Origin: an uncultured Rhodobacteraceae bacterium
Lineage (GTDB): Bacteria > Pseudomonadota > Alphaproteobacteria > Rhodobacterales > Rhodobacteraceae
Reading direction: 5' to 3'
DNA length: 64,000 nucleotides
Assembly (NCBI GenBank): GCA_947503965.1
Contig: CANNFU010000004.1
Span: 364,654-428,653 of the forward strand
Under the pieces are notes generated by a model. It had not been told where the DNA came from. It worked only from the letters and a program-made list of their open reading frames with translations, and did no database searches. Made by a program: the position numbers and the translations under genes. Of the stretch, positions 1 to 64,000 are shown one piece after another (the stretch's first letter is position 1; each line of letters starts with the position of its first letter).

Positions 1-1663
1 ACATCTTGGGAACCTTGTGGGCAGCCAATTGCCTGCCGACCTCTATGCCCGCTATCTGCGCCAACGCGGGCATGAAGTGTTATTTCTGTGTGCGACCGAT
101 GAACACGGCACGCCCGCAGAACTGGCGGCGGCCAAGGCGGGCAAGCCTGTGGCGGAATACTGTGCCGAGATGCATCAGGTGCAATCTGACATCGCCGATG
201 GCTTTCGGTTGTCGTTTGACCATTTTGGCCGGTCGTCCAGCCCGCAAAACCATAAACTGACCCAAGCCTTTGCCCAGCGGCTGGCCGAGGTCGGGTTGAT
301 CAAGGAGGTGACCGAAGAACAGGTCTATTCTGTTGCCGATGGCCGGTTCCTGCCGGATCGCTATATCGAAGGCACCTGCCCCAATTGCGGGTTTGAAAGC
401 GCGCGGGGGGATCAGTGTGACAACTGCACAAAACAGCTGGACCCGACCGATCTGATCAATCCGCACTCGACAATTTCCGGCGCGACCGAACTGGAAGTGC
501 GCAAGACCAAGCATCTTTATCTGCGCCAATCGGAATTGAAGGACGATCTGGCCGCGTGGATCGACAGCAAGAAAGACTGGCCGATCCTGACCACCTCCAT
601 CGCCAAGAAATGGCTGAACGACGGCGACGGCTTGCAGGATCGCGGGATCACCCGTGATCTTGATTGGGGTATTCCCGTAAAGCAAGGCGACCAGACCTGG
701 CCGGGGATGGAAGGAAAGGTGTTCTATGTCTGGTTCGACGCCCCCATCGAATATATCGCCTGCGCACAGGAGTGGGAGGACGCGGGCAAAGGAACCGATT
801 GGGAACGCTGGTGGCGGACCGACAAAGGGGCCGATGACGTGACCTATACCCAGTTCATGGGCAAGGATAACGTGCCCTTCCACACCCTGTCGTTCCCCGC
901 CACCATTCTGGGCAGTCAGGAACCATGGAAACTGGTCGATTACATCAAGTCGTTCAACTACCTCAACTATGATGGCGGCCAGTTCAGCACCTCGCGCGGG
1001 CGCGGCGTGTTCATGGATCAGGCACTTGAGATTTTGCCCGCAGACTATTGGCGCTGGTGGCTTTTGTCGCATGCGCCTGAGTCCTCGGACGCGGAGTTCA
1101 CGTGGGAAAACTTCCAGACCGACGTCAACAAGGACCTCGCCGACGTGTTGGGGAACTTTGTGAGCCGGATTACTAAGTTTTGCCGGTCGAAGTTCGGCGA
1201 GGCTGTTCCAGAGGGTGGTACCTATGGCCCAGCTGAAGAGCAGTTGATTGCGGATCTGACGAAACGCATACGCGCCTATGAAGGCCATATGGACGCCATC
1301 GAGGTGCGCAAGGCCGCAGCCGAGCTGCGTGCGATCTGGGTGCTGGGGAACGAATATCTGCAAGCCAATGCGCCTTGGACCACCTTCAAGACCGATCCGG
1401 AAACGGCGGCAATGCAGGTGCGCCTTGCCCTGAACCTGATCCGGATTTACGCGGTGCTGTCGGCAGCCTTTATCCCGGACGCATCCGCCACGATGATCGC
1501 GGCAGTGCAGACAGAGGATGACAGCTGGCCTACGGATGTGGCGAAGGCGGTGCAGGCGCTGCCGGCCGGGCATGTCTTTACCGTGCCTGAAAACCTGTTC
1601 CGCAAGATCACCGATGAAGAGCGGGAAGACTGGGCCGGGCGCTTTGCCGGCACACGTGATTGA
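1..1663 (+). CDS. metG: methionyl-tRNA synthetase, 5'-truncated at window edge
   Basis: ORF 17..1663 translation has class I aaRS features, a Zn-knuckle CPNCG...CDNC and the anticodon-binding region typical of MetRS. The frame is open to position 1, so the N-terminus lies upstream of the window. Confidence 0.9.
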
Positions 1664-1742
1664 GGAATTAATCATTCATTAAGCATGGTGGCGTCTTATC
1701 CAGTCCAACGGGTCGCATTCCGAAGCCCGGCAGGAGGACACG

Positions 1743-1901
1743 ATGCCCGACCCCATGAACAAGCAGCACGACGACACCGAAACGGATCGCGACCTACGCC
1801 GCTATTATCAACGCATTGTGGATCAGGCCGTTCCTGCGCGCTTTAAAGCCTTGTTTGATCGGTTGCGCGAAGATGAAAAAGAGCTGGAGCACGAAGGTTG
1901 A
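1743..1901 (+). CDS. nepR: NepR-family anti-sigma factor (general stress response), 52 aa
   Basis: Small ORF absent from the >=60-aa track, ATG at 1743 and TGA at 1899-1901. The peptide MPDPMNKQHDDTETDRDLRRYYQRIVDQAVPARFKALFDRLREDEKELEHEG matches the NepR core (LRxxYxxVvdEPVPdxFxxLLxrL). It lies immediately upstream of, and overlaps the start of, an EcfG-type sigma factor. Confidence 0.7.
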   Translation: MPDPMNKQHDDTETDRDLRRYYQRIVDQAVPARFKALFDRLREDEKELEHEG

Positions 1902-2410
1902 GGTCAGCGCAGCGCGCCTCGGACCCTCGCGAAGATATCATAGACCACCTGCCCCAAATGCGCGCCTTTGCGCGCAGCTTGACCCGTGACCGGGTGTCGG
2001 CTGACGATCTTGTGCAAGATACTGTCGTGAACGCGTGGAAAGGTTTTCATAACTTTACGCTGGGGACAAATCTGCGGGCCTGGTTGTTCACCATCCTACG
2101 CAACACGCATTATGCGAACCTGCGCAAAACCAGACGAACGCATCTTGTCTCGGTTGAACCTCTGGCCGGGGAAATGGTCGGACAGCAGGGCAGTGATGCC
2201 TATCTTGCCATGATCGATTTTGAACGCGCCTTAGGAATGTTGCCCACCGAACAGCGCGAGGCGGTTGTTTTGGTCGGGGCGGGTGGTTTGTCTTATCAGG
2301 ACGCCGCGGACGCCTGTGGCGTGTCGATCGGTACGATCAAAAGCAGGGTCAACCGTGGCCGCACACGCCTTGCAGAACTTTTGGGTCGAAAGGGCCCGCA
2401 AATGCTTTAG
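1898..2410 (+). CDS. ecfG: ECF sigma factor, EcfG-like (sigma-70 regions 2 and 4)
   Basis: 170 aa with a sigma-70 r2 motif (DDLVQDTVVNAWKGFHNF..NLRAWLFTILRN) and an r4 HTH (LSYQDAADACGVSIGTIKSRVNRGR). It has a TTG start overlapping the nepR stop. Confidence 0.8.
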   Translation: MRSAQRASDPREDIIDHLPQMRAFARSLTRDRVSADDLVQDTVVNAWKGFHNFTLGTNLRAWLFTILRNTHYANLRKTRRTHLVSVEPLAGEMVGQQGSDAYLAMIDFERALGMLPTEQREAVVLVGAGGLSYQDAADACGVSIGTIKSRVNRGRTRLAELLGRKGPQML

Positions 2411-2442
2411 GATGCGCCAAAGCGATAAGCTGGAAGACGACT

Positions 2443-3051
2443 TTGGCAAAGCAACCACTGAAAGATGCACCGCAAATTGATGTGACGAGTGTCGCCATGC
2501 TGCGCGACTGGCTTGCAAAAAATCACACGCAAGCGACAGGTGTCTGGCTCGTTCTGATGAAAAAGGCGGCACCTGCGGGGTATGTGCCGCTCAGCGATAT
2601 CGTCGACACGTGTCTTTGCTTCGGCTGGGTCGATAGCCTGCCGCGCGCCAAGGACGATTTGCGCACGATGCTCTACGTCAGCCCGCGCAAACCGGGTTCA
2701 AACTGGAGCCGCGTGAACAAGGAAAAGGTCGCGCGGTTGCAGGCGGCCGGGCTGATGCACCCAGCGGGCCAGTCGGTCGTGGATCGGTCCAAAGCGGACG
2801 GATCATGGACAGCACTGGATGATGTTGAAAACCTTGTTATTCCGGCCGATTTGCAAACAGCGTTTGATGCATGTCCCGGTGCGCAGGACCAATGGGATGC
2901 TTTTCCCAGATCCGTCAAACGTGGTGCGCTTGAGATTTTATTGAATGCAAAACGCGCAGCGACACGCGCGGCCAAGATAGAACAGATCGTGGCCGATAGC
3001 GCAAAAAACCAAAGGCCCTTCCAATGGAAGGGCCCCGGTCAAAAGTCATAA
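2443..3051 (+). CDS. YdeI/OmpD-associated family protein (uncharacterized)
   Basis: 202 aa with ATG at 2443. It resembles the YdeI/OmdA bacteriocin-protection family (VWLVLMKK...GWVDS...). Confidence 0.55.
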   Translation: MAKQPLKDAPQIDVTSVAMLRDWLAKNHTQATGVWLVLMKKAAPAGYVPLSDIVDTCLCFGWVDSLPRAKDDLRTMLYVSPRKPGSNWSRVNKEKVARLQAAGLMHPAGQSVVDRSKADGSWTALDDVENLVIPADLQTAFDACPGAQDQWDAFPRSVKRGALEILLNAKRAATRAAKIEQIVADSAKNQRPFQWKGPGQKS

Positions 3052-3065
3052 GCTGATATACTTGA

Positions 3066-4220
3066 TCAGACCTCTGCGAACAGATCCTCTGCCCCGCGTT
3101 TGGCCAGATATTCGGCCTGGCTGATTGGTCCGGCGGAGCCGACCAACGCGCGATAGGCATCATAGCTTTCAAAGATGCGGCGACCCATATCGTCATCCTC
3201 GGCCACGCTGGCCGCCACGTCGAATGACACACGCGACAGTTCGTTCCAGACATCATCCGGCAGACGCGTCGGCTTCACACCGGATTCCGTCAAAAGCTGC
3301 ACCAGTGCGATCCCGTTATTGCCATAATAGTCGGCAGTGTGGGCGGTCAGTTCCGCCTCGGTCACGCTTTCAATCACAGCCCGGTCCACATCAGACAGGT
3401 TGTTCCAGAAATCGAGGTTCATACCAACAGCGGCCATCGTGCCGGGCTCGTGGAAGCCGGGATAGATATAGGTCGACAGCAGCTTCTGGAAGCCAAATTG
3501 CAGGTCGTTATAGGGTCCAACCCACTCGGTCGCGTCAATGGTGCCTTCGAAAAGCGCCTCAACAATGCCACCGCCGGGCAGCACAACCGCATTGGCACCC
3601 ATCCGTGCGATCACCTGACCGCCAAGGCCGGGCATCCGCATGGTCAAGCCTTCGAAATCGTCCTTGCTGGTGATTTCCTTGTTGAACCAGCCACCCATCT
3701 GAACGCCAGTGCCACCGACGGCCAGCGATTTGACGCCATATCCCGCGTTCAGCTCGTCCCACAGCGCTTGCCCACCGCCATATTTGACCCAGGCGGCCTG
3801 TTCGACCGAGGTCAGGCCCAGCGGCACAGTGGTGAAGAAATTGAAACCACGGTGCTTGCCTTGGAAGTAATACTCAGCCGAGTGATACATCTCGATCTCG
3901 CCCGCGCTGGCGGCATCGTGCACGCCTAGCGCCGGAACCAGCGAACCGGCCCAGTAGATTTCGACATTCAGGCGGCCATTGCTGGCAGTATTGATACCTT
4001 CGGCCACGCGCGCTGCACTATCGGCCAGACCACCCAGACCCGCAGGCCAGGATGTTGCCATGCGGATCGTCTGGGGCGCCCCTTGCGCGATGGCTGGGCT
4101 GGCCAGTACCGCAGCACCGGTCAGCGCCGCACCACCGCCCAAAAGGGCACGACGGCGCGACATGGGTTGGGATTTCGATTGCGTATCGGCCATCGGTGTC
4201 TCTTTCAAATCATATGTCAT
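3066..4220 (-). CDS. TRAP transporter substrate-binding protein, DctP/COG4663-type, Tat signal
   Basis: 384 aa with a twin-arginine signal SRRRALLGGGAALTGAAVLASPAIAQG. The mature domain is DctP-like periplasmic binding protein. Confidence 0.75.
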   Translation of the reverse strand: MTYDLKETPMADTQSKSQPMSRRRALLGGGAALTGAAVLASPAIAQGAPQTIRMATSWPAGLGGLADSAARVAEGINTASNGRLNVEIYWAGSLVPALGVHDAASAGEIEMYHSAEYYFQGKHRGFNFFTTVPLGLTSVEQAAWVKYGGGQALWDELNAGYGVKSLAVGGTGVQMGGWFNKEITSKDDFEGLTMRMPGLGGQVIARMGANAVVLPGGGIVEALFEGTIDATEWVGPYNDLQFGFQKLLSTYIYPGFHEPGTMAAVGMNLDFWNNLSDVDRAVIESVTEAELTAHTADYYGNNGIALVQLLTESGVKPTRLPDDVWNELSRVSFDVAASVAEDDDMGRRIFESYDAYRALVGSAGPISQAEYLAKRGAEDLFAEV

Positions 4221-5314
4221 TGGCTCAGCGCCCCCTTACGGCCGAGGAAGAACGCGGTTTCGCCAATCTCGCTCCAACCGGCGACATCGCCGATGAAGTA
4301 AAGATAGGCGTCACCTACATCGGCACCCAGATCACCGGATTCGATGATTTCCAGCATGGTTGCGTTGGATGCGGTGATCTGCGCGTTCCAGATGTCCTGT
4401 GGCATCTCATGCGATGTCACGGCATTGCCTGCAGCCTGTAATGCGGTTGCACTGTCGTGCATCGCTTTGGCCCGGTTCAGGCCATGCTCTGCCATGATGC
4501 AGCGGTCTAACAGCAACTGGTCGGTCTCGGACAGGGCGTCCCATGTGCCAAGGTTAAAGCCCACCGACAGCGCCGATGCAGGGCGACCAGCATTTGGTGT
4601 AGTCATATGCGGGAACGTGCCCAGCAAACCAGCCGCGGCCATCTGTGCGACGTTCAAGCCTTCGAATGCATCCAAGCTAGCCACATCAACACCGCTGATA
4701 CGGATATCGCTGACATCAGACGCGCCCATGGCACGCATCACATTGACACCCAGACCGACAGAGCCGACCTTGCTGCCGGTCAGATCTCCAGCACCCGAAA
4801 GAGGCGCTTTGGACCAGATCGGCATGGGGCCATCATCGCCTGCCATAAAGGATTTGATGCCGTATTCCTCGCCAAGAATATCCCACATGAACCGGCCATC
4901 AGCGACCAGCACCCATGATTCCAGCTCGCTTGGGCTCATCCCGCCGGGCATGGACGAAAAGATGCCAAAAGCGGCGTTGGTGTCGACAAAGGCCTCTTCT
5001 GCGGACAGATACATATCTGCCCCACCCGATGAGACCGTGGATAGAAAACCTGCCGCGTCGGATGCGGGGGCTGTCTGTACAGTGATCTGGATGGTGCCGC
5101 CGGATGTGCGGGCAACACGATCCGCCAGCGCCTGTGCTGCGGCTGGTCGGTCGGTCACCAGGGTCAGTGCCACGGCGCTTTGCGCGTGGGCTGTTGTCCC
5201 TGCAACCGCCATGACACCCAAACCGGTGCCAAGTAACGTTCTGCGTTTCATATCAAGTGTTCCTTCACTTGCGGTCCTGTGCGTGGCGCATCCATCACAC
5301 GGGACCCAATTCAA
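4217..5314 (-). CDS. TRAP transporter substrate-binding protein paralog (likely start MKRRTLLG at 5251)
   Basis: It is homologous in architecture to the upstream SBP and carries a signal peptide MKRRTLLGTGLGVMAVAGTTAHAQS. There is a 4-bp overlap with the neighbouring SBP gene. No dctQ/dctM is nearby. Confidence 0.7.
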   Translation of the reverse strand: MNWVPCDGCATHRTASEGTLDMKRRTLLGTGLGVMAVAGTTAHAQSAVALTLVTDRPAAAQALADRVARTSGGTIQITVQTAPASDAAGFLSTVSSGGADMYLSAEEAFVDTNAAFGIFSSMPGGMSPSELESWVLVADGRFMWDILGEEYGIKSFMAGDDGPMPIWSKAPLSGAGDLTGSKVGSVGLGVNVMRAMGASDVSDIRISGVDVASLDAFEGLNVAQMAAAGLLGTFPHMTTPNAGRPASALSVGFNLGTWDALSETDQLLLDRCIMAEHGLNRAKAMHDSATALQAAGNAVTSHEMPQDIWNAQITASNATMLEIIESGDLGADVGDAYLYFIGDVAGWSEIGETAFFLGRKGALSQ

Positions 5315-5340
5315 TTTCGTGACGCTTGTTTGCCAGCAGC

Positions 5341-6900
5341 TTAACGCAGCCAGATTTCAACGCGGCGATTGCTTTCGCGACCATCTGCAGTCTCGTTACA
5401 ACCCACAGGTGCAAGAGGTCCATAAGATGATACCGATATACGGCCCGCAAGCACGTCACCGCCGATCGCAGCGACAAGCGCATCGCGCAAGGATGTGGCG
5501 CGCAACAATGCCAGACGTTCATTCAGGTCAAAACGCCCCACATCATCTGTAAAGCCGATGATCAGAACCTCGCGGTTACGCGCCTCTGCGCTGTTGAGGA
5601 AGTCAACCATACGCTGAACGTCTTCCAGCGATTTGTTGTCCAACCGGGCCGAACCAGAGGTAAAGCGGAAGGTCGTCGACAAACGGTCCGCAGTTGCCAG
5701 ATCGCGCGAGAAGTTCTGCACCAGACCCAGCGTGGCACCGGTGCTGGCCGACAGGATGGCAGACGTCATCCGCGTACCCTGCAAGCTGATCGGCTCGCTC
5801 ACAACGACCTGATCCACATATCCTGCATTGGCAATCAGCGGCTGCGCCTCTGGTGAAGTCAGGAATTCAATGAAATCGTTCCCGGTGGAGGACTGCACCG
5901 CATCACCGGTATATGCAAACACACGACGGCTGAGCGGGTATTCCTCTGCCTTGATTGCAAAGTCAGTTGCGTAGGCCAGCGGACCGCATGTCTGACGGAT
6001 CGGCAGAACCTCACCCTGATTGGCTTCGGACAGGCTTGTCACAGTGATTGCGGCTTCGTTCGCAGCCACTGCGGCAGCTGCCGCGGCTTCGCTTTCGGCG
6101 CGTTCGGCACTGCGGCGCAGACGCACACGGTTGGGGTCAAGCACCAGTTCAGTAAAGGCCTGATCCAAGGAAGAGCCTTCCGCGGGCAACAGCATCTGGA
6201 TTGGCAGGTTGTCACCGCCCAGTTCGGACCAGTTTCTGATGCGGCCCGACGCGATCAGCGCCAGTTCTTCCAATGACACAGAACGTACGGGATTGTTGGG
6301 ATGCACCAGCGGTACGATCGCGTCCAGCGCGATAATGCGTTCACGGCTCAGATCACGCAGGTCGGTACCACCAGCGGCAACGACGCCTTCGGCGACAGCG
6401 GCAGGGACCGGAACCTTGGTGATGGCCATGTCGACCTGGTTCGTCACCAGTTGCGAAAACGCAGCGTCGGTCGGTGCCAATGTCACATCAACTTTGCCGG
6501 CATTCGTATTTGTCTGGAAATTCTGCAAATCGATACGGGCAACCACACCATTGGCACCCGGTGCCGACAGACCTGTCAGGTCCCGCGAGGTCGCAAACCC
6601 GTTCACCATCGCCTGCAACAGACTAGCGGTCTTCGGTTCATTGACAGCGACCGCCAGCTCAAGATTTGTGGTCAGTTGCGGGCAGGCCGCACCACTGCAA
6701 TCTGTTGCCGAACGCGACAGGCGCAATTGCCCGATATCGGTATCCAGCACGAAAACCTCATCATCGAATGACACGAGTTCACCGGTAATCGAGACTGCGT
6801 TGTCTTTACTTGAGATTGTAACCTGGTCCGCAAATGTTGCCAGCGGTGTCGCGGCAAAACAGGCAGCCAAGGTCATTTTTTGTCGAAGTGTCTTCATCAA
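5341..6900 (-). CDS. phosphate-binding (PstS-like PBP) domain fused to a C-terminal OmpA-like peptidoglycan-binding domain
   Basis: 519 aa. The N-terminal signal peptide is followed by a PBP-like domain, and the C-terminus carries the OmpA_C signature (TDDVGRFDLNERLALLRATSLRDALV....NRRVEIWL). Confidence 0.7.
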   Translation of the reverse strand: MMKTLRQKMTLAACFAATPLATFADQVTISSKDNAVSITGELVSFDDEVFVLDTDIGQLRLSRSATDCSGAACPQLTTNLELAVAVNEPKTASLLQAMVNGFATSRDLTGLSAPGANGVVARIDLQNFQTNTNAGKVDVTLAPTDAAFSQLVTNQVDMAITKVPVPAAVAEGVVAAGGTDLRDLSRERIIALDAIVPLVHPNNPVRSVSLEELALIASGRIRNWSELGGDNLPIQMLLPAEGSSLDQAFTELVLDPNRVRLRRSAERAESEAAAAAAVAANEAAITVTSLSEANQGEVLPIRQTCGPLAYATDFAIKAEEYPLSRRVFAYTGDAVQSSTGNDFIEFLTSPEAQPLIANAGYVDQVVVSEPISLQGTRMTSAILSASTGATLGLVQNFSRDLATADRLSTTFRFTSGSARLDNKSLEDVQRMVDFLNSAEARNREVLIIGFTDDVGRFDLNERLALLRATSLRDALVAAIGGDVLAGRISVSSYGPLAPVGCNETADGRESNRRVEIWLR

Positions 6901-7219
6901 TCATAACCCTAATAATGATTTTCGGTGCCCTTCCCCAGGACGGCCGATTGCATGATAGGGTGGCTAAGCCTCTAATTTGGCGAAAAGATGATCCAATTGC
7001 GGTTATCGCAATGATTGTTTCCAAATTTGGGCGATTCGGACTTGTGCGTAAAAAATAGACATCACGATGCCTCACACTCGCTTTGGCCTATTCATTTACG
7101 GCCATTTCGTGGCTTTTTGACGCGACGTGCAGAAACGGACTTTAGACGGCAGGGCAGCGATATGTTGACCCTTGTCGCGGCCTCCGCCAAACCTGCATCA
7201 AATGCCAAGGAGACGACAG

Positions 7220-7963
7220 ATGATCATCGGACATATCGGTGCACGGGCAGGCAGCAAGGGTGTGCCGAACAAGAATTTTCGCATGCTCCATGGCAAACAT
7301 CTGATCGACTGGTCACTGGACCAGCTATTTGCCTGCGACCGGGTGGATCATGTTGTCGTCTCAACCGATTCAGAAGAAATGTACGCCCATGCGATCAAGC
7401 GTGGCTGTCTTGATATAGGGCTGCGTCCGGCAGAGTTGGCAACCGATACGGCCGCCAAATGGCATGTCTGGCAACACGCCTTAGGCGAGGTGGAAAAGCA
7501 GACCGGCCCGGCTGACGCATTTCTGGACCTTGATTGCACGTCGCCCCTGCGGCTGCCGCAAGACATCGAGGCCGGGTTGGATCTTTTTGCCGCAAAGCAG
7601 CCCGATATGGTGATGTCGTGCTGCGAAAGCCGCAAGAACCCGTATTTCAACATGCTCGAAACGGATGCGGATGGCGGCCTGCACGTGTCAAAACCCCTGC
7701 CCCACGGTGTCGTTGCCCGCCAGCAGGCCCCAATGGTCTATGATCATGTGGGTTTGGTCTATGTGGTCAAACCGGACTACCTGCGCCAGGCGGCCAGCCT
7801 GTTTGAAGGTCATGTCATTCCGCTGGTCGTGCCAAATGAACGGGGGCTGGACGTGGACAGCCCGTTTGACTGGGATGTCATCGATTATCTTCTGGGCAAA
7901 CAGATTGCCGACGGCATCAGGCCACCGGCGGATCGACTACCACCAGCCCTGCCAAGGCTTTAG
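7220..7963 (+). CDS. acylneuraminate (nonulosonic acid) cytidylyltransferase, NeuA/CMP-sugar synthetase family
   Basis: It begins MIIGHIGARAGSKGVPNKN, typical of CMP-NeuAc/CMP-Kdo-type cytidylyltransferases. An AGGAGA RBS lies 6 nt before the ATG at 7220. The ORF track start at 7172 is probably spurious. Confidence 0.75.
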   Translation: MIIGHIGARAGSKGVPNKNFRMLHGKHLIDWSLDQLFACDRVDHVVVSTDSEEMYAHAIKRGCLDIGLRPAELATDTAAKWHVWQHALGEVEKQTGPADAFLDLDCTSPLRLPQDIEAGLDLFAAKQPDMVMSCCESRKNPYFNMLETDADGGLHVSKPLPHGVVARQQAPMVYDHVGLVYVVKPDYLRQAASLFEGHVIPLVVPNERGLDVDSPFDWDVIDYLLGKQIADGIRPPADRLPPALPRL

Positions 7964-8671
7964 CGCGGCCTGCTTGGCGGCAAAACTCGCCGTCAGCGTG
8001 TCAGGATTGTATTCCGTCTCGATCCAGTCATCGATCCGGATCGGGCTTTGCGCGTTACGCGCGGCATAGACATCCAGAAAGTGATCAAGGATCCCCGTCT
8101 TGGTCCGCCGGATATGTAGGTATCGAAAACTTAGCTGTTTTTGCGCCACCGCAAGCGGCGCATCTTCATACAGCATCAGATAAATCGCCGCCGCCAGCCC
8201 CGTGCGATCCGCACCGGATTTGCAGTGCAGCACAAAGGGGCGCTTGATCGTTTCAAACGCCGCCAAAAGATCCGTCAACTCGCGCACGCTGGGCGCACGC
8301 CGCGCGGCCATCTGGCTGTCGATCAGTGTCAGCCCAAGTTTTTGGCAGCTTTCAACCTCGAACAGATAATGCGGTTGCTTGGCGACACCGCGCAGGTTCA
8401 GCACAGTCTTGATCCCCATCGCTGCATACGCTTTGAACCGTTTGTGATTGGGATGGTTCGACCGATAGGCGCCCGGCGCGAATTCTTCGAAATTATGCCA
8501 GAAGGTGCGCAGGATTCCGTGATCCAGCCAGTTCAAATGCCAATACGACCGCCTGCGTTCGCGCGGATCGGTGATGTCATGCCCAAAGGAATGGCGCAGA
8601 TCACGCTCTCTTTTATCCAGATTTCGAAGTATTTTGCGGATCATTGACGGGCCAGAAAACAAGTGCACCAT
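7937..8671 (-). CDS. protein-tyrosine/dual-specificity phosphatase family protein
   Basis: It carries the CX5R P-loop HCKSGADRTG. The likely start is MIRKILRNL at 8644. Its 3' end overlaps the neuA-like gene convergently. Confidence 0.65.
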   Translation of the reverse strand: MVHLFSGPSMIRKILRNLDKRERDLRHSFGHDITDPRERRRSYWHLNWLDHGILRTFWHNFEEFAPGAYRSNHPNHKRFKAYAAMGIKTVLNLRGVAKQPHYLFEVESCQKLGLTLIDSQMAARRAPSVRELTDLLAAFETIKRPFVLHCKSGADRTGLAAAIYLMLYEDAPLAVAQKQLSFRYLHIRRTKTGILDHFLDVYAARNAQSPIRIDDWIETEYNPDTLTASFAAKQAALKPWQGWW

Positions 8672-8773
8672 TCACTTGGACCATGCAAAGCCGCATTGCA
8701 ATGGTTCGTGCAATTGCTCCGCCGCGTCAAACCCCATAGATAACGGGAAAGAGTTTGAACCAAGGAGCCGTCA

Positions 8774-9805
8774 ATGGACATCGCAGGCCGCAAAATCGGA
8801 CCCGACCATCCCCCGCTTGTCATCGCCGAAATCGGGATTAACCATGGCGGCGACCTTGCGGTTGCCAAAGAGATGGTGCGTCTTGCCGCCGGGGCCGGGT
8901 GCGAAATGATCAAGCATCAGACGCACATTTTAGAAGACGAAATGACCGACGAGGCCAAGCAGATTTTTCCACCCAATGCCGACGTGTCAATCTGGGATGT
9001 AATGGCTGCCTGTGCGTTATCGCTGGAGGATGAGGCAGAGCTGAAACGCTACACCGAAAGCCTTGGGATCATCTGGATCTCGACGCCGTTCAGCCGGGCC
9101 GCCGCGGATTTCCTGAACGATCTGGACGTGCCCGCCTTCAAGATCGGGTCAGGCGAGGCCGACAACCTGCCCCTGATCCGGCATATCGCGCGCATGGGCA
9201 AGCCGGTGCTCATGTCCACGGGCATGCAAAGTATCGAAACGATCCGCGCCTCTGTCGATATTCTTGACGCAGCAGGCATCGATTATGCCCTGCTGGAATG
9301 TACGAACCTTTACCCCTCGCCACCTGAAATCGTTTCACTGCAAGGCGTTACAGACTTGCGGAACGCCTTTCCAAATGCCGTTGTCGGCTTCTCGGATCAC
9401 TCCATTGGCCCAGACATGGCACTCGCCTCGGTCGCGCTGGGTGCGTGTATTCTGGAGCGGCACTATACCGACACACGCTACCGCAAGGGGCCGGACATCA
9501 TCAATTCCATGGACCCCGCCGAATTACGCCACATCATCGACCGCTCCCGCGAGATCCATACCGCCCTGCACAATCCCAAACAGCGGACCAGCGCCGAAGA
9601 GGATGTGTATCGCTTTGCCCGTGCATCAGTCGTGGCGGACAAGGATCTGCCGGAAGGCCACACAATCACCGAAGCCGATATCTGGGCCCGCCGCCCCGGA
9701 TCGGGCGAGATTGCAGGCTATGATTTCGACAAGGTCCTTGGCAAAACCCTGACCCGCGCCGTGACCCGCAACACCCAGCTGAGATGGGCTGATCTGAATG
9801 GCTGA
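8774..9805 (+). CDS. N-acetylneuraminate / nonulosonic acid synthase (NeuB/PseI/LegI family)
   Basis: 343 aa, NeuB-like along its length (PLVIAEIGINHGGDL..., a TIM-barrel region, and a C-terminal SAF/antifreeze-like domain). Confidence 0.8.
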   Translation: MDIAGRKIGPDHPPLVIAEIGINHGGDLAVAKEMVRLAAGAGCEMIKHQTHILEDEMTDEAKQIFPPNADVSIWDVMAACALSLEDEAELKRYTESLGIIWISTPFSRAAADFLNDLDVPAFKIGSGEADNLPLIRHIARMGKPVLMSTGMQSIETIRASVDILDAAGIDYALLECTNLYPSPPEIVSLQGVTDLRNAFPNAVVGFSDHSIGPDMALASVALGACILERHYTDTRYRKGPDIINSMDPAELRHIIDRSREIHTALHNPKQRTSAEEDVYRFARASVVADKDLPEGHTITEADIWARRPGSGEIAGYDFDKVLGKTLTRAVTRNTQLRWADLNG

Positions 9806-10592
9806 CACGCTGACCCGCGCCGATCTGGGTATCTGGCTGATCAATCTTGATCGCGATGCCGACCGGCTGGCGGGCATGCAAACCCAGCTTGATGCGATGG
9901 GGTTGAATTACACCCGGTTTCCGGCGATCTATGGTAAGGATAACGCCGACGAACTTGCAAAACGTGCCGATGCCGACGCCTATGCGCGCAATATGGGCAG
10001 CCCGATCCTGCCGGGAAAGATGGGCTGTTACGCAAGCCACGTGGCGGTGTGGGAGGCATTTGTTGCCTCTGACCACAAGGTCGCGCTGATCCTCGAAGAT
10101 GATGTGGTTTTCCACGATGATTTCCTTGAAAGCCTCGATCTGGCGCTGGCGGGCGCCGCGCATTGGGACACGGTACGGTTCAACTGCATTCGCGCCAAAA
10201 TGCCGGTCAGTCAGGGCAAGCTCGGGAACTACAGCCTGAACGCCTATATCGGGCCGTTTACGGGCAACGCGACCTACCTGTTAAAGAAGGATGTAGCCCG
10301 GCGTCTGCTACTCAACCTCTGGCCACAAACCCGTGCCTTTGATCATGAATTGAACCGGTTTTTCCGGCATGATTTCCGGCAATTCGGGTTAGAGCCATTT
10401 TCATCCCATGTGGATGACGGCAATGTCAGTTCAATCACTGGAACTGGCTTTGGGCTGGTGAAAAAGTTCAAGTGGTACAAGCGCTTGCCGCATTACCGGC
10501 TGAAGGCCGCGAATTATTTCCGAAGGGCAGCATGGCTCGCGCGGAAAGGGCGATTGCTCCCAAAAAACAAAAAACTCGACCTTAAAAACTGA
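9798..10592 (+). CDS. glycosyltransferase family 25 (LPS/LOS glycosyltransferase) protein
   Basis: 264 aa with a GT25 (Lic2B/LpsA-like) N-terminal region (LINLDRDADRL...CYASHVAVWE..ALILEDD). It overlaps the neuB-like gene by 8 nt. Confidence 0.7.
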   Translation: MADTLTRADLGIWLINLDRDADRLAGMQTQLDAMGLNYTRFPAIYGKDNADELAKRADADAYARNMGSPILPGKMGCYASHVAVWEAFVASDHKVALILEDDVVFHDDFLESLDLALAGAAHWDTVRFNCIRAKMPVSQGKLGNYSLNAYIGPFTGNATYLLKKDVARRLLLNLWPQTRAFDHELNRFFRHDFRQFGLEPFSSHVDDGNVSSITGTGFGLVKKFKWYKRLPHYRLKAANYFRRAAWLARKGRLLPKNKKLDLKN

Positions 10593-10656
10593 AGCCGAAG
10601 CGCCCCGCGCCATAGTTTGTCTTGCGCCCCTTAAGGCGAGAACATAACATGAACAT

Positions 10657-11892
10657 ATGGCTAAACTTGACCTCTCGCAAAAGCTCGCGATTCTCAGCGA
10701 TGCAGCGCGCTATGACGCCTCTTGCGCGTCCAGCGGCACAACCCGGCGCGACAGTCGGGACGGCAAGGGGTTAGGGTCCACAGAAGGCTCCGGCATTTGC
10801 CACGCCTATGCGCCGGATGGGCGCTGCATCAGCCTGCTCAAAATCCTGATGACGAATTTCTGCATCTATGATTGCGCCTATTGCATCAACCGGGTGTCAT
10901 CAAACGTGCAACGCGCGCGGTTTTCGGTGGATGAGGTCGTGCAGCTAACCATCGAATTCTACCGCCGCAATTATATCGAGGGGCTGTTCCTGTCTTCTGG
11001 CATCATCCAGTCACCCGATACAACCATGTCCGACATGCTGCGGATCGCCAAACGCTTGCGCGAGGTCGAGAACTTTCGCGGCTATATCCACCTGAAAACC
11101 ATCCCCGATGCGGCCCCGGAATTGATCGAACAGGCGGGGCTTTATGCAGACAGGCTGTCGATCAATGTTGAACTGCCCACCGACAATAGTGTGAAGGCCT
11201 ACGCCCCCGAAAAGAACCCCGCGACGATCCGCAAAGCGATGGATGATGTAAAGACACGCAAAGCCATCGCGGCCGAAAAAAGCTATACAGGCAAGCGCGG
11301 CAAACGCTTTGTCCCTGCCGGACAGTCCACGCAGATGATCGTCGGCGCGGATGGATCGACCGATGCCACGATCCTTGGGCAATCCACCCGGCTTTACGGC
11401 GATTACAAGCTCAAGCGCGTCTACTATTCCGCCTTTTCGCCCATTCCCGATGCCACCGTGAAACTGCCGCTGATCAAACCACCCTTGGTCCGCGAACACC
11501 GGCTTTATCAGGCCGATTGGTTGCTGCGCTTCTATGGGTTTGGCGTGGAGGAGATCACAGCCGCCCGCCCCGACGGTAACCTCGATCTGGACGTTGATCC
11601 GAAACTCGCCTGGGCCTTGCAAAACCGCGCTCTGTTTCCAATGGATGTGAATAAGGCCAGTAAAGACATGCTGTTACGCGTTCCCGGTTTCGGCACACGC
11701 ACAGTTGGGCGGATTCTATCCACACGGCGGCATCGTTCGTTGCGCTACGAAGATCTGCTGCGCATGGGCGCATCGCTCAAGAAAGCGCGCGCATTCATCA
11801 CTGCCCGTGACTGGACCCCCGGCGCACTGACCGACAGCGCCAAACTACGCGCGAAATTCGCCCCGCCCCCTGAACAGTTGAGCTTTTTCTGA
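10657..11892 (+). CDS. putative DNA modification/repair radical SAM protein (TIGR03916-like)
   Basis: 411 aa with a radical-SAM-like cysteine cluster (CIYDCAYC) and a C-terminal HhH-like region (LLRVPGFGTRTVGRIL). Confidence 0.7.
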   Translation: MAKLDLSQKLAILSDAARYDASCASSGTTRRDSRDGKGLGSTEGSGICHAYAPDGRCISLLKILMTNFCIYDCAYCINRVSSNVQRARFSVDEVVQLTIEFYRRNYIEGLFLSSGIIQSPDTTMSDMLRIAKRLREVENFRGYIHLKTIPDAAPELIEQAGLYADRLSINVELPTDNSVKAYAPEKNPATIRKAMDDVKTRKAIAAEKSYTGKRGKRFVPAGQSTQMIVGADGSTDATILGQSTRLYGDYKLKRVYYSAFSPIPDATVKLPLIKPPLVREHRLYQADWLLRFYGFGVEEITAARPDGNLDLDVDPKLAWALQNRALFPMDVNKASKDMLLRVPGFGTRTVGRILSTRRHRSLRYEDLLRMGASLKKARAFITARDWTPGALTDSAKLRAKFAPPPEQLSFF

Positions 11893-11893
11893 G

Positions 11894-12724
11894 ATGTATA
11901 CCGTCCCTCTTCCCCGCATCGGCACCGATATCGCGTGGCGTGACGCCGCCAAGCGGTTGATCAGCGCAGGTGTATCGCCTGACGATGTGCTGTGGGACTT
12001 TGGCGCTGAGATGGGTGAGTTATTCGCAACGGCGACGCCTTTGCCCCCGCCAACACGACGGATCAAGGCCCCGCAAAGCTTTGTGCAGATGGCCGACACC
12101 GTGATTTGGCATAAGGACCCGCAGCGGTTTGGGCGGCTTTATGCATTGCTTTGGCGTTTGCGGCACGAGCAGGGATTGATGCAAGACCGCGCCGATCCGC
12201 AACTGGCCAAGCTGCGCCAGATGGAAAAGGGTGTGCATCGTTGCAAGCATAAAATGAAAGCCTTCGTGCGCTTCCGCGACCTGCGCCAGGGTGGCGACAG
12301 GCGCAGTTTTGCCGCATGGTTCGAACCGACCCATCACACGGTGGAACCCACCGCCCCGTTCTTTGCCCGCCGTTTTGCCGATATGGATTGGATGATCGCG
12401 ACACCGGACGTCACCGCGCAATTTGTCGATGGAAATTTGTCCTTCCATCCCGGTCAGCCCAAACCCGACCTGCCCGAAGACGCGGCAGAGGCGCTGTGGG
12501 GCACCTATTTCTGCAACATCTTCAATCCGGCCCGGTTGAAGGTGCAGGCAATGACGTCCCAAATGCCCAAGAAATACTGGAAAAACCTGCCCGAGGCAGC
12601 ACATATTCGATCCCTGATCGAAGGCGCCGAAGCCAAGGTGCAAGAAATGCGCGACAACGCTCCGACGCTGCCGCCGGTCCGTGCGGAACGCATCACCAAA
12701 CGGCTTCGCGGAGACGAAGATTAG
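11894..12724 (+). CDS. DUF4130/TIGR03915-family putative DNA repair protein (partner of the radical SAM protein)
   Basis: 276 aa. Its start lies 2 nt after the radical SAM stop, a conserved pairing. Confidence 0.6.
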   Translation: MYTVPLPRIGTDIAWRDAAKRLISAGVSPDDVLWDFGAEMGELFATATPLPPPTRRIKAPQSFVQMADTVIWHKDPQRFGRLYALLWRLRHEQGLMQDRADPQLAKLRQMEKGVHRCKHKMKAFVRFRDLRQGGDRRSFAAWFEPTHHTVEPTAPFFARRFADMDWMIATPDVTAQFVDGNLSFHPGQPKPDLPEDAAEALWGTYFCNIFNPARLKVQAMTSQMPKKYWKNLPEAAHIRSLIEGAEAKVQEMRDNAPTLPPVRAERITKRLRGDED

Positions 12725-13089
12725 GCGTTTTTACGGTTCATCAAAATGCAGCGATATTCAGCCTCGGCCTGCCTTGAGATCTGAGAAATTTCTGCGTTCA
12801 CCTCGGCCCGTGCGGCCAAACCACCGGCCAGGCCGGGTTGGACCGGAAAGCGGCGCTGCGCGGACTGGATAGCCTCATCGACATAGCGATGCGCTTGCGC
12901 GGCGCGTGATTTGGTGCGCTGTTCGCTATCGCTGGGCACACAGGCATAAGTGTGGACCATGCTGCGATCCGCGGTCAGGAATTGATGCTGGGTACGGCCC
13001 GGGTACGCTTGAGAGCTCAGCGCAGTGACATCACAGGCCGCAAGAAAAGAGAGGGCTGCCAGCCCCAAAAAACACCGCAGATTTCGCAT
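12721..13089 (-). CDS. hypothetical lipoprotein
   Basis: 122 aa with a signal peptide and lipobox (LSFLAAC). Confidence 0.45.
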   Translation of the reverse strand: MRNLRCFLGLAALSFLAACDVTALSSQAYPGRTQHQFLTADRSMVHTYACVPSDSEQRTKSRAAQAHRYVDEAIQSAQRRFPVQPGLAGGLAARAEVNAEISQISRQAEAEYRCILMNRKNA

Positions 13090-13205
13090 AAGTCATCCCT
13101 TTTGACACGCCCCCACCGCGGCACGTTACGCCAAAGATAAGGTCAAGCCCAAGCATTTGGGCGTATTTGCCGTGCTTTGTGCGGCAAAGCGCTCACACGC
13201 GCGGA

Positions 13206-13976
13206 CTAAAGGGTCGCTGTGGTCAGCTTTGTGACACTGCGGAATTCAAGCATTCCATGCGCATCCGCAAACGGTTTCAGGATTGCGCGCAATTCATCAT
13301 CAAATCTTTCGCGGCTCTGGCCAAGTTTGGAGATCGTGAATGTGTCGCGGGAATGCTGGCATAGAATGAAGTCTTCGATGGATTGATGCAGCGGATCTGA
13401 AATCACATCGTACCTGTCCTGCACGGTCACAAAGGTCTCATACTTGTTCCAGAATGTACGGCCTTTATCCGGCTGAAACGGCGCACCTGTGAGCGCAGGC
13501 ACCCATTTTTCATGAAATCGGATCCAATCACCCTGCCATGGCGGGTCATACGCGCCATCGCCTTCGACAACGGCGAAAAGATGCGGTGTCTTGAGGTGCT
13601 TTGCCAAACGCGGAAACAGAATGTCGTGCGCCATCCAATGGATGCTGAGCGCTGCAACAACTGTATCGTAGGGACCGGACAATGGTGCCGTCTCGGCAAC
13701 GCCTTCGATCCATGTCAGGTTCGCCGCATGCCCATGATCAAGCGATTGGCCCAGCTTCATCATTTCGGCAGATGGGTCGATTGCCGTCACCTTCTGAAAA
13801 TGCTGCGACATTGGCCGTGCGATCTTGCCGTGTCCGCAACCTAGATCCAGCAGATGATCTGTCTTTGGCGAAAGCGCAACAATCAGGTCATATATTTGTT
13901 GCGGATATGGTGGGCGATACAGGTAAAGATCGACCACTTCGCTTGATTGGAATGATGTGCCGGTCTTTTGTTCCAT
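13206..13976 (-). CDS. class I SAM-dependent methyltransferase
   Basis: 256 aa with SAM-binding motif I (LLDLGCGHGK). Confidence 0.7.
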   Translation of the reverse strand: MEQKTGTSFQSSEVVDLYLYRPPYPQQIYDLIVALSPKTDHLLDLGCGHGKIARPMSQHFQKVTAIDPSAEMMKLGQSLDHGHAANLTWIEGVAETAPLSGPYDTVVAALSIHWMAHDILFPRLAKHLKTPHLFAVVEGDGAYDPPWQGDWIRFHEKWVPALTGAPFQPDKGRTFWNKYETFVTVQDRYDVISDPLHQSIEDFILCQHSRDTFTISKLGQSRERFDDELRAILKPFADAHGMLEFRSVTKLTTATL

Positions 13977-15073
13977 CAGGTGTTGAACAAAAAGTGCATC
14001 ACATCACCGTCCTTGACGATGTAGCCTTTGCCCTCGGCCCGCATTTTGCCGGCTTCCTTGGCGGCCTGTTCACCACCTAACGTGATAAAATCATCATAAG
14101 CGATAGTTTCCGCGCGGATGAACCCACGTTCGAAATCACCGTGGATCACCCCTGCCGCTTGGGGCGCTGATGTACCTTCCTTGATGGTCCAGGCACGTGC
14201 CTCTTTTGGCCCAACGGTGAAATAGGTCTGCAGGTGCAAAAGTTCGTAACCTGCGCGGATCAACCGGTCGAGGCCCGGTTCCTCTAGCCCCATTTCGGTC
14301 AGGAACATCTCGGCCTCTTCCGCGTCAAGCTGGCTGATCTCCTCTTCGATCCTGGCCGAGATCACAACGTGGCTATTGCCTTGCGCCGCGGCCATTTCAG
14401 CCACACGTGCAGATTGGGAGTTCCCCGTCCCTGCGCTGTCTTCTTCGACGTTGCAGACATACAGCACGGGCTTTGTGGTCAGCAGTTGCAGCATCTTCCA
14501 TTGCTTGGCGTCTTCGGCGTCTACCGCAACCGTCCGGGCGGGTTTGCCGTTCTCAAGCGCTGCTTGCGCCATTTCCAAAAGCCGGACCTGCTGGACGGCG
14601 TCCTTGTCGCCGCCGCGCACCTTGCGCGTCAGGTTCTGCATGCGCTTTTCGATGCTTTCCAGATCGGCGAGCATGAGTTCGGTTTCGATCACATCGGCAT
14701 CCTCGACGGGGTCGACGCGGCCTTCCACATGGGTGATATCGTCATCTTCGAAACAGCGCAGCACGTGGGCGATGGCGTCACATTCGCGGATATTGGCAAG
14801 GAACTGGTTGCCGAGACCTTCGCCTTTAGACGCGCCTTTGACCAATCCCGCGATATCCACAAAAGTCATCCGGGTCGGAATGATCTGTTTTGACGATGCA
14901 ATCGCAGCCAGTTTATCAAGACGTGCGTCAGGCACGGCCACATCGCCCACATTGGGTTCAATCGTGCAGAACGGGAAATTCGCCGCCTGTGCCGCGGCGG
15001 TTCTGGTCAGCGCGTTGAAAAGGGTCGATTTGCCCACATTCGGCAGCCCGACGATACCCATCTTGAAACCCAT
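13976..15073 (-). CDS. ychF: redox-regulated ATPase YchF (ribosome-binding ATPase)
   Basis: It begins [23 protein letters not shown] (G1 motif) and has a C-terminal TGS domain. The ORF track extension to 15457 is a spurious upstream read-through. Confidence 0.9.
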
Positions 15074-15208
15074 TGTGACACTCCTGCTTGCTCGGGGTGC
15101 TTCTAGGGGCGCTTGGAAGCACACGCAAGCGCGCCGGCGCGTTTGCCCCATTGATTTTCCCGCCCTCTTCGCGCACACCGTCCCGAGTTTGCAGACCGGG
15201 GACAGGTA

Positions 15209-16000
15209 ATGGGCCGAATAGACGCGAAATTTGCTGAGTTGAAAGCGCAAGGGCGCAAGGCGTTTGTGGCTTACGTGATGGCCGGAGATCCTGACTATGA
15301 TACCGGCCTGGACATCGTGAAGGGTCTGCCGGGCGCGGGTGTCGACATCATCGAACTGGGCATGCCGTTTACGGATCCGATGGCCGATGGTCCGACAATT
15401 CAGCTGGCCGGGCAGCGGGCGCTGGACGGGGGTCAAACCCTCGAAAAGACGCTGCAATATGCCCGTGAACTGCGAAAGACGGACGATACGACACCGATCG
15501 TCATGATGGGCTATTACAACCCGATCTATTCCCGCGGTGTTGATGCGTTTCTGATGGATGCCAAGGCGGCAGGAATCGACGGGTTGATTATTGTCGATCT
15601 GCCGCCAGAGGAAGATGATGAACTTTGCATTCCCGCGCAGAAGGCCGGGATCAACTTTATTCGTCTCGCAACGCCGACCACGGATGACAAGCGTCTGCCG
15701 ACGGTGCTGCAGAACACATCTGGTTTTGTCTACTATGTGTCCATGACCGGGATCACAGGCACAGCCGCAGCCCAGGCGGGCGACGTCGGACCCGAAGTCG
15801 CACGGATCAAGGCGAAAACTGATTTGCCGGTGATTGTCGGATTTGGCGTGAAAACACCCGAGGCAGCAGAGGCGATCGCGAAAATCGCTGATGGCGCGGT
15901 TGTCGGCTCTGCCATTGTCGAAAAGATCGGCGCGGGTGAACCTGTGGCGGATGTACTGGCCTTTGTGGCGTCACTGGCTGACGGGACGCATCGCGCTTAA
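15209..16000 (+). CDS. trpA: tryptophan synthase alpha chain
   Basis: 263 aa, TrpA-like throughout ([18 protein letters not shown]...[18 protein letters not shown]). Confidence 0.9.
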
Positions 16001-16070
16001 TGCGCACACACCCCATTGCCCAAAATCCACAAATCGGTAATCATTCATTACCAATTTGAGGATTTTTGCC

Positions 16071-17234
16071 ATGCCTGTCATCACGACGATTGATGATCTC
16101 AAGCGGCTTCATAAACGCCGCACCCCCAAGATGTTCTATGATTATGCCGAAAGCGGCAGCTGGACAGAGCAGACATTTCGCGAAAATACCTCTGATTTTG
16201 ATAAGATCCGCCTGCGCCAGCGGGTCGCGGTCGATATGACGAACCGGACCACCGCAAGCCAGATGATCGGCGAAGATGTGGCAATGCCCGTGGCACTTGC
16301 CCCGGTAGGCCTGACCGGGATGCAGGCCGCTGACGGAGAGATCAAGGCAGCCAAGGCCGCCGAGAAATTCGGAGTTCCTTTCACATTGTCCACCATGTCG
16401 ATCTGTTCGATCGAGGATGTGGCGGAAAATACGACCAAACCATTCTGGTTTCAGGTCTACACACTGAAAGACGATGATTTCATGAAGCGGCTGATTGGTC
16501 GCGCACGTGATGCAGGTTGCTCGGCCCTTGTCATCACGCTTGATCTGCAGATCATGGGCCAACGGCACAAAGATCTGAAAAACGGCCTGTCTGCGCCGCC
16601 GAAATTCACCTTAGCGAGCATCGCGGATCTCGCCACTAAATGGCCGTGGGGCATCGAGATGCTGCAAACCAAGCGGCGGTTCTTTGGTAATATTGTGGGT
16701 CATGCAGCCGGCGTATCAAATGCATCGTCGCTATCGGCCTGGACGGCCGAGGCATTCGATCATGCGTTGGATTGGGCGCGTGTGGCCGAATTGATGAAGA
16801 TGTGGGACGGTAAGGTCATCCTGAAAGGTATTCTGGACGCCGAAGATGCCAAAAAGGCAGCAGAGCTGGGTGCCGACGCGATCATCGTGTCTAATCATGG
16901 CGGGCGGCAGTTGGATGGCGCGCTGTCGTCGATCCGCGCCTTACCTGCGATCATGGATGCGGTGGGTGACAAGGTCGAAGTCCATCTTGATAGCGGAATC
17001 CGATCCGGGCAGGACGTGCTCAAGGCGCTGGCGATGGGGGCGAAAGGTACGTATATCGGTCGCGCCTTTGTAAACGGGCTGGGCGCAATGGGTGAAAAGG
17101 GCGTGACCGCGGCGCTTGAGGTGATCCACAAGGAACTGGATACCACCATGGCCCTTTGCGGGCGGCGGGATGTCAAAACGCTCGACCGGAACGTACTTTT
17201 GGTGCCGGAAGATTTTGAAGGGCGGTGGGCCTAG
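16071..17234 (+). CDS. lldD: FMN-dependent alpha-hydroxy acid dehydrogenase (L-lactate dehydrogenase-like)
   Basis: It begins MPVITTIDDLKRLHKRRTPKMFYDYAESGSW... and has an FMN-dependent LldD/glycolate oxidase family TIM barrel. ATG at 16071. Confidence 0.8.
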   Translation: MPVITTIDDLKRLHKRRTPKMFYDYAESGSWTEQTFRENTSDFDKIRLRQRVAVDMTNRTTASQMIGEDVAMPVALAPVGLTGMQAADGEIKAAKAAEKFGVPFTLSTMSICSIEDVAENTTKPFWFQVYTLKDDDFMKRLIGRARDAGCSALVITLDLQIMGQRHKDLKNGLSAPPKFTLASIADLATKWPWGIEMLQTKRRFFGNIVGHAAGVSNASSLSAWTAEAFDHALDWARVAELMKMWDGKVILKGILDAEDAKKAAELGADAIIVSNHGGRQLDGALSSIRALPAIMDAVGDKVEVHLDSGIRSGQDVLKALAMGAKGTYIGRAFVNGLGAMGEKGVTAALEVIHKELDTTMALCGRRDVKTLDRNVLLVPEDFEGRWA

Positions 17235-17416
17235 TATCAGGACCTCTTTATCTGACGCTGTCAGTTTTGCTGCGGATCGCGTTCAGACCGCTAAGAATTC
17301 ATCTGCATTTGCCCCGCCATGCGGAAGATGCGCCGCGCATTGCGATCATCAATATGACACCTGCAAACGCAGCCTGATCGACACCGCGTCCATTCAGCTG
17401 TTGCAGGCCATCGCAA

Positions 17417-18625
17417 TCACTGCGTTGCTGCGCTTCTCTGTTGTGCCGTAGCATGAAACGGCAAACGTGCCGCCATCAGCGCCAGCGGAACAGTGACAAG
17501 CAGCAACACCGCAACGCCACCGAACGCCATGCGCAGTCCAAACGCCTCTGACATCAATCCCATCAGCATTGGCGCGAAAAAGAACCCTGAAAAGCCGATC
17601 ACAGCCGTACGGCTGATGGCTTCGGTCCGCAGATGGGGGGCAACCAGTTTCCCGATCAGCGCAAGCCCCATAGGTCCGATGACGGAAACGCCCAGACCCA
17701 AGATACCAAATCCAAGATAGGCCACCATGGGTGTCGGAGCGATGGCGGCAATCACCGCCCCCGTTGCCGATATGACCGATGCGATCACGACTACGGTGAC
17801 TTCACGCAATCGCTCTGCCACGACCTGCCCGGAAAACCGGCCGATGGCCATTGTTATCCCTAGCATGGCGGGGCCCATCGCACCCTCGGCTGCACCCCCG
17901 CCCAACGTGCGCTCAACATGCAGTGCAGACCAAGCCTCCACCGTGGCTTCTGACATGAACGCAACCAGCACGATCGCCCCGCACAGCGCGATTGGCCATA
18001 GCGGATAGCGGCCTGCATATCCGTCCTCTGCGGCAACGTGGGTGACATCCATCCGCATGAATGGGACCATCATGACACTGACGATGCCGAAGGCCGCAAA
18101 AACATAGACTGGAGGCACCCCTGCCTCGCGTGTCGCACCCGCGACCAGTGCTCCGATCGCATATGCCACCGAAAACATCGCGTGATTTGCGTTCATCAGG
18201 GGCCGTCGATGAAGCGCTTCCAGCTCACTGACCCGCGCGTTCATCACCACATCAAGCAACCCCGACGCGAGACCGACCAGCGCCATCGTCGCAGCAAACA
18301 ACAGCGGGACAGTCATCACTGACGGCAAAAGCCACGCGCCAGCCAGGGCGATCACCCCAACCTGCATCGCGCGTGCGCCCAGAACCTGATCTGCGCGTGG
18401 TGCAAGCCACATGGCCGAGACAAGCCCCGTTGCCGATCCCAGCAATAATGTCCCGAAAAGCGCATCTGACACATCCAATTGTGCCTTCAGCACCGGGACA
18501 TGCGCGGCAAAGCATCCCCAGAACAGCCCAATCACAACAAAGGCGGCCGCAGGACGACGTGAAATGTAAAGGGCGTTGCGCACAGACATGGCCGCTGCAC
18601 TGCACAAGATTTTTGCCCAAGGCAA
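17417..18625 (-). CDS. MFS transporter
   Basis: 402-aa ORF with about 12 predicted TM segments. The likely start is MSVRNALY at 18589. Confidence 0.65.
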   Translation of the reverse strand: MPWAKILCSAAAMSVRNALYISRRPAAAFVVIGLFWGCFAAHVPVLKAQLDVSDALFGTLLLGSATGLVSAMWLAPRADQVLGARAMQVGVIALAGAWLLPSVMTVPLLFAATMALVGLASGLLDVVMNARVSELEALHRRPLMNANHAMFSVAYAIGALVAGATREAGVPPVYVFAAFGIVSVMMVPFMRMDVTHVAAEDGYAGRYPLWPIALCGAIVLVAFMSEATVEAWSALHVERTLGGGAAEGAMGPAMLGITMAIGRFSGQVVAERLREVTVVVIASVISATGAVIAAIAPTPMVAYLGFGILGLGVSVIGPMGLALIGKLVAPHLRTEAISRTAVIGFSGFFFAPMLMGLMSEAFGLRMAFGGVAVLLLVTVPLALMAARLPFHATAQQRSAATQ

Positions 18626-18918
18626 GCATCAAACCGGCACAGATCACCACGAAACGACAGGTCATACATATCGGATTCTGATCCCGCCGCGCGATTGCCG
18701 AGGCAAAAGGGAAAGTGTTGTCGAATTCGCCACTTTATCGGCACCATTTTGTCACGAAAGGCAAACCGCGGCCTCAGATGCCCTGAATGCCGCCGCGGCA
18801 TTCCTTTACGTTTCTCCGATTTATTGTATTTATCGCCTAAAATTCGACCAAATCTATGCTTATGCCTGCCGAGTGGCCGCCTCTCCGGCTTCGGTATTAA
18901 CGGTGAAGGAAAACTTTC

Positions 18919-20628
18919 ATGAGATCTGTGCTCATTGTCGCGGTTGCTTTTTTGACAGCGCTCACATTCTTTTTGGCTTCTTGGCTGACACCGCAAAGTG
19001 CCGAAGGGCTTGCAGCGGACCAGATTGAAGAGGCGCAGGCCGCGTTGCAGGCGCAGCTGGCCGATGCAACCGCCCGAAGCGCCGAGGAAATCGCAACCTT
19101 GCGCAACGCATCCGAGACGCTCGATGCCGAGGTGGCGACGCTGACCGCGTTGGTACAGTCCGTCACCACGGAACGCGATGCGTTGGTTCAGGAACTCGCC
19201 GATGCAAACGAAGCGCTTGCAACACAGACCGATACCGACAGTGATTTGATGTCCCGGATCACCGAATTGGAAGCCGAATTAGCCGCCAGCGAAGGCCGCT
19301 TGGCCGCTGCGCAAGGCACGATCACTACATTAATGGAAACATTTGATGCGAACACGGCTGAAATTACCTCGCTGACCGAACAACTGGCCGCTTTGCAACA
19401 AGAGGCAGACACGACCGCAGCGCGCATTGCGGAACTTGAAGACACAACCGTTGCTGCAGCCCCCGGCGAAACAGACGAACAGGTCAGCCTGCTTGAAGCC
19501 CAAATCGCCGAGCGTGACGCCGCACTTGAAGAACTGCAGGGCACAGTCGCGGCATTGACCGCCGACCTGGAAGCTGCAGCAGCAGCGCAGCCAGAGCCGA
19601 CAGCAGACGTATCAGCCGAGGTTGAGACGCTGACGGCCGATCTTGCAGAGCGTGACACGCTGATTGCGACATTGGAAACCCAGATCGCCGATGCGCAAAC
19701 CGCAAGCGAGGCGACCGCGGCCCAGATCACCGAACTGACCGCCGCCATCGCAGAACGCGATGACGCGATTGCCGCAATGGAAGCCGCCAACGCAGAAGCG
19801 GATTCGGCAGACGAACAGGTCGCTGACCTGACCGCCACATTGGCCGAACGTGACGCCGCGATCGCATCGCTTCAGACCGCATTGGAAGAAGCAACCGCAA
19901 GCGCCGCCGCCGAAGATGCAACGGTAACTGACAGCGAAGCCGCAGTCGCCGCTTTGAACACACAGGTTGCAGAATTGACCGAGCAGGTGACCGAGCAGAC
20001 CAGAACAATTCAGAACCTGCGTTTGGGTCTTGGTGATCCGGATATGCCGCCATCGGAACTGGCCGAGGTCTGCGGCGCACGCGCAACCGAAATCCTGAAT
20101 GCCTCGCAAATCACGTTTGATACAGGCACCACATCGATCAATAACGCATCTGCCGAGACCCTGGCCGAACTCCGCGACATCGCCATTGGCTGCTCAAACG
20201 AAGATCTGATCATCGAAATTGGTGGCCACACCGATAGCCAGGGTGCCGAAGAAAGCAACCAGGCCATCAGTGAAGCACGCGCACAGGCTGTTTTGAACTT
20301 CATGGTCGACGGTGGCGTTTCCGCCGAAGACATGCGCGCAGTCGGTTTTGGCGAAACACAGCCCATCGCGACCAATGACACACGCGATGGTCGCGCTGCA
20401 AACCGCCGTATCACGTTTGAATGGCAGGTTCGCCAGACAGAGCCGGAGGTCGTCGAAGATACAGGAACCGAAGCGGTAGAAGAGAGCGCACCAGAAGCGT
20501 CCACAGAGGAGGGCGCATCCGAAGCGCCAGCCGAAGAGACCGATACCGCGACCACCGAAGAGCCTGCATCAGAAGATGCCGCCGACACAGCAGCCGATGC
20601 TGCCGAAACCAACACCGTAGACGAGTAG
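18919..20628 (+). CDS. membrane-anchored coiled-coil protein with C-terminal OmpA-like peptidoglycan-binding domain and acidic tail
   Basis: 569 aa with an N-terminal TM helix and about 10 tandem ~33-aa Ala/Glu-rich repeats (LTAxLAERDxxIAxLE). It carries an OmpA_C motif (IEIGGHTDSQGAEESNQAISEARAQAV...NRRITFEW) and a D/E/T-rich C-terminal tail. Confidence 0.75.
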   Translation: MRSVLIVAVAFLTALTFFLASWLTPQSAEGLAADQIEEAQAALQAQLADATARSAEEIATLRNASETLDAEVATLTALVQSVTTERDALVQELADANEALATQTDTDSDLMSRITELEAELAASEGRLAAAQGTITTLMETFDANTAEITSLTEQLAALQQEADTTAARIAELEDTTVAAAPGETDEQVSLLEAQIAERDAALEELQGTVAALTADLEAAAAAQPEPTADVSAEVETLTADLAERDTLIATLETQIADAQTASEATAAQITELTAAIAERDDAIAAMEAANAEADSADEQVADLTATLAERDAAIASLQTALEEATASAAAEDATVTDSEAAVAALNTQVAELTEQVTEQTRTIQNLRLGLGDPDMPPSELAEVCGARATEILNASQITFDTGTTSINNASAETLAELRDIAIGCSNEDLIIEIGGHTDSQGAEESNQAISEARAQAVLNFMVDGGVSAEDMRAVGFGETQPIATNDTRDGRAANRRITFEWQVRQTEPEVVEDTGTEAVEESAPEASTEEGASEAPAEETDTATTEEPASEDAADTAADAAETNTVDE

Positions 20629-20638
20629 GACTAATCTG

Positions 20639-20905
20639 ATGTCACCATTATTGCTCCAAATCTTCGCCTTCATGCTTGTGACTTTCTTGCTGGGCATTGG
20701 CCTGGGCTGGCTGGTCTGGCGGTTTGGCCGCGCATCTGATCAGGCTCTCGATACGATGAAAACAGAGATCGACTTTTGGCGCAGCAGCCTGGAACAGTGC
20801 CGCCACGAGCGCGATAATGAACAAAAGGCCGTTGCTGTCTTGCATGAGGAAAAGAAAATGCTGAAGCGGCGTATCGCTTCACTTGAGGCACGCCCCAAGA
20901 CATAG
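20639..20905 (+). CDS. small membrane-anchored coiled-coil protein (hypothetical partner of the upstream OmpA-domain protein)
   Basis: 88 aa, with an N-terminal TM helix followed by a charged helix. Its start is 11 nt after the upstream stop, and it is followed by a strong terminator. Confidence 0.5.
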   Translation: MSPLLLQIFAFMLVTFLLGIGLGWLVWRFGRASDQALDTMKTEIDFWRSSLEQCRHERDNEQKAVAVLHEEKKMLKRRIASLEARPKT

Positions 20906-20928
20906 GCACGCGCTGGTCTTATCCAAAG

Positions 20929-20968
20929 ACAAACGGGCCCGACTGTGACGCAGTCGGGCCCGTTTGTT
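20929..20968 (+). terminator. Rho-independent terminator (15-bp perfect stem, T-tract)
   Basis: Hairpin AAACGGGCCCGACTG-tgacg-CAGTCGGGCCCGTTT followed by GTT. Confidence 0.7.
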
Positions 20969-21097
20969 AAGGTGGGATACCTCCTTGCGTCACTTTGCAA
21001 AATCCCTCTTTTCAACAGCCCGAATCCCCCCTATACGGCAGCCTTCATCGGGCTCGGACACCCTTGGAGGCGGGCCCCTACATATCGGAGAAATACT

Positions 21098-21754
21098 ATG
21101 GCTGGAAAGATCCCAGATCTGAACGCCACGGTACGCGCGGGGACAGGCAAGGGGGCCGCCCGCCAAGCTCGCCGTGATGGCGACGTACCTGGCATTGTTT
21201 ATGGCGGTGGGGCAGACCCACAGGCGATTAGCATCCCATTCAATTATCTGCTGACGAAACTGCGCAAGGGCGGCTTTATGTCGACGTTGCACAACCTCAA
21301 GATCGAAGGTCAGGAAGACGTGCGCGTCATCTGCCGCGGTGTGCAGCGTGACGTGGTCAAGGACCTGCCAACACATATCGACCTGATGCGCCTGAAGCGC
21401 ACAAGCCGTGTAAAGATCTTTATTCCTGTCGAATTCCTGAACGCGGATAAATGCCCCGGCGTGAAAAAGGGCGGCGTCCTGACGGTCGTTCGCAACGAAG
21501 TTGAGCTGGACGTTCTTGCTGGCGACATTCCGGAAAGCATTCAGGTTGATCTGTCAGCGGTCGAGATCGGCGATACGGTTTCGATCAGCAGTGTCACACT
21601 ACCCGAAGGCGCAACACCGGCGATCACCGATCGTGACTTTGTCATCGCGAATGTTTCCGCACCACGTGCGCTTCTGGCTGAGGATGACGACGATGGTGAA
21701 GAGGTCGCAGCGGACGAAGTACCGACAACCGACGACGAAGCCGCTGAAGACTAA
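21098..21754 (+). CDS. rplY: 50S ribosomal protein L25 / general stress protein Ctc
   Basis: It begins [37 protein letters not shown] and has an acidic C-terminus. A GGAG RBS lies upstream of the ATG at 21098. Confidence 0.9.
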
Positions 21755-21792
21755 AGCAGCGTTCTTAAACGAACACGGATCAGGGCACCCAT

Positions 21793-21826
21793 CGCGGGTG
21801 CCCTTTCTTTTTGGGTTGTCGACATG
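21793..21826 (+). terminator. candidate intrinsic terminator/attenuator between rplY and pth
   Basis: Hairpin AGGGCACCCatcgCGGGTGCCCT followed by TTCTTTTTG. Confidence 0.55.
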
Positions 21827-21919
21827 TTGCGATCTGCGCCCAGGCGCACTGCATCTGCGCGATCCTGTCTTTTGCCGACATGGCTGGCGCTGCACTGCGG
21901 CATGAGATAAGTTGCGCCC

Positions 21920-22594
21920 ATGAAGTTACTTGTAGGTCTTGGCAATCCCGGCGCAAAATACGCGCAAAACCGTCATAATATCGGTTTCATGGCGATGGAT
22001 CGCATCGCCGCCGATCATGATTTCAGCGCGTGGCGGTCAAAATTTCAGGGGCAGATCGCCGAGGGGCGTTTTGGATCGGAAAAGGTGACATTACTGAAAC
22101 CGGAAACGTTCATGAACCTTTCCGGTCAGTCGGTGGGTGAAGCGATGCGATATCTCAAGCTCTCTCCCGGTGACATAATCGTCTTTCATGACGAAATTGA
22201 TCTGGCACCAGGCAAGGTCCGCCTGAAAACCGGTGGCGGGCATGCGGGGCATAACGGGTTGCGGTCGATCCATGGACACATCGGACCGGATTATGACCGG
22301 GTCCGGCTGGGTGTGGGACATCCGGGCCACAAAGATGCGGTGCCAGGTTATGTCCTGCGCGATTTCCCCAAAGCGGACGCAGCATGGCTGGATGATGAAA
22401 TGCGTGGGATCAGCGATGGCGTTGCGGATCTGGTTGCCGGGGATGGTCCGAAATTCCTCAACGCCATTGCCTTGCGCGTGGCGCCGCCTCGCTCATCCAC
22501 CACAGCAAAAAGGACAACACCTGCAATACCCGCGACAGAGCCGGAACCAGATACACGGTCGGCGATGCAAAAACTGGTGGACCGGTTTCGCTAG
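21920..22594 (+). CDS. pth: peptidyl-tRNA hydrolase
   Basis: It begins MKLLVGLGNPGAKYAQNRHNIGFM, the canonical Pth N-terminus. Confidence 0.9.
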   Translation: MKLLVGLGNPGAKYAQNRHNIGFMAMDRIAADHDFSAWRSKFQGQIAEGRFGSEKVTLLKPETFMNLSGQSVGEAMRYLKLSPGDIIVFHDEIDLAPGKVRLKTGGGHAGHNGLRSIHGHIGPDYDRVRLGVGHPGHKDAVPGYVLRDFPKADAAWLDDEMRGISDGVADLVAGDGPKFLNAIALRVAPPRSSTTAKRTTPAIPATEPEPDTRSAMQKLVDRFR

Positions 22595-22662
22595 CGCCTG
22601 ATCACATATCTGACGCCCTGAAGTTTCAGGCGCGCGCTTGTGAAAGCCTTGGCTCGCCCTTC

Positions 22663-23622
22663 ATGGGGCAGTTAATCGGGCTGTTGGCGACGCGTGAATG
22701 GCCCGCGGGCAAGGTCCGCGACAGGGTCTTTGGCTGGCAGGGAGACCTTAGCCCACGTGGCCAATCAGTGACGCTGCGGCTGACGGGCGCACTGCATGCC
22801 TTGCGTCTGAAGGGGCATGAAAGCCTTGATGCGGTCTATCCGCCTGCGCAGGTGACCGATGATGTTTTGTGGAACGCGGTCAGCGACACGCTTGTCAGCG
22901 ACGCCGACACAATCGACCGCTGGCTTGATAGTGCACCGCAAACGAACGAGGTACGCCGCGCTGCGACCCTGATCGCAATCGGGCATTGGCTGACAGACCG
23001 TTTCGGCCTGCCGATCCGCACCTCCGAACTGGGGGCCAGCGGCGGATTGAACCTGCATTGGGATGCTTACGGGCTGGCAATTGGCGATCACATTTACGGG
23101 GCGCAAACCCCTGCCCTGGCGCTGACGCCGACTTGGGAGGGTCCTTTGCCCCCTATCGCCACGCCGGTGGTGGCTGAACGTGCCGGTGTTGATCTGAATC
23201 CGCTGGACCCGACCAACCCCGACGATGCGCTACGTCTGCGGGCCTATCTGTGGCCAGATCAGCCGCACCGCATGGATCTGACCCTTGCCGCGATCAAGGC
23301 GGCGACGACCCGTGTTGCAGGGGGTGATGGCGTGGATTGGCTAAAGACCCGGATGGCCCATGTCCCGGGCCAGTTGCACATGATCTACACGACTGTCGCA
23401 TGGCAATATTTCCCCCCCGAAAAGCAGGCAGAAGGCATCGCCCTGATCGAAGCGGCAGGTGCGTCTGCGACCAAGGACACACCACTGGCCTGGTTTGGCA
23501 TGGAAAATGATGGCGGGGAACGCGGTGCGGCGCTGACTTTGCGTTTGTGGCCGGGCGACCTGCGGTTGGATTTCGGACGTGCGGACTTTCACGGACGCTG
23601 GGTTGCCTGGCGCAATCCTTAG
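22663..23622 (+). CDS. DUF2332-like hypothetical protein
   Basis: 319 aa. The frame is open upstream to the pth stop, so the true start may be a non-ATG codon upstream of 22663. Confidence 0.5.
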   Translation: MGQLIGLLATREWPAGKVRDRVFGWQGDLSPRGQSVTLRLTGALHALRLKGHESLDAVYPPAQVTDDVLWNAVSDTLVSDADTIDRWLDSAPQTNEVRRAATLIAIGHWLTDRFGLPIRTSELGASGGLNLHWDAYGLAIGDHIYGAQTPALALTPTWEGPLPPIATPVVAERAGVDLNPLDPTNPDDALRLRAYLWPDQPHRMDLTLAAIKAATTRVAGGDGVDWLKTRMAHVPGQLHMIYTTVAWQYFPPEKQAEGIALIEAAGASATKDTPLAWFGMENDGGERGAALTLRLWPGDLRLDFGRADFHGRWVAWRNP

Positions 23623-23701
23623 ATCGTTTTTGGCGGTCAAGACCCATTGCAAACCCGCACGGCTTCGCGTCATTCTGGATGCCACCACGAACGGAGTCAC
23701 A

Positions 23702-24868
23702 ATGCGCGCAGTAGCAAAATGGGTTTTGCGGCCGATCCTGATCCTGGCCGTGGTGCTGGGCGGATTGGCGATCTGGAAGCGTGAAGAGGTCACCAGACTG
23801 ATGGGCGTTCTGGATCTTTTCTCGGAAGAAAAGATCGTCAGCAACTTCTCGAACATGGAACAGATTTTCCTGCATCGGCAATTGCCCAGTACACGAGAGG
23901 CGCCAAGCCCCCTGCCCAACGGGACGCCTGCCACCTTGCCCCTAGAGGTAGCCGATTGGGTGGTGGACCGCAGCGTAACCGCACTTGTGGTTCTCAAGAA
24001 TGGCGCGGTGGTGTTTGAAGAATATTATCAGGGCACCGGGCAAGAGGATTTGCGCATCAACTGGTCAATCTCGAAAAGTTATCTGTCGGCCCTATTCGGT
24101 GTCTTGCTGGACGAAGGCGCGTTCGACAGTATCGATGATCCGGTTGTGAAATATGCGCCCGCCCTTGCCACGTCAGCCTATGCCGACGCGACCATCAAGG
24201 ATGTCTTGCAGATGCAATCCGGGGTCACCTTCGACGAAGATTATCTTGATTTCTTTTCGGATATTAACCGCATGGGACGGGTGCTGGCGCTGGGCCGGTC
24301 AATGGATGATTTTGCGATCAGTCAGGACGAAGCCTTTGCCGCGCCCGGCCAGCAATGGCAATATGTCTCCATCGACACCCACGTCATCGGCATGGTCATC
24401 CGCGGCGCGACGGGTCGCAGCATTCACGATCTGATGCGCGAAAAAATCCTCGCACCACTTAGCCTGCAAGCGGCTCCGTACTATCTGACCGATGGATTTG
24501 GAACGGCCTTTGTGCTGGGTGGGCTGAACACGACCACGCGGGACAACGCACGGTTCGGTCAGATGTTTGCAAATGGCGGGCGCTGGAATGGGCAGCAAGT
24601 CGTGCCCGAAGACTGGATCACGGTATCAACCCGCGCCAGCGCCAACACAGAACCCGGCAAGATCGGCTACGGGTATCAATGGTGGATCCCGGATGGGTCA
24701 GTACCCGGACAGTTTCTGGGGCGTGGTATTTACGGCCAATACCTCTATGTTGATCAGGTGAATAACGTGGTGATCGCGACCCATGGGGCCGATCGTCTGT
24801 TCCGTGAACCCGGCGTTCATGCGCAAAACGAAGCCATGTTCCGCCTGATCGCAGAAAGCCTGAACTGA
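23702..24868 (+). CDS. serine hydrolase, beta-lactamase/transpeptidase-like family (membrane-anchored)
   Basis: It begins MRAVAKWVLRPILILAVVL (TM anchor) and has an SxxK motif (SISKS). The ORF track start at 23579 is probably spurious. Confidence 0.7.
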   Translation: MRAVAKWVLRPILILAVVLGGLAIWKREEVTRLMGVLDLFSEEKIVSNFSNMEQIFLHRQLPSTREAPSPLPNGTPATLPLEVADWVVDRSVTALVVLKNGAVVFEEYYQGTGQEDLRINWSISKSYLSALFGVLLDEGAFDSIDDPVVKYAPALATSAYADATIKDVLQMQSGVTFDEDYLDFFSDINRMGRVLALGRSMDDFAISQDEAFAAPGQQWQYVSIDTHVIGMVIRGATGRSIHDLMREKILAPLSLQAAPYYLTDGFGTAFVLGGLNTTTRDNARFGQMFANGGRWNGQQVVPEDWITVSTRASANTEPGKIGYGYQWWIPDGSVPGQFLGRGIYGQYLYVDQVNNVVIATHGADRLFREPGVHAQNEAMFRLIAESLN

Positions 24869-24870
24869 CA

Positions 24871-25254
24871 ATGGAAAAAGACCCATCCTTCAATGTACTC
24901 GGCAGCACGCTCGCCCCGTGCTCCACCGCGCCGATGACCGGGTTCTTCCGGAACGGGGCCTGCGACACATGTGCCGCAGATCAGGGAAGCCACACAGTAT
25001 GCGCCGTGATGACAGACGAATTTCTCGCATTCTCAAAATATGTCGGCAATGATCTGAGCACACCGCGCCCGGAATACGGATTTGCCGGGTTGAAAGCGGG
25101 TGATAGCTGGTGCCTGTGCGCAAGCAGGTTCCTGCAGGCGCATGAGGAAGGCTGCGCGCCGCAGGTGAACCTGCACGCAACCCATGTGCGGGCGCTGGAC
25201 ATCGTCCCGATTGATGTGTTGCGCGTGCATGCGATGGCGGATGATCTATCCTGA
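24871..25254 (+). CDS. DUF2237 family protein
   Basis: 127 aa with the conserved Cys-rich DUF2237 pattern (GSHTVCAVMTDEFLAFSKYVGNDLSTPRPE). Confidence 0.65.
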   Translation: MEKDPSFNVLGSTLAPCSTAPMTGFFRNGACDTCAADQGSHTVCAVMTDEFLAFSKYVGNDLSTPRPEYGFAGLKAGDSWCLCASRFLQAHEEGCAPQVNLHATHVRALDIVPIDVLRVHAMADDLS

Positions 25255-25289
25255 CAGTCACACCCAGTCCCGTTGGCAAGGCGGCCGCG

Positions 25290-25718
25290 TTATTCCACCG
25301 TGATCGTGATCACCTCGCTCAGCACGGGTGGGTCATGCGGGACATGGGTCCAGTCGCCTAGCAGTAATTGCAATGTGTGGGTGCCGGTCGGCAGCTCTTT
25401 GGTGATCTGTGTCTGTCCTCCGCCGAAATGCACAACCTGATCAGTGGCAGGGAGACCTGCCTCCATGTCCAATGTGCCGGGGTCGGTGTTGATCAGCAGA
25501 TGATGATGCCCGGTATTGTCCATCTCGACATTTGCCGGTGCGACGCCCATGCCTTCAAGTCCAAAGACAATGGTCACAGGATTTGTCACCGTCGCCCCGT
25601 CGGCTGGCGAAATGATATAGGCACGCGCATCGGCAGGTGCCGCACTGCGATGCCCGTCGGCAAAGACCGCGCTTGCCGACAGTAACCCGGCGCATCCGAC
25701 CGCAAAAAAGAATTTCAT
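25290..25718 (-). CDS. DUF4399 domain-containing periplasmic protein
   Basis: 142 aa with a signal peptide and a GHHHLLIN signature. Confidence 0.65.
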   Translation of the reverse strand: MKFFFAVGCAGLLSASAVFADGHRSAAPADARAYIISPADGATVTNPVTIVFGLEGMGVAPANVEMDNTGHHHLLINTDPGTLDMEAGLPATDQVVHFGGGQTQITKELPTGTHTLQLLLGDWTHVPHDPPVLSEVITITVE

Positions 25719-26079
25719 GATACTCCCCCGTCTCAGGTTGTGAAATGATCGCTACTGTTCAACTAGCGCACGCAGCCGCAACAGCAACATTGACCACTTC
25801 ACCGGTCAGGCTGCTTTCGGATTGCAACCCCCGCGCTGATATCCCGCCTCCAAGGACCCTGCGAATCGGGCAGCGTATCCCCCGCACCATGCGAACCTGA
25901 CATCCGGCCAGCAGCGATAATCCGATCAGAAGGCGCCAATTAGTTCCAATCCATGCCGCATTTAGAGCGAAAAGAGGGGAAACCCGGTATTTCACGATGG
26001 CATCAAACTGCCTATAGTCTATTGAAAAGCGGTCACAAACGCGCATTACGTGATAAATACTGGTTGGGAGGCCAATACT

Positions 26080-26361
26080 ATGATCCGTTCCGAACTCATC
26101 CAGAAAATTGCTGACGAAAATCCCCATCTTTACCAACGGGACGTCGAAAAGATCGTGAACACTATCTTTGAAGAGATCACGAGCGCTATGTCGCGTGGCG
26201 ACCGGGTCGAACTGCGCGGGTTTGGTGCGTTCTCGGTCAAAAAGCGGGATCAACGCATCGGGCGCAACCCGCGCACGGGCGAGTCTGTGCAGGTCGAGGA
26301 GAAGCATGTGCCATTCTTCAAGACGGGAAAACTGCTTCGTGATCGTCTGAACGGCAATTAG
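26080..26361 (+). CDS. ihfB: integration host factor subunit beta
   Basis: It begins [33 protein letters not shown]..., IHF/HU fold. A GGGAGG RBS lies before the ATG at 26080. Confidence 0.9.
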
Positions 26362-26393
26362 AGGCTGTTCATTTCCGGCGCGAAATGCGCTAG

Positions 26394-26759
26394 ATGAGTC
26401 GTATGAAAACTATTCGCTATGCTTTTTGGGCCATCATTGGCCTTTGCCTGATCCTGATCGGACTGGCCAACCGTGACATTGTAACGGTCCGCGCCATGCC
26501 CGAAGCCCTGGGCGAGCTTTTGGGTCTGTCACCGGATGTACAGTTGCCGCTGTTTGTCGTGATCTTCCTTGGCGTTGGGGCCGGTTTGATGATCGGCTTT
26601 CTGTGGGAATGGGTGCGTGAGCACCGCATCCGGGCCGATGCGCGTGGCAAGGCGCGCGAGGTCGAGAACCTCAAGCGCGAAGTGCAACAGCTCAAAGGGG
26701 CTGCTGCTGGTGCAAAGGATGATGACGACGTTCTCGCGCTGCTCGAAAAGACCGGCTGA
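26394..26759 (+). CDS. LapA-domain (DUF1049) inner-membrane protein
   Basis: 121 aa with two TM helices and a charged C-terminal tail. It occupies the conserved position between ihfB and trpF. Confidence 0.65.
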
Positions 26760-27406
26760 TGTCCTCTGATATTCGGGTGAAGATTTGCGGTCTGCGCGAT
26801 GCAACCGCGATGCAGGCTGCCCTGGACGCGGGTGCCGCCTATGTCGGCTTCGTGTTTTTTCCGAAATCACCACGCAGTATCAGTGTTTCAGATGCCACTG
26901 TTTTGGCAGCAAAGGTGCCTGTTGGTGTGGCCAAAGTCGCGCTTGTCGTCGACCCGGACGATACGCAACTGGATGAGATTACAAACCATGTCCCGATCGA
27001 CATGATCCAACTGCATGGGTCCGAGACGCCCGAAAGGATCGCGGCAATTCAGGCCCGTTACGGTCTGCCGGTGATGAAGGCGATCGGCGTCGCGGATGCG
27101 ACGGATGTTGCGCAGATCGATACATATGCCAGGGTCGCCGACCAGATACTTATTGATGCCAAGCCGCCCAAAGATGCAGATCGGCCTGGCGGCAACGGGG
27201 CCCGGTTTGACTGGAACCTGATCGCCGGACGTCGCTGGCCGGTGCCTTGGATGCTGGCAGGCGGTTTGACACCGGAAAATGTGGCTGAAGCGGTGCGCGT
27301 TACCGGCGCGCGCCAGCTTGATCTGTCGTCAGCGGTGGAAAGTGCGCTGGGCAAGAAGGACCCCGCCTTGATCAAGGCTTTCACAGACGCTGTGCGTGCG
27401 ATTTAA
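26759..27406 (+). CDS. trpF: phosphoribosylanthranilate isomerase
   Basis: It begins [21 protein letters not shown].. and has a TIM-barrel PRAI. Its start overlaps the lapA-like stop. Confidence 0.85.
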
Positions 27407-27438
27407 CCTTTCGTTCACCAAAAATATCCATATTTCTG

Positions 27439-27672
27439 GTGATGCATGGCGTCTCTGTTCATATCTCTCCGGAACGCTGGCTGCGTCAGATGTTTTCGGC
27501 GCAGGCCGCGCGTGATGGCGGGGTGATCCGGCGACAGGTGCAGGATGTGGAACGGCTGATCGGTCGAGATCTCTTTGAATCAGAGCTACGACGGCGCGGC
27601 TATTGCGCGGTCGAGAATGCCGGACAGTATGTTGTCTTTTGTAACGCCGAACCGCTGCGATTGATTAAATAG
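27439..27672 (+). CDS. hypothetical small protein (77 aa) inserted between trpF and trpB
   Basis: This is an ORF call only, with no recognisable domain. It is followed by a REP-like double palindrome. Confidence 0.3.
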   Translation: MMHGVSVHISPERWLRQMFSAQAARDGGVIRRQVQDVERLIGRDLFESELRRRGYCAVENAGQYVVFCNAEPLRLIK

Positions 27673-27673
27673 G

Positions 27674-27718
27674 CAAATTCCTTCGAAGGAATTTGACAAG
27701 GCTTTTACAAAAGCCTTG
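27674..27718. repeat. REP/BIME-like double palindrome (copy A)
   Basis: CAAATTCCTTCGAAGGAATTTG followed by CAAGGCTTTTACAAAAGCCTTG. A near-identical composite element lies at 49614-49657. Confidence 0.6.
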
Positions 27719-27801
27719 CGGCACCACCTGCGGCAGGCTGACGCTTTACCATTTCAGACGAAGAAGATACTGCTGGCTGGTGCAAAAAAGCAGGTGTTCT
27801 G

Positions 27802-29028
27802 ATGGCCAACGATCTATTCAACAGCTTCATGACTGGCCCCGACGAAAAGGGCCGCTTTGGTGATTTCGGGGGCCGTTTCGTGTCGGAAACCCTGATGCCG
27901 CTGATTCTGGAGCTGGAAGAGCAATACGAACATGCCAAGACCGATGACAGTTTCTGGGCCGAGATGCACCATCTTTGGACCCATTACGTCGGCCGCCCCA
28001 GCCCGCTGTATCATGCCGAACGGCTGACCGAACATCTGGGCGGCGCCAAGATTTACCTCAAGCGCGATGAGCTGAACCACACCGGCGCACATAAGATCAA
28101 CAATGTGCTGGGCCAAATCATTCTGGCCCGCCGCATGGGCAAATCCCGGATCATCGCCGAAACAGGTGCCGGCCAACATGGCGTTGCCACGGCAACGGTC
28201 TGCGCCAAGTTCGGGTTGAAATGCGTCGTCTATATGGGCGCACATGATGTGGAACGTCAGGCCCCCAATGTTTTTCGTATGCGCCTGCTGGGGGCCGAGG
28301 TCATCCCTGTCACCTCTGGCCGTGGCACATTGAAAGACGCGATGAACGACGCGCTTCGCGACTGGGTCACCAATGTCCGCGACACGTTTTACTGCATTGG
28401 CACTGTGGCAGGCCCGCATCCCTATCCGGCGATGGTGCGCGACTTTCAGGCCATCATCGGTCAGGAAACCAAGGAACAGATGCAGGCCGCCGAAGGGCGC
28501 TTGCCAGACACGATCATCGCAGCGATTGGCGGTGGATCGAACGCTATGGGCCTGTTCTATCCGTTCCTTGACGACAAGGACGTGAACATCATCGGCGTGG
28601 AGGCTGGCGGTAAAGGCGTGAATGCCAAGATGGAGCATTGCGCCTCGCTCACCGGCGGTCGACCTGGTGTGCTGCATGGCAACCGGACCTATCTGCTGCA
28701 GGATGATGTCGGGCAAATCCTTGAAGGGTTTTCGATCTCAGCGGGGCTCGACTATCCGGGGATTGGTCCGGAACATGCATGGCTGCACGATATCGGTCGC
28801 GCGGAATACGTTGCCATCACCGATGTCGAAGCGCTCGAGGCGTTCCAGCTTTGTTGCGCACTCGAGGGTATCATTCCTGCGCTTGAGCCGTCACATGCGC
28901 TGGCGCATGTGATGAAAATCGCGCCCGATTTGCCGAAAGACCATTTGCTGGTCATGAATATGTGTGGGCGCGGCGACAAGGACATCTTCACAGTCGCCAA
29001 ACACCTCGGTTTTGAGATGACAGGTTAA
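27802..29028 (+). CDS. trpB: tryptophan synthase beta chain
   Basis: 408 aa with a PLP-binding lysine context ([11 protein letters not shown]) and the GGGSNA motif. Confidence 0.92.
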
Positions 29029-29187
29029 TTTTCTATTAATATTGGTCTAAACTTTGGTTTAGGTCCGTCGTTCATGGGTTTAATCTGGTCTGTCTAAACC
29101 CATGATCCATGGTGATCGTCGCCTCTTCTTGCGACGACCTTTGGCAATGGTTCGCATGGTGCGAATCGACAATCAAAGGAGCATGTC

Positions 29188-29661
29188 ATGAAAAAAACGC
29201 TACTTTCCACCACCGCCATCTTTGCCCTCACCGCGACCACGGGCTTTGCGCAATCGATCGCCGAACAGGTAGTCACGCAATTACAAGCCGAAGGCTACCA
29301 GCGCATCGAAGTCAAGAACGGACCCAATCAGGTCAAAGTCGAAGCAATCCGCAACGGCCGGAAGCTAGAAGTCGTTTATGACGCCGCAACAGGCGCCATT
29401 CTCGATCAAGAGGTCGAGCCCGTCGATGATGATGACGAAACATCACCCGGGGTCGAGATCTCTGACGAGGATGAAGATTTCATCGACGACGAAGATGATG
29501 ACGAAGGCGACGATGAAGATGGCGACGATGATGAAGATGATGACGAAGACAACGATGATGCCGACGACGAAGACGATGATGAAGATGATGATAACGACGA
29601 TGATGAAGATGACGGCGATGATGCCGACGACGAAGACGATGATGAAGATGACGACGAGTAA
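29188..29661 (+). CDS. secreted PepSY-domain protein with about 80-aa poly-Asp/Glu C-terminal tail (paralog 1)
   Basis: 157 aa. A signal peptide (MKKTLLSTTAIFALTATTGFAQS) is followed by a PepSY-like beta-hairpin region (QVKVEAIRNGRKLEVVYDAATGAILDQE) and then a tail that is more than 90% D/E. Confidence 0.7.
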   Translation: MKKTLLSTTAIFALTATTGFAQSIAEQVVTQLQAEGYQRIEVKNGPNQVKVEAIRNGRKLEVVYDAATGAILDQEVEPVDDDDETSPGVEISDEDEDFIDDEDDDEGDDEDGDDDEDDDEDNDDADDEDDDEDDDNDDDEDDGDDADDEDDDEDDDE

Positions 29662-29676
29662 TCGACGTGGTATGGC

Positions 29677-30129
29677 GTGGTTATGATTAAGCGAGCAATC
29701 ATATGTCTTGCCGTGGCTGGGGCGCCGTCCGATGCGGTGGCCCAGTCAGTCCAGGATCACATCGTGCGGCAGCTGCGCGATCAGGGGTTTAGCGATATAC
29801 AGCTGAACCGGACATGGCTTGGCCGTGTCCGGGTCACGGCGGAACGCAATGACCTGCGCCGTGAACTGGTCTTCAACCCTCAAACCGGTGAAATCCTGCG
29901 CGACTATTGGGGCGATGACGACGATGACGGCGGTCCACAACTGTTCAATCCGGGCAATAGCGGCTCGGGTGGTTCAGGTGGCGGGTCATCCGGTGGTGAT
30001 GACGACGAAGACGATCGCGATGATGATGATGATCGTGACGATGACGACGAAGATGATGACGATGATGAAGACGACGATGACGATGAAGACGACGATGATG
30101 AAGACGATGACGATGACGATGATGACTAA
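29677..30129 (+). CDS. secreted PepSY-domain protein with Gly/Ser linker and poly-Asp C-terminal tail (paralog 2)
   Basis: 150 aa with a signal peptide and a PepSY-like region (RVRVTAERNDLRRELVFNPQTGEILRDY). A GSGGSGGGSSGG linker precedes a tail of about 60 aa that is almost pure D/E. GTG at 29677 or ATG at 29683. Confidence 0.7.
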   Translation: MVMIKRAIICLAVAGAPSDAVAQSVQDHIVRQLRDQGFSDIQLNRTWLGRVRVTAERNDLRRELVFNPQTGEILRDYWGDDDDDGGPQLFNPGNSGSGGSGGGSSGGDDDEDDRDDDDDRDDDDEDDDDDEDDDDDEDDDDEDDDDDDDD

Positions 30130-30161
30130 CGCCGACTGATTTCAAAGGAGGCGACACCCCA

Positions 30162-30647
30162 GTGAAGCGCCAATGGCATGTCCTCGTCATTGTCTGTGTC
30201 CAGGTGCTTTGCGCCTTTTTTTTCGTTTCACAGATTCTGGCATCCATCATCGGTATCGGACCCGTCAGTTGGCAGGTCTATGAACTGATTGAATTGGGCG
30301 CAGCACTTGGGCTGCTGTTGGGTGTCGGATTGGGGTGGATTGTCTTGCGCCGCACAATGGCCCGCAATGTCGTGGTCGAGGATCAGTTACGCGTCGCGTC
30401 AGGCGCATTTCTCGACGTGATGGAGGAACGGTTCACCACCTGGGAGTTAACCCCCGCAGAACGCGACGTGGCGCTGTTCGCGATCAAAGGTATGTCAACA
30501 CAGGAAATCGCCACCCTGCGCGAGGTCAGTGAAGGCACAATCAAGGCGCAAACCAACGCGATTTATCGCAAGGCCGGTGTGTCAGGCCGCACCCAATTGC
30601 TCAGCCTGTTCATCGACGACCTGATGGCGGATGTGACGCCGGGCTAA
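30162..30647 (+). CDS. membrane-anchored LuxR-family (HTH) transcriptional regulator
   Basis: GTG start 10 nt after an AAGGAGG RBS. Two N-terminal TM helices precede a C-terminal LuxR-type HTH (LTPAERDVALFAIKGMSTQEIATLREVSEGTIKAQTNAIYRKAGV). Confidence 0.7.
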   Translation: MKRQWHVLVIVCVQVLCAFFFVSQILASIIGIGPVSWQVYELIELGAALGLLLGVGLGWIVLRRTMARNVVVEDQLRVASGAFLDVMEERFTTWELTPAERDVALFAIKGMSTQEIATLREVSEGTIKAQTNAIYRKAGVSGRTQLLSLFIDDLMADVTPG

Positions 30648-30962
30648 CCCAGGGTCAGTCCAAACCGCGCAATATCTGCCAAGATCCAGTCGAGGATCGC
30701 GCGCAGCCACGGCCGCTAAATCCACGGCGCCTTTTCATTTATTGCGCAACTTGGTAATTTTGTTGCGCGCACGCCACAGTTTGAAAACTGGCCTGATTTC
30801 TAAGGTTGAGCGAATCCAACCCTTCCCTCTATTCAGCACATCCCGATCAGACGGATCGGACCCTAGCGGCCAGAGGTGATCACTCTGCCGGTGCGGGCGG
30901 CGCTGCCAGCCCCGTATGCCAGGGTCGGGACGTTGAATGGGGCTTGGCCTGTTACGCCAATG

Positions 30963-31039
30963 TTCGATGTAGCTCATCTGGATAGAGCAATAGACTACGA
31001 ATCTATAGGGAGCGGGTTCGAATCCCGCCATTGAAACCA
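30963..31039 (+). tRNA. tRNA-Arg (anticodon ACG), CCA encoded
   Basis: Manual cloverleaf from the sequence. The acceptor stem TTCGATG/CATTGAA has one G-U pair. D arm GCTC-atctggata-GAGC. Anticodon arm ATAGA-ctACGaa-TCTAT. Variable loop AGGGA. T arm GCGGG-ttcgaat-CCCGC. Discriminator A, then CCA. Confidence 0.85.
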
Positions 31040-31430
31040 ACGGTAAATGGGAAACCATTGAGGTTCGACTCCTCATCTGACGTCTTCAAAACGTCTTCCA
31101 TTCGGGTATCCGGGGTTGCCTCAGCAGGGGTGGCCTGCCCGCTTGTGGCCGCCTGACGGTCGCAAAACGAACGGTCATCGCTGCTCTGCCCTTTTGGCGG
31201 CAACAGGCGATGGCAGGCACGGCCCTTGGTCCGGCAAAGGTGGTTTCGACCGCCCCACACCGCGCCTTTGGCCTTGCCTGCCCGCTCACCTCGTTGCCCC
31301 CGAATGGGCATGGCGCGGGGCGGCCTCGGATATCTTTCACACCTGTCACCCATCCCGGGTGCAACCAACCAAACCCAAAGGAGATCGCATTGCGACACCG
31401 ACGTTAACCGCAGGAGAATGAAGGAGAAGA

Positions 31431-32567
31431 ATGATGTTGCGGATACTTGATACACTGACTGGCCACCGGCGGCTGGTTCTGACCGAAAACGACCGGGCCA
31501 TCCTGACGCGCAAAGGGCGGATCGTCGATCTGCTGGGCGCAGGCGAACACCGGATCAAACGCAACGATGTGGTCGAGGCACATAACCTGACCTCGGCTTT
31601 CTTCACCGGCGGAAACGTTGACACGCTTTTGCGGGACGCACCTGATCTTGTGGCGACACATCTGGTCGAGGTTCGGACGTGCGCGACCGAGGTTGCTTTG
31701 GTGGCGCGGGACGGGCGGCTGATGACAGCGCTTGCGCCTGACAGCCGGACGCATCTTTGGGCAGATGCGGGGCCTTTCGATATCACGCGGCACGATGTAG
31801 CGGCTGATGTGCGGGTGCCCGGTGATCTGGCCAAGCGGCTGGTCCGGGGGCGGTTGGTTAGCCTACTCACCTCGGTCGAGGTGCCCGAAGGCCATGTGGG
31901 CGTCATGACCCTTGATGGGACAAACCCCACCGTGCTGGACCCCGGTTTGCACACGTTCTGGAATGTCGGACCCAAAGTGGCGGTCAAACTGGTCGACACG
32001 CGGCTCCGGTCCCATGACGTGACCGGGCACGAGATCCTGACACGTGACCGGGTAACGCTGCGGGTAAACCTTGCGGCAGACTTCCGGGTCGTGGACCCTG
32101 TGACAGCCGTCACAAAGGTCCGGGATTTCGAGGAGGCCTTGCACCGGGCCTTGGGTCTGGCCTTCCGGCGGACACTAGGGGCGCTGACGCTTGATGCGCT
32201 GTTGGCCGACAAGGTCGCCGTTGACGAAGGGGCCGCAGATGCGGTGCGGACGGAAATGGCCGGTCTTGGCGTCGAAGTGGGTGCGATCGCGTTGAAAGAC
32301 GTGATCCTGCCCGGTGAGATGCGGGACATTCTGACAGCGGTCGTCGCGGCTGAAAAGGAGGCCGAAGCCAACGTCATCCGGCGGCGGGAAGAAACGAACG
32401 CAACGCGGTCGCTTCTGAACACCGCCAAGGTGATGGCCGAGAACCCTGTGATGCTGCGGCTGAAAGAGCTGGAAGCGTTGGAGGTGATCGCCGGCAAGGT
32501 CGAGCGGTTGACCGTGCATAACGGCACCGCGGGTCTGTTGGGTGATATCGCCAAACTGCGGGACTAA
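31431..32567 (+). CDS. SPFH/band-7 (slipin-like) domain protein with an uncharacterized ~150-aa N-terminal domain
   Basis: 378 aa. The C-terminal two-thirds shows the SPFH pattern (ALTLDALLADKVAVDEGAADAVRTEMAGLGVEVGAIALKDVILPGEMRDILTAVVAAEKEAEANVIRRREE). No N-terminal TM is obvious. It lies in a locally very GC-rich stretch. Confidence 0.65.
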   Translation: MMLRILDTLTGHRRLVLTENDRAILTRKGRIVDLLGAGEHRIKRNDVVEAHNLTSAFFTGGNVDTLLRDAPDLVATHLVEVRTCATEVALVARDGRLMTALAPDSRTHLWADAGPFDITRHDVAADVRVPGDLAKRLVRGRLVSLLTSVEVPEGHVGVMTLDGTNPTVLDPGLHTFWNVGPKVAVKLVDTRLRSHDVTGHEILTRDRVTLRVNLAADFRVVDPVTAVTKVRDFEEALHRALGLAFRRTLGALTLDALLADKVAVDEGAADAVRTEMAGLGVEVGAIALKDVILPGEMRDILTAVVAAEKEAEANVIRRREETNATRSLLNTAKVMAENPVMLRLKELEALEVIAGKVERLTVHNGTAGLLGDIAKLRD

Positions 32568-32652
32568 AACGGACCCATCCGGGGCATCCCCGGGTGGGTC
32601 CTTTTGCGCATCGCCTAGCCAGACCAAACACCGCGGCGCAAAGGTGGTGGCG

Positions 32653-33450
32653 TCAATACGGCTTTTCAATTCCCAGCGTCTTGCGCAATTGCGCCCATGT
32701 CGCCGCCTCGAACCGTTCAGGCCAGTCTGCACCAATGGCCTTCGCGCGGTCCCGGGCGCGCGGCAGATAGACTTTGGCATAGGCCAGATGCGTGTCAATC
32801 ATCGCTTGTCGTTCCGGCACTGGCGGTGGGAGCGAGAGTATCAAATCCTTCTGCTCATCCGTGATCAACCGATTGAGATGCAGAATGCCCCCGCGGTTCG
32901 GTGCGTTCGTTTCGGCGATCAGCAAGTCGACCAGCTTGTTGCGCAGATGGAACACGCCCAGCACGCCGTTTATATATTCTTCGCGACCGGCGGCCAAATG
33001 TAACAAACCCAGTATACGAATGAATTCCTCGACCTGATAGGTGAACCGCTTTGGGTCAGGCACGACCTCAGGCGATTCTGCAGCCAAGCCTTCGTAGATA
33101 TCATCGTGATCGAACAACACCTTCAGACTGCTTTGGGCATGCGCACGCATCTGTTCGGGCTTCAGGATGATGACATCTGTGCGGGTCCAGTCATCCGTGA
33201 TCGCGTTGATCAAAACGGGAACGGTGCTGCGATCCCACCACAGAACAATCTCACCCGTTTGCGCGACAGCGTCGTACCAGACCTGTGCAACCGCGTCCGT
33301 CGCGCCATCCTCGGCGACCATGATAAAGTCGATATCGCTATGGGCATCCGCCATACCGTTGCCATAGCTGCCGCTCAGGAACAGGGCGCGGATACCGGGG
33401 GCCTCCGTGGTTGCATCCGTGATGGTGGAAATGACGTCGGCGTGGTTCAT
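32653..33450 (-). CDS. nucleotidyltransferase, ANT(6)/AadK-like (aminoglycoside adenylyltransferase family) protein
   Basis: 265 aa with the minimal NTase motif LFLSGSYGNGMADAHSDIDFIMV. Overall similarity is to streptomycin 6-adenylyltransferase-like proteins. Confidence 0.55.
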   Translation of the reverse strand: MNHADVISTITDATTEAPGIRALFLSGSYGNGMADAHSDIDFIMVAEDGATDAVAQVWYDAVAQTGEIVLWWDRSTVPVLINAITDDWTRTDVIILKPEQMRAHAQSSLKVLFDHDDIYEGLAAESPEVVPDPKRFTYQVEEFIRILGLLHLAAGREEYINGVLGVFHLRNKLVDLLIAETNAPNRGGILHLNRLITDEQKDLILSLPPPVPERQAMIDTHLAYAKVYLPRARDRAKAIGADWPERFEAATWAQLRKTLGIEKPY

Positions 33451-33511
33451 ATGGTGCCCTCGACTTGTCTGATAGGGTGCACATTATCAGCCGGTCAGGG
33501 ACGCCACCAGC

Positions 33512-34255
33512 CTACACGTGATCCAACGTCACAGGCTCGGGACGACCGACACGACACAGATCACAGATGCGCACGGCCTCGGTAATGCCCATCAGCGCCA
33601 GTTCACGGAAACTGGGCAAAACGAACGGGTCCGCGCGGGCATAATCGACCTCATACCCGATATCCTCGAACGCGGCGACCGACAGACGGCTGAGCGGGCG
33701 GTCATCGCCCGACAGGAAGCCGGTCAGCAGTTCATCGCCAAAGATCAGCTCGCGCCAATGTCCTTCGCGGGTGCCTGCCCCGCCGGTATTGGACAAAGGC
33801 ACCGCATCCCCGCCCGCCGCATCAAGAGCTGCATATTCCCGGATTGAGGCCGTACCGGTGAACCGCGGGTCCATACTGCCGGTCCCACGGATCAACCCCT
33901 TGCGCGACCAAAGCGTACCAAAGCCCAGAACATGCGCCATTTCATGCAGGATCACATCTTCAAAGCTGCCACCGGCCTCAAGATTCGCCACATCTGCGTC
34001 GTCGAATTGCATGATCCCGGCAACGGGTAAATCAGTATCAGGGCGCAGGATCGTGGGGCCTGCCTGCCCCAAAACGCCGCTCTCGCCGTCGATATCCTCG
34101 ATCATCACGTCAATGCGCACCCCGGTCAGCACATCACCATCCACATCAATCGGCGCAAACCCGGTATTTATGACATTGTCCCAACGCGCCGCCGCCCGAT
34201 CAAAGACGCCGCGACGCCCGGCTGACAATTCTGTGACGTAGTTCAGGGTGATCAT
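33512..34255 (-). CDS. zinc metallopeptidase, HEXXH (leishmanolysin/M8-like motif HEMAHVLGFG)
   Basis: 247 aa. The HEMAHVLGFG motif is read directly from the sequence. There is no obvious signal peptide. Confidence 0.55.
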   Translation of the reverse strand: MITLNYVTELSAGRRGVFDRAAARWDNVINTGFAPIDVDGDVLTGVRIDVMIEDIDGESGVLGQAGPTILRPDTDLPVAGIMQFDDADVANLEAGGSFEDVILHEMAHVLGFGTLWSRKGLIRGTGSMDPRFTGTASIREYAALDAAGGDAVPLSNTGGAGTREGHWRELIFGDELLTGFLSGDDRPLSRLSVAAFEDIGYEVDYARADPFVLPSFRELALMGITEAVRICDLCRVGRPEPVTLDHV

Positions 34256-34503
34256 GATGTCTCTCCTGCATGGCCTATACGAGCATTAACAAAGCAGACT
34301 TGGGCGCGGTGTGGAACCGTAACACGACGTATCGGCGCCCCGTGGCTGACGCCGGGGATCTGCAATGGCCAGATTATGCCTGTCTATCAAACGAGGTGAG
34401 TGTGCAGGGCGCGTTTGGGAAGGTACCACAGCATAACCGAATGCGCTTGTTATGGCAGAAACTGTGCTTGTGACCGCGCCAATCCGGGCAATGGCTGAGG
34501 TGA

Positions 34504-34779
34504 TTATTGGCCTGTACTGACCACTTGATCCTCATCGTCCAATACGGCGAAACGCGCCGCCACACCCATCGCACATAAAATCAGGACACATGTACCACCA
34601 AGGCTGTAGGCGACCGAGGCGCCCAGCAGACCATAGCCGAAGGCCAGCATGATCAGGGCAAAGGCAAGGCCGCCAACGAAAGAACACACAAGGCTCGCCA
34701 TCAAGTTAAGATCATTTGTCATCGAAATATACCACGTTGCATCAATTGCCGACCCGTCTAGGCCAAACCCAATGCACAC
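34504..34779 (-). CDS. hypothetical small membrane protein
   Basis: ORF with two predicted TM helices. The likely start is MTNDLNLM. Confidence 0.35.
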   Translation of the reverse strand: MCIGFGLDGSAIDATWYISMTNDLNLMASLVCSFVGGLAFALIMLAFGYGLLGASVAYSLGGTCVLILCAMGVAARFAVLDDEDQVVSTGQ

Positions 34780-34977
34780 GCCTATGGGAAGATTGTCCGC
34801 CTGTTCCCCAGTCGTAACGTCACTTTCGATTTTTTACGGGTCATAAAAATGCCAAAACCGGCAGATTTACCCTGATTGGTGTGCTTCGGTGATTTGCAGA
34901 ACTGGTGTCCAATAAGTCAAGAATGCACGATTCTGAATGTTCCGTGATATGGGAAAAACGCAGCAAAGGTCGCGACA

Positions 34978-35937
34978 ATGCTAGACTTCAACAGATGGAA
35001 AAGATCGATTACTTTTCTTGAAGGCCCGACACGGGAATGCGCAAACCCCTACGATCAGGATGCGACCGAACATGTGCGCACAGCGCGTATCACTGGGCCG
35101 TGGCATCGCAATATGCCAGCGTATCTCGAAAAACACGCGGCCAAAGGCTTGGCATTTTCGTTCAAGGATGGATTTCGGTGCACAAGCTATGATTTCTTTG
35201 CAGAATTGAGGTTCATCGAAGCCTTCAATGTGCCGACTTACAACCCCGACTTCGATTTCGGTGACATGCCGATTTCCCTTCTGTCAGGGCTTAGGAGGAT
35301 CAAAGCATCAGGGAATGTGAAACAGACCATCGATCTTTCGACGCTACCGCACCTGCAGTCCTGTACGATGAAATGGCAGAAGGCGACTGAAAGCGTGTTT
35401 GAAGCCAAGTGTCTGAAACGCTTGCAGATCCGCAGCCTGAGCAAGCAAGGCGCAGAGGGTCTGGCAAACCTCACATCCCTCGAAAATCTGGAGGTGTCGC
35501 ATAGCGGCATTCATTCCTTCGCGCCAATCAGCGCATTGACCCAGCTAAGGCGACTGTCGCTATCGGTTTGCCGTGGCCTCGAAAACCTTGATGGGATTGA
35601 GGCGCTGCAGAACCTGCGCTGTCTGCATCTGGACGAGGTGCATCATGTGTCTTCTTTTGATTGTTTGACGCCGCTGAAGAACCTAGAAGTCCTGACAATT
35701 GCGGATGCGCGCGACATCGAATCCGTTGCGCCGCTGAAAGAACTACCAAATCTTAGGGCGCTCTGGATCGCGGGCACAAAGACCAGGATTGTCGATGGCG
35801 ACCTGACCCCGTTGACGCACCTACCAAAACTGGCGATGCTGACGCTGGGAAACAAGCGGCACTACAGCCACCAGGTGATCAAGAAGTGGAGTTGGGATAA
35901 CCTCGAAAAACCCGACACATTGCTTGAGAAGGTCTAA
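34978..35937 (+). CDS. leucine-rich repeat (LRR) domain protein
   Basis: 319 aa with about 7 LRR units (LxxLxxLxLxx[CN]xxL: LANLTSLENLEVSHSGIHSFAPISALTQLRRLSLSVCRGLENLDGIEALQNLRCLHLDEV...). GC content (about 48%) is markedly below its surroundings. Confidence 0.65.
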   Translation: MLDFNRWKRSITFLEGPTRECANPYDQDATEHVRTARITGPWHRNMPAYLEKHAAKGLAFSFKDGFRCTSYDFFAELRFIEAFNVPTYNPDFDFGDMPISLLSGLRRIKASGNVKQTIDLSTLPHLQSCTMKWQKATESVFEAKCLKRLQIRSLSKQGAEGLANLTSLENLEVSHSGIHSFAPISALTQLRRLSLSVCRGLENLDGIEALQNLRCLHLDEVHHVSSFDCLTPLKNLEVLTIADARDIESVAPLKELPNLRALWIAGTKTRIVDGDLTPLTHLPKLAMLTLGNKRHYSHQVIKKWSWDNLEKPDTLLEKV

Positions 35938-35946
35938 GGCAGGGTA

Positions 35947-35985
35947 AAAAAACCCGCCGCAGTTTCCTGCGACGGGTTCAATTCT
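35947..35985. terminator. bidirectional intrinsic terminator between the LRR gene and rpsA
   Basis: AAAAAAACCCGCCGCAGtttcCTGCGACGGGTTCAATTC, a hairpin flanked by A- and T-rich runs. Confidence 0.6.
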
Positions 35986-36003
35986 CAAACTGCTAGGTCT
36001 GAC

Positions 36004-37677
36004 TTATTCGTCGCCTTTCAGCGCGGCACCCAGGATATCACCCAAGGATGCGCCGGAATCGCTTGAGCCATACTGCTCAACCGCTTCCTTCTCTTCGGCG
36101 ATCTCGCGTGCCTTGATCGACAGACCCAGCTTGCGGGTCTTGCTGTCGATATTGGTCACGCGCACGTCAACCTTGTCGCCAACGCCGAAACGCTCCGGGC
36201 GCTGCTCGGCACGGTCACGGGACAGGTCGGACCGACGGATAAAGGATTTCGCACCTTCGTAATCCACTTCGATCCCGCCATCTTCGATCTTGGTCACTTC
36301 AACGGTAATGATCGAACCGCGCTTCACGCCGCCAACAGCTTCGGCAAACGGATCACCGTCAAGCGCCTTGATCGACAACGAGATACGCTCCTTCTCGACA
36401 TCCACCTCGGCAACCTTCGCCTTGACGATATCGCCTTTGCGGAAATCACCGATGACATCTTCGCCACGGCCTTCCCATGTCAGGTCGGACAGGTGAACCA
36501 TGCCGTCGATGTCGCCTTCAAGGCCGATGAACAGACCGAATTCGGTGATGTTCTTGACCTCGCCTTCAACCTCAGTGCCCTCTGGGAACTGCTCTGCAAA
36601 GACTTCCCATGGATTGCGCTGTGTCTGCTTGAGGCCCAAGGAAACGCGACGCTTGGCGCTGTCGATTTCCAAGACCATGACTTCGACTTCCTGAGAGGTC
36701 GACACGATCTTGCCGGGGTGCACGTTCTTCTTGGTCCAGGACATTTCGGACACGTGAACCAGACCCTCAACACCGGCTTCCAGCTCAACAAATGCGCCGT
36801 AGTCAGTGATGTTGGTCACACGACCCTGATGCACGGAGCCCAAGGAGAACTTGGCTTCCACCGCATCCCACGGATCATCCTGCAACTGCTTCATCCCCAA
36901 GGAAATACGATGTGTTTCCTTGTTGATCTTGATGACCTGCACCTTGATCGTCTCGCCAATGGACAGGATTTCGGACGGGTGGTTGACCCGGCGCCATGCC
37001 ATGTCGGTAACGTGCAACAGACCGTCAACACCGCCCAGATCAACGAACGCACCATATTCGGTGATGTTCTTGACCACGCCGTCAACTTCCTGGCCTTCGG
37101 TCAGGTTGCCGATGACTTCGGCGCGCTGTTCGGCACGAGATTCTTCAAGGATCGCACGACGGGACACAACGATGTTGCCACGACGACGGTCCATCTTCAG
37201 GATCTGGAACGGCTGCTTGAGACCCATCAGCGGGCCAGCGTCACGGACAGGGCGCACATCAACCTGAGAGCCGGGCAGGAACGCGACCGCGCCGCCAAGG
37301 TCCACAGTGAAACCACCTTTTACGCGGCCAAAGATCGCGCCATCGACACGCTCTTCGTCAGCATAGGCTTTTTCCAGACGATCCCACGCTTCTTCACGGC
37401 GGGCCATCTCACGAGAGATAACAGCCTCACCACGGGCATTTTCAACCTGACGCAGGAACACTTCGACAGTGTCACCGACGGCCAGTTCAGCCTCTTCCCC
37501 GGGATTTGCGAATTCTTTGATATCAACGCGGCCTTCCATCTTGTAGCCGACATCGATGATGGCTTGTCCCGCTTCGATTGCGATGACTTTGCCTTTGACA
37601 ACAGACCCTTCAGCGGGTGTGTCCATCTCGAAGCTTTCGTTCAAGAGTGCTTCAAACTCTTCCATTGTGTTTGCCAT
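36004..37677 (-). CDS. rpsA: 30S ribosomal protein S1
   Basis: 557 aa with six S1 domains. The N-terminus is MANTMEEFEALLNESFE. Confidence 0.95.
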   Translation of the reverse strand: MANTMEEFEALLNESFEMDTPAEGSVVKGKVIAIEAGQAIIDVGYKMEGRVDIKEFANPGEEAELAVGDTVEVFLRQVENARGEAVISREMARREEAWDRLEKAYADEERVDGAIFGRVKGGFTVDLGGAVAFLPGSQVDVRPVRDAGPLMGLKQPFQILKMDRRRGNIVVSRRAILEESRAEQRAEVIGNLTEGQEVDGVVKNITEYGAFVDLGGVDGLLHVTDMAWRRVNHPSEILSIGETIKVQVIKINKETHRISLGMKQLQDDPWDAVEAKFSLGSVHQGRVTNITDYGAFVELEAGVEGLVHVSEMSWTKKNVHPGKIVSTSQEVEVMVLEIDSAKRRVSLGLKQTQRNPWEVFAEQFPEGTEVEGEVKNITEFGLFIGLEGDIDGMVHLSDLTWEGRGEDVIGDFRKGDIVKAKVAEVDVEKERISLSIKALDGDPFAEAVGGVKRGSIITVEVTKIEDGGIEVDYEGAKSFIRRSDLSRDRAEQRPERFGVGDKVDVRVTNIDSKTRKLGLSIKAREIAEEKEAVEQYGSSDSGASLGDILGAALKGDE

Positions 37678-37914
37678 GTGGCGTCGTGTTCCTAACGTTT
37701 GGTTTTATACGGGCCGCGCGGTTGTCTCCGCCGGTCTTTCAGATTGCAGTTTGGTCTGGCGCCATTCACGGAACATAAAACAACAGGGCCGGTTCAGAAC
37801 CGACCCCACTCAAGTCTCAAGTCCGCGCCTGTCTCGACGCTTCGACAGGGCGGCGTATAGGGGGGATTCCCCTGTAATGCAAGGCCTACGCCACGCATAT
37901 ACGCCGCTGATCGC

Positions 37915-39303
37915 TTACCGGAAAATCAACCTGTCCTGTAAAGCATCCAGATCAGCCTGATAGGCATCAACCGCCTCCTGACCCCGAATACCCATGGCAT
38001 CGGCCTGCGCAACCCAATCTGCAATGCGTACCTGAGAGACCTCTTCCAGTTCCGCAAGCAATGCGGGGCTGGCTTTGACAACATTCAGACCAGTATCCAA
38101 CATGTGCCGGCGATGCCCATTGTCGAATGCGTCCCAAGACGCTGACCGATGCGCAAGGTATTCACCCGAGATCGCCTCGATCGCGGCTTGGTCGGCAGGC
38201 GAAATCTGACGCCATGCCTCGTTTGACAGAATGACCGAGAATGTCGGTGTATAAAGGCCATAATCCACTTCGGTTACGGTGCGATCCTCGGTCCAGACAC
38301 CGGCAGCGCGCGCGGCTCCGTGGGCCATAAAGAAGGTGAGTGTCCCGTTCACCTCTTCATTTTGCGCCATCAGCTGCATTTCGTTCTCTGCACGCACGGC
38401 TGCCGGCCCGCGGGTATCCAAGCCTTCAAAGTAAGGAACAGCATAATTGTTCAGATCGGCGACGCCCGCGTCTAATTCAACAGGCTGACTGCTGAGCCGC
38501 CAGATATGCGCAGCCGGAGCAGCCACAAAACCCATGACTTTTGCGTCATCAAAGTAATCGGTGTCCGCAAGATAGTTGGCATGCAAATTCCAAAGCGAAA
38601 CAGCCGTTTGCTCCGCCGATCCCCCCATCAACGGGATCATCGGCAGTTGCAGCAGTGGGTGTGACGCATCCAGATACCCGTTGAACAGGTAGGTGCCATC
38701 AACCGCGCCTGATGTAACAAGTTCAAACTGAGCCTTGGGGTCGCGGTTCATGACAGGTGGGTCGATAAACTGCACGCGCCCCTCTGTCACATCGGCAATC
38801 TCGGCCAGATAATAATCAATGATACCGTCATTCATAATGAATTTGGGTGCGGATGTTTTGTTGAAGGTGAAAACCAGGTTTTCCGTGGCCGAAGCCGTTA
38901 CTGTCGGCGCGTCTGATCCCGGTTCGATGGTTGTCGATGTAGGCACTGGCGCAGTGGCGGCGGCGATCTCGCCCTCCAAACAGGGCACCTGCAGATTTTG
39001 GCCAACCAATATCAGATTAGGATTGCGTCCAATCGTCTCCGCATTGGCCCGATAAAGCGCAGCGAAAACGCTTGTCCCATAAGCACGAAAGCTGATCTGA
39101 CTAAGGGTGTCGCCCCGCACGACCATATAGGGCTGCCCACAGGCGATTTCTGCTGTTTTCGTCTGGGACACCGCTGCAAACGGGGTACCCACAACTAACA
39201 AGGATGCCAGAATACTGGCATTGACTGTCTTACTCACCAAATTACTCCACTCGTCAAAAACTGTTGGTGTTTCGATATACAAATCGAAGAAGACGCGACG
39301 CAA
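37915..39303 (-). CDS. LysM domain-containing secreted protein with large uncharacterized C-terminal domain
   Basis: It has a LysM motif (YMVVRGDTLSQISFRAYGTSVFAALYRANAE...LILVGQNLQVP). The likely true start is the GTG at 39237 (VSKTVNASILASLLVVG signal peptide). Confidence 0.6.
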   Translation of the reverse strand: MRRVFFDLYIETPTVFDEWSNLVSKTVNASILASLLVVGTPFAAVSQTKTAEIACGQPYMVVRGDTLSQISFRAYGTSVFAALYRANAETIGRNPNLILVGQNLQVPCLEGEIAAATAPVPTSTTIEPGSDAPTVTASATENLVFTFNKTSAPKFIMNDGIIDYYLAEIADVTEGRVQFIDPPVMNRDPKAQFELVTSGAVDGTYLFNGYLDASHPLLQLPMIPLMGGSAEQTAVSLWNLHANYLADTDYFDDAKVMGFVAAPAAHIWRLSSQPVELDAGVADLNNYAVPYFEGLDTRGPAAVRAENEMQLMAQNEEVNGTLTFFMAHGAARAAGVWTEDRTVTEVDYGLYTPTFSVILSNEAWRQISPADQAAIEAISGEYLAHRSASWDAFDNGHRRHMLDTGLNVVKASPALLAELEEVSQVRIADWVAQADAMGIRGQEAVDAYQADLDALQDRLIFR

Positions 39304-39419
39304 AGACCACGTTCCCTTACGTCACTAATCACCGATCATGACTTAAATATGGCTGAAATTTTCACCCAAAATTTTACAATCCGGGCTGTCTATATGCGCC
39401 GCGCCGAACTGTCGTTTCG

Positions 39420-40082
39420 TCAGACTGTCACATTGCGCAAAGCATTTTGAACAGCCGCGAAATATGCACCCACTTGCTCACCATCGACCAGCGCATGATG
39501 CACCTCCAGCGTCATGGCCATGTCCCAGTGATCGCCCTGCTGCACAAACCGGCCCCATGTGACACGCGGAATGCAATCGTCCGGCCCCGGTAGTGCGTTG
39601 TTGATCGACGTGTAATCCAGCCAGGGCATGCAGGACAGATAGGCCAGGTCGTCGCGTTCGCCGCTATTGGCCTGCAAGGCGCCACCCGCTGCGACCTCAT
39701 CGATCAGCGCCTTGGCCTGCGCGTCAAATGCGGCAAAATCAGAAATATAAGGGACATAGGCGTAACCAAAACTGCCCGCATGTGTCGGTACGGTCATCGA
39801 TAGCGTGACCATATCGTGCCGCACCACCTGATTGCCGCGAAACCGCATGCAAAGTTCAGGCACCGCATGCAGCCCCGTACCAATCGCGTAAAGGCACGAT
39901 CTGTATGGCGAAATTCCGTTCGCCTTGCGCGCCATCACGTGACTGACATCCATGCGCGCCGTAACCGCATAATGCGGTTTCCGGTAGGTCCGGAAAAAGT
40001 GGAACTGCGCCGAACGCGGCCATGTTTCGAGATCGACGATATGTTCTGCCATAAGGCAGACAGTGTCAGATATCCTGCCCAC
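39420..40082 (-). CDS. chloramphenicol acetyltransferase (CAT, type A fold) family protein
   Basis: It has a CAT-like trimer-fold active-site region (VHHALVDGEQVGAYF, corresponding to the HHAVCDG motif). The likely start is MAEHIVDLETW at 40052. Confidence 0.6.
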   Translation of the reverse strand: MGRISDTVCLMAEHIVDLETWPRSAQFHFFRTYRKPHYAVTARMDVSHVMARKANGISPYRSCLYAIGTGLHAVPELCMRFRGNQVVRHDMVTLSMTVPTHAGSFGYAYVPYISDFAAFDAQAKALIDEVAAGGALQANSGERDDLAYLSCMPWLDYTSINNALPGPDDCIPRVTWGRFVQQGDHWDMAMTLEVHHALVDGEQVGAYFAAVQNALRNVTV

Positions 40083-40584
40083 GCTCCAGCAGTTCTTCGA
40101 TCAACTGACGTTGCAGATCACCGCTGTCACCGGCCCCGAATTGACCCGCACCACTGGTGTAAAGCGTGCCATAGGTTTTGGCGACATTTACCGTTTGCGC
40201 CACACCGGAAATCAGCTGATCCCGCTCCAACTCTTTGAACGGGTGAATGAAAATCCCCCAGAGGCGACCCTGCGCCACCGCATAGCGGGCATCCAGTGCG
40301 CTGTCGAAATTGGCCTGCATCACGCGCTGCATTTCCTCGGGCGTCATCCCGTCGGCAGACCGGATCGGGACCATCGCGCGCATCCGGTTGGCGCGTATAT
40401 CAAACACAATCAGGACCGGAATATCATCGATCTGGAATTCAAAGCTGTTGCCGGTGGTCCTTGCTTCGGGGTCCAGTGCCAACACAATCTCTGCCATACG
40501 GGGCAGGGTCATATGCGGCTCGGCCTCTTGGGCCGGGGCGGCGACAGGCAGCAGTAACACGACAAGGGCAAGAATACGGATCAT
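40066..40584 (-). CDS. hypothetical secreted protein
   Basis: 172 aa with signal peptide MIRILALVVLLLPVAAPAQEA. No known domain was recognised. Confidence 0.45.
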   Translation of the reverse strand: MIRILALVVLLLPVAAPAQEAEPHMTLPRMAEIVLALDPEARTTGNSFEFQIDDIPVLIVFDIRANRMRAMVPIRSADGMTPEEMQRVMQANFDSALDARYAVAQGRLWGIFIHPFKELERDQLISGVAQTVNVAKTYGTLYTSGAGQFGAGDSGDLQRQLIEELLERGQDI

Positions 40585-40662
40585 GGCAAAAACTCCTTTG
40601 CTGCCATGCTACACGTCAAAATTGCCAATTGCCTAAGCAACCTTTGGTGAAATTCTGAAACG

Positions 40663-41268
40663 CTACCGAGCGCGGTCGATGACAGCAATCGCTGCGGCAA
40701 CGGCGGCGTCGATGGTCAGATCAGAGGTGTCGATCAGCACTGCATCATCGGCCGGCACCAACGGGGCGGCAGCACGGGTCCGGTCGCGTTCGTCGCGTTC
40801 TTTGACGTCCGCCAGAACGGTATCATAGGTGATATCCATGCCCTTATCGGTCAGCTCTTTGAACCGCCGTTGTGCGCGACATTCCGGGCTGGCGGTGACA
40901 AACAGCTTCACATCTGCCTGCGGACAAATCACCGTTCCGATATCGCGCCCGTCCAATACGGCACCATCCGCCCGCATCGCAAACTGACGTTGAAACGTAA
41001 CCAAGGCCGCGCGCACATCAGGGATCACGGCCACTTCGCTGGCGGTTTGGGCGACGCGCGGCGTGCGTAGCGTACCGTCCTCTAGATCAACAGCATCAAG
41101 CGTTCGGGCAGCCTGCACCGGGTCCGCGCCCGCCAGAACCTTGGCCGCGACGGCCCTGTAAAGCAGCCCAGTATCCAGATGCGCAAAGCCGAAATGCGCA
41201 GCCACCGCCTTGGACAAGGTCCCTTTTCCCGCAGCGGCCGGCCCATCGATAGCAACGACAAAGGTCAC
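40663..41268 (-). CDS. cmk: (d)CMP kinase
   Basis: It begins [34 protein letters not shown] (P-loop). Confidence 0.9.
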
Positions 41269-42665
41269 GTGTTCCTGCGCACGATCTGCGCACCAAGCTG
41301 GGCCATCAGGCTTTCGAATATGGGGAAGGATGTCGCGATGGGCGATGCATCATCGACGCTTATCGGCTTTTGCGTGGCCATGCCCATGACCATGAATGCC
41401 ATTGCAATCCGGTGATCCAGCTCACTTGCAACCATTGCCCCACCCGGTACATTCCCATGCCCCAGCCCGGTGACCTTCCACCAATCAGGGCCTTCATCCA
41501 CAGTAACACCTGCCGCGCGCAGCCCTTTCGCCATCGCATCAATCCGGTCGCTTTCCTTGACGCGCAGTTCCTTGACGCCCTGCATGTCTGTCACACCGTC
41601 CGCAAAACACGCCACGACCGACAGCACCGGGTATTCATCAATCATGCTGGCGGCCCGTTCGGGCGGCACCGCGATGCCTTTCAGATCGGGCGAGAATTTG
41701 GCGCGCAGATCGGCAACAGGTTCGCCCCCTTCTTCGCGCATGTTTTCATAGGTCAGGTCTGCGCCCATCTCTTGCAGCGTTGTGAAAAGACCGGCCCGCG
41801 TTGGGTTCAACCCGATATTGGGGACCAGCACATCCGAACCGGGTGTGATGATTGCGGCACAGACCGGAAACGCGGCAGAGGACGGATCGCGCGGCACAAC
41901 GATGCTTTGTGGCGTCAGTTCAGGCTGGCCGGTCAGGGTGATCACACGGCCCTCATCCGTTTCCTGCACCGTCAGCTCCGCGCCGAAACCCTGCAACATA
42001 CGTTCGGTATGGTCGCGGGTCGCTTCCTTTTCGATCACCACTGTCTGCCCGGGGGCATTCAACCCCGCCAGCAAAACAGCCGATTTCACCTGTGCGGACG
42101 GCACCGGCACTTCGTAGCGGACAGGGATCGGATCAGCCGCGCCGACAACCGTCATCGGCAAACGCCCACCCTGCCGACCCACGGCTTGCGTGCCAAACAG
42201 AGCCAGCGGCTCTGTCACGCGCCCCATCGGACGACCATTCAATGACGCATCCCCGGTGAATGTCACGGTGATCGGCGATGTCGCGACGGCCCCCATGATC
42301 AAGCGCACACCGGTGCCGGAATTGCCGCAGTCGATCACATTCTCGGGTTCTGCAAAGCCACCAACACCCACGCCCTGCACGGTCCATTCGCCATCTCCGT
42401 GATCGGTCACTGTCGCACCAAAGGCGCGCATCGCCTTGGCGGTATCCAGCACGTCCTCACCCTCTAACAAGCCGGTGATATGTGTCTCGCCCACGCACAT
42501 CGCACCCAGGATCAGCGACCGGTGCGAGATTGATTTATCACCCGGTACATGCGCGATGCCTTTCAGCGGCCCGCAAGGCCGGGATGTCATAGGTATAGGG
42601 GTGCCATGGCCGGACATGGGGCAGTTCCTTTTTGCTTTGCCCGCCTGATAGCGGAGGCGCTGCAC
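41265..42665 (-). CDS. aroA: 3-phosphoshikimate 1-carboxyvinyltransferase (EPSP synthase)
   Basis: It has EPSPS motifs ([16 protein letters not shown]....). The likely start is about 42617. There is a 4-bp overlap with cmk. Confidence 0.9.
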
Positions 42666-42674
42666 AGGGTCCAG

Positions 42675-43454
42675 TCAGGCCTTGCGAAAGGTCAGATAAT
42701 GGGGTGTGCGCCCTTCGCGCAGGGCTTTTTGTTCGTATCGCGTCGACAGCCAGTCATCCCAAGGTTTCCGCCAGTCGTCGGGCCGCTCTGCCAGCCAGTC
42801 GAAGCCGTGACGCGGGACCTGTTCAAGCGTCTGGCGCACATAGTCCGGAATGTCCGTGGCAACACGCAATTCCGCGCCCGGTTTCATCACACGGTGCAGC
42901 GGTTCAAGATGTTCAGGCGTGACGAACCGCCGACGATGATGGCGTTTCTTGGGCCAGGGATCGGGGTAGTTCAGGAAAACCTTGCTGAGCGAGTGATCAG
43001 GCAGAACATCGAACAGGTCGCGCACATCACCGGGATGCACCCGCAGGTTATCCACGTCCGCCTTACGGATCTTGCCCAGCAGCATCGCCACACCGTTGAT
43101 AAACGGCTCACACCCGATCAAGCCGATATCTGGATAGGTTTCAGCCATATGGACCAGATGTTCACCGCCGCCAAAGCCGATCTCAAGCCAGATATCCTTG
43201 CCACCAAACAGGGCGTTCACATCCAGCGGGGTGCGATCGGGGTTGTCGTCCCAACTGATCGGCCCGGGGGACAATGGCACAAGGTCATTGTCAAGATAAT
43301 CGTGTTGGCTGGCCCGAATAGTCTTGCCCTTGAACCGGCCATAAAAATTTCGCCAGGGGGCACCGGATGGATGATTGGTCTTGCTCATAGGCCGGGCTTT
43401 ACCAAGCGGGCGTGCGGGGTGCAATTCAATCAACAGCACCCGACCGAAGGCCAA
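42675..43454 (-). CDS. trmB: tRNA (guanine46-N7)-methyltransferase
   Basis: TrmB fold (IWLEIGFGGGEHLVHMAETYPDIGLIGCEPF). The likely start is MSKTNHPSG at 43388. Confidence 0.85.
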   Translation of the reverse strand: MAFGRVLLIELHPARPLGKARPMSKTNHPSGAPWRNFYGRFKGKTIRASQHDYLDNDLVPLSPGPISWDDNPDRTPLDVNALFGGKDIWLEIGFGGGEHLVHMAETYPDIGLIGCEPFINGVAMLLGKIRKADVDNLRVHPGDVRDLFDVLPDHSLSKVFLNYPDPWPKKRHHRRRFVTPEHLEPLHRVMKPGAELRVATDIPDYVRQTLEQVPRHGFDWLAERPDDWRKPWDDWLSTRYEQKALREGRTPHYLTFRKA

Positions 43455-43662
43455 GGGTCGTTAGCGTGGTCGCAATCTGCGTAATGCAGATAGAACACAA
43501 GCAGGTTATCGCTGATCAGCGAGCGAGTTGTGGCCACCAAAAACTTTTACAATCACAGGGTATATTGAAATGGAAAAAACGCCGAGATAACCCAAAAATA
43601 CGATCATGGTTTCTTTTGTAACGAGTGAAAACCGTTTCAAATCAAACTGAAGGATCAAAAAT

Positions 43663-44172
43663 ATGACGACCCAGAATTCAATCAGCAACCTGTCCGAAAT
43701 TGGTGCAGCATTACAAGTCGCTGCGCTGAACAGCTTTGTTGACGTATTCGAATTTCTAGTTGTTGACAATGTGACGACCAACGAAAACACCATCAATACA
43801 GATGGCTATTCGTTTCTGACGTCTGATGTCCCGTTTTTCGATGAAACCGTTACGATTGTTCTCGATACAGGCGATGATAATGACCCTAATGCGAACAATG
43901 CCCTCGAAGAGTCGACCGGCGTCGACTTTGAATGGTTGGCGATTACAACCGGCGACGACGGTATTATCGACAGCCAAGTTACGATGTTAGACAATGGGCT
44001 TTTGAACATCACTGAATATAACGAAGACGGCACAGCCGCGCTGACATCGACATTCTACGATCTGGACGACACGGAGGAATGGTCAATTCTTCAAGTCGAC
44101 GCCGATGGCAATGTGACAGAAATCCCGGACTTTGAATTCTCGTTCTTCCAAACATTTGATTTTGGCTTCTAA
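43663..44172 (+). CDS. hypothetical acidic protein (pI about 3.5), AT-rich orphan gene
   Basis: 169 aa, rich in D/E/T/N, with no signal peptide. GC is about 42% against about 60% background. It has an AT-rich promoter region and its own terminator. Confidence 0.5.
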   Translation: MTTQNSISNLSEIGAALQVAALNSFVDVFEFLVVDNVTTNENTINTDGYSFLTSDVPFFDETVTIVLDTGDDNDPNANNALEESTGVDFEWLAITTGDDGIIDSQVTMLDNGLLNITEYNEDGTAALTSTFYDLDDTEEWSILQVDADGNVTEIPDFEFSFFQTFDFGF

Positions 44173-44204
44173 GCCAAATCGCTCTCACTGCGACAAATGA
44201 ATAA

Positions 44205-44231
44205 GGGCAGCACCATTTTCTGGTGCTGCCC
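44205..44231. terminator. bidirectional intrinsic terminator (orphan gene / metK)
   Basis: GGGCAGCACCattttcTGGTGCTGCCC. Confidence 0.6.
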
Positions 44232-44291
44232 TGTCAATTTCAGCTTTATGCAATTTGGCAACTCATGCGCCAAGGGAACGCGGTTCTCGCA

Positions 44292-45488
44292 TCAAACAGC
44301 GCGTTTCAGCGCTTCCACCAGATCGGTTTGCTCCCAGCTGAACCCGCCATCCGCATCCGGTTCGCGTCCGAAATGGCCGTAGGCCGCGGTACGTTCATAG
44401 ATCGGTTTGTTCAGGTGCAGATGCTGCCGGATACCGCGCGGGGTCAGGTCCATGACCTGCGCGATCGCGCGTTCAATCGCCTCTGGATCAACCTCGCCAG
44501 TTTCATGCGTGTTGGCATAGATCGACAAAGGCTTGGCGACCCCAATCGCATAGCTCAGCTGGATGGTGCAGCGTTCGGCCATACCAGCGGCAACGACGTT
44601 CTTGGCCAGATAACGCGCGGCATAGGCGGCAGAGCGGTCCACCTTGGTCGGGTCCTTGCCGGAGAAAGCACCACCACCATGCGGGGCGGCACCGCCATAG
44701 GTGTCCACGATAATCTTGCGCCCGGTCAGGCCCGCATCCCCGTCAGGGCCGCCGATAACGAATGTCCCGGTGGGGTTCACCCACCATTCCGTATTCGCCG
44801 TGATCAGACCATCAGGCAGCACTTCGCGGATATAAGGTTCGACAATGGCGCGGATATCGGCGCTGGTCTGGCTTTCCAGTTCGTGCTGCGTGGATAGCAC
44901 AATTGACGTCACCTCGACCGGTTTGCCACCGGCATAGCGCAATGACACCTGACTTTTGGCGTCGGGGCGCAATGTGGGCTGTTCGCCGGATTTGCGGACC
45001 TCGGCCAGACGGCGCAGGATCGCATGGGCGTACTGGATCGGGGCCGGCATCAGCGCGTCGGTCTCGGTCGTGGCATAGCCAAACATGATGCCCTGATCAC
45101 CGGCACCTTCGTCCTTGTCCTCGGCTGCATTCACGCCCTGCGCGATATGTGCAGATTGTTCGTGCAACAGGTTCGTCACCTTGCATGTCGCATGGTGGAA
45201 CTTGTCCTGCTCATACCCGATATCTTTGATGCAGGCGCGCGCGATGTCATCAACGCGGGCCATATAATCCTTGAGCTTTGTCTGGTCTGAAAGACCAACC
45301 TCACCCCCGATCACGACCCGGTTTGTTGTGGCAAATGTTTCGCAGGCAACCCGTGCTTCGGGTTCTTCGGCTAGAAATGCGTCCAGCACCGCGTCAGAGA
45401 TACGGTCGCAGACCTTATCTGGGTGGCCTTCGGACACGGATTCCGAAGTGAAAATGTAGTCTTGTCGTGCCATGGGGATGTGCTCCAA
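44292..45488 (-). CDS. metK: S-adenosylmethionine synthetase
   Basis: It begins ...[31 protein letters not shown]. The likely start is MARQ at about 45473. Confidence 0.95.
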
Positions 45489-45561
45489 TAAAATTAACTG
45501 CCACGTCAGGAAGCCGTTGTGACAGAACCGACCCCGGCTCTATGAGGTCAGATCACCAAGG

Positions 45562-47130
45562 TCAATCGTTATTCCGCCTGCGCATCGCGTAACGCCCAAG
45601 CGTTAACAAAAGAAGCACAGCAAAGACGGGCCAATCACCCCATGCGACATAAAGTGTCGGCGGCAAGGCCGCAGGTAGCGCCACATCCAGCGCGCCATCG
45701 ACACCCAGCGGCAGGCTATCAATAATCCGCCCTTTGGAATCGATCATCGCACTGATCCCGGTATTGGCCACGCGGACCATCGGCAATCCCTGTTCGATCG
45801 CACGAAGCCGGGCCTGGGCGAGGTGCTGATAGGGGCCTGCTGCCTCTCCGAACCAGGCATCATTGGTGATCAACAGCAACAACCGGGCACGGTCACCGCC
45901 ATCGGTGATTTCCTCGGCAAAGATGCCTTCGTAGCAGATCAGCGGAATAGCCCCGCCGATGCCGGGCAGCATCACAGGGCCTGGCGTTGTTCCAGGCGTG
46001 AACCCCGAACCCAGATTGCGGGCAAGCCCCGTGGCCCCTACCCGTCCAAGCAATCGCGCGCCGGGAATGTATTCCCCAAAAGGAACCAGATGCTGCTTGT
46101 CATAGATGGTCTGCACCTGTCCGCCGGGGCCCATCACAACAAGGCTGTTGAAAAACTGCCGGTCCTGATCAAGGCGCTGAATGCCAAACACCAGCGGTGC
46201 ACCGCGGGCCGCATCCGACAAAAGGCGCATATCATCTTCGATATGGTTGAGCAGATAGGGCACAGCCGTTTCAGGCCAGACAACCAGATCAGGCGTATCA
46301 CCTGCGCTGGTCAAATTGATCAGCCGGTTCACGAACACATCACGAAACGCAGGGTCCCATTTTTGATGCTGCGGTGCATTGGGCTGAACGATGCGGACAA
46401 TGGGCAGGTCGTTCACAGATACGGGCGGGCCCACCGGACCCGAATGCGCCGGGGCCAGCACATCGGCACCAATGACCAAAACCCCAAGTATCGCCGCACC
46501 CTTGATCCATTTGCCGTGCAAGATCATGACGATAGCCCAAGCCGCCAAAATAGTCAGCAGTGTCAACAGATGCGGCCCGCCATAGGCCGCGGCCTGCGCC
46601 AAAGAGGTCGTGATCCAGATATGACCCAAAAGCGCCCACGGAAACCCCGTCAGGATCAGCGAACGCGTCACCTCTGCAAGGACCAGCACCAACCCAAAAA
46701 ACAGCATCGACCCGGGCGCGCATTTCTTGGCCAAAAAGGCCGCCAGCGCCCAGAACAATCCGGCGCCTGAGGCCATCAGCGCAAGCGCAAAGGGCGCCAT
46801 CCAGCCATGCCTGGCAATATCAACCAGAAACGGCTCAATAATCCAGCGCAGGCTGAAGGCGAAATATCCGACGCCAAAGGCCCACGCATGAAACGCCGCT
46901 TGCTTTGGCGCAACACTGTGACGCAACACCAACAATAAGAAAGCCAAGGCCAGTATCGTCGCGGGCCACAGGTCAAGCGGGGCCTGACCAAAACCGGCAA
47001 AAACGCCCAGCAGCGCCAACGCAGCAAAGCGTACCCAGCGCGGACGGTCCGAAATCTGCAGAATGATGCTAGCCACGCGCAGTGTTCGGCAACCAGACGC
47101 GCAACCGCTTGATCCGGCGGGGATCGGCAT
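45562..47130 (-). CDS. lnt: apolipoprotein N-acyltransferase
   Basis: It has multi-TM N-terminal and CN-hydrolase C-terminal domains. The likely true start is the GTG at about 47034 (VRFAALALLG), which removes the overlap with corC. Confidence 0.85.
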   Translation of the reverse strand: MPIPAGSSGCASGCRTLRVASIILQISDRPRWVRFAALALLGVFAGFGQAPLDLWPATILALAFLLLVLRHSVAPKQAAFHAWAFGVGYFAFSLRWIIEPFLVDIARHGWMAPFALALMASGAGLFWALAAFLAKKCAPGSMLFFGLVLVLAEVTRSLILTGFPWALLGHIWITTSLAQAAAYGGPHLLTLLTILAAWAIVMILHGKWIKGAAILGVLVIGADVLAPAHSGPVGPPVSVNDLPIVRIVQPNAPQHQKWDPAFRDVFVNRLINLTSAGDTPDLVVWPETAVPYLLNHIEDDMRLLSDAARGAPLVFGIQRLDQDRQFFNSLVVMGPGGQVQTIYDKQHLVPFGEYIPGARLLGRVGATGLARNLGSGFTPGTTPGPVMLPGIGGAIPLICYEGIFAEEITDGGDRARLLLLITNDAWFGEAAGPYQHLAQARLRAIEQGLPMVRVANTGISAMIDSKGRIIDSLPLGVDGALDVALPAALPPTLYVAWGDWPVFAVLLLLTLGRYAMRRRNND

Positions 47131-47956
47131 CGACCACTTCGAATTCGGGACCTTCGGGATGCACGATCACCTCACCGCGGGCAGGCAGATGGCCGGCCAG
47201 CAGGGTCACCAGCCCGCCAAGCGTGTCGATCTCTTCCTCGTCGATGTCATCATGTTCGGTCAGGTTCATCCCGATCTCTTCTTCGAAATCGTCCAGATCG
47301 GTGCGGGCCTGCGCCAGATAACAGCCGGGCTTTTCCATCACCCAGCTTTTGGCCTCTTCGATGTCGTGTTCATCCTCAATCTCGCCCACGACCTGTTCGA
47401 TCACGTCCTCAATCGTCACCAGACCGTCGGTGCCGCCATATTCATCAATGACCAGTGCCATATGGGTGCGTTCAGCCTGCATCTTTTGCAAAAGCACACC
47501 AAGCGGCATGGAAGGGGGCACGTAGATCAAGGGGCGGGCCAGTTCGCGCAGGTCCAGATCGGGGCTTTCGCCATTAAACCCATGACGCAGGGCAAAATCC
47601 TTCAGGCTGACAAAGCCGATGGGCGTATCCAGTGTGCCGTCATAGACCGGCAGGCGGGTCAGGCCGCAATCGCGAAAGGTGCTGACCAGTTCATCACGGG
47701 TGATTGTCACGGCAACGGCCACGATGTCGGGTTTGGGAACCGCCACATCCTCGACCCGCATCCGGCGCAGGTTGAGCATACCAAGCACAGACCCCGCTGC
47801 CCGCGTCACCTCATCGGGCACATCATCGTGAACCTCGGGGGTTGCGGGGGGCAAAATTGCATCGCGCACCCGGGCGAACAGGCCCGGGGTTTTGTCTGTC
47901 TGGTCCGTTTGCGCGCCCTGCGCTGCGATAGATGGACCTTCGTCAGTGTCGCCCAT
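47069..47956 (-). CDS. corC: CBS-domain hemolysin-family / CorC Mg2+/Co2+ efflux-associated protein
   Basis: It has a CBS pair plus a CorC_HlyC C-terminal domain. Confidence 0.85.
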   Translation of the reverse strand: MGDTDEGPSIAAQGAQTDQTDKTPGLFARVRDAILPPATPEVHDDVPDEVTRAAGSVLGMLNLRRMRVEDVAVPKPDIVAVAVTITRDELVSTFRDCGLTRLPVYDGTLDTPIGFVSLKDFALRHGFNGESPDLDLRELARPLIYVPPSMPLGVLLQKMQAERTHMALVIDEYGGTDGLVTIEDVIEQVVGEIEDEHDIEEAKSWVMEKPGCYLAQARTDLDDFEEEIGMNLTEHDDIDEEEIDTLGGLVTLLAGHLPARGEVIVHPEGPEFEVVDADPRRIKRLRVWLPNTARG

Positions 47957-47989
47957 TTTTCCCTTACCTATGTGGGCGTAACTGCCCGG

Positions 47990-48478
47990 TTATTCCTTAT
48001 ATGGGTCAGATATACCCAGTTTGCCAAGTATCTCTGTTTCCAAACCTTCCATCAAGATCGCGTCACGCTCACGTTCATGATCAAAACCCAGCAGATGAAG
48101 TGTGCCGTGGACAAGTAAATGAATGGCATGGTCGTGCAGTGATTTGCCTGCGACCGCTGCTTCCTTTGCGCATGTATCATAGGCGATGGCAATATCACCC
48201 AGCGCATTGTCCGGTACTGGCTGCGGGGGCAGCGGCATTTCGCCATCCACCGCAGCGGCGCGTTCATCCGACGGCCAGCTCAGCACATTGGTTGGCCGGG
48301 GTTTCGCGCGAAAATCCTGATTCAGCACCGCAATGCGGGCATCGTCACACGCGAGGATGCTGATCTCAAAAACCGATGGTTCCAGGCCAAGCCGTTCAAG
48401 TGCCGCGTCGGTGGCGGTCTGCGCGAGCGCTTCGACATCACCCCAGCGCGGGTCTTCGACCACGCAATCAACGCTCAC
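47990..48478 (-). CDS. ybeY: rRNA maturation RNase YbeY
   Basis: It carries the HGTLHLLGFDH metal-binding motif. Confidence 0.9.
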   Translation of the reverse strand: MSVDCVVEDPRWGDVEALAQTATDAALERLGLEPSVFEISILACDDARIAVLNQDFRAKPRPTNVLSWPSDERAAAVDGEMPLPPQPVPDNALGDIAIAYDTCAKEAAVAGKSLHDHAIHLLVHGTLHLLGFDHERERDAILMEGLETEILGKLGISDPYKE

Positions 48479-49488
48479 TTGGCATCGTCCGCCTCGTAAG
48501 CCTCAATAATCGCGGCAACCAATGGGTGGCGCACCACATCCTTGGACGTGAAGTAGTTGAAGCTGATCTTGGGGATATTCTTCAACAAACGCTCTGCATC
48601 CCACAGGCCGGAGTTCACGCCGCGTGGCAGGTCGATCTGGGTGCGGTCCCCGGTGATAACCATGCGCGAACCTTCACCCAAGCGGGTCAGGAACATCTTC
48701 ATCTGCATGGTGGTGGCATTCTGCGCCTCGTCCAGCACCACAAAGGCGTTCGACAATGTGCGCCCCCGCATGAAAGCAAGCGGTGCGATCTCGATGATCT
48801 TCTCTTCCATCATCTTGGCCGATTGCTTGCCTGGCAGAAAATCGTTCAGCGCGTCATAAAGCGGCTGCATGTAGGGGTCGACCTTGTCCTTCATGTCGCC
48901 GGGCAGATAGCCCAGCTTTTCGCCCGCCTCGACCGCCGGGCGGGACAGGATGATCTTGTCCACATGGCCGCTGATCAGCATGTTCACACCTACGGCCACC
49001 GCCAGATAGGTCTTGCCCGTCCCCGCCGGGCCAATGCCAAAGGCCAGTTCGTTGTCAAACAGCGATTTCACATAAGCCTTTTGTGCATCGGTGCGCGGTT
49101 CGATCAGCTTCTTGCGGGTCTTGATTTCGACGCGCGCAATCTCGCCCCTGAACATCTCGATCTGGTCGGCATCGGCAACCGGGTCGAACGTGTTATCCGG
49201 CCCCATACGCAATTCGCGGTCCAGATCGCCCGGCTCCAGCGTGCGCCCCGCCTCTAACCGGGTGTAAAGTGACTGCAACACCTGGGTGGCATCATGGCGC
49301 GGCCCGTCCTCGCCGATGACAGCCAACTGATTGCCGCGGCGCAGGATTTGCACATTCAGCTTGTCTTCGATGGTCGTGAGATTGCGGTCATATTCACCGC
49401 AAAGATCAATCAACAGGAAGTTGTCGGGGAATTCCAGCAGGGATTCATTGACGGGGTCAGCGGGTGGGGTCAGGGCACCAGTGGCCAA
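48475..49488 (-). CDS. phoH: PhoH-family ATPase (YbeZ-like)
   Basis: Walker A GPAGTGKTYLAVA. There is a 4-bp overlap with ybeY. Confidence 0.9.
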   Translation of the reverse strand: MATGALTPPADPVNESLLEFPDNFLLIDLCGEYDRNLTTIEDKLNVQILRRGNQLAVIGEDGPRHDATQVLQSLYTRLEAGRTLEPGDLDRELRMGPDNTFDPVADADQIEMFRGEIARVEIKTRKKLIEPRTDAQKAYVKSLFDNELAFGIGPAGTGKTYLAVAVGVNMLISGHVDKIILSRPAVEAGEKLGYLPGDMKDKVDPYMQPLYDALNDFLPGKQSAKMMEEKIIEIAPLAFMRGRTLSNAFVVLDEAQNATTMQMKMFLTRLGEGSRMVITGDRTQIDLPRGVNSGLWDAERLLKNIPKISFNYFTSKDVVRHPLVAAIIEAYEADDAK

Positions 49489-49613
49489 ACAGCTCTCCTT
49501 TGAGTCTAGATGTAACTATCGTGGCAAGTCCGACCGCAAGGCGCAAGCGGTGATGGCGGATTGTCACGGATTTGATACGAAATTCAGCACGAAACGATGC
49601 AACGGGCGCAAAT

Positions 49614-49657
49614 CAGACTTTTCGAAAAGTCTGAACAAATTCCTTCAAAGGAATTTG
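49614..49657. repeat. REP/BIME-like double palindrome (copy B)
   Basis: CAGACTTTTCGAAAAGTCTG followed by CAAATTCCTTCAAAGGAATTTG. Its second half is near-identical to the copy at 27674-27695. Confidence 0.6.
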
Positions 49658-49662
49658 CCGCA

Positions 49663-50973
49663 TCACTTAATCAGCTCACCTTTCAATGAATTCGGGCTGT
49701 CTTGCAGGACTTTGACCCGGCAGACCTGTCCCAGCACATCGCTGGGTGCATCCGCGTAAACTGCATGCAAATATTCCGACTTCCCGATCATCTGCCCCGG
49801 CTCTCGCCCTGCTTTTTCAAACAGAACCTTCACCTCTCGACCCACCATCGACGCCTGCGTCGCATGTTGTTGTTCGCGCAAGAGCGCCTGCAACCGCTGC
49901 AATCGATCATGCATCACATCCTCGGGCAGTTGCGGCTTTTCCGCCGCCGGGGTGCCGGGGCGGGTCGAGTATTTGAACGAATAGGCCTGCCCGTAATGCA
50001 CATCGCGGACAAGTTGCATGGTGTCTTCAAAGTCTTCCTCGGTCTCACCTGGAAAGCCGACAATGAAGTCACCAGAGAGCAGCAGATCAGGCCGCGCCGC
50101 ACGGATACGTTCGATCAAACGGATATAGCTTTCGCCAGTGTGCTTGCGGTTCATCGCCTTCAGAATGCGATCTGATCCCGACTGCACCGGTAAATGCAGG
50201 TAAGGCATCAGCTTGTCACATGTCCCGTGGGCATCAATCAGCGCGTCATCCATGTCATTGGGATGCGAGGTCGTGAAACGGATCCGCTCCAGCCCATCGA
50301 CCTTGTCGAGGGCCCAGATCAGCCCGGCCAAACCGCCTTCGTGCCCGTGATAGGCGTTCACATTCTGACCAAGCAAGGTGATTTCCTTGACACCCGCCGC
50401 GACCAGCTCTTGCGCCTCACGGATCACCCGATCTGCGGGGCGCGACACCTCTGCCCCGCGCGTGTAGGGCACCACGCAGAAGGCGCAGAATTTGTCACAG
50501 CCTTCCTGCACCGTCAGAAACGCGGTTGGGCCGCGCTTGCCCTTGGCGCGCGTTTTCAGCGTGTCGAATTTGTCATCTTCGGGGAAATCGGTGTCGAGCG
50601 CCTTTTCACCCGCCCGCACCGCATCCTCCATGTCTGGCAGGCGGTGATAGCTTTGCGGCCCGACCACCAGATCCACCATCGGCTGACGGCGCATGATCTC
50701 CTGACCCTCGGCCTGCGCAACACAGCCTGCGACACCGATCTTCAAATCAGGATTTTCGGCTTTCAAATCCTTATAGCGGCCCAATTCGGAATAGACCTTT
50801 TCGGCGGCCTTTTCCCGGATGTGGCAGGTGTTCAGCAGGATCATGTCCGCGTCATCGGGGGTCTGCGTTTCGACATAACCCTTCCCGCCCAGCGCCTCCG
50901 CCATGCGTTCGCTGTCATAGACATTCATCTGACAACCATAGGTCTTGATAAATAGCTTCTTGGGCGCTGACAT
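49663..50973 (-). CDS. miaB: tRNA-i6A37 methylthiotransferase
   Basis: It begins [24 protein letters not shown] and has radical SAM CxxxCxxC and a TRAM domain. The alternative start MKALLM is at 50988. The ORF track extension to 51780 is spurious. Confidence 0.9.
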
Positions 50974-50994
50974 CAGAAGGGCTTTCATCATAGG

Positions 50995-51951
50995 GTGAAT
51001 CTGGCGTCTTCTATCGGGTCGGCGGATCGCTTGCAATGCGGGGCAATATCGCAGAATTTGCCCGGACCTCAGCCGGATCATGACATGACGCACTACCCCG
51101 ATCTTTCCGCCCTGACCCGCGACCGCAAACGGTTGCTGGCCCAAGGGCCCGTGGCCCTGATACTGGTCGAGGATACGGTCAAGGTTGAAAGCACAATCCG
51201 TCATCACCTGACGTTGGGTTTTGGGCAGGTCATCGCATTTTGTATGCCTGATCTGACATTGCCTGCGACCGTCGCCGATCAGGTGCACCGTGTCGATTAC
51301 GATATCGCCAGCGAAGAGGCGCTGCCGGACATTGTGAACGCGCTGATCAATGCGGCGCCCGACAACTGGTTCTATTACGGCTACAACGCCGAATACCTGT
51401 TCTATCCATTCAGCGAACATCGCAGTGTCGGCGAAATGCTGGGCTTTGTCACCGAAGAACGGCGTGATGTGGTCATGTCTTATGTGGTTGATCTGTACGC
51501 GGGCGACCTGACCGCACACCCGAGCGGTGTTGCTACGGATGATGCCTATTTTGACAAATCGGGTTACTATGCGCTGGCCCGGCAGGATGCTGAGGGAGAG
51601 GTGCTTGAGCGGCAGATGGATGTCTTTGGCGGGCTGCGCTGGCGGTTCGAGGAACATATCGCCCAGAACAGGCGTCGGATCGACCGCATATCTTTGTTCC
51701 GGGCCAAACCGGGTCTGAAAATGCTGGCTGATCGCACATTCAATCGCCCAGAATACAACACCGTCGCCTGCCCCTGGCACAACAGCCTGACAGCGGCGGT
51801 CGCGTCATTCCGCACCGCCAAGGCGCTGCGCCGCAATCCGGGCAGTCGGCACGAGATCGACAGCTTTCACTGGCAACAGTCAGAGCGGTTCAACTGGCGC
51901 GCGCAGCAACTGATGGATCATGGCTGGATGGAACCGGGGCAATGGTTTTAG
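50995..51951 (+). CDS. hypothetical protein (likely start MTHYPDLS at 51085)
   Basis: ORF call only, with no confidently recognised domain. Its 3' end overlaps the RAYT gene convergently by about 60 bp. Confidence 0.45.
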
Positions 51952-52429
51952 AAGCGATAGCGCCCGTCCCGCGCACTGCCAACGAACTATAGGGCCAGTC
52001 GCCCGCTTTCTTGACCAAACCGGCCTGCACGGGCGCTGTTACGATCAGATGCATGTGACGGTCATAGTCGCCGATGTCCCGGATCAGATGGTCCCAGAAC
52101 CGGCGCTGCCAAATCCCCTTTTCGCCGCGTTTTTGCAGGCGCGGCGCGACATAGGCCGGTGCCGGAACATGGCGCGAAAAGGTCGATTTGATCAATCGCC
52201 ACCGTTTTGAGAAATCCGCATCGCCATTCGGTAACACCCAGATCATATGCAACCGGTCCGGCAGGATCACAGCACTCGCGATTTCAAACGGCCAACGTTT
52301 CATGCAAAGCCGTGTGGCATCGCGCAGCAGATCAATCTGACTGACCAGCAGGTCAGAAGCCGGATTCTGCAAGCGCGCTGTAAAGAAATAGGTGCAGTCG
52401 GGCACATAGCGTCGTTGGCGATTGGTCAT
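51890..52429 (-). mobile_element. REP-associated tyrosine transposase (RAYT, IS200/IS605 TnpA-like HUH Y1)
   Basis: It begins MTNRQRRYVPDCTYFFTARL and has HUH (RLHMIW) and catalytic Tyr region (GDYDRHMHLIVTAP) characteristic of RAYTs. The ORF track N-terminal extension is ignored. Confidence 0.65.
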
Positions 52430-52527
52430 GCGACAGACTTGCCCGGGCATGGTTAGTAAGAGGTAAACGCAACACGTTTTTCGCCAATGACGCACCGGAA
52501 TGCTCAGAAAGTGGGACCGCGCAGGTC

Positions 52528-53235
52528 TTAGCCCATCTCGGTCCCGGCGTTTCGTCTTGCCATTCGGATCAAGGCAAGATCGGCCTTGCCCTTGACCAGC
52601 CATGACAGGCCAAAGGCCCAGATCCCTATCGCCTCGAACCAGAACACCAGACCATAGCCGACAACGATATCTCGCGCCGGACCAGCGCCAAGGATTTTCA
52701 CCGCAGAGGCCGCGGCAATCCCGATCAGTGACAGAATGATGATCCATCCGCAGGCCAGATAGATCTGCCGACGTCCAGGATTAGCGGTGCGGGGGAACTT
52801 CACCAGACAGAAGACCGCGAGACAGGCAAAGAATATCAACGCAGACGCATAGTGAAACATCGGGCTGGTCCCGATTCCGACAATATTCTGGGTCATCGTC
52901 GCGATCTGGTCTGTTGGGCTTTCGTTGGGAAACAGCGCCACGCCAAAGGCTGACACGCCCGCAATCGTGCCCAGCCAATCATCATCAATGACATCGCCCT
53001 CGCGGCGGCCATAGCCGCGATAGCAGATCAGGAAGACGCCGATTGCACACAGCGTACCGACAAAGATGTCGCGGTAGGTCGTGTGATAGAAATCGCTGAT
53101 CGATGGCTCAATCCGGCGATAGTCCATCAGCCCGCCGATGATCAGAACCAGCGGCAGTGCCATGCCCAGAATGCCCAATGCCGTCCGGACCCGGTGATAG
53201 GATAAAACCATATCCTGACGATGTTTTTCGACCAC
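52528..53235 (-). CDS. hypothetical polytopic membrane protein
   Basis: 235 aa with about 6 TM helices. Confidence 0.5.
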   Translation of the reverse strand: MVEKHRQDMVLSYHRVRTALGILGMALPLVLIIGGLMDYRRIEPSISDFYHTTYRDIFVGTLCAIGVFLICYRGYGRREGDVIDDDWLGTIAGVSAFGVALFPNESPTDQIATMTQNIVGIGTSPMFHYASALIFFACLAVFCLVKFPRTANPGRRQIYLACGWIIILSLIGIAAASAVKILGAGPARDIVVGYGLVFWFEAIGIWAFGLSWLVKGKADLALIRMARRNAGTEMG

Positions 53236-53331
53236 AATGACGCCCCTGAATGCCTTGCTGAAATCGCGGGCATCATGGGCAGCGGGTGGGGGCGGTTCAA
53301 GTCAGCATTACCTGACTTTGGGATTTTCGTG

Positions 53332-53748
53332 TCAGGTGCGACGCAAACGGATCACAACGTCAACCGATGCAATTTCTGCCCCTGCCGGGGCTATGGGAAG
53401 TTTGCAAATCTCCAGCTCTTCGGCGGGAGCATCGGTGAGTGTGGCGCTGTCTTCCCAGTAGAAATGAGGATGATCCGTCATGTTGGTGTCGAAATAGCTT
53501 TTCGATCCATCCACGGTGATCTCGCGCACAAGACCTGCGTCGCAGAAGGCGCGCAGCGTGTTGTAGACAGTTGCCAGCGATACCTTTTCGCCAGCGTTCG
53601 ACGCGGCCTCAAACAGGCTCTCTGCCGTGACATGCCGGTCCTGACCATCGCCCACCAGAAGACCCGCCAGCGTCATGCGCTGCCGCGTCGGGCGCAATCC
53701 GGCCCCGGCGAGCCAGTCGGAACTGCGTTGTGTCTCAATCTCGGTCAT
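53332..53748 (-). CDS. irr: Fur-family iron response regulator (Irr-like)
   Basis: 138 aa with a Fur fold (PTRQRMTLAGLL...VYNTLRAFCDAGLVREI). It lies divergent from fabA, as is typical for alphaproteobacterial irr. Confidence 0.8.
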   Translation of the reverse strand: MTEIETQRSSDWLAGAGLRPTRQRMTLAGLLVGDGQDRHVTAESLFEAASNAGEKVSLATVYNTLRAFCDAGLVREITVDGSKSYFDTNMTDHPHFYWEDSATLTDAPAEELEICKLPIAPAGAEIASVDVVIRLRRT

Positions 53749-53907
53749 GGTCGCTCTTACGCTGCCTACGCCTTATATATGGGGGAAAACCCCTTCGGAT
53801 CAATTGCAAATCGTTCTCAATTTGCCGAATCCGGCAGATACTTGCCCTGTCGAAGCCTTGGATGCTAGAGGTCAGCGATCGTAGCAGCCAAGAATGAGAC
53901 CAGAAAT

Positions 53908-54417
53908 ATGGCGGACTTCCCTTCCAGTTTTGACAAGGACGACCTGTTGAAATGCGCCCGCGGCGAACTTTTCGGCCCCGGCAACGCGCAGCTTCCTGCG
54001 CCCCCGATGCTGATGATGGACCGGATCACCGATATTTCGGGCGATGGCGGCGCGCATGGCAAGGGCCACGTGGTGGCGGAATTCGACATCACCCCTGATC
54101 TGTGGTTTTTCGACTGCCACTTTCCCGGCAACCCGATCATGCCCGGCTGTCTGGGTCTGGACGGGCTGTGGCAGCTAACCGGTTTCAACCTTGGCTGGCG
54201 CGGCTGGCAAGGGCGCGGCTATGCGCTGGGTGTGGGCGAGGTGAAGCTGACGGGCATGGTGCGCCCTGACCGCAAGATGCTGACTTACAAGATTGATTTC
54301 ACCAAGGCTTTGCAAACCCGTCGCCTGACGATGGGTGTCGCTGACGGCATCGTCGAGGCCGATGGCGAAGTGATCTATCAGGTCAAGGACATGAAGGTCG
54401 CGCTTAGCGAAAGCTAG
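53908..54417 (+). CDS. fabA: 3-hydroxydecanoyl-ACP dehydratase/isomerase
   Basis: 169 aa with a FabA hotdog fold ([24 protein letters not shown]). Confidence 0.92.
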
Positions 54418-54461
54418 TCACCCCAGTTCAAAGCAGCATATCCTGAACGCGCAGATGCGGC

Positions 54462-55289
54462 TTGATCGCAAGACGCGCCGATGTTTACGTGTTGCTATCA
54501 TATTCGTCGGAAATAACCTGTATGTCTGATAGCGATCGAGAAATGCTGCCCGTCTATCCGGACTTGGATTGTTTTCGGGAATACGACAACCCACCGGAAA
54601 TCATTCCCGGCAGGTCCTCTCGGGATTGGATGGATCAGACGACCAGCCGGTTTGCCTATCGTTGCACGCCTTTACCGATTGCCAATGCAAGTGGCTGGGA
54701 AGTCATTCTGCCGTTCTCAATTGCGGCGCATTGGAATGGTGGCACCTTGCCATCTGATGTGGTGGTCACCTGCGATGATCCCGATGTGCGCCCCGATCTG
54801 GTTGTCGGACCTGTTTTCGGGCACGGCATTTTGACATTCCATCCCGGTTACCTGTTTCGCACCTCGCCGGGTTGGGCGATTGCCGCCCGTGGCGCACCGA
54901 ACACCGTAAAAGACGGCATTACCGCGCTCGAAGGATTGGTCGAGACGGATTGGCTGCCTTTCACCTTTACAATGAACTGGCGCTTTACACGCCCCGGAAC
55001 GGTTCATTTTGCGAAGGGAGAGGCGTTTTGCTTTTTGTCGCTCGTGCCTCATGCAGCACTTGATCAGGTGCAACCGCGGCTGCGCACATTCGCCGAAGCC
55101 GAGGATCTGAAGCACAGCTATGACCATTGGCGCAAGGAACGCGCAGATTTCCAAAAGCGCCTCGCCCAAAGCGACCCCGAGGCCGTCAAACTGGGCTGGC
55201 AGCGCGACTATGTCAGGGGACAGGACCCGTCCGGGCGTATGGTACCCGACTTCCATCTGTCACGACGCACGCTCAAAAGCCCGATATGA
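54462..55289 (+). CDS. DUF6065-like hypothetical protein inserted between fabA and fabB
   Basis: The likely start is MSDSDREML at 54522. No catalytic motif was recognised. GC is about 52%. Confidence 0.5.
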   Translation: MIARRADVYVLLSYSSEITCMSDSDREMLPVYPDLDCFREYDNPPEIIPGRSSRDWMDQTTSRFAYRCTPLPIANASGWEVILPFSIAAHWNGGTLPSDVVVTCDDPDVRPDLVVGPVFGHGILTFHPGYLFRTSPGWAIAARGAPNTVKDGITALEGLVETDWLPFTFTMNWRFTRPGTVHFAKGEAFCFLSLVPHAALDQVQPRLRTFAEAEDLKHSYDHWRKERADFQKRLAQSDPEAVKLGWQRDYVRGQDPSGRMVPDFHLSRRTLKSPI

Positions 55290-55406
55290 GAGTAATGCAA
55301 TGCCGTAGCGGTTGTGCGGATTTAGACCGCGACATGCGCAATCATGCCTGGGACTTCAGTGAAGTTAAGACGCAAACAAGCATTTTGAAATTGAAGAGAT
55401 GACCAT

Positions 55407-56444
55407 ATGATCGCACATATTTCACATCCCATCACGCTCGTGCTTGTCTTGCTTGCCACCGCAGGTAAGGCCGAAGAAATGACGTTTTACTTCACAGGAA
55501 ACGGCGGCAACTGCCTTGGTTGCGAATGGATCGAAGCACAGGGCGAGATCACTGCGAACACGCCCGCCCGGTTTGCAGCATTTGCCGACAGCTTCAACGG
55601 CGCGGGAAGCATCGCCTTTGACTCAGCAGGTGGTGATCCAGTCGCCGCCATGGTGCTGGGGCGGCTCATCAGGGAACGGGGCTGGGGCACGGACCGCCGC
55701 GAACTGGGCACCCCAAGCGGGGCGGACCCCGATCGAGACACCATATGCCGCGATGCGTGTCTACTGGCCTTCATGGGTGGGGTGGGTCGCGACATTGATC
55801 CCAATATCAGCCTGACGGTTACCGGCGTGGGGGTGGATCCATGGATATCAGCCGAAGTTTTGGAATATACGCTGGAAATGGGCGTATCCGCCGAAGTTCT
55901 GACAATCGCCGCGAATGTACCGGTTGGGCAAGCATATGATTTCGACGTGGCTGATCACGAAAGGCTCGGTCTCGACAACACAAAACTGACAACAGACGAG
56001 TGGTATCTGGAACCATATAAAGCAGGTTTGGTTTTGGCGACAAAGCAGCGATACGGCCCTGATAGCGAGCTACCATTTACGTTGTTTTGCAGGGTTGAAG
56101 ACCCACGCCTGCATATTCTGGTTGTTGAACCCGGTGACTACAGCGATCACACATTCCCTGGCGGGACGCCGCTTAACGTTTCATCTGGCCCGAGCCGCTA
56201 TGGACCAATGTTTATCATGGAAGGTGAAAGACATCCGCTGGGGCCGGATGATGTCGAATTTGTGCGTAAGAACGAAACAGGACTCACCGCGTCGATAAGG
56301 TTGCCAGAAACACTTGCCATTCGCGGTGGAGAAGATTTGTCCTTCACGCCCAATTTGGGGCGGGTTTACGGACATATACTACAGTTCAGTATCCCCCTGC
56401 CACCTGCAAGTTGGATCACGGCGGTTCGCCAAAACTGCATCTAA
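55407..56444 (+). CDS. hypothetical secreted protein inserted between fabA and fabB
   Basis: 345 aa with signal peptide MIAHISHPITLVLVLLATAGKAEE and conserved Cys pairs. GC is about 50%. Confidence 0.5.
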   Translation: MIAHISHPITLVLVLLATAGKAEEMTFYFTGNGGNCLGCEWIEAQGEITANTPARFAAFADSFNGAGSIAFDSAGGDPVAAMVLGRLIRERGWGTDRRELGTPSGADPDRDTICRDACLLAFMGGVGRDIDPNISLTVTGVGVDPWISAEVLEYTLEMGVSAEVLTIAANVPVGQAYDFDVADHERLGLDNTKLTTDEWYLEPYKAGLVLATKQRYGPDSELPFTLFCRVEDPRLHILVVEPGDYSDHTFPGGTPLNVSSGPSRYGPMFIMEGERHPLGPDDVEFVRKNETGLTASIRLPETLAIRGGEDLSFTPNLGRVYGHILQFSIPLPPASWITAVRQNCI

Positions 56445-56627
56445 AGTTAAGCGCCAGCGGCTCCTGTCGAAGCTTGAAATACAAAAGTATTCCTTAAGAC
56501 TCTAAAAATCAGCGGCTTAGGACCGAGACTGACATTCTTATAACAAGCTCCATCCCTTAAACACCCGCCACTTGCCCCGTCGCCCCCTGTCGCCTACACA
56601 GCCATCAAAGCTATTGAGGGAGCAGCC

Positions 56628-57857
56628 ATGCGCCGTGTCGTCATTACAGGGTTGGGGATCGTCTCGCCTATCGGAAATAATGCGGATGAAGTGACCGCCG
56701 CTCTCAAGGCCGGACAATCCGGGATCGAAGCCAGCCCCGAAATGACCGAACATGGGTTCCGTAGCCAGATTGCCGGGACGCTCAAGATCGACATCACGGA
56801 ACATGTGGACAAACGCACCCTACGCTTCATGGGGCCGGGTGCCGCCTATGCGCATATCGCCATGCAGCAGGCGATTGCCGATGCAAAGCTGACCGAAGAC
56901 CAGATCGTCAACCCGATGACAGGGCTGATCGCAGGCTCGGGTGGCCCTTCGACTTCTGCCATTCTGACAGCACATAACGTGGTCAGGGACACAGGATCAA
57001 CCAAACGGATCGGGCCCTTTGCCGTTCCCAAGGCGATGTCATCCACCGTTAGCGCAAATCTTGCGACGGCGTTCAAGATCAAGGGGATGAACTTTTCGAT
57101 CACATCAGCCTGCTCTACATCATTGCATTGCATCGGCATGGCCGCGGGTCAGGTCGCACTGGGCAATCAGGACATCATGTTCGCCGGTGGCGGCGAAGAA
57201 CTGGATTGGACGCTGTCCTGCCTGTTTGACGCGATGGGTGCGATGTCATCAAAATACAATGACACACCACAGCGTGCCAGCCGCGCCTTTGACGCCAACC
57301 GCGATGGTTTCGTAATCGCGGGCGGCGGCGCGATGGTCGTATTGGAAAGCCTCGAAAGCGCACAGGCCCGCGGTGCCAAGATCTATGCCGAGGTCACAGG
57401 CTTTGCAGCTACATCCGATGGTGCCGACATGGTCGCTCCCTCGGGCGAAGGCGGCGAACGGGCCATGCGCGGCGCGCTCAGATCGCTGCCAGAGGGCCGC
57501 AAGGTCAGTTACATCAACGCTCATGGTACATCGACGCCCGTGGGCGACGTCGGAGAGGTTGAGGCCGTGCGCCGCGTCTTTGGCCAAGGCACCACACCGC
57601 CAATCAGTTCAACCAAATCCATGACCGGGCACAGCCAAGGCGCGACTGGCGCGCAAGAAGCAATCTATTGCCTCCTGATGTTGCAAGATGATTTCATCGC
57701 ACCCTCTATCAATGTCGAAAACCTGGACCCTGCGCTCGACCCATCCGAGATCGCAACAGATCTTGTTGAAAACGCAGGACTTGATACGGTGATGACGAAC
57801 TCGTTCGGGTTCGGCGGCACCAACGGGTCCATGCTCCTGTCCAAATTCCAAGGCTGA
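56628..57857 (+). CDS. fabB: beta-ketoacyl-ACP synthase I
   Basis: 409 aa with a KAS I fold and active-site Cys context (SACSTSLH). Confidence 0.92.
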   Translation: MRRVVITGLGIVSPIGNNADEVTAALKAGQSGIEASPEMTEHGFRSQIAGTLKIDITEHVDKRTLRFMGPGAAYAHIAMQQAIADAKLTEDQIVNPMTGLIAGSGGPSTSAILTAHNVVRDTGSTKRIGPFAVPKAMSSTVSANLATAFKIKGMNFSITSACSTSLHCIGMAAGQVALGNQDIMFAGGGEELDWTLSCLFDAMGAMSSKYNDTPQRASRAFDANRDGFVIAGGGAMVVLESLESAQARGAKIYAEVTGFAATSDGADMVAPSGEGGERAMRGALRSLPEGRKVSYINAHGTSTPVGDVGEVEAVRRVFGQGTTPPISSTKSMTGHSQGATGAQEAIYCLLMLQDDFIAPSINVENLDPALDPSEIATDLVENAGLDTVMTNSFGFGGTNGSMLLSKFQG

Positions 57858-57861
57858 TCCA

Positions 57862-58653
57862 ATGACAATTTCAATGAACGGCAAACGCGGCCTGATCATG
57901 GGCGTCGCCAACGAACGCTCGATTGCGTGGGGGATCGCCAAAGCTATGGCAGAGGCAGGTGCGGAACTGGCCTTTACCTATCAGGGCGAAGCATTCGGCA
58001 AACGGCTTGAACCACTGGCGCAATCGGTCGGCTCTGACATGATGGTCGATGTGGATGTCACCGATGATGCCAGCATGGATGCGGCCTTTGCGATGATCAA
58101 GGACCGCTGGGGCAGCCTTGATTTCGTGGTTCACGCGATTGCCTTTTCCGACAAGGACGAACTGACGGGTCGGTTCATCAACACGAGCCGTGATAACTTC
58201 AAGAATTCGCTGGCGATCTCGTGCTATTCCTTCATCGACGTCGCCAACCGGGCATCACAACTGATGCCAAACGGCGGCACATTGTTGACGCTGACCTATC
58301 AGGGGTCCAACCGGGTGACGCCGTTCTACAACGTGATGGGCGTGGCCAAGGCAGCATTGGAAAGTGCCACGCGCTATCTGGCGAATGATCTGGGCCCGCA
58401 GGGCATCCGCGTCAATGCAATCAGCCCCGGGCCGATGAAGACCCTTGCCGGGGCCGCAATTGGCGGTGCCCGGCGGACCTACAAACACACCGATCAGAAC
58501 GCGCCACTGCGATCCAATGCGACGCTGGAGGCTGTAGGCGGCACCGCCGTCTACCTCGCTTCAGACGCCGGCGCATGTACCACCGGCGAGATCATTCGCG
58601 TTGATGGCGGTTTTCACGTGCTGGGGATGCCACAACCGGATCATCTGATCTGA
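57862..58653 (+). CDS. fabI: enoyl-ACP reductase (NADH)
   Basis: It begins LIMGVANERSIAWGIAKA... and has the SDR FabI Tyr-x6-Lys motif. Confidence 0.92.
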   Translation: MTISMNGKRGLIMGVANERSIAWGIAKAMAEAGAELAFTYQGEAFGKRLEPLAQSVGSDMMVDVDVTDDASMDAAFAMIKDRWGSLDFVVHAIAFSDKDELTGRFINTSRDNFKNSLAISCYSFIDVANRASQLMPNGGTLLTLTYQGSNRVTPFYNVMGVAKAALESATRYLANDLGPQGIRVNAISPGPMKTLAGAAIGGARRTYKHTDQNAPLRSNATLEAVGGTAVYLASDAGACTTGEIIRVDGGFHVLGMPQPDHLI

Positions 58654-58739
58654 CAGCGACAAGCACCTTACGGCAAATCAACCCATGACCGGTGCCGATG
58701 CATGCAAGCGCTGACACGATCAGAGCGCGAATACGCGCA

Positions 58740-60032
58740 TCAATAGGTGTTCAGCTCTGCAAACAGATCGGCAGGCGCACCTGCAAACACTGCGGCAAGA
58801 TCTTGTGCAAATTCGGCCTCGGTGTCGTATCTGGTCTGGCTGACCAGTTGACCATCATCATCGTAGAGATTGATGATACCGAAATCATGGCCGCCGTTGT
58901 ATCCAAAATCAGAAATATCTTCGCGTGCAAAAACAAGCACATCACCATCCGCATCATATTTCAGATACCGGACTTCATCAGCATCGTCTTCCCACGCGCG
59001 ATAGGTCCGGTTTCCATCTGCGTCGAAAAAGGTGACCATCTGCTCGTATTCGCCGGATGGGACGAAATCAAACAGGATGTTGTGCTGTCCGATCTTGGTC
59101 AGCACGCCGTCAGTATAGAACTTTCGCACACCGTCCGTGAAATCAAAGCGATCATAGAAAATCGCGATCTCGCCATCGGCGTCATATGTGATCTCGCGTT
59201 CCAAAAAACCGTATTTGTTATCTACATCCCAAATCTTGGCATGGGCCAAAACTCCATTTTCATAGGTTTCCCTGGTCAGAAGATAATCATCGTAAGCAAT
59301 AATGCGTTTGGTCAGGACACCCGCTGCATCGTAGCTTTCCGTGATCGTTTCCCAGTCGCGCAGGTTGGTCGGCGCATCAACGAAACGAACGATGGTGCTG
59401 CCATCGCTTTGCACCGTTTCCTTGCGGGTAACTTCGTTTTTCGGAATGCGGCCGTTGCTCCAATCCTCTTCAGAAGCAAAGAATACCTGATCGATGATTT
59501 CACCATTTTCATAGATATCCGCACGCACCCGACCATCATCAGTGATGGTTGCGACTTCATCCAGAATATCATCGTCACCGAAATATTCGATCTTTTCCTG
59601 CCAGCGATACGCGTCGCCCAAATCGGCAGTGCGTGCATAAACCACAGCACCGTCTTCATACACGGCCTTGCGTTCGCGGCCATCGTCAAAGGCAGTCGTT
59701 TTCAACCGCTCAACGCCAGTGATATCGAACGTCACCTGAATACTGTCCCAAGTATACAAGTCATTTTCGCTGTCGTCATAGCGCACAATCTGTCGGGTAT
59801 TAATGACCGCAAACGCGTCCCTGTCATAGAGATTGCGGTATTCCGTCGTCTTGACGACATCGTCATGAGCAATCTCTTCTGATCGGACGCGCACATAAGG
59901 CTCATCAATCGGAAGGCTGAAATAATCCCGTTGTGTGACAATGCCGTTTTCGGTCGTTACGTCCAAACGATCGTAACGGGTATTTTCAATCGTTCTGCCG
60001 CGCGGAAAGAAATCAAATGTTTCTGTAGGCAT
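58740..60032 (-). CDS. hypothetical repeat protein (about 20-residue Y-x-[DE]-[ND]-G repeats), low GC
   Basis: 430 aa with no signal peptide. It has recurring motifs (IYENGEIIDQVFF, TYENGVLAHAKIWD, ITYDADGEIAIFYD, FYTDGVLTKI, LKYDADGDVLVFARED, NLYDDDGQLVSQTRYD). GC is about 47%. Confidence 0.55.
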   Translation of the reverse strand: MPTETFDFFPRGRTIENTRYDRLDVTTENGIVTQRDYFSLPIDEPYVRVRSEEIAHDDVVKTTEYRNLYDRDAFAVINTRQIVRYDDSENDLYTWDSIQVTFDITGVERLKTTAFDDGRERKAVYEDGAVVYARTADLGDAYRWQEKIEYFGDDDILDEVATITDDGRVRADIYENGEIIDQVFFASEEDWSNGRIPKNEVTRKETVQSDGSTIVRFVDAPTNLRDWETITESYDAAGVLTKRIIAYDDYLLTRETYENGVLAHAKIWDVDNKYGFLEREITYDADGEIAIFYDRFDFTDGVRKFYTDGVLTKIGQHNILFDFVPSGEYEQMVTFFDADGNRTYRAWEDDADEVRYLKYDADGDVLVFAREDISDFGYNGGHDFGIINLYDDDGQLVSQTRYDTEAEFAQDLAAVFAGAPADLFAELNTY

Positions 60033-60234
60033 GTTTGTTTCCCATCGTTTTTCTGTCGTGACGTGTTTGCTGTCGCAAGGTCACCGTAGATTGGAAACAA
60101 AACGCTGTGATCAGGGTTTTTGGATCAGAAAGCCCGCCAAGCCAAACCGCGCCGATCACGATAGCAAAAACCCGCCTCTCTCAAAAAACCAGGCGGTGGT
60201 TGGGAAAATTTTGCCTGAAATGATCAAGAAGGCC

Positions 60235-60669
60235 TCAGGCCGCGTCGATCCCGACAATTTCAATCGCGAAATTCAGATCCTGCCCGGCCAGCGGGTGATT
60301 GGCATCCAGCGTCACCTCTGTCTCGGTCACTTCGGCCACGACGACCGGCACGACCTGTCCCTGAGGTGTCTGCATCTGCAACCGCGTGCCCTGCTCTAAC
60401 GGGATGTTGTCCGGGATCTCGCTTCGCGGAATGGCCTGCCGCGCCTCTGGGTTATGTGCACCATAGGCGTCCGCACAGGGCACGTTCACCACCTTCTTTT
60501 CACCCACGGCCATACCGGCAATTGCGGCATCCAGACCTTTGATAATCTGCCCGGACCCCACCACAAATTCCAGCGGATCGCGCCCTTCGGAACTGTCGAA
60601 CTGATCCCCGTTATTCAGGGTGCCAGTATAGTTGATCCGCACGGTATCACCTTCTTTTGCTTGGCTCAT
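60235..60669 (-). CDS. FKBP-type peptidyl-prolyl cis-trans isomerase (SlyD-like, no His tail)
   Basis: It begins MSQAKEGDTVRINYTGTL and has an IF (insert-in-flap) domain. The ORF track extension to 60813 overlaps the downstream gene start and is spurious. Confidence 0.8.
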   Translation of the reverse strand: MSQAKEGDTVRINYTGTLNNGDQFDSSEGRDPLEFVVGSGQIIKGLDAAIAGMAVGEKKVVNVPCADAYGAHNPEARQAIPRSEIPDNIPLEQGTRLQMQTPQGQVVPVVVAEVTETEVTLDANHPLAGQDLNFAIEIVGIDAA

Positions 60670-60799
60670 CGGGATGCTCTTTCGTGTGTGAATAGGTTGA
60701 GCGACGCAAACTAAGCGGACGATGCCGTTATTGCAAATCGGTTTGCCCTTTTCGTCCCGCAACGCCCGTGACAATGTGGCGGCAAAAGGGAAGGTCACA

Positions 60800-61477
60800 A
60801 TGCCCATTACCACCTGTGTCTTTGATGCCTATGGCACGCTGTTCGACGTGAACGCCGCCGCGGCCCAGGCTGCGGCAGAGCCTGAACATACCGCACTTTC
60901 CACGGTTTGGCCTGCCCTGGCCCGTGATTGGCGGCTCAAGCAATTGCATTATACCTGGCTGCGCGCGGTTGCTGATCAGCACTGCGACTTCTGGCAGGTC
61001 ACACAGGACGGGCTGGATTGGGCGCTGGAGGCGAACGGCGTGATGGGTGACGCCACCCGTGCGCGCCTACTTGAACTTTACTGGGAACTGGCCGCCTATA
61101 GTGAGGTTCCTGCGATTTTGGCGACACTGAAGGCCAAGGGCATGCAAACGGCGATCCTGTCGAATGGGTCGCCTGACATGTTGCAGGGTGCAGTCAGCTC
61201 TGCCGGGATTGGTGATGTACTGGATGCGGTGCTGAGCGTTGAGGCTGTTGGCGTCTTCAAACCGCATGCCCGGGTTTACGACCTTGTGGAACAGCATTTT
61301 GACTGTATGCGGGATGCTGTTTTATTCGTTTCATCGAACGGTTGGGATGCAGCCGGCGCTGCTGGCTATGGCTTTCAAACGGTGTGGGTGAACCGCGCCG
61401 ACGAACCGATGGATCGTCTTTACGCCCAGCCGCACCATGTCTTGCCAGACCTTACCACAATCCCGGAGCTTGTCTGA
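60800..61477 (+). CDS. haloacid dehalogenase type II (HAD superfamily)
   Basis: It begins MPITTCVFDAYGTLFDV (DxYGT nucleophile motif). ATG at 60800. Confidence 0.75.
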   Translation: MPITTCVFDAYGTLFDVNAAAAQAAAEPEHTALSTVWPALARDWRLKQLHYTWLRAVADQHCDFWQVTQDGLDWALEANGVMGDATRARLLELYWELAAYSEVPAILATLKAKGMQTAILSNGSPDMLQGAVSSAGIGDVLDAVLSVEAVGVFKPHARVYDLVEQHFDCMRDAVLFVSSNGWDAAGAAGYGFQTVWVNRADEPMDRLYAQPHHVLPDLTTIPELV

Positions 61478-62295
61478 TGCCCCATTTCCAAAGCCCCGAT
61501 GGGCTGCGCCTGCACTATCTGGATGAGGGCGAGGGGCTGCCTGTTATTGCCCTGGCCGGGTTGACCCGGAATGCGGCAGATTTCGATCACGTCGCACCCC
61601 ATCTGCCTGTGCGACTGATCCGCCCCGATTATCGCGGGCGCGGGCAGTCGGATTGGGCGGATCACAGCACCTACACAATCCCGCAGGAAGCACAGGATGT
61701 GCTGGCCTTGATGGACCATCTGGGGTTGGAAAAGGCAGCGATCCTGGGCACATCGCGCGGCGGACTGATTGCTATGGTCCTGGCCGCAACCGCGCGGGAC
61801 CGGTTGTTGGGGGTCGCGCTGAACGATATCGGGCCAGACATCGCGCCAGCGGGCCTTGAGATCATCAAAGACTATATTGGCCGCAAGCCTGCGCAAAAGA
61901 CCTATGCCGAGGCGGCTGCTTTTCGCGCGCAAAACTGGGTGCATTTCAGGAATGTGCCGATGGAACGCTGGTTGGATGAGGTGAAAGCGCATTACGAAGA
62001 AACGCCACAAGGGTTGGTCCTGCGCTATGATCCCAAACTGCGCGATGCGGTACTTGAGGCAGGTGCGCAACTCGCACCTGATCTATGGCCGCTTTTTGAT
62101 GCACTGCACGGATTGCCGCTGGCATTGATCCGGGGCGCGAATTCCGACCTGCTGACGGTCGCCACCGCCGACAAGATGGCCGAGCGCCGCCCGGACATGA
62201 TCCGCAGCGATGTCCCCGGACGCGGGCATGTGCCGTTTCTGGATGAACCGCAGGCGCTGGACGCGCTGCACCGTTGGTTAAAGAGGATGCCATGA
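61477..62295 (+). CDS. alpha/beta hydrolase fold protein
   Basis: It begins MPHFQSPDGLRLHYLDEG and has the nucleophile elbow GTSRGG. Its ATG overlaps the HAD stop. Confidence 0.7.
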   Translation: MPHFQSPDGLRLHYLDEGEGLPVIALAGLTRNAADFDHVAPHLPVRLIRPDYRGRGQSDWADHSTYTIPQEAQDVLALMDHLGLEKAAILGTSRGGLIAMVLAATARDRLLGVALNDIGPDIAPAGLEIIKDYIGRKPAQKTYAEAAAFRAQNWVHFRNVPMERWLDEVKAHYEETPQGLVLRYDPKLRDAVLEAGAQLAPDLWPLFDALHGLPLALIRGANSDLLTVATADKMAERRPDMIRSDVPGRGHVPFLDEPQALDALHRWLKRMP

Positions 62296-63263
62296 ATATC
62301 GACATGATCCGCGCAGCCGCCAAGCGGCTGGAAGGCCACGCGCGGCGCACGCCGATCCTGACATCGCCCTTTCTGGACGAGATCGCAGGGCGTCGGCTAT
62401 TCGTGAAAGCGGAATGTCTGCAACATACCGGATCGTTCAAATTTCGCGGCGGTTGGTCAGCGATTTCCGCCTTGACGGACAACGCTTTGAAAACTGGTGT
62501 GATCGCCTTTTCCAGCGGCAACCATGCCCAAGGCGTGGCACTGGCCGCGCGCGCGCATAGTGCGCCTGCAGTGATCGTGATGCCCTCTGATGCGCCCAAG
62601 GTGAAGATCGACAACACCAGGGCGTTGGGCGCAGAGGTTGTGCTGTACGATCGCGCGCGCGAAAGCCGCGAAGAGATCGGGGACAGGCTGTCGCAGGAAC
62701 GCGGACTGACGCTGGTACGTCCTTATGATGAGCCGCAGGTGATTGCGGGCCAGGGGACAACTGGTCTTGAGATTGCCCACGACATGAATGACCTGGGCGT
62801 GACCAAGGCAGACGTGGCTGTGTGCTGTGGCGGTGGTGGCCTGACCTCTGGTATCGCACTCGCTTTGGCGGCGGATGCGCCCGGCCTGCGCGCCCGCCCG
62901 GTCGAACCGGAAGGCTTTGATGATGTGACCCGGTCCCTGATCAGCGGAAAAATCGAACGGAATGAGCAGCTTAGCGGATCACTATGCGACGCGATCATCA
63001 CGCCACAGCCCGGCGATCTGACCTTTCCGATCATGCAGGCCCATTGCGGGCCGGGTATCGTGGTGAGCGAGGAAGAATGCCTGCGCGCCGTGGCGCTGGC
63101 CTTTGACCGGCTACGCATTGTCGTGGAACCCGGCGGCGCCGCAGCACTTGCCGCTGCGCTGTTCCACCCCGAAGAATTCGAAGGCGACGCGGTGATTGCC
63201 GTGGCGACCGGCGGCAATGTCGACGCTGCCGTCTTTGCACGCGCGCTGGAGACCCTTGCATGA
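62292..63263 (+). CDS. PLP-dependent threonine/serine dehydratase family protein
   Basis: PLP lysine context (SFKFRGG) and a Gly-rich loop (GGGGL). ATG at 62292 is preceded by an AAGAGGA motif. An alternative start is 62274. Confidence 0.8.
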   Translation: MNIDMIRAAAKRLEGHARRTPILTSPFLDEIAGRRLFVKAECLQHTGSFKFRGGWSAISALTDNALKTGVIAFSSGNHAQGVALAARAHSAPAVIVMPSDAPKVKIDNTRALGAEVVLYDRARESREEIGDRLSQERGLTLVRPYDEPQVIAGQGTTGLEIAHDMNDLGVTKADVAVCCGGGGLTSGIALALAADAPGLRARPVEPEGFDDVTRSLISGKIERNEQLSGSLCDAIITPQPGDLTFPIMQAHCGPGIVVSEEECLRAVALAFDRLRIVVEPGGAAALAAALFHPEEFEGDAVIAVATGGNVDAAVFARALETLA

Positions 63264-64000
63264 CCCGGTTCACGATTGCCAGTTTCAACGTCAAGAACCT
63301 GATCGAGGCTGAGCAGGAGTATTACCGGTTCGAGGAATACACCCCCGAAGAATACGCCTGGAAACGCGCATGGCTGGCCGATCAATTGCTGACGATGAAC
63401 GCCGATATTGTCTGTTTTCAGGAAATCTTCACCGAAAACGCCCTGCGCGACGTGGTTATCGAAACCGATGAGTTGGGGCTGGCCGCCAATGCGGCGAATA
63501 TTCCGCATCGCTCCAAAGGTTATGCCCGCAAGGCTATTTTTCGCAAACTGGCTTACGAGCCCTACACGGAATCCGCACTGGCCTTTGCACCGAACAGTTT
63601 TGACGGCGGCTCGGGGCAGCGGCGCCCCGGCGTTGCGATCCTGTCCCGCTTTGGCTTTGACGGGCTGCCCGAGGTTATTCAGGACCTTCCCGAACCCCTC
63701 GACATCCCCTTCAGCGATCTTGATGGCAGCGATAGCGGGTCATATCGGATAAAAAGGCTCAGCCGTCCGATCCTGAAAGCACGCATTCCGGTTGGCGGCA
63801 CGGTCATCACGGTCTTCAACTGTCACCTGAAATCCAAACTGGGAGAGTTTCCGCGCCCCGATGGTACGGCTTTCCCGCCAGAGGCTGATCTGGTGAATTA
63901 TGATCCGGCAGGCCGCGCAATGGGGTCATTGCGGGCCGCATTGCGCCGCATGGCCGAAGCGTGGGTGCTGCGCCGCGCCGTATTGGCGGAGCTGGCGGCG
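63260..64000 (+). CDS. endonuclease/exonuclease/phosphatase (EEP) family protein, 3'-truncated at window edge
   Basis: My own translation from the ATG at 63260 (MTRFTIASFNVKNL...DIVCFQEIF...) is open to the window end. This ORF is not in the supplied track because it lacks a stop. Confidence 0.6.
   Translation, partial: MTRFTIASFNVKNLIEAEQEYYRFEEYTPEEYAWKRAWLADQLLTMNADIVCFQEIFTENALRDVVIETDELGLAANAANIPHRSKGYARKAIFRKLAYEPYTESALAFAPNSFDGGSGQRRPGVAILSRFGFDGLPEVIQDLPEPLDIPFSDLDGSDSGSYRIKRLSRPILKARIPVGGTVITVFNCHLKSKLGEFPRPDGTAFPPEADLVNYDPAGRAMGSLRAALRRMAEAWVLRRAVLAELAA

Follow-up and report, generated by a model that had tools for sequence, protein, structure and literature searches.

A conserved tRNA-like leader RNA adjoining a soluble Band-7/SPFH gene in a probably composite Rhodobacteraceae locus

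The window analysed here is a 64,000-nt stretch of DNA from an uncultured Rhodobacteraceae bacterium (CANNFU010000004.1 of assembly GCA_947503965.1, positions 364,654-428,653), and all coordinates given below are those of the window. Its ORFs and Pfam matches place five genes ahead of rpsA (36004-37677, minus strand): a Band-7/SPFH gene (31431/31434-32567, plus), a nucleotidyltransferase (NTase) gene (32653-33450, minus), a HEMAH peptidase gene (33512-34255, minus), an ORF of 91 aa (34504-34779, minus) and an LRR gene (34978-35937, plus). These genes and domains lie where a sequence-only reading of the same DNA had put them. That reading took them for an accessory island wedged in by a tRNA gene on one side and rpsA on the other. 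Their position is literally this, but the tRNA belongs with the SPFH gene as its conserved partner; this 'tRNA'-SPFH linkage, the one real functional linkage, had been missed. Other details of the reading hold: by hydropathy none of the SPFH, NTase, peptidase and LRR proteins contains a hydrophobic segment of TM or signal type, and neither an NfeD gene nor an integrase is found near the SPFH region among the ORFs and Pfam matches of the window. Window ORFs have a mean GC of 57.6% (sd 2.9) and a mean GC3 of 64.9% (sd 5.4), and the SPFH gene is the GC-richest of the region.

The SPFH gene (31434-32567) encodes a soluble, 377-aa protein of the Band-7/SPFH ('slipin family') type built from three beta modules, the SPFH core and, at the C-terminus, a long helix, with Pfam Band_7 covering residues 150-321. 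It is an atypical form of the family that lacks both a TM anchor and an NfeD partner. The ~150-residue N-terminal region, earlier described as unassigned, indeed matches nothing in Pfam or, by sequence, in the PDB, but it is widely conserved, and an AF2 model together with profile comparison resolves it into two additional beta modules, degenerate copies of the one with which the SPFH domain begins. The full length of the protein is conserved in several hundred species across Alphaproteobacteria and beyond, reaching E. coli. No conserved protein neighbour was found across 17 diverse loci; in most Rhodobacteraceae loci, the SPFH gene and its tRNA-like RNA adjoin trpB.

Upstream of the SPFH gene lies a structured non-coding leader of ~650 nt, the 'b7a' RNA region (30760-31433, plus), which is delimited by conservation and covariation and comprises a domain D1, one or more tRNA-like units and a domain D3. 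Nucleotide conservation among Rhodobacteraceae genera sets in at ~30727-30760 and continues to the SPFH start, and at one compared locus (L001) the sequence in common with the window is confined to 30660-32606. RNAalifold on 27 sequences yields 101 pairs, with compensatory double changes in 68 of them; the share of paired cells is 92.8% and falls to 42-46% when the partners are slid, and the observed values were reached in none of 500 shuffles. An Rfam scan of the leader returned the tRNA match and no further family. D1 (30858-30926, plus) is a covarying four-helix element with an invariant GUAUGCC, its helices 1-4 being 98-100% paired with double changes in 11 of 23 pairs, and an equivalent is found at Mesorhizobium, Sphingopyxis and Devosia loci. 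D3 (31106-31333, plus) is a multi-branched domain, likewise defined by covariation, whose helices 9-16 contribute 54 pairs (42 with double changes). Its long-range closing helix, CCGGGG...CCCCGGAU, also occurs in non-Rhodobacterales, and the order D1, tRNA-like, D3 is kept there as well.

The tRNA-like unit, or b7a-tRNA (30963-31039, plus), is called tRNA-Arg(ACG) by ARAGORN and matches the Rfam tRNA family at 65.8 bits. It is followed by a truncated second unit (31040-31080, plus) consisting of a hairpin and the T-arm GAGGTTCGACTCCTC, recognised by its T-loop motif. ARAGORN detects one or two such units on the same strand as the SPFH gene and 330-520 nt upstream of it in 79 of 81 loci; the second GGTTCRA T-loop motif is present in all 81, and the second unit is complete in 41. 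Sphingopyxis, Mesorhizobium and Devosia loci have tRNA-like units even though their flanks share no similarity with the window. Judged from these sequence comparisons, the window's 'tRNA-Arg(ACG)' is predicted to be the conserved RNA that accompanies the SPFH gene rather than a site at which an island integrated. The units of SPFH loci carry 27 different anticodons, and some show 'anticodons' of 2 or 4 nt. Even the closest, congeneric relatives have AUU (L081) and UUG (L082) where the window has ACG, on a nearly identical tRNA body. Since the triplet is free to vary while U33 and A37-A38 of the anticodon loop are retained (in 18 of 22 orthologues inspected), this pattern points to a decoy or guide following targets that change, or else to a lack of constraint on these three bases.

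The same region might instead hold one or more ordinary tRNA genes followed by a long cis-regulatory 5' leader, for example a CGA-rich mini-uORF attenuator, in which case the adjacency would reflect co-transcription and no RNA-protein particle would be formed. The anticodon loop keeps U33 and A37-A38, and by score the window unit is a good tRNA, a point against the b7a reading as seen from the 64-kb window; any other tRNA-Arg(ACG) gene of the genome would lie beyond it. D3 stands directly before the SPFH ribosome-binding site, and a possible mini-uORF, TTG CGA CAC CGA CGT TAA (31390-31407, plus), is preceded by AAAGGAG at 31377. At most Rhodobacterales loci, a motif TTGCGA[CG][GA] lies 27-52 nt 5' of the SPFH start, where a conserved Shine-Dalgarno sequence and an ORF of 4-5 codons form what is a putative uORF only. 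However, an orthologous decoding tRNA keeps its anticodon between congeneric strains and has no 2- or 4-nt 'anticodons', the pairing persists in lineages with otherwise unrelated flanks, and in the parallel Ro60/YrlA system a tRNA-like RNA serves as the partner of a protein (bioRxiv 10.1101/312249). We therefore regard an ordinary tRNA with a regulatory leader as unlikely.

Convergent with the SPFH gene is the NTase gene (32653-33450, minus), whose 265-aa product is placed by Pfam and family searches in the Pol-beta fold, distantly related to PF04439. Its likeness to ANT(6)/streptomycin adenylyltransferases (PF04439), claimed in the sequence-only reading, consists of the Pol-beta motif G-S-x10-D-x-D, a length of ~265 aa and a weak match to Adenyl_transf that stands at the cut-off (22.5 bits, cut-off 22), is confined to the N-terminal half and recurs in 20 of 21 family members. 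No ANT(6) structure was found by sequence with the NTase, and ANT(4')-IIb and LinB match in the motif region only. Unlike ANT(6), the window NTase is chromosomal and roseobacter-conserved, with no link to mobile resistance. Members of the family from many roseobacter genera show 68-83% conservation. In each of three further genomes examined, the gene stands by itself in an unrelated neighbourhood with no Band-7 neighbour. Only in one genus-level, Cognatiyoonia-like clade do the NTase and peptidase genes lie beside SPFH, and there the two sit at an inversion junction.

The E. coli orthologue of the SPFH protein (37% identity over residues 12-376) forms an operon with the RNA-repair NTase RlaP, a 263-aa Pol-beta protein encoded after a 5-nt gap, whose activity is described in PMC12776372. 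By analogy, the window NTase could be the nucleotidyltransferase part of a minimal Band-7/b7a RNA-repair-like system acting on 3' ends, either those of the tRNA-like RNA or those of damaged tRNAs. The gene order in E. coli, the similar size and fold of the two NTases and the weak N-terminal match of the window protein to nucleotidyltransferase families are consistent with this proposal. An assignment of the window NTase as RlaP was rejected, the two proteins having only the GS...DxD motif in common (BLASTP E = 0.045; hhalign probability 3.5%). Given further that SPFH and NTase form no operon in the window, that their adjacency arose at an inversion junction in a single clade and that the NTase lacks a Band-7 neighbour in three other genomes, a role of this NTase in repair is improbable.

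The product of the HEMAH gene (33512-34255, minus) is a leishmanolysin-like (M8) metallopeptidase domain that stands alone in a 247-aa protein; it has a third His besides the HEMAH motif and matches Pfam Peptidase_M8 at 38 bits. It shares with leishmanolysin (aligned to 1LML) the M8 motif HExxHxxGF and the downstream His, but only the catalytic core is present, signal peptide and pro-domain both being absent. Among 6,630 representatives, the family occurs mostly inside big extracellular multidomain proteins, as modules accompanied by P-domain, Calx-beta, PPC or dockerin; counterparts of the window protein with 82-84% identity are confined to the Cognatiyoonia-like clade.

A strain-variable cargo slot (34268-35945) separates the M8 start from the rpsA terminator. 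It is defined by a break in homology: similarity to relatives ends at 34258-34267 and restarts at 35946, where the intrinsic terminator of rpsA (35946-35978, minus; a hairpin and T-run conserved in L081, L092 and L093) forms the right boundary. In L081 and L082 the slot holds a beta-lactamase-family protein and a 166-aa protein, in L092 a PfkB kinase and a methyltransferase, and in L093 it measures 0.6 kb, a stretch in which no gene of 90 aa or more was called. The window carries a small protein with two TM segments by hydropathy (34504-34779, minus; 91 aa or less), which has a 52% homologue at the same place in L002, and a cytoplasmic 319-aa LRR solenoid protein (34978-35937, plus). Several Pfam LRR families match the latter, and its AF2 model (pLDDT 89) forms one continuous solenoid over residues 11-290. 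It resembles internalin and Roco LRRs in its 22-24-residue repeats, with InlA, Roco LRR and SDS22 as the best Foldseek and phmmer matches, but it has no signal peptide, LPXTG, NEL, NACHT or Roc-COR, the whole protein being solenoid. The LRR family is sparse and of constant length, and occurs as a two-gene mobile unit in other genomes.

These observations bear on the proposal that SPFH, NTase, M8 and LRR were acquired horizontally as one integrase-less defence or host-interaction island at a tRNA gene. Their functions are unrelated to those of the trp and rpsA neighbours, the LRR slot is strain-variable, and the E. coli SPFH orthologue lies next to a zeta-toxin family gene, in an accessory island that 1,626 of 5,426 genomes carry. 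The LRR gene, at 52.6% GC, is 10 points below SPFH and ~5 points under the window mean, so that the ~12% deficit to its neighbours claimed earlier is overstated; its GC3 of 62.8% (z = -0.39) indicates that its composition is not atypical. On the other hand, across strains SPFH and its RNA are syntenic with trpB in most Rhodobacteraceae loci, where the other genes are absent, and the NTase and M8 genes are joined to them in one clade only. A PADLOC scan gave nothing significant, Pfam, AF2 and Foldseek reveal no NACHT/STAND or NEL module in the LRR protein, and the 3' end of the tRNA is not repeated elsewhere in the window. A single defence or host-interaction island is thus very improbable and is largely refuted already by synteny. 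What survives of the island claim is the absence of an integrase and the cargo beside rpsA; judged from sequence, the strain-specific cargo is only 34268-35945, with the small membrane protein and the LRR protein.

We consider it rather likely that the locus is composite and made up of three layers, namely RNA and SPFH, NTase and M8, and the 91-aa membrane protein and LRR. The first layer (30760-32567) is the only demonstrably linked unit; the supposed island genes beyond SPFH are unrelated neighbours, joined through an inversion in the chromosome and an insertion slot that varies between strains. In the second layer, NTase and M8 were put beside SPFH in the Cognatiyoonia-like lineage by an inversion that parted rpsA from ihfB-trpF-trpB, and they are probably independent of the first layer in function. 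The third layer is strain-specific cargo of an integrase-less hot spot right behind the rpsA terminator, its contents presumably swapped through homologous recombination within the strongly conserved sequences on either side.

Within the first layer, leader and SPFH mRNA are probably one transcript, from which the tRNA-like unit would be released, or in which it would be shaped, by tRNA-processing enzymes. The SPFH protein probably oligomerises into a ring or cage of the type solved for HflK/C, QmcA and stomatin, which, lacking a membrane anchor, would be unattached in the cytoplasm. This cage probably then binds the tRNA-like RNA, through which it would recruit, sequester or present damaged tRNA-like substrates.

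Among known systems, the closest is a module that Burroughs & Aravind 2016 (NAR 44:8525) predicted to be an RNA-repair scaffold with its cognate RNA. A preprint citing that work (bioRxiv 10.1101/312249) places a Band-7 protein and a b7a-tRNA beside RtcB, and the prediction was reported as experimentally unvalidated as of 2018. On that account, the leader RNA and SPFH pair probably matches this widespread and little-studied module, with which it shares a Band-7/SPFH gene directly tied to the gene of a strongly tRNA-resembling RNA. Unlike the module as described there, the window has no RtcB, other ligase or Rsr, and the alphaproteobacterial pair stands alone; its tRNA-like unit is also embedded in a ~650-nt leader with the two further covarying domains D1 and D3. 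As no RNA ligase, Rsr or RlaP gene adjoins the module in the window or the examined alphaproteobacterial loci, the link to RNA repair comes from homology and literature only. Upstream of the E. coli orthologue, ARAGORN calls no tRNA and the T-arm motif alone is found. Ro60 (Rsr)/YrlA is likewise a protein scaffold encoded side by side with a cognate ncRNA bearing a tRNA-like domain, and its genome context ties it to RtcB RNA repair as in Band-7/b7a; however, the protein folds are unrelated (TROVE/vWA ring versus SPFH cage), and YrlA lacks a tRNA-type anticodon arm whereas the window RNA has a complete cloverleaf. Compared with the membrane SPFH assemblies (stomatin PH1511, HflK/C, QmcA-YbbJ), the window protein has no TM or hairpin anchor and no NfeD partner, and has ~150 more N-terminal residues forming two additional beta modules; soluble prokaryotic subfamilies, SPFH8 and SPFH9, have been catalogued (PMC2636767). 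Bacterial homologues of the major vault protein are reported from Myxococcales, Cytophagales and Oscillatoriales (10.1101/872010), but with no Pfam Vault-repeat match and just three short repeats, the window SPFH bears a mere resemblance to the vault RNP.

Six-frame ORFs and a Pfam scan of the window bear out the gene list of the sequence-only reading. They identify an SPFH/Band-7 protein gene (31434-32567, + strand), a Pol-beta-type nucleotidyltransferase gene (NTase; 32653-33450, - strand), a HEMAH metallopeptidase gene of the leishmanolysin type (M8; 33512-34255, - strand) and the gene for a 319-aa leucine-rich-repeat (LRR) protein (34978-35937, + strand). The ORF list further places a 91-aa two-TM ORF at 34504-34779 (- strand) and rpsA at 36004-37677 (- strand), and a single tRNA, tRNA-Arg(ACG), is called by both ARAGORN and Rfam at 30963-31039 (+ strand). 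The SPFH start is set at the second Met because every homologue is 376-382 aa. NCBIfam returns only weak HflK and internalin-type resemblances. Hydropathy profiles contain no TM-like or signal-like stretch in SPFH, NTase, M8 or LRR, consistent with the earlier statement that the HEMAH peptidase has no signal peptide. The LRR gene had been described as about 12% lower in GC than its neighbours, which is overstated: its GC is 52.6% against 57.6% (sd 2.9) for window ORFs, and its GC3 of 62.8% lies inside the normal range (64.9%, sd 5.4). We further note two ORFs, at 43663-44172 and 58692-59882, with GC of 46.1% and 49.9%, below both the LRR gene and the window mean.

The SPFH/Band-7 domain is present in the protein encoded at 31434-32567, and its full length is kept at 55-90% identity in Rhodobacteraceae, Mesorhizobium, Sphingopyxis, Shinella and Devosia. 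As had been read from the sequence, it lacks both the usual TM anchor and an NfeD partner: the maximum 19-residue hydropathy is 1.40, with no segment reaching 1.6 and hence no N-terminal anchor of the stomatin type, and no NfeD gene adjoins it in the window ORFs, the Pfam scan or the compared loci. The N-terminus is beta-rich in the AF2 model. TM-less prokaryotic SPFH subfamilies have already been catalogued by Hinderhofer et al. (PMC2636767). A search for this protein in phage genomes gave no match, and across 17 diverse loci no conserved protein partner was found, the downstream genes being unrelated. What does accompany it is an RNA. An SPFH-anchored scan, taking one genome per species, yielded 80 loci that were compared with the window by tblastn and blastn, and the pair of SPFH gene and tRNA-like RNA is conserved in several hundred alphaproteobacterial species.

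ARAGORN was run on these SPFH-anchored loci to test the tRNA as an ancestral neighbour and was re-run uniformly on 81 upstream regions. In the window, the tRNA-like unit called by ARAGORN and Rfam lies 395 nt upstream of SPFH on the same strand. A tRNA-like gene occurs upstream of SPFH, on the same strand and at a similar distance, in 79 of the 81 loci (median 400 nt from its 3' end to the SPFH start), including loci of Sphingopyxis, Mesorhizobium and Devosia that have no flanking gene in common with the window. ARAGORN calls one unit in 38 loci and two in tandem in 41. The proximal unit carries 27 different 'anticodons' across these loci, and some loci have two or four nucleotides where the triplet is expected. 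The window unit and its closest relatives have acceptor, D and T arms in common and differ in their anticodon loops, which read CU-ACG-AA in the window and in the MAG L002, CC-AUU-AA in Cognatiyoonia sp. IB215182 and UU-UUG-GU in IB215446. In 18 of 22 orthologous loops read from the alignment U33 and A37-A38 are kept while the triplet varies. Since an orthologous decoding tRNA cannot change its anticodon between congeners, the unit is not expected to decode; judged from these comparisons, the 'tRNA' of the window belongs to the SPFH gene, and its RNA is probably a tRNA mimic. Genome pipelines annotate such units as ordinary tRNAs with assorted anticodons, and their partner as 'slipin family protein', an annotation habit that this result corrects.

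The tRNA-like unit is itself part of a larger structure. Non-coding conservation extends from about 30760 up to the SPFH start, and all that one comparison genome (L001) has in common with the window is 30660-32606, which covers the leader block and the SPFH gene. RNAalifold on 27 Rhodobacteraceae sequences gives 101 pairs, of which 68 carry compensatory double changes. In a control count 92.8% of cells are paired, against 42-46% when the partners are slid by one to three columns, and none of 500 shuffles reached the observed value on any of five measures. In window coordinates, all on the + strand, the RNAalifold domains comprise D1 (30858-30926, with an invariant GUAUGCC), the cloverleaf (30964-31034) and D3 (31106-31333), which is closed by a long-range helix; the alignment structure also contains a truncated second tRNA-like unit between the cloverleaf and D3, with the T-arm GAGGTTCGACTCCTC, and a hairpin at 31347-31361. 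The order D1, two tRNA-like units, D3 is retained in a second, separate alignment, built from 17 non-Rhodobacterales loci and giving 94 pairs of which 56 show compensatory changes. Rfam 15 holds no family for this leader RNA besides the tRNA match.

Several short elements border the RNA. A conserved AAAGGAG at 31377 is followed by an ORF of four to five codons, rich in CGA Arg codons and ending at 31407, which reads TTG CGA CAC CGA CGT TAA in the window and TTG CGA CGA CGA TAG in many loci; in most Rhodobacterales loci the distance from it to the SPFH start is 27-52 nt, and it could encode a regulatory leader peptide. At the 5' edge of the leader (30743-30772) a motif conserved in several genera, TTGCGCAA-N-GGTAATTTTGTTGCGCGC, resembles an operator or promoter element. 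For the conserved TGGTAATTTTGTTGC motif a sigma-54 promoter was considered and rejected: just 2 of 81 loci have the strict pattern, and conservation does not extend to the GG.

The sequence-only reading had suggested that SPFH, NTase, M8 and LRR could be one integrase-less defence or host-interaction island. Gene order in relatives, for which the genome contexts of Cognatiyoonia sp. IB215182 and IB215446 and of Yoonia sp. BS5-3 were examined, does not support this: SPFH is syntenic with trpB elsewhere, and NTase occurs alone in the three other genomes inspected. Among Rhodobacteraceae loci, the majority have trpB 0.8-3.7 kb upstream of SPFH, and the canonical order cmk, rpsA, ihfB, lapA, trpF, trpB, SPFH is found in Yoonia BS5-3 and Litoreibacter as well as in many others. 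In the window, both Cognatiyoonia strains, the MAG L002 and the metagenome contigs L091 and L092, by contrast, the ihfB-to-SPFH block has the opposite orientation to its flanks, and it is because of this inversion that SPFH faces rpsA. NTase and M8 sit at the inversion junction and are 80-84% identical within the Cognatiyoonia-like clade. In the comparison of window 25300-32600 with the loci L003, L004 and L083, the inverted block comprises ihfB, lapA, trpF, trpB and SPFH, against the order cmk, rpsA, ihfB, trpF, trpB that most Rhodobacteraceae retain, and a DUF4399 gene lies at the other junction (25290-25718). No convincing inverted or direct repeats were found at the breakpoints. Likewise, the window ORFs and Pfam gave no integrase, the last 16-25 nt of the tRNA have no att-like copy at up to three mismatches, and no flanking repeats of a tRNA-targeted island were found. 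A check of the DefenseFinder/PADLOC type, in which the five proteins were compared with PADLOC-DB 2.0, also went against the defence assignment, with no significant match; the only matches (E = 1e-3 to 9e-3) were to the NTase motif.

At 29188-30129 and 30162-30647 we also observe two tandem secreted PepSY-like proteins whose tails, more than 60 residues long, are extremely rich in Asp and Glu; next to them comes a small membrane-anchored LuxR/GerE regulator. Depending on the genus, these three genes are found on the upstream or on the downstream side of the SPFH module.

The sequence-only observation is thereby confirmed in part, and the locus is a composite of a Band-7/b7a-tRNA module (b7a-tRNA being the predicted tRNA-like RNA partner of the Band-7/SPFH protein), two genus-level genes at an inversion junction and a strain-specific cargo slot that contains the LRR gene. 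It offers a worked example of an inversion junction combined with an integrase-less cargo slot behind rpsA, and a reminder that odd genes beside a tRNA do not necessarily mark an integration island.

Homologous sequence is shared by the window and its relatives up to 34258-34267, directly upstream of where M8 starts, and again from 35946, at the rpsA terminator. The slot so delimited holds the 91-aa protein and LRR in the window, a beta-lactamase-family protein and a 166-aa protein in both Cognatiyoonia strains, a PfkB kinase and a methyltransferase in the metagenome contig L092, and about 0.6 kb with no gene called in the comparison locus L093. It contains neither an integrase nor terminal repeats nor attC-like structures. 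A second variable slot was noted on the other side of rpsA (window 37915-39303; IB215182 locus 17093-18445; IB215446 locus 16938-18389), which carries a 462-aa protein with a LysM domain and a DctP-like region in the window, a MatE transporter in IB215182, and in IB215446 a 483-aa LRR protein about 25% identical to that of the window.

The sparse LRR family counts about 25 full-length members, each of about 319 aa, which are 48-64% identical. A 1.37-kb unit encoding a 103-aa two-TM protein and the 319-aa LRR is the only DNA common to two MAG contigs with unrelated flanks (L087 and L090, 7589-8961 in each; 73% identity), and each host locus exceeds it in GC by about 5 points. No terminal repeats of this two-gene unit were found, the 103-aa partner gene is absent from the window, and there are no convincing repeats around the LRR cassette. 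The suggestion that LRR might be an NLR-like sensor or NEL effector finds no support, as Pfam gives LRR families only, with no joined NACHT/NB-ARC or NEL domain, and the AF2 model (pLDDT 89) is one solenoid over the whole length that leaves no room for either. Foldseek matches are to the LRR domains only of internalin A, Roco LRR and SDS22.

M8 scores 38.3 bits in Pfam against a cut-off of 21, and its HExxHxxGF and downstream His, covering HEMAH and GHW, align with leishmanolysin 1LML. Relatives with 51% identity or less lack an adjacent NTase. The M8-like family comprises 6,630 representatives at E <= 1e-3, most of them modules of big proteins with P-domain, Calx-beta, PPC or dockerin domains; six multidomain examples with such modules were scanned. 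The stand-alone, signal-less form is a minority architecture. The M8-like domain was seen at varied positions in very large proteins of up to 7,742 aa.

NTase belongs to a family with 468 matches, 68-83% identical across Yoonia, Roseobacter, Tateyamaria, Pseudosulfitobacter, Jannaschia and others, and in all three other genomes inspected it occurs by itself amid unrelated genes, with neither M8 nor SPFH as a neighbour. The resemblance to aminoglycoside 6-adenylyltransferases put forward earlier is real but marginal and confined to the N-terminal half: PF04439 matches at 22.5 bits against a cut-off of 22, over profile positions 5-160 of 279. The same weak match recurs at E <= 0.01 in 20 of 21 relatives, and PDB matches (4EBJ and 3JYY; ANT(4')-IIb and LinB) are limited to the motif region.

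A different role for NTase is raised by Escherichia coli, where a full-length SPFH orthologue (37% identity over residues 12-376) occurs between yjbD and lysC in 1,626 of 5,426 complete genomes (about 30%) and is followed after a 5-nt gap by the RlaP nucleotidyltransferase (PF10127, E = 8e-95), its only repair neighbour. RlaP was recently shown to extend damaged RNAs and tRNAs at their 3' ends by one or two nucleotides (PMC12776372). That the window NTase plays the RlaP role beside Band-7/b7a is an attractive idea but seems to us quite improbable. Between NTase and E. coli RlaP, BLASTP aligns the catalytic motif only and hhalign gives a probability of 3.5%, so NTase was rejected as an RlaP relative; it has no PF10127 match, its gene is convergent with SPFH, and the two genes adjoin each other in one clade only, as a product of the inversion. 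We retain the RlaP-like role as an improbable rival explanation. At 187 nt upstream of the E. coli slipin gene there is a T-arm motif, although ARAGORN calls no tRNA there. In E. coli E2865 (L131, 5267-8682) we also noted an accessory island of slipin, RlaP and a zeta-toxin family gene, in which the 530 nt upstream of slipin contain a sigma-54-like TGGCAC-N5-TCGC and the tRNA T-arm motif.

The window module is flanked by LuxR, PepSY and trpB to one side and by NTase, M8, LRR and rpsA to the other, and no RtcB, other RNA ligase or Rsr was found in its neighbourhood. In the abstract of the original prediction, SPFH/Band-7 modules and 'a novel tRNA-like molecule' are reportedly described as potential RNA-repair scaffolding cofactors. 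The Band-7/b7a-tRNA work (Burroughs and Aravind, NAR 2016) is summarised in a preprint on YrlA structure (10.1101/312249), which also mentions occasional partner swaps, b7a-tRNA exchanging with YrlA and Band-7 with Rsr; as of that 2018 preprint b7a-tRNA lacked experimental validation. The E. coli linkage of the SPFH orthologue to RlaP lends independent support to the predicted module. By sequence and synteny, we identify the window leader and SPFH gene as a Band-7/b7a-tRNA module of the predicted kind, in stand-alone form. Our analysis supplies a covariation-supported structure for an RNA far larger than a tRNA, anticodon change between congeners, and a clean two-part unit without other repair genes, which together make the system directly testable.

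In the SPFH protein, the layout of beta-repeat, shoulder and long helix resembles a miniature version of the major vault protein, although Pfam, with the N-terminal repeats tested, gives no match to the Vault repeat (PF01505) or the MVP shoulder. One improbable scenario is that the b7a RNA of about 650 nt, comprising D1, one or two tRNA-like units and D3, would be co-transcribed with this soluble, miniature-vault-like protein and form with it a cytoplasmic vault-like RNA-protein cage, the anticodon diversifying under conflict with anticodon-targeting toxins and acting as a decoy or specificity guide. With the predicted Band-7/b7a-tRNA modules the window shares an SPFH/Band-7 protein and an adjacent gene for an RNA closely resembling a tRNA; it differs from them in standing alone, without ligase or Rsr, and apparently in the much larger structured RNA that it encodes.

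Follow-up and report, generated by a model that had tools for sequence, protein, structure and literature searches.

The fabA and fabB genes form an operon in Pseudomonas aeruginosa, and in alpha-proteobacteria they belong to an irr-fabA-fabB-fabI cluster in which irr is divergent from fabA. The same genes in the same order were found in an uncultured Rhodobacteraceae bacterium, in a stretch of 64,000 nucleotides that is called the window below. Unlike these systems, the window has a 2.2-kb gap between fabA and fabB with two promoter-like elements in it, and Cognatiyoonia genomes carry the two halves at different loci.

A further comparison is with flexible genomic islets. These are matched by the fabA-fabB interval in its conserved flanks (irr-fabA and fabB-fabI), its short cargo (0.4-7 kb), unrelated from one species to the next, its many independent gains and losses and its lack of an integrase or tRNA. 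Unlike such islets, the slot sits inside a biosynthetic operon that is tight elsewhere, and the downstream core genes apparently have a dedicated promoter-like element in genomes where fabA and fabB are parted (split-type genomes).

Layout of the locus

Genes in the window are ordered irr (minus strand), fabA, DUF6065, ORF2, fabB, fabI. The features are as follows.

53332-53748, minus strand: irr, Fur-family iron response regulator (NCBIfam IrrA/Irr equivalogs, E = 1e-60, passing the model cut-off).
53908-54417, plus strand: fabA, 3-hydroxydecanoyl-ACP dehydratase/isomerase (NCBIfam NF003509 FabA equivalog, E = 8e-80, passing the cut-off; Pfam FabA, E = 2e-43).
54461-54489, plus strand: promoter-like element CTTGAT-N17-TTTACG, putatively of the alpha-proteobacterial sigma-70 type, belonging to the DUF6065 module.
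54522-55289, plus strand: DUF6065 gene, 255 aa counted from the ATG (PF19541).
55290-55406, plus strand: DUF6065-ORF2 spacer, a module boundary placed by DNA homology breakpoints against relatives.
55407-56444, plus strand: ORF2, 345 aa, predicted to be secreted, six conserved Cys.
56571-56598, plus strand: promoter-like element CTTGCC-N16-CCTACA, of putative function, its end 29 nt 5' of the fabB ATG.
56628-57857, plus strand: fabB, beta-ketoacyl-ACP synthase I (NCBIfam NF005935 KAS I equivalog, E = 4e-190, 631.8 bits, cut-off 630).
57862-58653, plus strand: fabI, enoyl-ACP reductase (best NCBIfam match NF005078, E = 9e-118, at 392 bits under the model's 446-bit cut-off; Pfam adh_short_C2, E = 1.5e-86).

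From the fabA stop to the fabB start the distance is 2,210 bp, with both genes on the plus strand. An earlier note on this DNA had placed 2.2 kb and two genes between fabA and fabB, which agrees with the measured gap and its content of DUF6065 and the 345-aa ORF2. The left flank, irr upstream of and divergent from fabA, is conserved: irr adjoins fabA in 79 of 80 Rhodobacterales species loci. The right flank is fabI, which starts 4 bp past fabB. In Yoonia, Loktanella and Cognatiyoonia, the backbone to the left reads miaB (minus strand), a GT-like gene, a REP-associated tyrosine transposase gene (minus strand), in some cases DUF998 (minus strand), irr (minus strand) and fabA. To the right it continues with a slot after fabA, then fabB, fabI, a second slot and FKBP (minus strand).

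The fabA-fabB junction in Rhodobacterales

The species sample consisted of the 80 best FabA loci, one genome per species and all Rhodobacterales, and hence of best matches, not of a random sample; FabA identity was 91-98% across these loci, and between genera it is 92-98%. Gap statistics covered the 73 loci with both fabA and fabB in the same orientation. The gap was at most 120 bp in 32 loci, 120-400 bp in 6 and at least 400 bp (0.4-5.6 kb) in 35. The adjacent-type junction, 14-102 bp long and found in about half of the Rhodobacterales examined, is consistent with co-transcription of the two genes. That fabA and fabB are normally adjacent, as had been supposed for this locus, is thus true of only about half of Rhodobacterales, given the 35 of 73 loci with a gap of at least 400 bp.

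Cargo in the gaps was highly diverse. Clustering of 68 gap ORFs gave 64 clusters, 60 of them singletons, and the cargo sampled included a Hint-domain protein, a GST, a GFA enzyme, a YrbL-like protein, an OmdA-domain protein and an LRR protein. A neighbour-joining tree of FabA, FabB and FabI, rough and drawn from the very genes of the locus, interleaves the adjacent and split states and requires at least 20 changes among 67 taxa. With varying gap lengths, almost entirely unrelated cargo and interleaved states on the tree, the fabA-fabB junction has gained and lost genes repeatedly in Rhodobacterales and varies in roughly half of them. A literature search on fabA/fabB/irr synteny returned nothing relevant and no description of this site.

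Neither DUF6065 nor ORF2 was found near fabA in any of the 80 species loci. In uncultured Yoonia and Loktanella (L021, L043, L054 and L063), with FabB 90-92% identical to that of the window, fabA and fabB are 32-39 bp apart. Judged by these sequences, the window carries an insertion in a relative sense, namely with respect to its Yoonia and Loktanella relatives, and to that extent the earlier description of an insertion holds.

The DUF6065 protein

The first inserted gene, described earlier as DUF6065-like, encodes a full-length DUF6065 protein; its Pfam match (PF19541, E = 7e-91, 304.3 bits, cut-off 26.6) covers profile positions 1-236 of 236. The start assigned earlier, a TTG at 54462, is probably too far upstream. 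The likelier start is the ATG at 54522, where the homologues start too (window, MSDSDREMLPVY; homologues, MPDTDREMLPVY).

The protein is cytoplasmic. A dUTPase-like beta-barrel forms its core and is extended at the C-terminus by about 70 residues that are largely helical (194-215, 219-224 and 228-231) and end in an unstructured tail. The core has the dUTPase-type beta-barrel fold. In the segment GLVETDW, E141, T142 and W144 are invariant and D143 is present in 90% or more; hhalign aligned this segment to dUTPase motif III (GLIDSDY) with a probability of only 1.6%. The Gly-rich motif V (RGxxGFGSTG), needed for dUTP hydrolysis, is absent from the DUF6065 consensus. Because the motif III alignment lacks statistical support and motif V is absent, the protein is classed as dUTPase-fold, not as a dUTPase. 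It resembles the trimeric dUTPase/dCTP deaminase superfamily in fold, at a sequence identity of 6-15%, and differs in having no motif V arm and in being about 100 residues longer. The family has more than 1,000 members, and no paper mentioning it was found in the literature search.

The ORF2 protein

ORF2 matches its earlier description as a 345-aa secreted protein with Cys residues: it has 345 aa, a signal-peptide-like N-terminus (a hydrophobic stretch, then AGKA/EE) and six Cys (36, 39, 114, 118, 228 and 344) that are conserved across the family. It is predicted to be secreted or periplasmic. No Pfam model matched. The protein has the ClpP/crotonase fold, with a ClpP/NfeD/SppA-like domain joined to a putative IalB-like C-terminal beta domain; to our knowledge, no fusion of a ClpP-like with an IalB-like domain has been described. 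The family is small, with 24 matches in 5.8 billion proteins.

The partner of the catalytic Ser is a His in ClpP and a Lys in SppA and NfeD. Distant members of the ORF2 family retain the ClpP-like Ser (C-x-S-A-C) and His (GVHQFY), positions that were matched to the ClpP catalytic residues by eye. In ORF2 of the window, Asp replaces the Ser of C-x-S-A-C and the GVHQFY segment is deleted; the same segment is deleted in the eight closest aligned homologues (P0002-P0009). Because the Ser has become Asp and the His-bearing segment is lost, the subfamily of the window is probably non-catalytic and not a protease. Compared with the ClpP (S14), SppA (S49) and NfeD peptidases, ORF2 is alike in fold; it differs in having neither the catalytic Ser nor the His, in its predicted export, in being Cys-rich and in having no Pfam match.

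Searches of PDB sequences with the DUF6065 and ORF2 family profiles gave no significant match, the best being NfeD (E = 0.35). PADLOC defence models matched neither DUF6065 nor ORF2 nor the neighbouring 430-aa gene.

Genomic contexts of DUF6065 and ORF2

The closest DUF6065 homologues are 80-90% identical, and six close contexts were compared with the window, where the order is fabA, DUF6065, ORF2, fabB. L085 has the same order, with the 3' end of fabA, DUF6065, ORF2 and fabB. In L089 the order is fabA, DUF6065, a gene for a 326-aa LRR protein, fabB and fabI. In L087 and L088, DUF6065 after fabA is followed by a di-haem cytochrome c peroxidase-like gene and four others, then by fabB. L082 (Cognatiyoonia sp. 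IB215446) has a GT-like gene, DUF6065, TetR (minus strand), a 93-aa ORF, fabB and fabI; neither irr nor fabA is present there. In L090, a DUF6065 copy with 86% identity follows rplS and rpmE.

DUF6065 is thus common to all five fab-linked close relatives and adjoins fabA or fabB in five of the six close contexts. As far as these sequences go, it is a stable resident of the small Cognatiyoonia-like clade of the window, in which the next position is filled differently each time. Inheritance is the simplest explanation for its lasting place by fabA or fabB in this one clade. Selection instead of inheritance could also underlie this adjacency in five of the six close contexts.

ORF2 was found in the fabA-fabB slot only in the window and in L085, a contig roughly 92-95% identical. 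Homologues with 62-75% identity, in Yoonia sp. BS5-3 and GCA_947501555, lie between genes for an ABC-F ATPase and a LysR regulator; the order there is ABC-F, ORF2 in one or two copies (a tandem pair once), LysR (minus strand) and DUF1330. The test that had been named for this locus, whether close relatives carry both genes, therefore came out half and half: DUF6065 is common to the nearest clade, and ORF2 occurs in one relative only.

According to the earlier note, the inserted genes might be tied to membrane lipid homeostasis; DUF6065, with or without ORF2, would then be kept by fabA and fabB for a role in unsaturated fatty-acid or membrane homeostasis. The position of DUF6065 directly after fabA in four loci of the window's clade would agree with such a role, as would its persistence upstream of fabB in L082, where irr and fabA are gone, and the lack of a terminator between fabA and DUF6065. 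Wider sampling argues against it. Apart from the absence of DUF6065 from all 80 Rhodobacterales fabA loci, fab genes were near DUF6065 in only two of 80 metagenomic DUF6065 loci (49-87% identity): L089, a close relative of the window, and L150, a soil contig with fabB and fabI about 3.8 kb off. In the remaining metagenomic loci the recurrent neighbours were unrelated housekeeping genes, and the L090 copy lies beside rplS and rpmE. Moreover, we know of no lipid connection of the dUTPase-like fold, and homologues of ORF2 are never fab-linked outside the window and L085, adjoining ABC-F ATPase and LysR genes instead. A functional tie of this kind is unlikely.

A narrower version concerns DUF6065 by itself. 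In the Cognatiyoonia-like clade, DUF6065 was kept beside fabA or fabB through at least four rearrangements of the slot. On this basis, a lineage-specific coupling to unsaturated fatty-acid synthesis, for example as a small-molecule-binding regulator or as an enzyme co-expressed with fabA, might be entertained as a long shot.

Base composition and module boundaries

The GC content is 56.3% for 54462-55289 (57.2% for DUF6065 from its ATG), 55.3% for ORF2, 57.3% for the whole window and 58.5-60.8% for the fab genes. GC at or below that of the insert was found in 17 of 124 sliding 2-kb windows. GC3 is 0.617 for DUF6065 and 0.572 for ORF2, compared with 0.644 +/- 0.050 for the 55 long ORFs of the window. 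The composition of DUF6065 is unremarkable and that of ORF2 only mildly low, in the lowest 9%. The values of about 50-52% GC given earlier for both genes were not reproduced, as 56-57% was measured for DUF6065 and 55% for ORF2. A foreign origin argued from GC and GC3 was rejected for DUF6065 and is weak for ORF2.

Breakpoints of homology were determined by pairwise blastn of the window against its relatives. Homology to L003 and L063, which carry no insert, stops at 54416, at the fabA stop; homology to L082, with no fabA at the locus, starts at 54450. Against L089, L087 and L082 the match runs out at 55285-55290, at the DUF6065 stop. Homology to L085 picks up again at 55371 and that to all split-type relatives at 56563-56566, whereas that to the adjacent-type L063 picks up only at 56626, at the fabB ATG. 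Identity to L085 is higher across ORF2-fabB (88%) than across fabA-DUF6065 (80%). L085 has a longer DUF6065-ORF2 spacer, in which about 85 nt are a decayed copy of the 3' end of fabA; this copy is absent from the window and is a likely recombination scar.

From these sharp and separate breakpoints, what had been called a two-gene insertion is read as two independent modules with different histories, at about 54450-55290 and about 55291-56565: homology breaks between the genes, and the second position differs in relatives except L085.

Alternatively, both genes could be original to the fabA-fabB cluster and have been lost in other lineages. The occurrence of DUF6065 in all five fab-linked close relatives, the match of its GC and GC3 to the host genome and the spread of the split state, with its fabB promoter-like element, over many genera would all be expected on such a history. 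Set against them are the absence of either gene from the site in all 80 species loci and the 32-39 bp junction of the nearest Yoonia and Loktanella genomes. In addition, ORF2 occurs at this site in two loci only, its homologues in Yoonia sp. BS5-3 and GCA_947501555 lie at another locus, and relatives apart from L085 hold a different gene in the second position. DUF6065 is at most ancestral to one small clade, and an ancestral origin of the whole arrangement is improbable.

Delivery of both genes by a single mobile element (a transposon, integron cassette or integrative islet) is largely refuted and very improbable: a REP-associated tyrosine transposase gene does lie 1.4 kb upstream of fabA, and the duplicated fabA 3' fragment in L085 is a possible recombination scar, but the slot lacks an integrase, an IS element and a tRNA (an Rfam scan of 53200-58800 gave no RNA), neither of the only two ORFs in the insert encodes a recombinase, direct and inverted repeats at its flanks do not exceed chance and the slot holds no REP-like repeats, the two genes differ in homology boundaries and distribution, and the transposase gene is conserved in relatives with and without cargo.

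The transposase ORF (51890-52480) was identified as RayT by NCBIfam and had no Pfam support. A role for it in making the slot variable was considered and dropped, since REP copies are missing from the slot and cargo-free relatives have the gene too.

Promoter-like elements

Both promoter-like elements resemble the alpha-proteobacterial sigma-70 consensus, CTTGAC-N17-CTATAT (PMC2873474). The first, CTTGAT-N17-YTTACG, ends 32 nt 5' of the DUF6065 ATG and keeps its distance from DUF6065 in each of the six close loci, whichever gene precedes it (fabA, the GT-like gene or rpmE). It matches once in the 64-kb window, where shuffles give an expectation of 0.

The second element also has one match in the window, with 0.11 expected. 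It was sought across loci with a relaxed pattern (a regular expression) and was present in 21 of 40 split, 2 of 6 intermediate and 1 of 32 adjacent loci. Where it is present, it ends almost always 27-32 nt 5' of the fabB ATG, mostly 28-30 nt. Split and adjacent loci also differ in their ribosome-binding regions, TGAGGGAGCAGCC-ATG in the former and AAAGGAGAGGTGCCC-ATG in the latter.

A generic E. coli-type sigma-70 scan detected nothing at either element and gave one chance-level match inside fabB. Scanning for terminators revealed none between the genes (after fabA, DUF6065 or ORF2) and six chance-level matches inside ORFs. The 183-nt fabB leader has no stable RNA fold (z = 0.93). Control of the inserted genes by Irr was considered and rejected: the window contains no ICE box (TTTAGAA-N3-TTCTAAA, up to 3 mismatches), so no claim of iron control over them is made.

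From their conservation and their likeness to the consensus, we infer that the two elements act as promoters; the fabB-proximal one could be a regulator-binding site instead. A 2,210-bp gap with two conserved promoter-like elements does not fit a single fabA-fabB transcription unit. Since split-type genomes have the element upstream of fabB, fabB-fabI would not need to depend on fabA transcription in these genomes. Read-through from fabA is also possible, as no terminator was seen after fabA, DUF6065 or ORF2. The earlier suggestion of promoter logic carried in by the inserted genes fits the sequences, in which CTTGAT-N17-YTTACG appears to travel with DUF6065 and CTTGCC-N16-CCTACA precedes fabB.

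Discussion

The reading that we prefer, with a probability of about 0.75, is that the fabA-fabB junction of Roseobacter-group genomes is an insertion-tolerant, often remodelled slot, filled in the window by two independent modules. Module 1 (about 54450-55290) would comprise the DUF6065 gene with its own promoter-like element and be common to the nearest Cognatiyoonia-like clade. Module 2 (about 55291-56565) would comprise ORF2, a putative periplasmic ClpP-fold pseudo-protease fused to a putative IalB-like domain. Module 2 probably joined after module 1, and the home locus of its homologues would be the one between the ABC-F ATPase and LysR genes. Tolerance of cargo may stem from the dedicated promoter-like element that lies immediately 5' of fabB in split-type genomes, and cargo would be turned over by recombination between the highly conserved flanks.

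On the preferred reading, neither cargo gene is expected to act in fatty-acid synthesis. The arrangement is ordinary genome variation, with no lipid link found for either gene. Of what had been proposed for this locus, the gene order and the insertion relative to close relatives stand; the GC values, the single event, adjacency as the norm and the lipid tie do not.

The result is chiefly corrective: two genes lodged within an essential lipid operon would seem to hint at function, but in the window they reflect how a variable slot is filled locally, and genes are repeatedly gained and lost at the junction between irr-fabA and fabB-fabI. The fabB-proximal element predicts two modes of fabB expression in Rhodobacterales. 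As for the cargo, ORF2 represents a rare architecture, predicted to be exported, of a ClpP-like and a putative IalB-like domain, in which one subfamily has probably lost the catalytic residues. DUF6065 has a dUTPase-like core and appears to move with its own promoter-like element; if the lineage-specific coupling to unsaturated fatty-acid synthesis were true, it would be the first functional handle on this family of more than 1,000 members.

Variable and conserved intervals of the fab region

The interval separating fabI from the gene for the FKBP-type isomerase is a second variable slot, occupied in the window by a 430-aa gene, and the interval between the GT-like gene and irr holds a conserved neighbour.

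51890-52480, minus strand, gene for a REP-associated tyrosine transposase (NCBIfam NF047646, E 2e-46)
58740-60032, minus strand, 430-aa gene in the fabI-FKBP interval

Around the 430-aa gene, DNA homology between the window and its relatives stops at 58651-58654 and restarts at 60239. Its GC content (49.2%) and GC3 (0.53) are clearly low, and no homologue was present among the fetched loci. Searches of Pfam, NCBIfam and PADLOC assigned it to no family, a sub-threshold MORN_2 repeat being the sole match. The REP-associated tyrosine transposase gene, for which Pfam gave no match, lies in the same interval in 11 related loci; no copies of REP-like repeats were seen in the fabA-fabB slot. Elsewhere in the window (29400-30160), a coding region consists of degenerate Asp/Glu-rich repeats, each 9-12 nt long and formed by runs of GAT/GAC/GAA, arranged in two blocks with approximately 400 bp between them.

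The fabA-fabB junction in relatives

In Cognatiyoonia, the fab cluster is physically split at the same fabA-fabB junction.

L007 (Cognatiyoonia sp. IB215182), 7424-9433, FabH-like gene (minus strand), irr (minus strand), fabA, an unrelated gene and carB; fabB absent within 8 kb
L082 (Cognatiyoonia sp. IB215446), 4941-10696, DUF6065 gene, TetR gene, fabB and fabI, without irr and fabA

At another locus (L087, 11265-14265), the fabA-fabB slot carries ThiF-like and nitroreductase-like genes together with an acetyltransferase gene. The same two gene types, with a YcaO gene, adjoin the ORF2 homologue of Yoonia sp. BS5-3 (L081, 932-4035), a co-occurrence which may be coincidence or reflect a common accessory cluster.

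Surroundings of ORF2

In L085, the contig closest to the window, a decayed duplicate of the 3' end of fabA was located between the DUF6065 gene and ORF2 (1000-1090; tblastn PDRK..IDFTKA..RLT, E 0.005, alignment of approximately 85 nt). This remnant is possibly a scar of the recombination that introduced ORF2. At their usual locus between ABC-F and LysR genes, ORF2 homologues are preceded by repeated GCGTACA-type motifs (e.g. GCGTACAGAACGCGTACAT), which resemble a regulator-binding site; in the window, no such motifs were recognisable ahead of ORF2.

L081, 5870-6000, GCGTACA-type motifs
L084, 5870-6000, GCGTACA-type motifs
L086, 1-95, GCGTACA-type motifs

A possible DUF6065 fusion

One DUF6065 homologue runs into a sulfotransferase-like C-terminal part.

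L141, 951-2666, 571-aa ORF

This ORF is a possible domain fusion, the SYPKSGNTW stretch of the C-terminal part being read as a PAPS-binding-type motif. If true, the fusion might give a clue to the function of DUF6065.
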